DNA of 64,000 bases, taken from Flaccisagitta enflata. Taxonomy: Eukaryota. Positions 1 through 64,000 of the stretch are shown here, in pieces (position 1 is the stretch's first letter; every line of letters begins with the position of its first letter). The notes beneath the pieces were generated by a model. It did no database searches. It saw only the letters and a list, made by a program, of their open reading frames with translations, and was not told where the DNA came from. The stretch spans positions 5,456,001-5,520,000 of the forward strand of contig OZ231126.1 of NCBI GenBank assembly GCA_965153355.1, given 5' to 3'. The position numbers and the translations under genes are program-made.

Positions 1-647
1 AAAAGATAAATAAATACATAATTACACCTGCAGCAACTGAAGCGGAACAGACAGACAAACAGACTGATGTAAAAATGCACCTCTAAAAAAATCACCCAAT
101 AGACAAGGCCTCTCATAGAATCGCGAATGCGTAACCAAAAATGTAGCTTAAGGTTTTTGATTTTTAACAAGGCCAGATACACAGCCAGTAAGTAATCGTT
201 TGCGGGTGGGCAGGGGCAGTAATGCTTATAGGCAGGGGCAATATGTGGGTGGGGGTAAGCCGTAATGCTCAAAGATCACCGATTCCGTTTTGTTCAGATT
301 TTTGCGTTACGGATCTTCCCAGGGACAAACCCTCTCAAAGAGTCGCTTAGCAAGCGGCTAAAGAAAATTGAAGTATGGGACCCTGAAGACGGCCAATAAA
401 AGCAGATTGTTTTTTTTTTGGCTGCTGCGAAATCGGAACTCTATATCAGCAGCTTTGTCCCTGTATCAGTTTGACTGCCTGTTGGTCAGTTAGTTGATCC
501 ACCCATCTCCCTGCGTAATACTCAAGTTGACAGTTTGTAGACACAAATTTGTAGTATCCCCAACCCATCGTACCGAACAGCTAAATTGTTAGATTTTATT
601 TTAGTCTGATGTTTATCAAATCTTACACCGGTGATTTCTCAATCTGA

Positions 648-3141
648 TTGACAATTTTGATAGAAGCAATTTCTGGAGTGTGTCGATTCTGTAACGCGGA
701 AATTGCGAAAGAGGTGAATTGGCATAAAGTGGAATTCTTGCTGTCAAAGTACAAATCTAGTGTGGAATTGGATCATCATCTAAAACCAAAATTTGTATGC
801 AGACCATGTGCTGATCAAGTGCAAGAAAATCATAAGAGACAGTTAAATCATGATCACTTTAAAAGGCAAAAGTATGAGAAAAAGTTTTTGCCCAAATTTG
901 TTCCCTCGGCAACTGATTGCAAATTCGGAAAGTGCGATCACATAGATCTGGATCCAAATGTTTTGAAAGCCATGTGAGGGGAAAATGAACGAACAAAGAC
1001 AGTGCGAGTTTCTGGCATTCTTAGTCCAAGATATAAAATCATCTATAGTAAAGGACATAACTGAGAATTTTGAAGGCATGAAAGATGGCAGAGCATTTTC
1101 AGGGAAGTTTCTTGATGAAATGGATCTTATGCAGTACTTGAAAGGCAGAGACAAAAGAGTCCTTACTTTTATATTGGCAATGATGAATCGAAACTGTAAT
1201 AACTTGGGCGATGATTTACCCAAAGCGGTTATACTTTTAGAGAGCATATATCACGCGAGTTGCGGAAACATTATGCCCTACAGTTTCACTTTAAATCTCA
1301 TTTTGTACAAAAAAGTCAGTTCTAAGTTCCTGTCAAATCTTTGGGGGAACTTGCATGGAGGAGGCAATTACACTGTACTGCTTGAATGGTTAAAGAATTA
1401 TTCAGATGAGAACCCCGCAAGTCTAACATGCTTTGATGATGTGGTTATTGCAACCGATAACGAACAAAAACTCGGAAAAACTTATGTCACATCAATCCAT
1501 AGTACTATTACCACATCTGTTATTTTGGTAATTGTTGCTTTCTTTCTCAATCTTCAAAAATATTACCAATACGTCAAAACTGGTTGCACATCCTTTTGGC
1601 GATATGGAGAAAAGGGGATACAAACGATGAAAAGAAAAACATTATGACAAAAGCTCTGGAGGGAAGAGTAAAAGGTTAATTTAATGTTATTCTGTTATGA
1701 ATAAAGAAATACTCAAGTAACAATTAAAATGAACAAATTTTGGTCAAATTCTAAGCTAAGCTGGAACTGTCGTTGTGCACTTGTTTTTTATACCAAATAC
1801 ATAATCACAGGGGGCCTTTTGTTTGTTTGTTCATGCATCCCCCCTCCAGGCTCAAATGCCAGCCTCAAGGCTCAAATCTTAGCCTCAAGGCCCAAATCTC
1901 AGCCTCAAAGCCCAAACCCTAGCCTTGAGGCACAAACTCAGCCTGTCGGTTCAAATCCCAGCCTTGTGGCACAAATCCCAATGTCAAGGCTCAAATTTCA
2001 GCCTTGAGGCTTTAATCCCAGCCTCACGGCTCGAATCCATTTTTTACTGACAAACAAGAGGCACCCTTGGAGCTGCTGCCCTGCTAACCATCACCTATAA
2101 ACACTAACATAGATAGTCGCAAAAGCGTTAGATGGTCAGTGGTACCCGTGCCCTGCCTAAGTAGGTTTTGGTTGAAGTTGAAGGGGGGGGCAGGGCAGTG
2201 GCCCAGAAGGGGTCGATGACCTATGCTTTCACACATATGGGAAATTTTCTCCTCCTCCTCCTCCTCCTCCTCCTCCTCCTTCTCCTCCGCACACTCCCTT
2301 CCCCCAGCCTCCAGGCCCATATCTCAGCCTGGAGGCCCATATCCCAGCCTTGGGGCTCAAATCTCAGTCTTGATGTCCAAATCCCTAGAGACTGAGATCT
2401 GGGCCTTGGGGTTGGGATTTGGGCCTTGAGGATGGGATTTGGACCTCAAGACGTGGATTTGGGCCCCGAGGCTGGGATATGGGCCCCCAGGCTGAGATAT
2501 GGGCCTGGAGGCTGGGGGGAGGGGGGTGCGGAGAAGCAGGAGGAGGAGAAAATTCCCCATATGTGTGAAAGCATAGGTCATCAACCTCTTCGAGGCCGCT
2601 GCCCAAAAGCAGGGCAACGGGTATTGCTGACCATATATTGCCCTTGGGCTACTGTTTCTAAACTGCTTACTACCTGGTTTTTCAAATGACCGTTTATAAA
2701 ACGATTTTGTTATCCACGCCACCTGATATTTCTTCATTCATGACCAAATATTGTAAAGGTAACGATATTTGTGAATGGAAAAAGATTCACGAGGAAGAAA
2801 TATTAAGACTTGTAGAAGAGACACTGGAATGTTTGAAGAACATTAGTCGAGAGACAGCAATGACTCAAGCAGTTGAAGAAAAGAAAAAGAATGAAACTAC
2901 AAAAATCTGTCCAAATAAGGCTTGTGGGATAAGATACTCTAAGAGTTGCAGAAAATGCACTTCTTGTGGAAAGTGGTACGAGCAATGCCTGAATGAAAAT
3001 GGTGGTTTGGATCAGATAGAAGATCAGTGTATGGAATCAGATTCATGGAGACCAGACAAATACTACAACCACTTTGCTTCAAATCATTTATCGAACAGCC
3101 TGACAACACAAGTAATTGAGCCCTTGCTTTCCAACCCAAGC

Positions 3142-3145
<4 letters not shown>
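648..3145 (+). pseudogene. Fragmented transposase-like ORFs (Cys-rich motifs), interrupted by short repeats
   Basis: ORFs 648-977, 985-1647 and ~2686-3145 are collinear, with CxxC motifs, LHGGGNY, IATDNEQKLGK and EPLLSNP; ends at a (GA)n tract. Family not recognised with certainty. Confidence 0.4.
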
Positions 3146-3190
<45 letters not shown>

Positions 3191-3689
3191 GTGAAATATG
3201 TACGGATTAAGAGCAGGGTCTAGTAATGAAGTCATTAGAATTAGTGCCTTTAGTGACTTAATGGCTTCTATAAGGTTTCAATTCTAATGACCAGGTGGAA
3301 GTCATTAGGCCTAATTACCAAGCTTTATCCAACAGTCAAGGTAATGAGTCCGAGCTCAAATGACTTCACCCATGAGTATCCCTTGATCAGAGATACTTCT
3401 GATTAAAATTTGATCAAAATCGAAGGGGGGCATGTTTGAGCATTTGCCCCTTCGATTTTTGTCAGGCTGCATAGAATGTGCCTACTGAGGTCATGTGCAA
3501 CAAATCAGGTATTAAATTGAAGCCTGAGAGCAGGGGTTTCTATTGATACATCGTTTACATAGTTTGAAGCATAATTAGTGTGAAAACACACTATTGCAAA
3601 ATAGAGAAAAATGGTAAGTCATTAGAATCATAGACATCTAGGACGACTGAGCTGTCTAAGCATTCCGATACGTGATAATTTCACAATAC

Positions 3690-30143
<26,454 letters not shown>

Positions 30144-31040
30144 CTGCACAATCGACAAAAACATATTAAATGATTATTAAACAATTGAAATTGACAATCG
30201 ATATCGGATGAGATTGAGTACTTATCCGTTACAACGATAACAAAGCACAAAGCCAAGGAAGTATTTTTCCCAAGCTGACAAACATGCAACAATGTTTCAT
30301 GACAAATACGATTTCGCGACTAAGTGATGACAATTAACAACTAAAAGCCGAATCGTTGTATTTCTTTCGGTACGCCAAATATGATGGCCTATTCTAAGAT
30401 TTTATCTTATTCAATTCCGTCATTCTTTAAAGTTATTCAATCAATAACGTTTTTTAGAAAATACAATATTCTTTTGCTTTGTTACTCTACAGTCTACACT
30501 CGCAGTTTTCTTTTCTTTTTTTCTTTTTTGTTCATTAATATCATCAATTACCTATTTCTTTGAGAATATGAATATAAAAAGACCAGTCATAGTTGGCGGA
30601 CAGTGCATTGCGGCTTTCTCTTTTACAATCTGTCGTCATTCTCATTCCATTCAAATATTTCATTTAAATAAAAAAGCGTCAAAGAATCGAGAAAAAAATG
30701 TCAACAATCGAGAAGAAAGAAAAGTTTAAATCCTTTACGCAATCTGTGAGAATTCCTAAATATATTTTGTTTGATATCCGTATGGCAAACAAAAGGTGCG
30801 AAGATGGCAAACAAAAGGTACCTGCTGTGCAACAAATTCCTACAAATTCGCCGACAGATGGCGAAAATAAGGAGCATCAAAATAAAAAGGAAAGCGTGAA
30901 TTGTGAACGAAAAAGTTGTAAATAAGAAATGAGGCACAAAAGCAATTTAATACATGACTTTTCATATGCTTAAACTTAGTTTCAAACGAAGCAAAGAAAA
31001 AAACTTGAAAAGCGGCAAAACAGGCGCTAAACATCGTTTT

Positions 31041-31315
31041 CTGAGGGCATGTTTCTAGCGACGACAAAAAACGCGTTTCTTCCCGTGAAACGCGTTTACA
31101 GCGTGAACACATATTCAAGGATTTTATCCGTCTCACGAGGGAGTGAGCAAAGTGAGTGAGCGAGCCCGTGAACAGAGCGAGTGAGCAAAGTGAGCAGAGC
31201 AAAGCAGAGCCTTGCAGAGCGAGTGAGCGGAGTGAGCAGTACGAGTGAACCAATGTAGCGAGCGACCAAGTGGCCCATTAAAAACTCGATTGTCTCTGAC
31301 TAGAAACGCCCCCAG
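31041..31315. mobile_element. Small MITE with internal GAGCGAGTGAGC repeats
   Basis: Inverted ends CTG.GGGC..GTTTCTAG / CTAGAAACGCCCCCAG. Confidence 0.5.
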
Positions 31316-31889
31316 AGTGTGAATGTCTACATTTGAAATAAAAAATGTGTAAATTTTGTGGTTATTTTATGTGATTTATTCACACCTGAGCAAAAATACC
31401 GCTGTACGCGAACTACAAAGACGAAGATAGGGACGAAAAACATACACAAAGTTTAAGAATTGATTTAAGTTTTAAATTCATTGATGAGGGAATGCCGTTT
31501 TATCATTTAAGATGGCATTTTTTCATGAAACAATCATGGTTTTGATTTGAAATGGTCATTTGACAAAGGGCATGAATGTTGGGGTAGGGGGGGTGGGGTA
31601 GGTTAGAGTTCGGGGGAAAACTTATGCCCTCCATTTATCTGAGTTCATAAACGAACTCTCACGTTTCATTTCTTCCTTTCTTCCTAATGTCCTCCTTTGT
31701 CAGGATACGAAATGTAAACGACAAAACATAAACAAAATACACACACATAAACAAAAAGCACACACACACGTAAACAAAAAAAGCACACACACACACACGT
31801 AAACATCACTTCCACTCTCTTTTGAGGAAAGAGCAAAAAAACTGCGTAACCGATATCAGCGATAAGAGTTCGGGCCACCTACCAACCTC

Positions 31890-32100
31890 GAATGCCAAGA
31901 TAGAGTGAATTACTGCATGTAACCACCACTTCCACCAATTCACCCAACTGCGAGTGCCCAGAGTGTATTACTGCATTTACCCACCACTACCACCATTTCA
32001 CCCAACTTTGAGTGCCCAGAGTGAATTACTGCATTTAACCACCACTACCACCATTTCACCCAACTTTGAGTGCCCAGAGTGAATTACTGCATTTAACCAC
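31890..32100. repeat. ~59-bp tandem repeat
   Basis: 3-4 copies of GAGTGCCCAGAGTGAATTACTGCATTTAACCACC... Confidence 0.85.
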
Positions 32101-33758
32101 CAATCCTCTCCAATATCCATCCGTCCATCCATCTATTCTTATCTGCCGGGTCGGTTTGTCTGTCTGACGGTTAGGCTTTACAAGGAATAATTCAAGAAAA
32201 AACTGAATTCCTTCAAAACACAATTTCTTGTTTTCTTTGAAAGTTTTGCTTTGCTTCAACTTCTACTTAGGAGTAAATCTTGAATTCACTTGGATTGAGG
32301 GAAAACTCACTTCTCAATGAAAATGAAATATGATCCGTTAAGTACTTTTAGCATCTCAAAAAATCCTAAGCAAAGCATGTTGTTGTTGTTTTTGTTGTTG
32401 TTGTTTTTGTTGTTGTTGTTACTAGGGATGATTTTAAAGTAGGGCTTTGAAAATATCAAAAAAAAAAAAATTATAGTAAAAGGAAGGGAATTCAGTCTTT
32501 TTCTCCCTCAAAACAATACTATCTAGGTAATGAATATACGGACACCTAACTTATCAATATAGCAGCTAAACTGCAACAATCAACTCAAAAATAAAAGAAG
32601 ATCAACAAATTATGACAAAATATCTTCCATTCAAGACCAAGCGGAGGTCAGTAGCTCAAACCGTTTTCCCTTGAGAGCGTTTTAAAGAGAAACTGTCATT
32701 TTACCAAGATCATATTTTGAGGTTATCAGTTCTAATCTTAAAAGGACAACCTATGCTGAGAGAGCTCTCAAATCTAAACGGATTCACCAAAATCATTTTG
32801 CTTGGCCTCGTTAGATCACATTTTTTACAATTTTTTTGACTGTGGAAAACATTGAAGGCTGCAGTTAAACATATTGCTTTCAAATTATCTAATTGGGAAA
32901 AAAATCGAAAAACGTTTTCGATTTTTTGAGTTTGCTTAGGAATTAATTTTTTCCATTTTCGCTTGATAATTTGAGGTTAACTTGGAGGTCACTTCGCCCG
33001 AGGCTGGGTTAAATTGGTACAGGGTAAGAGGGCACTTTTTTACACCTTCTGGAAAATCAGGGCACTGTCGGACCAATACTTTAGGCGCTATGAATTTTTT
33101 AATCTTTTTTTATTTTTTCGCATTTTCCACATTTTTCTCAAAGATCTTTATTTTTCATCGATCTCAATTTTGAGCACTAAATTACTATAAAAATGAGTTC
33201 AGCAGAGGGCAGAGAGAGGGAGTGAGAGGGAGGAAGGAGAGGAAGGAGAGAGAGGGAAGGAGAGGGAGGGAAGAGAGGGAGGAGGGATAGGAGGGTGGGA
33301 GAAGGAGGAGGGGAGGGTGAGAGGAGGGAGGGAGAGGAGGAGAGAGAGTAGGAGGGAGAGGGGGAGGGGGAGGAAAAGGGAAGGAAAGAGAGAGGGAGGG
33401 AGGGACAGAGAGAGAGAGCGAGGGGGAAGGAGGAAGGAAGGAAAGAAGGGAGAGAGAGAGAGAGAGAGAGAGGGGAGGGTAGGAGGAGGGAGAGATTGAG
33501 GGAGGGAGAGAGGGGAGAGAGGGGGGGAGAGGGGGAGGAAAGGAGGAAGAAAGAGGAGGGAGAGGAGGGAGGGAGAGGGAGGAGAGGGAGGGAGGAGTGA
33601 GAGGGGAGGGAGAGCTAGAGGAGAGGGAAAGGGAGGGAGCGAGGGAGAGAGAGGGAGAGAGAGGGAGAGATGAGGAGGAAAAAGATGGGAGGGAGAGGGA
33701 TAGGAAAGAAGAGAGACGGAGGAGCATTAGAGAGAGAGAGGTGAGAGTCACACATTAC

Positions 33759-33824
<66 letters not shown>

Positions 33825-34933
33825 CAGCCCTTTTACGATTTTTTTTTTTTCTGGTCGGCGGAGAGCTGCCTTACTGGTATCACACAAAAACCAAACCACT
33901 ATATGATTTTTGTGCTTGTTGAGAAATACAGTCACACTGAGTGTTGATAAAATCATGTAAAACCAATCCCATAGAAACCCAAAACAGAAGCAGTTCATAG
34001 ATCAAAATACCATAAAATGACAAGAAATTGATTTATTTGACCATACATTTCATTCAGTGAGTGATAAGACTGACTTTTCTCCAGCTGTCCGTATATTTAT
34101 TTCCTAGATAGTATATCGGAGAAAAAAGTCATGAGATACTCCTCATTTGGGAGTAAATCAGGAATCAGGATTTCCCGAAAAATCTACCGATCACGTTTTT
34201 GCCATTATTAATCTTTTTATCAAATTACAATCATTTTAGTCTCGGATTGGTCTGCGCCACGTCATGCGGGACTCGATATTTTGGTTGGAAGAAGGAAAAA
34301 CTAACGCAAAGAAGAATGAATGAATGAATGAATGAATGAATGAATGAATGAATGAATGAATGAATGAATGAATGAATGAATGAATGAATGAAAGAATGAA
34401 TGAATGTATGAATGAATGAATGAATCGAATGAATGAATGAACATGAATGAACGAATGATCAACGAATGATTGAATGATAGAGGGAATGATTGAATGAATG
34501 AATGACTGAATGAATGAATGACTGAATGTACAAATGAATGAACACATAAATGAATGAATGAATGAATGAATGAATGCGTAAAAGAAAAAAGAATAAATGA
34601 AGGAATTAAAGAATTGATGAATAAATGAATAAATGAAGGAATGAATGAAAGATTAAAGGAGACCACCACTCTCATCTCCTTGTCAAAATTTCGAGCTTCT
34701 AACCTCTCTGATTTGGAAACGTTATTGCGTAGTTGCGTATTCACTCAAAAAGCTGAAGGCTAGCGGCATCAACTCAAAAGTAGTAAATTTCGGGTCTATG
34801 AAATACGATTTCTGATTTCTGACCTACATCCTTACAGATTCTATACAACAAATGCTTCATTCGGGCCAGATTTAGTGGTTTCGCTATTAGCTGTGAATGA
34901 GAAATGAAGTGAGAATGAGATAGAATGAGATAG

Positions 34934-35132
<199 letters not shown>

Positions 35133-35246
35133 GAGGTGTAATGCATACCCGAAATGTAAACAAATTTTGTGCTAATCACAAGTTTAAATCATGGAAAAGG
35201 AAAACCGGTTGACCCCCGGGGTAGAGGAGGAGGTGGGGGAGGAAAA

Positions 35247-36242
35247 TGTTACGATCCTGAATTCGTCTCTCAGGCCACGCGGCGCGGAAAAGACTCACTC
35301 GATGGCTAAAGAGAAAGACGCTTGAACGGCGCCGCCTCTCGGCGCCTACGACGCCGCCTCTCGACGCCGACGACGCCGCCTCTCAACGCCGGCGACGCCG
35401 CCTCTCAACGCCGGCGACGCCGCCTCGGTCGCGCGGCGCCGCTCTTCTCCTAATCCACGAACGGCTGCGGGGATGAAGCCAACGCACGGACGATCGCGAC
35501 AACAGATATCCTCAACACGTTGACGGGCGCTCGAGAATGAGACCTGAGAATGGGAATTCGGAATGACGGAAGAATGGACGGAGGAATGGAAAGAAGAATG
35601 GCGGAGAAGAATGGACAGAAGAATGGCGATCGGAAGAATGGACAGAAGAATGGCGATCGGATTTGGGCCAACGGGACTGATGCTCTGGCTCAAATAAGCC
35701 CTTAATAGAGAGACTCTCAAACATTGGGCCTACGGATTAGCCCCTAAAATAGCCTCTCTACCGACGGAATTCCTAGCTAGTTTCCTCCCGTTATAAGTTA
35801 GCAGGGCATATTTTTGTATCAGTGCAAATATAACTATCATTTCACCATTCTAATGCTGTGTCTCTCATTTCTTTGCATATTTATAAAGTACGGGAAATAT
35901 GGGTCTCTGAAGGCTCAGTTTGGTTTGTAGATATCTGCCTCTGGTCTCACTCTTACGTACGTCTTTTACCATCTATGTACCATTTTTACCATCTCAAGGT
36001 CATTATACCATCCATTATACACTTTATCCATACGATGATGACTGTGGAAACCGGGCTAGGAACTCGTGCTGTTCGTCTCTGGCTGGTTGGGCCATCCTTG
36101 GGGGTCGTGTGGTGGAGATCGCTCTCTTGGGGCCCGCATCCTAGAGGCCCACCTCTCATCATTCTTATGTCGACATCGTGCCATGGTGAATATCGTTCCG
36201 CCCATTATCATCATCACCACTCCCAAATATCATCTTCTAAAA
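35247..36242 (+). repeat. 5' LTR (996 bp)
   Basis: Begins TGTTACGATCC, ends CATCTTCTAAAA; near-identical to 49060-50076. Contains CGACGCCGCCTCTC and GAAGAATGG minisatellites. Confidence 0.95.
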
Positions 36243-36243
36243 G

Positions 36244-36255
36244 TGGTGCATCGGC
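36244..36255 (+). promoter_or_regulatory. Primer-binding site, tRNA-Gly(GCC)
   Basis: TGGTGCATCGGC lies 1 nt after the LTR and is complementary to the 3' end (GCCGAUGCA-CCA) of invertebrate tRNA-Gly(GCC), as recalled. Confidence 0.8.
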
Positions 36256-37562
36256 ACACTAGTCCAACGCAGCGTCATCTAACACTATCAACTAACACAG
36301 AATCATCAAAATCGCGATAGAATCAGTCTCGCTGCCACGGGAACGCGGGAAGAACGACGATTCCAAGTATAAGGGACCGCTCACTACGATGCGCAATTCA
36401 GTCTTCCCATAGGTGGGGCAATCCAGGCGGGGATTGAAGGGGAGTAAAATTCCGGAAAACTCCGAAGAAAAATGAAGGTCTCAGACAAATGACGAAACCT
36501 CATTGACTCTTTTGGTGCAACCGATGTCTCTTCGAAAGTCACACAGGTTAAAAAGCTAACGTAATAGGCGCTGATGGCACTACGCCAACCTTCTTTCCGC
36601 GAAAATAGTCAATACTTTCTAGGACAGATTTCTTGGATTCGAACTTTTAAACGTGTTGTCATCCCTGTAATGTGTGACTGATACAAATACCAAAAAACAA
36701 AAACAAAAACAATTTAAAAATTAGATGGCCGATTAATGAGACCGGGGCAGATATAGATACAAACCATAGGAACAGTTCTCTGATCAAACAATCCCTGTTT
36801 AATTAAGGTGTTGTGGCTTCCATTTCGCGTTTTAGTCCGGAACATTAACATTTCAAACTGCTTTTATCAATTCATTCCGAACTGCATACCTCCGCGAATT
36901 TTATACTGTGGCCAAATTATATGCGTTACGGCCAGTCTCGAGACAAACCAAGATCATACTTGGTTTCCAATAAAACGGGTTCATTTTAATCACATGTGAA
37001 AGAATTCGGATTTGAGTCAAAGTTTCTCATCAAATTTCACTTTGATTCACATTAAGCTTGATCCAGTCCAAGGCTGAGATTATCTATCTCGTGTGTAGTC
37101 AAGCCTAATCCAGCTTGACATTGTAATTGGTTTAAAATCAAAGTTTCCCCATCATTTTTCACTTTGATTTATATTAAGCTTGATCCAGTTCAAGGCTGAG
37201 ATCATTCCATCGCATTCTAGCCAAGCCTAATCCAGCTTGACATCGTAATCGGTCTAAAATCAAAGTTTTTGCCATCATCACTTTGATTCATCTAACTTGA
37301 TTTAGCTCATGCCGACATCAAGTTGAATCATCAAGCCTAATCCAGCTTGAAAATTTTACGTAAATAACAAAATAACATACAACGACAACCAGACAAAGTC
37401 AAGCTTACTAACCAACAAAAATCCGAAACTGACAACGTACGTACCCGATAATTTTACCTGATTTTAACTCAAGGTGAGATCTAGTTTTATCGGTTTTATT
37501 CAATGATCATTTGTACTTATTTGTAAATACACACCTCATGGGTGATTGTATGTAAAGAGTTT

Positions 37563-37931
37563 ATGGATCAACAACTTCGTGACAGCGCTGTTGGATACAA
37601 CGCGGGAAATCAATATCAACTGCCCCCACGAAACAACAACCAAGTGGCCGGCAGATCCTTCCCAAGTCTAGCAATCGTCGAGGCCCGAAGAGACGTCAAA
37701 CGCGCGCTACTAATCGCGACACTTGAAATAAAAAGGGACAATCCTGGTCAAACCGCCGACTTCGCTTGGACGTTACTTCAAGACCGTTTGGTAAGAGAAA
37801 CAGTTGTAGAGCAGCATAGCGAGATTCAACAAATCTGGGACTTCGCCTTTAATCAACCAGCAAGACCCCACTTTCAATCCCTTTATCAAACAGATTTGAG
37901 CGAAACCGAATCTCTGTGGTATTCTTTGTAG
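37563..37931 (+). CDS. Small ORF0 upstream of gag (or frameshifted gag N-terminus), unknown function
   Basis: ATG-initiated ~122-aa non-repetitive ORF overlapping the start of the gag frame. Confidence 0.4.
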   Translation: MDQQLRDSAVGYNAGNQYQLPPRNNNQVAGRSFPSLAIVEARRDVKRALLIATLEIKRDNPGQTADFAWTLLQDRLVRETVVEQHSEIQQIWDFAFNQPARPHFQSLYQTDLSETESLWYSL

Positions 37932-38168
37932 TCAAGTGCGTTAATCTGTCGAGAGAATCCGTAACATTGTGGGCCGTATTTTCCCATTCTTACTCAAATC
38001 TTACAATTTCGGGGTCGAGGTCCAAGGCCGAGATCATCAAAAAAATTTTACAACTTCCATCTTACCGCATGAATAAACGGCACCTGCCCATTGTTGAAGC
38101 AATCAGAGCTAACGTGATAAGAAGCAACCGAGAAAGAGAAAGAGCTCAAGCTAACGAAGCCCAAGCTG

Positions 38169-38212
<44 letters not shown>

Positions 38213-39627
38213 AGACAACAGCAACAACGCCGGCAGGTAATACGACCAAGATACCGAGTTTCAACCATGGCTGCTACTGCACAACAAGAGTTGGCCGACG
38301 CGTACAAGCGCAAATCCATCACCTATCCCGATTTTAAGCCGACCATGGATTTTGTGATGTGGGTCAATGGGTACAAGGAGAAAATCAGAATCGCATTTGG
38401 CCTCACCACCGCCCAAAACGATGAAGTCCAAGCGGAAGTGGTGCGCTCCATTTCTGGTCGCCTTCAGACCGGACAAGCGCTTGACGCCTACCACCGTCTC
38501 GCTCAGGCGGACAAGGACAATTACGACCAACTGATTAAAAAGCTTACTGAGGAATTCATCGATCCACAAGAGAAACAGAAATTCCTCGAAGACTTCGAAT
38601 ATACGAAACGGAGGAAAAATCAGTCCATCAAAGATTTCATCCAAGAAATCAAGAAAGACATGGGCAAGTATTCAGACATGCCGGATTACCACATGAACGG
38701 ACAAACAAGGGTTGAGAACACGGCAAAGGTGAGAGAAGGAATCCGGCGATTCCGGAAGGGGATCAGAAACAGGAAAGGAAAGAAAGACAAGGAACAAATG
38801 CGCCAAATCAAATACAACCTCCACAAAGAGGCTGATCTCACGTGGGAAAACGCACTCGACGTCGCATGTAGGTACGAGGCAGCCCACGATTTGAGCTCAG
38901 ATTCATCGGCTTCATCATCGTCGTCGAGCGAGGAAGAAAAAGAAAAAGATGACGATCTCGTCGACTCTCGGACAAAAAGAAGAAAAGATCCAAAAAGTCG
39001 AAGAAGAAGTCGAGCAAAGTTGGCGCAGTAGAGCATGACGTATTCATCGCCACATTGGCCGACAAAGTGGAAATTAACGCCCGTGACATTAAAGGCGTGA
39101 AGAGCGCGCAAGAACGACTAGACACAAATGTCACAGAATGGAAAAACGAAACTTCCTCACGACTTGACAGTCAGAGCTCGGCACTTGCGGAAATCCTCAA
39201 AGAGGTAAGAGGCAACAGACAGCAACCGCAACAGCAACAACAACAACAAACATATTACAATCGCCAGCCTTACCGCCAACAAAACCCAAATCGCCCTAAT
39301 CAATATGTGTGGAAAGGAAGAGTGGGCCAAACGCAGCAAACGGGCTTCAGATACAATCGCAGCACCCCGGCGACTTACCCAGCAACAGCCGCAGCAGCAC
39401 CAGCAGCCGCGGCGCCCGCAGCCGCTGCGCAGCCGCAAGCGGCAGCAGCCCCAGCAACGGTCGCCTATGTGGAATCTGTTGATCCGGCGGCTCAACTTCT
39501 TGGCGCTGAAGGAGGCGGTACCATTACCGTCCCAGTTGGGCAATTTTACGAGTTATGTGACCGCGCCGGCGAGGAAGTTGACGACAACGACATCATCTCG
39601 GCGGTAGAAAACTTAAATTTTCATTAG
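37916..39627 (+). CDS. gag: gag (capsid-like), split by a frameshift near 38965 into 37916-39031 and ~38968-39627
   Basis: Retrotransposon gag pattern (DF..W...Y; L.TGQALDAY..L...YDQL...L..EF; NQSIKDFIQEI). Likely start ATG 38267. The second frame continues DKKKKRS...NLNFH*. No CCHC knuckle seen. Confidence 0.85.
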
Positions 39628-39654
39628 CCAACAGCACCGCGCGGCGAGGTGCTG
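39615..39654 (+). promoter_or_regulatory. Candidate -1 ribosomal frameshift signal
   Basis: In-frame slippery heptamer A AAT TTT (39615-39621) just before the gag stop, followed by hairpin CAGCACC...GGTGCTG (39632-39654). Confidence 0.65.
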
Positions 39655-39658
39655 CTAG

Positions 39659-42600
39659 ATTCGAGGCCTAGATGCCCCCAAAATACGCTGCCTAATCGAT
39701 ATTCTAATTAACACTACAACTACTAATTGCTTGATCGATACTGGGGCAGGCCCATCATGTATAAGTGAGGATTTAATGATGTCAAACGCCCACCTCAGGC
39801 AGATGAACATTCGAAAATGTGAAAGGAAGGCATACAGTGTTAGTGGTGCACCTGTTGCAACTCTCGGCATCGTTGATTTCGAATTTAAGATAAATGGCGC
39901 CTCTTATACTCATGAATTTCTGATCTTACGCGGGTTAATCCACCCCGCAATCCTTGGTCTCGACTTTCTTTCCAAATTCAATGCCAATATTCAACTTGGA
40001 GAAAATCCCCGACTCCAACTACGTCACCCTGTAAATAAACTTGTTTCTGTTGATTTTATCAAACGAGCCAAAGGAGGTAAGATACCAACTCGAATTGCAA
40101 TTGTGGGAGACATTGAAATCCCTCCACTGACCACATACTATGCAGATGCATACATTTCTAACATTGAAGGAGTAGCAGGAATTGAAGACACTTCGAAAGA
40201 ACGGCTTTTCGGCATAACAAGCATTCAGCATGAAGACCCACTCTTTGACCCAGGGATCATAATGAGAGATGCGGTAATCGATCCCAAATCAGCCCAATTC
40301 AAGGTGGAACTAATGAATCCGTCCAGTTTTAAACTAAAAGTCGCTGCCGATACCCCAGTGGGCTTCATATTCGATGAAAACTGTGAAATTCTAGAAAATG
40401 AAAGTCATGTCAGCAATATTTGGGATGAACCGGCGGTAAGCGAACAGGACGCATACCTCCGCCAGCAAGCATTGCTATCTTCGTCAATTAGCATGGTGGA
40501 GGAGAAATCAAGATCGGCTAATTCACCAGGCCAACCAGCCCAGCAGGTGCCTGGTTCCTCACAGCCGACCAACGCCGCAAATCCGACTGATACAGCGGCC
40601 GAGCCCGAGCCAGATCCCGATGCCACGGAGGTGAAAAGACACCTCCACCACCCAACGCGTCCACCCAATCAGAATGGAGCGGAGCCTCCACTCGTGACTC
40701 AGCCCAGGACTGAGCCGAGTTTGGGCCCCGAAAATAAAGCTGATTGCAGTTACTTTACTCGTGCCTTCGAAGATAGCAGTGATGAACTCAAGTTTGCCCA
40801 CCGTCTCAAACCAGGTGAAACTATCACCAAAGACAACAAAGCCTTCATCATTGATTTAAGTGGGTGTGATGCTATTGATCAAAATCAAAAAGACAAACTG
40901 GAAGAGACTATAATGCAACACCAGAAAGCCTTTGCCAAGAACCCAATGGATGTCGGTTGCACGAAGCTAGTCTATCACCACGTGAAGATCTCATCGGATC
41001 AACCAGTCTATGCTTCATATCATAAGGCCCAGGGCACGGAAATTCGAAAAGTCATAGATGAACAGACAGAAGGTCTCCTAGCTGCAGGCGTTATCAAAGA
41101 ATCTGAGAGCCCTTACTGCTCTCCCATCGTCATGGCAAGGAAAAAGGACGGTGGATGGCGCTATTGCGTCGACCTGAGAAAAATCAACAACCTGACCGAA
41201 AAAGTCTCCTTCCCTCTACCGAAAATCGAGGATGCCCTGCGACGACTGAAGCAACCGAAGATATTCTCCTCGCTTGATCTGCTCAAGGCGTATTATCAAA
41301 TTCCGGTAGTGGAGGAGCACCAACGCTACTACGCGTATTCCGATGGAAGAAGACATCTTCAATTCGCCCGCTGCCCCATGGGGGCCAAAAATAGCGGCTC
41401 GTCGCTCGCCCTCCTGATGGAACTCGTGCTCAGGGGCCTCCCCCCTGAGTGCGTAATCGGATATCTCGATGATATCCTCATAGCGACGGAAGATTGGGAA
41501 ACGCACCTCAAGATCATCTCACGCCTACTCACTGCCCTGGAACACGCCGGACTGAAGTTGTGCCCCGGCAAATGCCATTTCGGAAGGAAGGAAGTCAAAA
41601 CACTGGGCTACACTTTGTCGGAAAAGGGCATAAGACCGGATGACTACAATTTGGACAAAATCAGGAAGTGGACAGAAGCCAAGGACGTCAGCCAAGTCCG
41701 AACCTTCCTCGGACTTAGCGGTTATTATCGAGGAATCATCCGGGGCTATGCCCACATCGCGGCACCTCTCACTGATTTGTTGCAAGAAAACGTCGCCTGG
41801 AAATGGGAAGAAAGTCAAAAACAGGCTTTTGGGAAACTGAAAGAGATACTTCTATCTGAGCCTGTCGCCTCATACCCAGATTATGACCTCCCATTCCTAC
41901 TAAAAACAGATGCCTCCAAAGTGGCCATGGGAGCCGTATTGGGCCAAAGGAAGGAGAAGAAAAAGGAAACAATGATTGCATGTACAAGCAAAAAGTTCAA
42001 CAAGGACGAATTAAACTGGATCCCTTACGACCGAGAGTATTGGGCAGTAGTCTCTGGGGTAAGGCACTTTGCACACTATCTCAGGTTCAAACCCTTTGAG
42101 ATCATCGTCGACCACAAGCCCCTTTTGGCATGGAAAAATGTGACAACCCAACGCGACGGATCTAACAAACGCACGCGCTGGGCTATGGAGCTCAGTACAT
42201 TTGACTTCACTATGTACTACAAGGAAGGCAAACGTCACGGCGATGCGGACGCGTTGTCCCGTCATCCAGAGCCGGATGAGCCCGATGAAGAATCCGAAGA
42301 TGAGGTAATAAGCCTGGTGGAAACAAACGATCCATCGTCCATTTACTTCTTGGCTGCATCATTCGCGGCAGAGATTGGATTGGTGGAAATACATTCAGAT
42401 GAAAAGGCTGCAGAAGAAATGAAGGAGTTGCAAAGCAAGGACCCAGTTATTGTGAAAGCAGTTGAACTCATCAGGTCAAAGGTCACTGACAAAGAAGGCT
42501 GGAAAGACCTGCCCAATTGGTATGTCCAGAACAGACGAGACTTCGCAGTTAGTGAGGGCGTGCTATATCACTCAAAACAAATTAGTTCTTCCAACAAGCC

Positions 42601-44842
42601 AATAGCGAGAACGGTGATCCCCGAATCCAAACGCATAGAAATGCTGTACAGGGCCCACGGACACACTCAAAGTGGCCACCCTTGCGCTCAAAGGGCCAAA
42701 TCAAGGTTGGAGAAATTCGCCGTTTGGCCAGGAATGTCGGATGATATCAAGGACTTCGTACATCGATGCGCTGAATGCCAGGCGGTCCGTAAAGACATTC
42801 CTAGAAAATTTTCACCCATTGAAGCTCAAACAGCCAATCATCCACTGGAATTCGTCCAAGCCGACCTCTACTTTGTTGGCAAATCACACAAGAAATTCAT
42901 TTATGTTATGGTGATGGAAGATAGAGCAACAAAACACTGCAAACTTTTTGCCCTCAAAGACGGCCAATCCACTAGCGTCGCCGCATGTCTAGAGATCTAC
43001 ATCTCGCAACTGGGATGTCCAGACCGATGGGGAACTGACGGAGGAAAAGAATTTTTCGACAGGCTAATCATGGCACTCTGCAGGGTCTTCAGAATAAAGA
43101 AAGAATTCGCATTGGCATATAGACCACAGACCCAAGGACAAACGGAGAGAAAGAACAGAACGATCAAAGCAGAGTTGGCAAAGCGATTCCATCAGTTTGG
43201 ACCAGATTGGCCTTCAATGCTAAAGTGGATTGAATTCTCCTACAATACAACCATCCACCCAAGCCATGGATTCACGCCCTTTCAACTCATGTTCGGAAGA
43301 GAACCACGCCTCCCAATTGAGCAAGACATCCCTCACATCAGCACCAAAGGCTGGAAGACATCAATGAAAAACTACTTCACCGACTTCCTTGATCACTTCC
43401 ACAAGATGAGGGAGATGGCGGCGAGAAATCGCGAGGCCTACAAGGCTAAAATGGGCTCCCAACATAAACACCTTCTCGCACCAGTTCCGCCTGGAACAAA
43501 AGTCCTGAGATCTATCCCCGAAAAACTCGTTGGCAAGGCAGATCTCCTGAAGGACGGCCCATGGACCGTCCTTGAGCAAAGAGAAAAAGAAGGAAAACCA
43601 CTCCCAGTTTACGTCGTCAAAGACGAGCAGGGAAATACACTCTTCACACATCGTCAAAATCTCTCCTTGTTCAAAGAACCAGTCATCAAGAATGAGCCAC
43701 AAGAGCAAAGTCAGAAAACGACGACCCCAAAGAAAGTCAAAACGCCAGAAACGAAGGTGAAGGAAGTCAGTGAAGGACCGGCGTCGCGCACAAGGTCCAA
43801 AGCAAGGCCAATCCTAACTCTCGTAAGGCGTCAAAATGCCGCCGCCGCGCCGCCGCCGCCGCCGCAGCAGCAACCGCCGCAGCGGCGAGGGCAGCAGCCG
43901 GGTCCAAGACCCCCGCCGCCACCCGACGGCGACGATGACGACGGCGATGGTGATGACGACGATGACGACGATGACGAGGATGATGACGACGCCGACATTA
44001 TTGGAGATATTCCCGGAGATAGCCCAGGAGACATCCCTGGGGACATTCCGGGAGACATCCCCGGAGACGACGCCGCTGCCACACAACCAACGCCGCCGCC
44101 ACAACAGCAGCAGCAGCAGCAGCAGCAGCCGCGGCAACCGCCGCAACAACCGTCACAACCAGCAGGCATTAACAACGACGATGGTGAGTTGGAAAACAAC
44201 GAAGACGAAAACGGCGCCGGAAGCGCCGATAGGGAAGAAGAAGAAGAGGAGGAAGAGAGGTTTGAGTCGGAGAGTGAAGAGGAAGAGAGCAACGATGAAT
44301 CGCCAAACGATACTCTCAGAAACGAAGACCGATCGATTGACCGATTCAACGACGCCGGGCACCTCACAACGCCGGACCTCAGCAGCGCCGGCAATTCACC
44401 GGCGGTAAACCGACAAATCCGTCTTCAAGATTTTCATGGCGACTCCGACAGCCAAGAAGAAGAATTTCTGTCTGGAGAAGAAGGTAATGACCTCAACGCC
44501 TTCCTGCCGCCACGCCACGATGCGCCGCTCCTACCGCTTCGGCGTCAATTGCCACAGGCAAGAGTAGCGCCGCAACCATCAACAGGAAGACGCAGCTCTC
44601 TCATTCCAGACTCATCGCCAATGGCAAGAGAAATGGAAGGTGGTGGACAGAGTCTGGCAGAACGGCGACTAAGCTCAACAGAAGGGCCTCCCATCGTACC
44701 GGATAACGCCGATGTCTCCATCACAGCCGCCGACGATGACCCTTTATTTAGGGGCGGCAGAATTGTAGAAATGGTGACAAATCGAGCCGGCGTAAGAACT
44801 TCGGTGACAAGAAGCCGAAGAAATCAGTCTCCATCTCAGTAA
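39659..44842 (+). CDS. pol: pol polyprotein: aspartic protease, RT, RNase H, integrase, long disordered tail
   Basis: LIDTGA and ILGLDFL (PR); YCSPIVMARKKDGGWRYCVDLR and YLDD (RT); LKTDASKVAMGAVL and DHKPL (RH); H-H-C-C (AHGHTQSGH...CAEC) and D,D,E (VQADL, TDGGKEF, TERKNR) (IN). Frame is open from 39659. Confidence 0.97.
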   Translation: MRGLDAPKIRCLIDILINTTTTNCLIDTGAGPSCISEDLMMSNAHLRQMNIRKCERKAYSVSGAPVATLGIVDFEFKINGASYTHEFLILRGLIHPAILGLDFLSKFNANIQLGENPRLQLRHPVNKLVSVDFIKRAKGGKIPTRIAIVGDIEIPPLTTYYADAYISNIEGVAGIEDTSKERLFGITSIQHEDPLFDPGIIMRDAVIDPKSAQFKVELMNPSSFKLKVAADTPVGFIFDENCEILENESHVSNIWDEPAVSEQDAYLRQQALLSSSISMVEEKSRSANSPGQPAQQVPGSSQPTNAANPTDTAAEPEPDPDATEVKRHLHHPTRPPNQNGAEPPLVTQPRTEPSLGPENKADCSYFTRAFEDSSDELKFAHRLKPGETITKDNKAFIIDLSGCDAIDQNQKDKLEETIMQHQKAFAKNPMDVGCTKLVYHHVKISSDQPVYASYHKAQGTEIRKVIDEQTEGLLAAGVIKESESPYCSPIVMARKKDGGWRYCVDLRKINNLTEKVSFPLPKIEDALRRLKQPKIFSSLDLLKAYYQIPVVEEHQRYYAYSDGRRHLQFARCPMGAKNSGSSLALLMELVLRGLPPECVIGYLDDILIATEDWETHLKIISRLLTALEHAGLKLCPGKCHFGRKEVKTLGYTLSEKGIRPDDYNLDKIRKWTEAKDVSQVRTFLGLSGYYRGIIRGYAHIAAPLTDLLQENVAWKWEESQKQAFGKLKEILLSEPVASYPDYDLPFLLKTDASKVAMGAVLGQRKEKKKETMIACTSKKFNKDELNWIPYDREYWAVVSGVRHFAHYLRFKPFEIIVDHKPLLAWKNVTTQRDGSNKRTRWAMELSTFDFTMYYKEGKRHGDADALSRHPEPDEPDEESEDEVISLVETNDPSSIYFLAASFAAEIGLVEIHSDEKAAEEMKELQSKDPVIVKAVELIRSKVTDKEGWKDLPNWYVQNRRDFAVSEGVLYHSKQISSSNKPIARTVIPESKRIEMLYRAHGHTQSGHPCAQRAKSRLEKFAVWPGMSDDIKDFVHRCAECQAVRKDIPRKFSPIEAQTANHPLEFVQADLYFVGKSHKKFIYVMVMEDRATKHCKLFALKDGQSTSVAACLEIYISQLGCPDRWGTDGGKEFFDRLIMALCRVFRIKKEFALAYRPQTQGQTERKNRTIKAELAKRFHQFGPDWPSMLKWIEFSYNTTIHPSHGFTPFQLMFGREPRLPIEQDIPHISTKGWKTSMKNYFTDFLDHFHKMREMAARNREAYKAKMGSQHKHLLAPVPPGTKVLRSIPEKLVGKADLLKDGPWTVLEQREKEGKPLPVYVVKDEQGNTLFTHRQNLSLFKEPVIKNEPQEQSQKTTTPKKVKTPETKVKEVSEGPASRTRSKARPILTLVRRQNAAAAPPPPPQQQPPQRRGQQPGPRPPPPPDGDDDDGDGDDDDDDDDEDDDDADIIGDIPGDSPGDIPGDIPGDIPGDDAAATQPTPPPQQQQQQQQQPRQPPQQPSQPAGINNDDGELENNEDENGAGSADREEEEEEEERFESESEEEESNDESPNDTLRNEDRSIDRFNDAGHLTTPDLSSAGNSPAVNRQIRLQDFHGDSDSQEEEFLSGEEGNDLNAFLPPRHDAPLLPLRRQLPQARVAPQPSTGRRSSLIPDSSPMAREMEGGGQSLAERRLSSTEGPPIVPDNADVSITAADDDPLFRGGRIVEMVTNRAGVRTSVTRSRRNQSPSQ

Positions 44843-45757
44843 TTCACATCCTCGGCGTCTTCCTCTCAACTCAAAAAAAAAAATTATCAAATTGAATGGT
44901 AAATTGTTTATTCCTAAGACTTGCCTCAAGGGCAAAGTTAAGGTAAGAGAGGAGAAATGAAAAAGTTTTTTTTGTTTTTTTTGAAAACGAAAGCAAAATG
45001 ATTGAGAGATGACAGTGACAACGATGACGATAAGAAATACTGACGACGATAAATGGACTGGACCGAAAACCGATAAGATAAATTCCAATTTCCAAAATGT
45101 ACATACTTGACCGGCCTCATGGGTCCGGTCAAAATGAGATTTATCATTACACGATGGTACGATTTTTTTTCCCCCTGCCAAAGTGGGCCTCAAATCACCC
45201 ATGAATTTACAACGGTTTCCCTAACAACTAACCCCAAGGGTATAGTTCAGGTATGAATAGATAACAAGTCGCGTGCAAATAGTCGGAAGTGGAAAAAAAT
45301 AACATCTTTTCAGTCGCGTAAAACAAATGAAGGGGGAAATTGATATGAATCTTTCAAATTATGTCGATACGACTGACCTCACGGGTTCAGTCAACAAAGA
45401 AGCTGACAAACGTTTCCCTATAACTGGCCCCAAGGGTATGGTTAAGGTATCATTGGGTTGTAAAGTCGCATGAAGATTCAATAAATGCAAAACTAACCAT
45501 TCAGTCGCGGGAAATGAGAAATATGGTGAATCTGAAAATGCCCAATGAGAGATATGCCGTAATCAACTGCCCAAATCCGAATTCAGTAGGGAATTGAAAT
45601 GTCTACTGCTTGATACATCAAACGAGCTGCCTTAGGAGGAAGGGTTAGAAGGAAGGCTGTTGTTTGTCATTGTCAAAGAGAGCCAATCAACCAATCAAAT
45701 CTGTCCCGTGATTCTCGATCAATTTATTAATCCGTGTCACCTTTCAATCCTCTAAAA

Positions 45758-45777
45758 TGCTAACCTTTTCCCCTCAG
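45758..45777 (+). promoter_or_regulatory. Candidate splice acceptor for a subgenomic ORF3 mRNA
   Basis: TGCTAAC branch point, CTTTTCCCCT pyrimidine tract and CAG, 80 nt upstream of the ORF3 ATG with no intervening ATG. Confidence 0.55.
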
Positions 45778-45856
45778 AGCGATATCCTAAGGTAAGTGAA
45801 CTGGTAATTAGGAGCAACAACGAATACAACGCCGTAACGCGGCAAAAAGCGGCGAA

Positions 45857-48481
45857 ATGAATCGCGAAAAAGACGTCTGGGCGGGCGTCTCTGCCGACCA
45901 TTTGACGGCAAACCAAAAACGAGAAGCGAGCAAAGCCAAAGACCATCAAGTGGAACTACAACGAGGTCGGAAAATGCTTCAAGCACCGTTTGAGACCGGC
46001 GACGAGGATCCTAAAGATTTTGTCATCAACACCTTGGACGGTTTTAAATCCTTTCTCAAAGAAGGCCTAGCGATGGCGGTCAAGCCGACCATTCTGGCCA
46101 TTGAGACGAAGGGAAACAGCGACTGTTGGGTAAAAGAAAGGAAACGCCTCGACGGCGACGATTACTACAAAAACGACGAGTCGTCGGGAGTTTCTATTCT
46201 GTTGATGAACATTTTCAATCGCGAGGGTCGCGATAAATTGGCTTACATCGAAATCAAGAAAATCATCGAAAACGAGCTCGACGGAGTCCCTGACTTGCCG
46301 GAGGACTTTGGTAATTTGTTGAAAAGCCCAATGGTCATGGTTCTATGCGAAAGCGCGCCAAAATACCTCAAACGGATCGAGAATTGCTTCTTTCAAAAAT
46401 TAAACGGCGTGCTGTACCTCACTCTCAACGACTTGGTCCGCCGTTACAAGGACTACCGTCGCGAAAAGCTCGATCACATTTGGAGATTCAAGTTGGATCC
46501 GTGGGAAAACGATGGCTTATTGATCAACTTCCACGAAGTTTTCCGTGTCGAAACGTTTTTCAAAAATCCCTACGAGGTTTTGGCAGACCACAGCGACGTC
46601 AAAGATCTCCGACCGTCCCAGATCAGACATGGGCTGAATAAAATGCATTTCAGCGGAATGCTCATCGCCCGCATCCTCGAGTATTTCGTCCACTGGAATT
46701 TGTCACTCTCGGTTATGGGCACTCTTTTCCCAAAAATGGAAGCGGAAGAGAGAAGCGACTTTCGCTTGCAGGAAATGCTTGAACTCGGGGTTCAACCGCC
46801 GAAATGGTACGACGAGTTTAGATGGCCGTGTTATCTGGAGGAAAGGTACGGCACCACCAGCCGCGTCGAAGGCGTCGGGGACCCGGAGAAAGTTCGAGAG
46901 GAAATGGTGGAGGTTGACAAAAACCGTCGTCGCGCGAACCCGACGGGAATGCAGGGTAAAAGAAAGTTGGAAGTGAGTGACGTCAGCGACGACGAAGACG
47001 CCGACATTGCCAACAGGAAGCGACGCGCAGACAACAACGAGACGATGAGAAGAGGAGAAAGGACGGCGAGGCACATTCGCCAGAAACGTATGTCGGAAGA
47101 AGAATTGAAGAAATGGCTGAAACACGACAAAAACGACGAGGTTCTATTCGTCAAAACGGTCATTCTTAATTTGAGAACGCATCAAGACAAAATGACGACG
47201 TTAAGAATACTCGATTTCTACGCAAATGTGTGGCCAGACGACAGGAAGGAAAAGTTGATCGCAAATTTAGCGGTCGAAGGGTTTTTCGCGGATACTTCTC
47301 ATTGCCCGCCGTTCAAAACGATGATGAGGCTAAAAATCCAAGTTCCGTCGCCTAAGTCGCTCCTGATGTATGGAGTTCAGCCTGAACAAATAGCGTCGGC
47401 CGTCGGACGTCTTGCGGGACCGCTGATTCAAAGGCGTGTACTGGTATTTTTGGAAGAGTATATGGCTTGCCCAATGGATGCACGCCTATCAATGCTGGAG
47501 AAATGCGACTTTTTCCGCCGACAGGACCTTCAAAAGTATCTAAAGAACGACGACCAGATCGAGAAATGGATCAGGGCAATTTGCGCTGAATGCCGCCTTA
47601 CGCCGTCGAACGAGTATTTCCGATTTAAGCGTCCCGGGTTTGTGGCAAGGATCATTGAAGCAGGACGTCAAGGAAGAATTTCAGCATCAAACGCCGCATT
47701 TTCCGTCGCAGTACATGTGGGCGACGACTGGGACGACAAAAGAGACGCCGTTCTGCTTGCGGCGCCGTGGCCACGATTGGCGAAATTGCTCCACGAACGT
47801 TGGGGCCTGTGGGGAGACCCGCCCCAATACCAACGTTGCGACCCGAATCTGAGAGAGGATGTCCAATGTCGACCGGCGCTGCACGCGCATCAGAAGGAAG
47901 AAGAGGTGAAATTTCTGCGCACTCAAACGGAGGTAGATGCGATGAAAACGGCCTTAGCGAATGAGGAAATATTTATTATCGATTCCCGCGAAAATCGACA
48001 CCCGAGATCGTTCGATTTGATGCCGGCGTTAGTTTCTTTCCGAGCTCCGGGGCGCGATATCTACGCGTTTTTCGCGCGCACGATGGACGCCGGTCTGCGC
48101 AACCAAATCTTGTCGTTCATGGCCGGTAAGATCTCCTTCGCGCGCCACGCCGATTTGGTCAAGAAGCTCTTGATCCCGCGAGTTCGCCGTCACAAATGGG
48201 TTAACGTCGGGAAATTTGCGTCAAAGCATGGAACCGGGAGGAGTGCCGATGCCATATGCAGCTTCGTGTGGAACGTCCGGTCATGCATCGTCGGCGTTGA
48301 CGAGTACGTATTTGATCCGCTCTCCACACAACAGAAGAGGCACGTTGCCTACGACTTGGAGTGGTTGGACGCGCTGCTGCGCAAAGTTGGTATGAGCAAC
48401 CAAGCTGTAGCCGCCGCCGCCGCCGCCGCAGCCGACGCCGCGGATGAAGACGACAACGGCGAGGAACAGCGCGACGACTGA
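45857..48481 (+). CDS. ORF3, 874 aa: unknown N-terminal part plus MUT-7/Nibbler/EXD3-like helical domain and DEDD 3'-5' exonuclease-like domain
   Basis: Exo I-like FIID709SRE712; Exo II-like KISFARHAD766LVKKL; Exo III-like PLSTQQKRH829VAYD833. Upstream AGPLIQRRVLVFLEEY resembles recalled EXD3 AGFPDLQRRLLVLMDSW. No signal peptide, TM helix or furin site of an env seen. Confidence 0.7.
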   Translation: MNREKDVWAGVSADHLTANQKREASKAKDHQVELQRGRKMLQAPFETGDEDPKDFVINTLDGFKSFLKEGLAMAVKPTILAIETKGNSDCWVKERKRLDGDDYYKNDESSGVSILLMNIFNREGRDKLAYIEIKKIIENELDGVPDLPEDFGNLLKSPMVMVLCESAPKYLKRIENCFFQKLNGVLYLTLNDLVRRYKDYRREKLDHIWRFKLDPWENDGLLINFHEVFRVETFFKNPYEVLADHSDVKDLRPSQIRHGLNKMHFSGMLIARILEYFVHWNLSLSVMGTLFPKMEAEERSDFRLQEMLELGVQPPKWYDEFRWPCYLEERYGTTSRVEGVGDPEKVREEMVEVDKNRRRANPTGMQGKRKLEVSDVSDDEDADIANRKRRADNNETMRRGERTARHIRQKRMSEEELKKWLKHDKNDEVLFVKTVILNLRTHQDKMTTLRILDFYANVWPDDRKEKLIANLAVEGFFADTSHCPPFKTMMRLKIQVPSPKSLLMYGVQPEQIASAVGRLAGPLIQRRVLVFLEEYMACPMDARLSMLEKCDFFRRQDLQKYLKNDDQIEKWIRAICAECRLTPSNEYFRFKRPGFVARIIEAGRQGRISASNAAFSVAVHVGDDWDDKRDAVLLAAPWPRLAKLLHERWGLWGDPPQYQRCDPNLREDVQCRPALHAHQKEEEVKFLRTQTEVDAMKTALANEEIFIIDSRENRHPRSFDLMPALVSFRAPGRDIYAFFARTMDAGLRNQILSFMAGKISFARHADLVKKLLIPRVRRHKWVNVGKFASKHGTGRSADAICSFVWNVRSCIVGVDEYVFDPLSTQQKRHVAYDLEWLDALLRKVGMSNQAVAAAAAAAADAADEDDNGEEQRDD

Positions 48482-49059
48482 TTCTTCCCTATTCGATTTG
48501 GCGATTTATAGGAGAGACGTGTATATAGGAAAGATGTTATTTATAGGAGAGATGTGATTATTGGAGGAATGTGATTTATAGGAAAGACGCGGATATGGAG
48601 AAATGATTCTATCTTAGAGAAATGATCTATCTTAGAGAAATGATCTATCTATGGAGAAATGATCTATCTATGAATAAATGATGGAGAAATGATTCTATTT
48701 GTGGAGAATACTTCTGTTTACGGAGAAATAATTCTATTGGTGACACATGATCTGCGCTCAAATGATTTATTCCAGATTGTTTGTTGTTGTTGGCGGGAAA
48801 ACTTAAGACCATAGGCAGCCCAAGGTCTGTGTTTGGTTTTGATACGTGTGAGAATCGGACGTTGCCCCGGGCATATGATCCATCTGCCTCACATTCATAT
48901 ATAGGTTCTCCATTTCTTGTTTACCAACACTGCGTCCATGGCGTCTGTAGGGTTGCAAGAAAAAAAATTTTGCTACTGTTCCTATCTACGATGATGTTTT
49001 CCCTGCCTTTAGATATTGATGAAAAGATGAGGACATCTTTCTTAGTCCGGCCGATCGAC

Positions 49060-50076
49060 TGTTACGATCCTGAATTCGTCTCTCAGGCCACGCGGCGCGG
49101 AAAAGACTCACTCGATGGCTAAAGAGAAAGACGCTTGAACGGCGCCGCCTCTCGGCGCCTACGACGCCGCCTCTCGACGCCGACGACGCCGCCTCTCAAC
49201 GCCGGCGACGCCGCCTCTCAACGCCGGCGACGCCGCCTCGGTCGCGCGGCGCCGCTCTTCTCCTAATCCACGAACGGCTGCGGGGATGAAGCCAACGCAC
49301 GGACGATCGCGACAACAGATATCCTCAACACGTTGACGGGCGCTTGAGAATGAGACTCGAGAATGCGACTTTAGAATGGGACTTCGGAATGACGGAAGAA
49401 TGGACGGAGGAATGGAAAGAAGAATGGCGATAGGAAGAATGGACAGAAGAATGGCGATCGGAAGAATGGACAGAAGAATGGCGATCGGGCCCAAATGGGG
49501 CCAACGGGACTGATGCTCTGGCTCAAATAAGCCCTTAATAGAGAGACTCTCAACGCATTGGGCCTACGGATTAGCCCCTAAAATAGCCTCTCTACCGACG
49601 GAATTCCTAGCTAGTTTCCTCCCGTTATAAGTTAGCAGGGCATATTTTTGTATCAGCGCAAATATAACTATCATTTCACCATTCTAATGCTGTGTCTCTC
49701 ATTTCTTTGCATATTTATAAAGTACGGGAAATATGGGTCTCTGAAGGCTCAGTTTGGTTTGTAGATATCTGCCTCTGGTCTCACTCTTACGTACGTCTTT
49801 TACCATCTATGTACCATTTTTACCATCTCAAGGTCATTATACCATCCATTATACACTTTATCCATACGATGATGACTGTGGAAACCGGGCTAGGAACTCG
49901 TGCTGTTCGTCTCTGGCTGGTTGGGCCATCCTTGGGGGTCGTGTGGTGGAGATCGCTCTCTTGGGGCCCGCATCCTAGAGGCCCACCTCTCATCATTCTT
50001 ATGTCGACATCGTGCCATGGTGAATATCGTTCCGCCCATTATCATCATCACCACTCCCAAATATCATCTTCTAAAA
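49060..50076 (+). repeat. 3' LTR (1017 bp)
   Basis: Direct repeat of the 5' LTR. The exact 3' end lies within an A run and was set from the 5' LTR/PBS junction. Confidence 0.93.
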
Positions 50077-50080
50077 AAAA

Positions 50081-50870
<790 letters not shown>

Positions 50871-52471
50871 AATCAAGATCACCAGGGCGATTGTCAGCTT
50901 ACAGCCTACTTTGTTTGACTCAACAATGTACACAGACTCTCAATCATCATCATCAAAGCCTCGTAAAAATGGCACTCACCCAAAAAAAAGAAAGACCAGG
51001 AATTTGAGATCAAAGATCACAACAGAAATCACGGTTGAGTGTACGGGTGCCGTGGGGGGCCGGGGTTAGGGGTGGGGGTGTGTGTGGGGGGGGGTTCGAA
51101 ATGGGATAATTTTGAGGTAATGGAGTTTCAAGAGCGGTGGGGGAGAGGGGGGGGATTGTGACGAGGGATTTTGGGCGAGGGGGGGGGTGATTTGGAAATG
51201 AAGGGATTCAATTTTGTGGGTGGAAGACTTGGGCACGGTAGGGACCGGATGAAATAGGGAAGGGGGAAGGGAGAAGGCTGGATGACATGACATGGGGAAG
51301 GGGGAAGGGAAGCGGTGATCTAGATGAAAGTACTTGATGCTTACCAACGATTCTGTTTTATCAATACTTTCTTAACTATCAGAATTTCTTTATTTTCCCC
51401 TTCCTTCGTGCAGCGTGTGAACAATTTTGAGTCTGATTTTCAACAGTTCCGATTTCTTATTAAAATCTGCAACATTTTTAGTCGCTTGCTACGCGACTCT
51501 ACTCCCCGCTTTGTCGGTTCGTCCGTCGGTCCGTCCGTTGGTCCGTCCGTCCGTCGATTTGTCCGTCTGTCACACTTTACTTTTCCGGCGTTAATGGGGG
51601 TTTTGGCCTTATTGCTCCTGCCCAAATGTTCCACTGACGTCAATTATAGCCCCTGCCCACCCGCACGCGACTGGGGTAGCCGTGTATCCGGCCTTGTTGA
51701 TTTAACTATGACATAAGTGAAATAACCATCGTTACTTGACTGAAAGGACGGAATATTTCCTCGCTCAGATATTTCCATCCGTCTCTCTTCTGGATATAAA
51801 ACATTGGAAAACGAGGATTGAAATTACTCAAATTGCAATAATGGATCAATCGTTTTTATTAGTGGCATTCAAGATTGATGATTTCAAATGTGATCGACCA
51901 AAATCAATGGCATAAAAGTTTTTTTCCTTTCCAACTTCTTTTTTCTTTTTTCCCTCTCTTTCGATATCTTTTGTACTTTGATCGTGATAAAACAACAAGA
52001 TTCTAAACCCATTGAGAAAAAAGAATCAGCTTCACTAATAATCTTTCTTTGCAAAAAATATATTATGTCACTTGATCTTATCAAAATTTACGATATTCAA
52101 TCTCAGCGAAAATACATAAAACTCTTTCGAGTGAAGCACATTTATCAGAATTATGGTCCTAGATAAGAAAATGGAAAACATAAGAAAAGGAGGGCTGATT
52201 TGAGGCTCAAGCACGGTGAGTCGGTGATTGTTGACCTAGTAGGGCTGCTTTGAAGCCCAAGAGGACAGAGATGAGGCCTACAAAGGCTGATTTGCGGCTT
52301 CCCCGTGCGGGATTTGGCGGACTTGGGGAATAGGAAACAGAGAAGCAGATTGCCAGATGCGGAATCATAGGTCATCGTCTCCTTCAGAGCCGCTGCCCAG
52401 AAAGCACCGACGAATTGCAACAGGAAACCAGGTCAAGATACCAATTTTGTTTTGCATTATTTTGATTTCTT

Positions 52472-52601
<130 letters not shown>

Positions 52602-54579
52602 ATCTGGGGTCTTAAGCCTTCGTTCCTCTTTTTTCTTTCAACGACCTTCGAATTAAATTCAATCCTCAACAAAATCCAAAACAAAAAAAAGAAAACAAGA
52701 TAAAAATCATTTAAGAAGACAAAAAAAAAAGAAAGAGGAAAAGGAAGTCGGGGACCGACATTTCTTTCTTTTCTTTCTTTTCTTTCTTTTTCTTTCTTTT
52801 TGTTTGTTTGTTTCTTTCTTTTCTTTCTTTCTTTCTTTCTTTTTCTTTCTTTTTTTTCATTATTTAAGATGAGGGACTTGAGGGTCATGATCTTCGCTTC
52901 CGCTCAAAACAAATGGATTCAACCCCCCAACACACACAAGCGTCTTAAGCGCACGTTGTTCCACGTCGTAACTCGTGTTAAGGGACCAGCGGATAAACGG
53001 ACCAAGCTACAAACTAAAACATATGTTGTCTTACTTTCATACATGGTGTTTCATGCCAAAATTGATGTAAGAAAACGATGCCATTCTGCTTCTAAAAATG
53101 CAATAATAATTCTGAAAAAAGATTCAAAGAGCACTTAAGCTCCGATTTTTTGTGTAAAAATTTCATGGGTCTGGGTCAAATATCTTGGCCACAACATCAA
53201 TTTGAAATAAAATGAGCATTTCACAGAGAAGCTCTTTTGACATAATTTTGATTCTTAAAGTTTTTCTTTGAAGCGTTCTCATTTCTAAACGGCTTAAGTT
53301 ACAGATACCAGATTAGTCTCAAATTAAAGTTTATTAATATGTATAGTCATGGAAGATGTACTGACAAAAACCATCTCCCACCCCGTGCCTCAGAAATCAT
53401 GCTCAGAAAATTTTGCGTTACCCACCGACGGACAGACAGACGGACAAATCCTCTTATAGAGATGCGAGGGTGACAGGAAAATTAAAAGGGGGTGGGGGCT
53501 CTGAAAGGAAAGGGGGAAAAAAGAAAAAAAGGGGTAGGAAGGGAATGAAAAAACAAGGTCATTAGACCTAAGTCGCGTGCGTCGGCTCTTTCAAAAAAAT
53601 GTCAGGCAGACAGACAGATACAAATTTTTTCAAAAGCATTTTTTTACGCCTCTAAATTTCTTTTCTGCCATTCAGAGCCATCAAAAATGCGATAAAAAGC
53701 CTTAAAAATAACTTTGTAGCAGACGGACGGACCGATGGACTGACCAACCAACAAAGTGGCTTATAGAGTAGCGTAGCACGCGACTAAAAAGGTAGGTTGA
53801 TACGAAGAACTTGGACAGTTAGGATAAAAGGACAGCTCGGTAGATAAACTGATCAACGGAGAGACAGACAAATGGATAAATTCTCTCATCTGCTTTACAA
53901 CAAAAATACCCCATCAAAAAAAAAAAGAATTCTTTAAAAAAGAGTCTAACCGCAACGAAAAAAAAGAAATATCACTTTCACATCTTTTGGCTAAAAAATA
54001 ATCATCGCGATATTTCACATCAGAAATCAAGTCAATTTAAGAAAAAAATCAAGTTTGCAGAAACCACATGAATGCGCCTCAAATGTCTGGTTTTAATTTG
54101 TTGCATGAAGAGAATCCTGGGTGTTGAATGCGAAACAGCATCGACCTCCACATTGAATTTGATCAGGTCAAGAACGGGCATCAAGATGACTGACATCATG
54201 CATCAGGGTGACTGAGAAAAAGTATCGTTGACCGCTTGAATGTAATTGTTTGGTGCATATGATTCTACTGTTACATGGTAGATTGCGTTGTAGCATTTGC
54301 TTGCTATTCTCGCATCTGTGAGCGCCTCATTGCCCCTTTCTAACTACACATTCAGGATTTTTGAGTTTTAAGTCGCGGACGAGTAAATGAATACGTTGCT
54401 GTGTCAGTCCGTCAGTCGGTATGTCCGTCAATGTAAGTTTTGGTCTTTTTGCGATTTTCCTATGACCTCCCCTACCCCACCGTAAGCGACTAGGGGGCCA
54501 TTTACCCGGCTTTTTTTCTTACCGCTGCTGTACTGTTTGCTTGCTTCTGTCCTTCTTCATTTTAAAAACCCTGAAAATA

Positions 54580-54677
<98 letters not shown>

Positions 54678-57158
54678 AGCGCTCTCAGAGCACGTATATT
54701 TTTGTTTCTTACGCTTTTCAAACTTGAGTATGGAAGAAATTAGAAGAGGTCGCACATGTGTCATGTCAACAAAATAAGGACGTTAACATTACGAAACACC
54801 CCCGACCGGGCAAAGATGCGTCCTGACTGTGTCCTTACATGTTTCGAATATGGCGATAGACATGTCAGATACATGGAAGGACAGATATCTCGCTCACAGT
54901 GGGCTTTTTTGGGCAAACCTTTCTCAAAACCTCCAGAAGCTTCTAACCTAATTTTTTTTGCACAGTTGAACCCTGTAAGTGTAATAAATGCCCTAGCAAG
55001 CAAAAATATCCAGCTTTATGGGCCCCAGGGGCCCCAAAGGGCCCTGAAGAACCCAAAAACAGGTTTTTGAGGAATTTGAGGTTTTTTTTCAATGTTATCA
55101 TTTTCTATTTTGGTTATTTATGGTAAATTTCAACCATATTAATGTAATAGATGCCCTAGCAAGATAGAATTTCCAGAGGTAAAGGCCCTAGGGGCCCCTA
55201 ATGGCCCCCAAAGGCCGTAAAAGTAGGTTTTTTAGGCTTTATTAAGCTTTTTTTCGCATAAAATCAGGTTTTATTTTTATGTACAGTGTAAATTTCATCT
55301 TTGTAAATGTAATAGAGGTTTTACCAAGTAAAATTTTTGGGTGTTATGGGCCCTAGGGGCCCCTAGAGATCGTAAAAGTAGGTTTTTTAGGCTATTTTTG
55401 TTTTTTTTTTGCTAACAATCATGGTTTTTTTTGTTGTTCACAGTGAATTTTAATGTTGTTAATGTGAAAGAGGTTTTAGCAAGCAAGATCTTAAAATATT
55501 ATGGGCCTCAAGGGCCCCTAGGGACCCTAAAAGACGTTTTTTTTTAAAAAGATATTTTTTTCAATTTTTTTTTAAATATTGCAAATTTCACCTTTTAAGA
55601 TAATAAGCCTTCTCTTCTGCTTCTTTTACTTTCTTTCTCTTTCTCTCTTCTTTCTTTCTCTTCTGTTTCTTCTTCTCTCTCTTTTCTCTCTTCTTGTCTT
55701 TTCCTCCTCCTCCTCTCCTCTTTTTCTACAGTCCAACACTTTTGTTATAAAATCAGTGTCCTGTTCAGCTGTCATCTTAGAGATGTATGAATCACAGCCA
55801 TATTCTCATTTACTGGAAATTGTTGCCACCCTCCTCCTCCTCCTCTTCCTCTCCCCCTCTTCCTCCTCTTTCTTTATACAATGCCACAAGTTATCATTAA
55901 AACCAATGTCCTGTTATAGCTGTCATCTCAAAGATATATATAGATAGGCCAAATGCTCAATTTACTTGAGATTAGCTGTTTCCGCCACACCTTCCTCCTC
56001 CTCCTCCTCCTCCTCCCTCCTCCTCCTCCCTCCTCCTCCCCATTCCCTATAACCAACCATCTCATTCACATAAACTCTAACAAAAGAACAGCAAACAAGA
56101 CTACACTTTTTAACAAACAATTGCTTAGTAGGAGCTGAAATAGATTATTACCAATGAGCTGCATATCAAATTGCTTTCCTTTTAAGACACGGAAAATAGC
56201 AAGGTCCTATTTCTCCAAAATGGTGAGAGGTACCATATATGGAAACTAACCCTTGTAGGCCATCACCAAAAGGTAGAAATTCATCTCAAAAAGTACCTTA
56301 AGTCCCTGTAAATATAGGTAAAAAAATAAAACTGTTTTTGCTCTTCCCTTCCATATAGGGATTACAAGTTACTGAATTTAAAATTGCTTTTAGTATTGTA
56401 AATAAAAACTATGAGAGGTACTCATATATGGAAACCTGATTATGAAACCCATCTCTCTTTCAAATTTCATTAATGATATTACTTAATGTTTGGGTGTACT
56501 ATGAAAAAAAAAAAATTGCTGACCCTTTTTATAAGAAATAAGCCTCGCCAGGCCATTTTAGAGCGCTCTAGCCCCCCCCCATGAAAAAATCAGCCAAAAT
56601 TGTGATTGGTATTTTACATACTAACCACTAACTTTCATTTTCAGCCATATTTGCTTCATTTCTTTCACTTTTAAATTTTGACAAAATTTGCCATTTCAGC
56701 CTCCAGAGCCAGAGTCTGGGTGATTACATAGTGGGCACCTAGTTCCGGTTAAGTTAGGGTTCTATGGCTGGTTAATATCAATCATATAGTTCAAAGATTA
56801 GGTTTGGCGTTTTTTGTTTCTCCATTTTTGGCATAGAAGTGCCCTCTGAGGTACTGAGAAGGGTCGGCCCACAGTGTCGCTCAAAACCTGTTTGTCGATC
56901 GATAGATTTAGTGTAGGATCTCTCTGTGGCCAGAAACAGCTGGGAAACGCGGTTTTTGCACAAGCGTAACAGACATACGGACGGACGGACGGACGGACGG
57001 ACGGACGGGCGGACGGACGGACGAACCGACGGTCGTACAATCCCTCTTATAAGTTATAGAGATGCGTTTGTGACGGACGCATCTAAAAAGACGAGGATTC
57101 ACATGAGCCAATGTCATGAGAACGTCCACACCACAAAAAATGGAGGACATTCATACTA

Positions 57159-57502
57159 CCGTATTTCCTCTAATTAGCGCCCCTCCTCTAATTAGCGCCC
57201 CCCTCTTTTTGAAAAAAAAATCGTTATTATAAATCCACTTTTCTATTCATTTAAAATTGTCAAAAAAACATTTTTCTACTGTGTTATTTGTTTTTTTAAC
57301 TTCCTGAGTGGATTTTTGTGATGAAATCTGATGAAATCAGACATTTTGATCACTTCCTACTCAAAATCTTCCGTTTTATTGTAATTTTCAGTATTTTATT
57401 CATTCTCTGACATAGTACATGGGGCGCTAATTAGAAGGTAAAACAGGCAATGTCATTTCTTAATTTTGTAAGCGCCCTGGGCGCTAATTAGAGGAAATAC
57501 GG
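57159..57502. mobile_element. pogo/Tigger-like MITE
   Basis: TIR CCGTATTTCCTCTAATTAGCGCCC, TA TSD. Confidence 0.8.
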
Positions 57503-58080
57503 TATTCGGTAAATGTACATATCATAAAGATCAGAGTCTGTACTGCGCTTGGGAGGATATTGATAACGCCTGTCATTAGAAATCATTTATCAATCATCAT
57601 CATGAACAACCATCGACCATCAACCAAAGCCTTCATCAATATCCTCACGTTTGTCCTCCCCAACATTGGATGGAAAAAAGAAAGCCGGTTTTGAGAAATG
57701 GCCTCCCCTGGCCTTCTCGCCTCCTCTTCTTCCTCCTCATCCTCTTCTTCCTCCTCTTCAGGCTAAGTCACGTCCAAACCGCAAAAACGATTGGTTAATT
57801 GCGATCAGATCGAAAACTTGATTCCAATGACTCATCGCTATCATCATCATCATTATCACTATCATAATCGAAAACAGGACGGAAAAAAAGATGAAAACTT
57901 ACTCTTTAAAAAGAATATTCTATATCCTGAAAGACGATCGATTTTGTTTTACTGTTGGCGGTTGCACGGGTATTTTGGGAGACAAGGTGGGTGAATTGAA
58001 CGAACAATTTTGACAACAAACAGCAACAAACACCCAAAATAATGTTATCAATAAAAGCAAAAATAAACAACCAACGTGCG

Positions 58081-58142
<62 letters not shown>

Positions 58143-59345
58143 GGATCTCATCGAACTACATTAAGAAGTTATAATGCATAATCACGGACATTTGACTCTT
58201 ACATATGTATATCCAAAAATAACCTCCAGCAAATTACCATAGAAATCTTGGAAAATAACCCATCATCACTTTTTTGGAATAATTCATGGATAGAAAAAAA
58301 AATCAAATATCGGGGAACTTCTCACGTCTTGGGGGTGGCCGGGTGGGGGGGGCCTCAACGCTGAGAGGGGGGTCAGTTTAAACGTCTTGCGATGGGCTGG
58401 GGAGGTTCAACACTGTGAGGGGGGTCAGTTTTTCACGTCTTGGGGGTGAGGGGGGGGGGGTTTCAACGCTGTGAGGGGGGTCATTTGGTTGCACGTTGTG
58501 GCTCTCAACTCAACGTTCTTGAAGAAAAGAATGAGTCATGAATTCAACAAGGCCGGATAAACAAAGAGATCGGTTACGCGTATAGCGTACAATGGGATAG
58601 GAGCAGAAGTGACAAAAAAAATAATGAATTTGGCCAATATCCAGTCATTGAAAACGATGCACTTCCAAACTACGGGCTAACCAACGGACAGATTATGCAC
58701 AACACTATCTCGCAACCGAAAACAAGGCCGGATATACGGCACCAGCGTCGAGGACGGTTAGGCAGTGGGCCAAGGCGTAGAATCGCGTGTCCGCGACTAA
58801 AGATTGTGGTTTCTCAATCGTATGTGGTTATTTTTTTTCTTCGGTTTCAGCATTGAAGTTACACATACAAAATAAACTGGCCTCTGGTCTTTGAAAATGT
58901 ATACTTTCCATAGATCTCTCAACTACTTTAAGATCGATATCAAAACTTTGAACTTTAAACTTTTTCAGATATAATATTACAAAAAATAACTGTGATTCAA
59001 GATTTACCATCTTTTCTTCTTTGCATGTTTTGATCAAAACCATGTTTCATTCTGAAAGCGGATGGATGGCCGCTCCATCCCTTACGCTTTGTTTCAAGTT
59101 GCGGACACTCTATAATAGGCTTTTTCCGTTCGTCCGTCCGTCCGTCCATCCGTCCATCCGTCCGTTGGTCTATCGGTCCGTCGGAGGTCATCGAGTTGAA
59201 AAGTGCGGAAAACGAGCGTTTTAGATACTTTTTGTGCATGGTTTAGTGTGGGGAGTAGGTTGGAGTGTGGCTGGGGGATAGATGCCCCTGCCCAGCCTTA
59301 CGCAACGATATTGTGACCCCGCGTCACTTGTTCTATCTCGCTCTC

Positions 59346-59383
<38 letters not shown>

Positions 59384-59915
59384 GGAAAACATCAAGCTTG
59401 ATCAAGACAAAAATTCCTGAAAAAGGATACACAATAATAATCACAATAACAGATGACCTTTCAGTCAGACCTTTCAACTAGGTGCTATCAACTTACGTCC
59501 CCTAGTTATTCATTCACATTTCAAAGAATAAAAGTGCCATTTCATAAAAAGACTGGTCCGTTTTTTCTTATCAACTTTGTAAATATGATGTTAATTTCAT
59601 TAATCTGTGCGAATATCAAAACACCTGGTTGTCAGGGGCCGATCCTTCCATAATCTATTTTACCTCAGCTCACTCAACTATCACGCTTTAACATTTTGTT
59701 CCTTCCCATCCTCATTCTCCTCATCCACACTCTCCTCATCCTCAAACTCCTCCAGCTACTCCTCTTCCTCATCTTAGATCTCCTGTCATCCTGTCTTTCC
59801 ATTCCTTACCTGTTTTCTTTTTAACTTACTTTTACAGAAAGAAAAAAAACTTCCCTCTTAAATGATTTCAACTCGAATTTTCAACGCATCGTTAACTCAC
59901 TCTCTAACTTCCCCT

Positions 59916-60003
<88 letters not shown>

Positions 60004-60097
60004 TCTTCGCTCTTTTGCTTCTTCACTTTTTTTTCTCCACTTTCTAGAACAAATCTCAGACAGAATGGGGATATTTGTAGGTTGGAAAGGTTGGTTT

Positions 60098-60246
<149 letters not shown>

Positions 60247-60790
60247 ATGATTCTCTAGAAACTTAGAAAGAAGCAGGGAATCTTAAATCCTGGACGTCAT
60301 CGCAGAAGAGCTGATTTTTTTTTTTTTTTCTTTTTTTTTTTTGATGACCCCAACAAAAGATGGACAATTGATGGAATCTCAAGCCAATGAATTAAGGCCA
60401 AGTAGGCCAATAACGTGCGACGTTTGGATTGTCGAACGTTACCAACAGACCGACAGACCAACCGACAGACCAAAGGACACAGCCAATTATAGTGGTGGTT
60501 TGTCGTACCTAAAAAAGGAGTTCTTAAAAACAATTTAAAAACATTTTGCTTCTTCTATTTTTCTTCAATTACCCAAACTTTGACATTAATCATCAATATT
60601 CAACCAATTTTTCAAGTGGTGGTCGAACAAGCTATCTCTGAACAGACAAAATCCAAACAAACAAAACATGAATCATTCTATTAGTCCCAAACAGTGGTCT
60701 GTAATTTCCCTTCAATAATCTGAGATATTCTAAGGGAAACCCACTCGGTCACGCAAATTAACCTAAATTTGACAATTCTTTACACTAACA

Positions 60791-60830
<40 letters not shown>

Positions 60831-61493
60831 ACAGGTAGTGTGCCTTGCGGGTTGGGTCGGTGTGCTGGACGGATTGTTTAACTTCCCTGCTTCAACTTTA
60901 AGGGTTTTCCTCTTCTCCTTTAAAACTTGAATTTCTTTTTTTTCGTGAAATTTTCTTGATGTATCGAAGAAAGTTGACTTGACATTCGCTTTTGGCCTCT
61001 TACTGTTAAGCTATTCGCAGCTTCGAGGGCAGGAACTACTTGTTTTAGTGGTGATTGAAATTAGATTGATTACAACTTTAATACAAAGCAACGCAACGCA
61101 ACGATACATTTACTTGCCAATGAGATTAAGTAAATAAAACGGGCACTTTGTTTTAGTCAAGATTCAGACCGTGTCGTGTAAATGATAGTGTGTGATGGGA
61201 TGCGTCCATAGAATGGCAGCCTAGTATTGGTGCCCTCGGGAATCGTCCGTCGCGTCTGTACCGTATTTTTAGGGGTTCCGGCAATTTATGACCTGACCAA
61301 AAAAAAGAGGGTAACGACCCAGATTCTCTTAAAACAATCGGCTAAAAAATTTGTCTTTCTTTCAAGATCTGATTTTGTCAGCCCCAGCCTAGGATTTTTT
61401 TTTATATTCTTTTTTTCGTGCGTAAACAACGATGTTTTTTTTCTTTCTTTTTTTTGCAAGCTTCATAAGCAGCTTTCTTAGGGTTTTCCTAAG

Positions 61494-63590
61494 CAGTCAG
61501 TGGACAAACCGGTATAGGTATAAATCTCTACCGGTCGTAACAATTCTCAGAGAAAGATCATTTCAAATGTTAGGTTAATCACTAAGTCAAAGAATCTTTC
61601 TTAGCTTAGGAAAAAGCTAAGATCAGAGACATTTCTACAGAGAGGCCATGTAAAATGATGAAAAATCATGTTTTTCAAAAAGTCATCATGACCAATATTT
61701 TCAGATGTGAAATTTTGTGTAGATTACAAATTTGAAGGTTTCACTGAGCATATGAGCAGCCAAGGTATGCTGGAACAGCTCGTCAACAGCATCATTGGAG
61801 ACCTCTCCACAACTCATGGAAAACTATATGCAGTGAATATCATTTTTGATAGATCAGATCAGTATGTTTTACAGTTTTGTATAGAATATGAAGAAAATAG
61901 AAAAACAAAAATTTGAATAAGGGTCACAGCCCTCTCACAGCAAGATCAGGTGAAAAGTAACATTACTGTAGGTTTTTTTATTGTTTTGTACAGAATCTGA
62001 GCTCTTTTTACTGGAACTAATGAAGATAAAATCTTGTCAAGAGCGCTTTTTGAGATTTTTATAAAAATTGATGGTTTTTAGCCTTCTTTTTCCCGTAGAT
62101 TCAACTGGGTATTTCAAAAATACTTTTTGTCAGCAAATTTGTATTCCTCATGAAATTTCCATTCATTTGATAGGTCGCAACATATACTTTTACATAAAAA
62201 TAAGATTTTCAGTTTTTAAGCCACCGTTGCAAAATTGTAACGGGGGCTTAAAAATGGAAAATTGCAGTTTTGGATGAAATCGTATAGTGCGACCTATCAA
62301 ATGAATGGTAATTTCATCAGGAATTCAAATATGCTGTCAAAAAAGATTTTTAAAATACCCAGTAGAATCTACATTGAAAAAAAGGGTAAAAACCATCAAT
62401 TTTTATGAAAATCTCTAAAAGCGCTCTTGACAAGATTTTGTCTTCATTTGTTCCAGTAAATGGAGCTCAGATTCTATACAAAACAATGAAAAAACCTACA
62501 GTAATGTTACTTTTCTCCGGACCTTGCTGTGAGAGGGCTGTGGGGTGTGTTGCACCTTCTTGTCAACTGCATCACTGAAGGATCCCCTCTATGACAGGCC
62601 ATGCAAATGGCAAAATAATGAATAATTTTGTTTTTCAAATAGTCATCAGAACCAATGTATTTAGACATGTAATTTTGTGTCGATTACAAATCAAAGGTGT
62701 CACTTGGCATTTGAGCGCACAAGGTATGCTGGAACAGCTCGTCAATAGCATCAGTAAAGGACCTCTTCACAAATCATTTAGAACCATATGCGACTGAAGT
62801 AATTTTGTTTTCAGATAAGTATGTTTCAGAGCTTTGTATAGAATATGACAAAAAACAAAGATTTAAAGAAGGGTTTGTTGCACCTGCTTGTCAACTACAT
62901 CACTGAAGGATCCCCTCTATGGGGGGCCATGCAAAACAATCAAAAATTATGTTTTTTTCAAAAAGTTATCTTTTCCAATGTATTAAGACGTATAACCTTG
63001 TTTCAATTACAAATCTAAAGGTGTAACTTGGCATTTGAGCAGTCAAAGTATGCTGGAACTACTTGCCAACAGCATCATTGAGGGCCCTCTCCATAGTTCA
63101 TCCAGAACTAAAAGCAGCAGAAGTAATTTTGATTCCAGATAAATCTATTGTACAGCAATTGATTGAACAAGGAAAAAAATTGCATTATGGTGTGCGGGAG
63201 CTGCTTGTCAAATGCATCACTGAGGGATCACCTCCACAAGTGGCTTCTTTTGCAAGGACATTTTTAGTTGTGTGTTATGCAACTCTACAGTGTACACCCC
63301 GCTTTGTCCGTCCGTCCATCCATTGGTCGGTTGATTGGTTGGTTAGTCAGTTGGTTCCCTTTTAACATTTTTGGCATTTTTGAGCTTTTTGAGCTCACTG
63401 CTCCTGCCCAAATGCCCTAGTGACCTTTTCTGTCAACACTCGTGCCCACATGCAACTAGGGTAGCCGTGTATCCGGCCTAGTTTTGGCAGTAAAATCTAC
63501 TGATATGCATAGAATAAGAGGAAAAAATACTGAAACCAATTGTCAACTGCATCACAATTTTGTCTTCATAACAACTTCATATGCTCAATT
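61494..63590 (+). mobile_element. Left part of a second copy of the 12468-16694 family
   Basis: Same CAGTCAGTGGACAAACCGGTATAGG terminus and internal repeat blocks; right end not seen in the window. Confidence 0.8.
61925..62542. mobile_element. Palindromic MITE with CAC...GTG ends (CMC/Chapaev-like)
   Basis: CACAGCCCTCTCACAGCAAG inverted termini, GGGT 4-bp TSD, arms inverted almost throughout. Confidence 0.75.
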
Positions 63591-63595
63591 ATAAG

Positions 63596-63853
63596 TAGAG
63601 ATGCAGAAGCGGAAGCGGAAGCGGAAGCGGAAGCACCTGGAAGCGGTACTTTTTTAGTGAGAGTGGAAGCGGAAGCGGAAGCGCACTTTTGTAATTCATT
63701 GGAAGCGGAAGCGGAAGCGAAAGCAGATTTTTTTTAACTCATTGGAAGCGGAAGCGGAAGCAAAAAAAGAAATTTGAGCCAATTGGAAGCGGAAGCGGAA
63801 GCGGAAACGTCTTATTAGGCGCTTCCGCTTCCGCTTCCGCTTCCACATTCCTT
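63596..63853. mobile_element. Small MITE with (GCGGAA)n subterminal arrays
   Basis: GCGGAA repeats followed by inverted TTCCGC repeats and imperfect short TIRs. Confidence 0.55.
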
Positions 63854-64000
63854 ATTCATGATGGTGGTAAAACACATGGTAAAGTCATGGTTACTGTCAC
63901 TTAATGTATGCAACATGGGAAAAGTACTAAGATCATTAGACCACATGGGGAAAGAAAATGGACTGGAGATAGGAAGAGAGAATCTTTCATTTGTTCATTT

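What the first reader, a model, noticed from the sequence alone, without database searches (positions are those of the whole stretch)
47960..48380. Altered DEDD active site in ORF3: DxxE in Exo I and Tyr-to-His in Exo III
Seen: four candidate acidic residues D709, E712, D766 and D833 remain. Exo I is D-S-R-E rather than canonical D-x-E, and the Exo III YxxxD reads HVAYD (H829). The W-x-x-R-P-L motif is reduced to VFDPL. The ORF ends soon after in an Ala/acidic tail, with no Mut7-C domain. Inference: either a rewired active nuclease or a catalytically impaired RNA/partner-binding decoy. This distinguishes the two anti-silencing models.
Basis: partly seen in the sequence, partly recalled or inferred. 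Interest (0 to 1): 0.7.

Follow-up and report, generated by a model that had tools for sequence, protein, structure and literature searches.

The report
Retrotransposon ORF3 with degenerate exonuclease domains
The third gene of a young gypsy-type retrotransposon encodes a protein with two domains that have the shape of RNA-trimming exonucleases but have mostly lost the catalytic residues, so it probably binds RNA rather than cutting it.

Summary
ORF3 (45857-48481, 874 aa) lies in a ~14.8 kb Ty3/gypsy-type LTR retrotransposon.

No sequence method detects an exonuclease. The AlphaFold2 models are confident, with pLDDT 90.5 for the whole protein and 94.5 for the C-domain. The C-terminal domain matches DEDDy exonuclease folds best: Drosophila Nibbler EXO, Z 15.8, rmsd 2.7 A, 174 of 179 residues.

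Collinear offsets to E. coli RNase D put D709, D766, H829 and D833 at the ExoI Asp, ExoII Asp, ExoIII Tyr and ExoIII Asp positions. The ExoI Glu position holds R711, and E712 is one residue off.

The carboxylates are not conserved. Only the window copy and one relative (98% identical in this domain) carry all four; the other 34 rows carry at most two. H829 is invariant, as are an N-[RK]-[DN]-P-R loop and W..DPL...Q.

A second, N-terminal DEDDy-fold domain also lacks the tetrad.

Best reading: a tandem pseudo-exonuclease that binds RNA. An anti-silencing role was not tested.

The parts
35247..36242 (+). 5' LTR (begins TGTTACGATC)
   Evidence: blastn against the 3' LTR gives 97.2% over 1017 columns. 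300-nt blocks are 99-100% identical. A PBS-like TGGTGCATCGG starts 1 nt downstream.
37853..39031 (+). Gag-position ORF (392 aa stop-to-stop), no family match
   Evidence: ORF list. Pfam finds no family at E<=0.01. The gag role is inferred from position only.
39659..44842 (+). pol ORF: protease, RT, RNase H, integrase, then a ~570-aa low-complexity tail
   Evidence: Pfam matches: gag-asp_proteas, RVT_1 (1.6e-25), RT_RNaseH_2 (1.8e-28), Integrase_H2C2 and rve, in Ty3/gypsy order.
44843..45856 (+). About 1 kb spacer between the pol stop and the ORF3 ATG
   Evidence: ORF coordinates. How ORF3 is expressed is unknown.
45857..48481 (+). ORF3, 874 aa (P0001)
   Evidence: It belongs to a family of 82 representative proteins with E<=1e-3 among 1.84 billion.
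45974..46756 (+). ORF3 N-terminal DEDDy-fold domain (aa ~40-300), non-canonical site (E83-T-K85; Y170, which is H in the family; H258...K262)
   Evidence: VIA-align hits: Egalitarian 9rw3_D (Z 15.4, rmsd 3.4, 207 aligned), WRN 2fbt (Z 15.1, 193 aligned), T. brucei RNase D (Z 15.1). Alignment. In the Atlas, 24 of 30 hits fall in the PF01612 set.
46835..46996 (+). Disordered charged linker (aa ~327-380)
   Evidence: pLDDT is below 50 at 327-334 and 361-380.
47000..47881 (+). Alpha-helical middle domain (aa 382-675), basic, weakly HEAT/MA3-like; ends in the conserved C671
   Evidence: DSSP on the model. pI 9.45. Only weak matches: p97/DAP5 (Z 9.0, rmsd 4.9), Pdcd4 (Z 9.2, rmsd 15.5). C671 is conserved in 16 of 16 rows.
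47882..48406 (+). ORF3 C-terminal DEDDy-fold domain (aa 676-850): the finding
   Evidence: Model pLDDT 94.5. Nibbler EXO Z 15.8. Foldseek E 1.4e-7. pI 9.65.
47981..48007 (+). Exo I region, D709-S-R711-E712, followed by the family-conserved N713-R-H-P-R717 loop
   Evidence: D709 aligns to RNase D D28 and R711 to E30. N713 is conserved in 26 of 29 rows, R/K714 in 28 of 29, P716 and R717 in 30 of 30.
48152..48154 (+). D766 at the Exo II Asp position
   Evidence: Same offset (681) to RNase D D85 as Exo I. In the family it is K in 13 rows and D or E in 10 of 33.
48284..48355 (+). C810...E816-Y817-x-x-D-P-L...Q826-x-x-H829-V-A-Y-D833 (Exo III block)
   Evidence: hhalign against RNase D. Offsets. C810 is conserved in 32 of 32 rows, Q826 in 31 of 32, H829 in 31 of 31, Y832 in 29 of 31.
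48407..48481 (+). Ala/acidic C-terminal tail and stop codon
   Evidence: pLDDT falls to 39-66 here.
49060..50076 (+). 3' LTR

Best explanation
ORF3 is the accessory protein of a recently inserted, multi-copy Ty3/gypsy-type LTR retrotransposon. It has two DEDDy-type (RNase D / WRN / Mut-7-Nibbler-like) 3'-5' exonuclease folds, one on each side of a basic alpha-helical domain.

The domain in the finding is a true structural relative of the Nibbler EXO domain. In the window copy, Asp sits at three of the four canonical metal-ligand positions (709, 766, 833). The ExoI Glu position holds Arg (R711). The ExoIII Tyr is an invariant His (H829).

Across the family the carboxylates are not maintained. 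What is maintained is H829, a basic N-[RK]-[DN]-P-R loop just after strand beta-1, and the core motif W-x-x-D-P-L-x3-Q.

The most likely mechanism is that the old substrate cleft survives as a nucleic-acid binding pocket, probably for an RNA 3' end or stem-loop, without two-metal hydrolysis. Exd1, Exuperantia and, in functional terms, Egalitarian work this way. The protein would then act as an RNA-binding or adaptor factor for the element, handling its own RNA or host small RNAs.

Shown here: the element's anatomy, the fold, the residue mapping by collinearity, and the pattern of conservation. Inferred: loss of catalysis, RNA as the ligand, and any role in the element's life cycle.
For: - Fold: Z 15.8 / rmsd 2.7 / 174 of 179 residues to Nibbler EXO. 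DEDDy families fill the top ranks and DEDDh enzymes score only Z 8-9. Foldseek gives E 1.4e-7.
- Mapping to RNase D motif residues by constant offsets, the hhalign hit on the ExoIII block and the structural alignment start.
- Non-conservation of the carboxylates against 31 of 31 conservation of H829.
- Only the window copy and P0101 have all four reader acids. The other 34 rows have at most 2.
- In a midpoint-rooted tree of 28 rows, one clade of 14 has a single acid at the canonical positions (P0048, D766) and has K at 766 in 10 of 14.
- The canonical ExoI Glu position holds Arg in the window copy.
- The C-domain (pI 9.65) and the middle domain (pI 9.45) are basic.
- The N-domain is also a DEDDy fold without the tetrad.
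- Intact full-length relatives at 28-50% identity argue that selection acts on the protein despite the lost tetrad.
- Precedents, read as passages: Exd1 and Exu are inactive RNA binders, and Egl's DEDDy residues are dispensable for RNA binding (bioRxiv 10.1101/2025.08.03.668247). Exd1 itself is a fold hit at Z 13.6.
Against: - The window's own lineage keeps 3 of 4 canonical carboxylates, has Glu one residue from the fourth, and has His where DEDDh enzymes use a general base. With an 11% D+E background, three acids at three given sites is unlikely by chance, so residual or rewired activity in this copy is possible.
- Invariant H829 at the catalytic Tyr position could indicate chemistry rather than binding.
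- No RNA-binding or nuclease data exist.
- Metal-site geometry was not measured.
- The ExoI/ExoII mapping rests on collinearity and a low-confidence hhalign extension, which placed D766 one residue off.
Confidence: 0.6

Rival explanations
1. In the window's sublineage the C-domain is still an active, rewired nuclease. D709, D766 and D833, with E712 recruited from the neighbouring position, bind the metals. H829 acts as general base, as in DEDDh enzymes. The domain would trim RNA or DNA 3' ends for the element or against host small RNAs.
For: Three of the four canonical positions are Asp, Glu is adjacent to the fourth, and His sits at the Tyr position. The same set is kept in P0101, with D766 replaced by E. 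Relatives nearest the window more often have acids at 709 and 766 (P0002 E/D, P0008 E/D), which is consistent with vestigial retention. Bdelloid LTR elements carry ORF3s with an intact DEED set (PMC5408684, passages).
Against: The canonical ExoI Glu position holds Arg. That mutating any one of the tetrad in Klenow-type enzymes severely reduces activity is established knowledge, recalled here. No other family member has more than 2 of the 4 acids, so catalysis cannot be the function that keeps the family. P0101 is 93.7% identical overall, so it is not an independent retention.
Confidence: 0.2
2. An active-site switch of the Maelstrom type. The invariant C671, H676, C810 and H829 form a zinc site in or beside the former catalytic cleft, so H829 is a structural metal ligand. 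The domain would be a Zn-stabilised binding module, or a metal-independent endonuclease. This is compatible with the best explanation as to loss of DEDD chemistry.
For: C671 is conserved in 16 of 16 rows, H676 in 25 of 25, C810 in 32 of 32 and H829 in 31 of 31. They are the only Cys and His that are 80% or more conserved in residues 660-850. The C-x4-H spacing is typical of zinc knuckles (recalled). In Maelstrom, a conserved EHHCHC set replaced the DEDHD set on the same superfold (PMC2628886, passages). Rodriguez et al. note a Cys-His-Cys motif in Vesta DEDDy ORF3s (PMC5408684).
Against: No distances could be measured. C671 and H676 lie in an N-terminal extension whose position relative to H829 is unknown. 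Conservation of C810 and H829 could instead reflect core or ligand-binding roles.
Confidence: 0.15
3. The DEDD likeness is a chance motif resemblance on an unrelated alpha/beta fold.
For: No Pfam, PDB-sequence or profile hit to any exonuclease for any of the 83 members.
Against: Two independent structural searches put DEDDy exonucleases first, at Z 13-16 over the whole domain. The ExoIII block aligns to RNase D, and three motifs are collinear with it.
Confidence: 0.02

Closest known systems
Nibbler / Mut-7 EXO domain (PDB 7jw6, 7jw2)
   Same: Best structural match to the C-domain: Z 15.8, rmsd 2.7 A, 174 of 179 residues. Same DEDDy topology and same W-x-x-[RD]-P-L...Q...[YH]-A-A-x-D block.
   Different: About 10% identity and no profile match. 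ExoI Glu is replaced by Arg and Tyr by His. The carboxylates are not conserved in the family. There is no Mut7-C domain. The protein is encoded by a retrotransposon, and the DEDDy fold occurs twice in it.
Exd1 (PDB 5fiq), Exuperantia, Egalitarian (PDB 9rw3): DEDDy-fold RNA binders
   Same: Exonuclease fold used, or usable, without catalysis. Exd1 matches the C-domain at Z 13.6. Egl matches the N-domain at Z 15.4. These proteins bind RNA around the old active site and on added basic surfaces (bioRxiv 10.1101/2025.08.03.668247, passages).
   Different: No sequence relationship was detected. Egl keeps all five DEDDy residues. The partner domains differ. RNA binding by ORF3 is untested.
DEDDy ORF3 of bdelloid rotifer Juno/Vesta LTR retrotransposons and Athena elements (Rodriguez et al. 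2017, PMC5408684)
   Same: A DEDDy-type domain encoded as an extra ORF downstream of pol in an LTR retrotransposon. Those authors also raise the Mut-7, Maelstrom and Exd1 parallels (passages).
   Different: The rotifer ORFs show strong sequence homology and an intact DEED set. Here no sequence method finds the domain, the tetrad is degenerate, there are two such domains plus a helical domain, and the close pol relatives are all unnamed assemblies.
Maelstrom MAEL domain (active-site switch)
   Same: A DnaQ-like fold in which the catalytic acids are lost and a new conserved Cys/His set appears (PMC2628886, passages). Compare C671, H676, C810 and H829 here.
   Different: MAEL derives from the DEDDh (DnaQ-H) branch, whereas ORF3 matches DEDDy enzymes best. 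A zinc site in ORF3 is only a hypothesis.
E. coli RNase D (PDB 1yt3)
   Same: Z 14.9. The three Exo motifs are collinear, with an identical ExoI-ExoII spacing of 57 residues.
   Different: RNase D has the full DEDDy set and HRDC domains, and it matches PF01612. ORF3 does not match PF01612.

Membership tests
DEDDy 3'-5' exonuclease superfamily (DnaQ-like; Pfam PF01612 DNA_pol_A_exo1) | RNase H-like alpha/beta fold with DEDDy topology | tested here: met
   C-domain: Z 15.8 to Nibbler, 14.9 to RNase D, 14.2 to WRN. N-domain: Z 15.1-15.4 to WRN and Egl.
DEDDy 3'-5' exonuclease superfamily (DnaQ-like; Pfam PF01612 DNA_pol_A_exo1) | Sequence-profile match to the family model | tested here: not met
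   No Pfam family at E<=10 for ORF3. No exonuclease family appears among the 25 listed of 40 families, each hit by 1 of 83 members. The control, E. coli rnd, scores 182.8 bits.
DEDDy 3'-5' exonuclease superfamily (DnaQ-like; Pfam PF01612 DNA_pol_A_exo1) | Four invariant carboxylates (ExoI D and E, ExoII D, ExoIII D) | tested here: not met
   The window copy has D709, R711 (not E), D766 and D833. In the family, acidic residues occur in 3 of 29, 10 of 33 and 6 of 31 rows at positions 709, 766 and 833.
DEDDy 3'-5' exonuclease superfamily (DnaQ-like; Pfam PF01612 DNA_pol_A_exo1) | Tyr four residues before the ExoIII Asp | tested here: not met
   His in 31 of 31 rows.
DEDDy 3'-5' exonuclease superfamily (DnaQ-like; Pfam PF01612 DNA_pol_A_exo1) | Metal-dependent 3'-5' exonuclease activity | not testable with these tools
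   This needs an enzyme assay.
Mut-7 / Nibbler family | Mut7-C (PF01927) domain, or Nibbler's N-terminal domain, alongside EXO | tested here: not met
   Pfam finds no Mut7-C. After the domain the ORF ends in a 24-aa Ala/acidic tail. Nibbler's N-terminal domain was not specifically compared.
Catalytically inactive DEDDy-fold RNA binders (Exd1 / Exu type) | DEDDy fold with an incomplete catalytic set | tested here: met
Catalytically inactive DEDDy-fold RNA binders (Exd1 / Exu type) | Demonstrated RNA binding and lack of nuclease activity | not testable with these tools
   The only indirect evidence is basic pI: 9.65 for the C-domain and 9.45 for the middle domain.
Retroelement-borne DEDDy ORF3 (bdelloid Juno/Vesta/Athena type) | Extra ORF downstream of pol inside the LTRs | tested here: met
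   ORF3 at 45857-48481 lies between the pol stop (44842) and the 3' LTR (49060).
Retroelement-borne DEDDy ORF3 (bdelloid Juno/Vesta/Athena type) | Sequence kinship with the rotifer ORF3 pool | not tested
   No rotifer sequences were at hand. None of the 82 family hits carries a name.
Ty3/gypsy (Metaviridae-type) LTR retrotransposon | LTRs, with pol in the order PR-RT-RNaseH-IN | tested here: met
   A PBS-like TGG motif follows the 5' LTR.

The most novel reading that the evidence does not exclude
ORF3 founds an undescribed class of retroelement accessory protein. It is a tandem pseudo-exonuclease in which the DEDDy metal site has been rebuilt by an active-site switch. The new site would be either a Cys/His (C671-H676-C810-H829) metal site, or the basic loop plus the invariant His. 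The element would use it to capture RNA 3' ends or stem-loops. That could blunt host small-RNA silencing (a decoy for Nibbler- or Exd1-type steps). Alternatively, in the manner of Egalitarian, it could couple the element's own RNA to transport or packaging.
Probability: 0.12. Interest if true: 0.85.

Novelty: new variant of a known kind. Interest (0 to 1): 0.55.

Why it matters
Extra ORFs of LTR retrotransposons are mostly unexplained. DEDDy exonuclease ORF3s were known only from bdelloid rotifer elements, where sequence finds them easily and the catalytic residues are intact (PMC5408684).

Here a family of at least 82 representative proteins has no Pfam match and no named member. Only structure reveals that it carries two exonuclease folds, and the catalytic tetrad is decaying while a different set of residues is conserved.

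This gives a concrete, testable case of a mobile element holding a pseudo-enzyme of the type that hosts use in piRNA and miRNA 3'-end processing (Nibbler, Exd1) and in mRNA transport (Egalitarian). It also shows that accessory-gene capture by retroelements can be missed by sequence-only annotation.

Tried and rejected
- **Sequence searches that found no known family:** Pfam on ORF3 at E<=10 and on all 83 members. PDB phmmer. PDB profile search, best hit SPAG16 at E 0.041, unrelated. ESM Atlas on the C-domain, no usable hit.
- **Word-index protein search:** found only one relative. The exhaustive HMMER search was needed to find more.
- **Own genome:** not held.
- **Related loci in JGI metagenome contigs:** 130 pattern matches, none confirmed.
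- **Earlier findings of this scan:** nothing.
- **Internal duplication:** hhalign of the N-domain profile against the C-domain profile gave probability 0.6%. The two domains are not detectably alike in sequence.
- **A diverse RNase D profile for residue mapping:** both attempts returned only enterobacterial sequences at 74% identity or more, and PF01612 in E. coli K-12 gave only rnd and polA. The profile-profile alignment therefore stayed weak (probability 12%), and mapping rests mainly on collinear offsets.
- **Expression:** no RNA holder is listed. The one poly-A RNA-seq run of the same study laid 0 reads out of 12.2 million read, about 6% of the run. That is no test, because the organism's presence in that sample was not shown.
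- **His-Lys-His idea for the second clade:** 766 is K in 10 of 14 rows, but 709 is H in only 6 of 14. It was not pursued.
- **Viral structure library:** only generic giant-virus and phage 3'-5' exonuclease and PolA hits, E 3e-4 or weaker.
- **Middle domain:** only weak HEAT/MA3-like matches at Z 8-9. Its fold is left open.
- **Complex prediction:** not used, because no protein-protein binding claim is made.
- **Model coordinates:** not available to scripts, so no active-site or Zn-site distances were measured.
Full report
**1. Setting**

The finding lies in the last fifth of an 874-codon ORF (45857-48481, + strand). Direct repeats of about 1 kb at 35247-36242 and 49060-50076 are 97.2% identical over 1017 alignment columns. 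300-nt blocks within them are 99-100% identical.

Between the repeats lie three ORFs:
- A 392-codon ORF in the gag position, with no Pfam match.
- A 1727-codon pol with protease, RVT_1, RT_RNaseH, Integrase_H2C2 and rve domains, in Ty3/gypsy order.
- After a 1,015-bp spacer, the ORF in question, which is thus an 'ORF3'.

The LTR starts with TGTT. A TGG-initiated PBS-like motif begins 1 nt after the 5' LTR. A 4-bp AAAA duplication may flank the element, though in low-complexity sequence this is weak evidence.

No whole genome is held for the window. In contigs of two DNA runs labelled with the same coded organism, the whole element is covered by short contigs with summed word depth in the hundreds. 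This includes ORF3 (about 400-750) as well as pol (about 600-1300). That fits a multi-copy family in which ORF3 is a regular component. Depth here is not a copy number.

**2. The observation**

Pfam reports nothing for ORF3 even at E<=10, so there is no Mut7-C.

**3. Is it an exonuclease domain at all?**

Sequence methods say nothing:
- No Pfam hit for ORF3.
- For the 83 family members, no exonuclease family appears among the 25 listed of 40 families, each hit by a single member.
- No PDB hit by phmmer or by family profile.
- No Atlas hit for the C-domain.

An exhaustive HMMER scan of 1.84 billion representatives found 82 relatives (E<=1e-3; 60 at E<=1e-10). Seven are full-length or nearly so (844-906 aa, covering at least residues 40-841 of ORF3), at 29-50% identity by the search's own figures. 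None carries a name, and most come from ENA assemblies on 3-12 kb contigs.

With these as alignment, AlphaFold2 gives a confident full-length model: mean pLDDT 90.5, pTM 0.66. The domain-only model for aa 672-850 has pLDDT 94.5 and pTM 0.89.

The C-domain model was compared with 48,161 PDB representatives without Foldseek:

| Hit | Z | Detail |
|---|---|---|
| Drosophila Nibbler EXO 7jw6_A | 15.8 | rmsd 2.7 A, 174 of 179 residues |
| Aedes Nibbler 7jw2 | 15.3 | |
| Aquifex Pol I exo domain | 15.2 | |
| E. coli RNase D | 14.9 | |
| WRN exo | 14.2 | |
| Exd1 | 13.6 | |
| Rrp6 | 13.4 | |
| Klenow | 12.1 | |
| Egalitarian | 11.6 | |
| DEDDh enzymes (ISG20, PARN, epsilon, ExoX) | 8-9 | |

Foldseek agrees, with E 1.4e-7 and TM 0.70 to Nibbler. 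The topology is beta 705-711, beta 725-729, beta 735-738, alpha 745-756, beta 759-762, alpha 765-775, beta 781-783 and a long alpha 824-844. This is what I recall as the DnaQ-like pattern.

**4. Do the named residues sit at the catalytic positions?**

Model coordinates are not exposed to scripts, so I could not superpose metal sites. Three indirect lines agree.

- (a) hhalign of the family C-domain profile against E. coli RNase D (fetched) aligns EW-x-x-DPL-x3-Q-x2-H-x-A with tDW-la-rPL-ter-Q-ce-Y-a-A. For this single comparison E is 0.0024 and probability 12%.
- (b) Constant offsets link all three Exo motifs. RNase D D28, E30 and D85 correspond to D709, R711 and D766 (offset 681). K132, W139, P143, L144, Q148, Y151 and D155 correspond to C810, Y817, P821, L822, Q826, H829 and D833 (offset 678).
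- (c) The structural alignment to 1yt3 starts at chain residue 1 against model residue 11, which is aa 682. That is the same offset of 681.

That these RNase D residues are the DEDDy catalytic set is recalled literature knowledge.

So D709, D766 and D833 occupy three of the four canonical carboxylate positions, and H829 occupies the Tyr position. One caveat: the low-confidence part of the hhalign alignment placed D766 one residue off.

**5. Conservation**

Counts below are over the 33 rows that cover at least 60% of residues 700-845, non-gap rows only.

| Position | Finding |
|---|---|
| 709 | D in 1 row, E in 2, of 29; H is commonest (8) |
| 712 | E in 9, D in 2, of 29 |
| 766 | D in 7, E in 3, of 33; K in 13 |
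| 833 | D in 2, E in 4, of 31 |
| 829 | H in 31 of 31 |

P0101 is 98% identical in this domain and matches 819 of 874 residues overall. The other 34 rows carry 0-2.

I built a FastTree of the 28 rows with at least 80% coverage, dropping 8 of 36 for coverage. Rooted at the midpoint, it splits into two clades of 14:
- The window's clade has scattered acids at these sites.
- The other clade has just one (P0048, D766). It has K at 766 in 10 of 14 rows and aromatic or aliphatic residues at 833.

What is conserved instead:
- N713 in 26 of 29 rows, R/K714 in 28 of 29, D/N715 in 26 of 30, P716 and R717 in 30 of 30. This basic loop follows strand beta-1 directly.
- C810 in 32 of 32 rows, E816 in 27 of 31, and W817 in 27 of 31 (Y in the window copy).
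- P821, L822, Q826 (31 of 32), A831 and Y832 (29 of 31).
- In the segment leading into the domain, C671 in 16 of 16 rows, H676 in 25 of 25 and Q679.

Much of this mirrors the structural core motif of true DEDDy enzymes. The family consensus is W-x-x-D-P-L, so the window's 'VFDPL' is that motif with W replaced by Y.

It is not met for H829.

**6.

The N-terminal third of ORF3 (aa ~40-300) is a second DEDDy fold. Its hits are Egalitarian 9rw3_D (Z 15.4, rmsd 3.4, 207 aligned), WRN 2fbt (Z 15.1, 193 aligned) and T. brucei RNase D (Z 15.1). Language-model features agree: 24 of 30 Atlas hits fall in the PF01612 set, best score 0.92. This is a lead only.

Its sequence is not detectably related to the C-domain (hhalign probability 0.6%). 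By motif inspection:
- ExoI reads E83-T-K85.
- The ExoII Asp position is H170 in 16 of 17 relatives (Y in the window copy).
- ExoIII reads [HY]258-A-L-N-K262.

So the N-domain has no DEDD set either. This mapping is by eye and is an inference.

Between the two domains lie a disordered charged linker (327-380) and a basic helical region (382-675, pI 9.45). The helical region has only weak HEAT/MA3-like matches: p97/DAP5 at Z 9.0 and rmsd 4.9, Pdcd4 at Z 9.2 but rmsd 15.5. These are below what is meaningful for helical repeats. The C-domain is basic (pI 9.65) and the N-domain acidic (pI 5.6).

**7. Mechanism**

The family keeps an intact 850-900-aa protein across 28-50% identity while letting the metal ligands drift. 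Two-metal hydrolysis is therefore not what selection preserves.

The parts that are preserved line the former substrate cleft: the loop after beta-1, which in DEDDy enzymes contacts the 3'-terminal nucleotide (recalled), and the His at the Tyr position. The domain is also basic.

The most economical reading is a pseudo-exonuclease that still binds a nucleic-acid end or stem-loop. Solved relatives work this way. Exd1 is an inactive exonuclease-like domain that recruits small RNAs. Exuperantia has lost its active site. Egalitarian binds RNA around its catalytic site, and its DEDDy residues are dispensable for function (passages of bioRxiv 10.1101/2025.08.03.668247). I put this reading at 0.6.

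The window's own sublineage is the most 'enzyme-like' member of the family (3 of 4 carboxylates, plus His). With an 11% acidic background this is unlikely to be pure chance. It probably reflects vestigial retention from an active ancestor, so a weak or rewired activity in this copy keeps 0.2.

A third idea is prompted by the four invariant Cys and His residues and by the Maelstrom 'active-site switch' (passages of PMC2628886). H829 might be a zinc ligand together with C671, H676 and C810.

What the protein does for the element is not addressed by any result here. It could bind the element's own RNA for packaging or transport, or interfere with host small-RNA 3'-end processing. The single RNA-seq run of the same study laid no reads, and that is no test.

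**8. Comparison and novelty**

DEDDy exonuclease ORF3s in LTR retrotransposons are in print for bdelloid rotifer Juno and Vesta elements and for Athena retroelements. Those have 'strong homology' and a DEED set, and the authors already mention Mut-7, Maelstrom and Exd1 (PMC5408684, abstract and passages).

Two full-text searches found no description of a tandem or degenerate DEDDy ORF3 such as this one:
- 'LTR retrotransposon' + 'additional ORF' + 'exonuclease': 7 papers.
- 'retrotransposon' + 'DEDDy': 13 papers, 11 listed.

I read only listings for the other papers. Supplements were not consulted.

Close pol relatives (40-72% identity) are all unnamed assemblies. Named Ty3/gypsy pols reach only about 26-40% identity. 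One ORF3 relative (P0003) and one pol relative (P0226, 71% identity) both report a longest contig of 11,835 bases. This hints that they share an element, but it was not verified.

I file this as a new variant of a known kind. It is a retroelement-borne DEDDy ORF3, but it is invisible to sequence methods, duplicated, and catalytically degenerate.

**9. Verdict**

Interest is moderate at 0.55. The finding is a clear structural surprise for transposon annotation and offers a testable pseudo-enzyme, but there is no functional evidence yet.

Noticed in passing
window 45974-46756 (ORF3 aa 40-300): The N-terminal DEDDy-fold domain has its own strongly conserved polar set: E83 in 13 of 16 rows, acidic 165 in 17 of 17, H170 in 16 of 17 (Y in the window copy), R173 and E175 in 17 of 17, and D192, H226 and E240. 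These could form a different, rebuilt site. I did not map them in 3D.
   Followed up: partly
window 43300-44842 (pol aa ~1215-1727): After the integrase core, pol runs on for roughly 570 residues of low-complexity sequence: poly-Pro, poly-Gln, poly-Asp/Glu and GDIP repeats. Pfam matches end at residue 1156.
   Followed up: no
window 44843-45856: A 1,015-bp spacer without a long sense ORF separates the pol stop from the ORF3 ATG. An antisense 152-codon ORF lies at 44744-45202. How ORF3 is expressed (splicing or an internal promoter) is unknown. DNA contigs show variant T-rich insertions near 45406-45410.
   Followed up: no
window 33288-35218 and 50200-50920: Long purine-rich microsatellite arrays (8-10 nt periods; AAG/GA-type, read through as poly-Lys, poly-Arg and RE repeats) flank the element on both sides. 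The insertion sits inside simple-repeat DNA, which makes the target-site duplication ambiguous.
   Followed up: partly
window 31902-32102; 55193-55502: Unrelated tandem repeats outside the element: three 58-nt-spaced copies at 89-100% identity, and two 155-nt copies at 73% identity.
   Followed up: no
window 37853-39627: The two ORFs upstream of pol (392 and 224 codons, overlapping at 38953-39031) have no Pfam match at E<=0.01. If the first is Gag, it is of an undetected type.
   Followed up: no
proteins P0003 and P0226 (not in the window): An ORF3 relative (43% identity by the search; 42% in the alignment) and a pol relative (71% identity) both report a longest contig of 11,835 bases. This suggests that the ORF3 family travels with this pol lineage in at least one other element.
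   Followed up: partly
sequencing runs X3-X7: Five runs labelled marine metagenome hold 7-16% of the sampled words of the ORF3 region.
   Followed up: no
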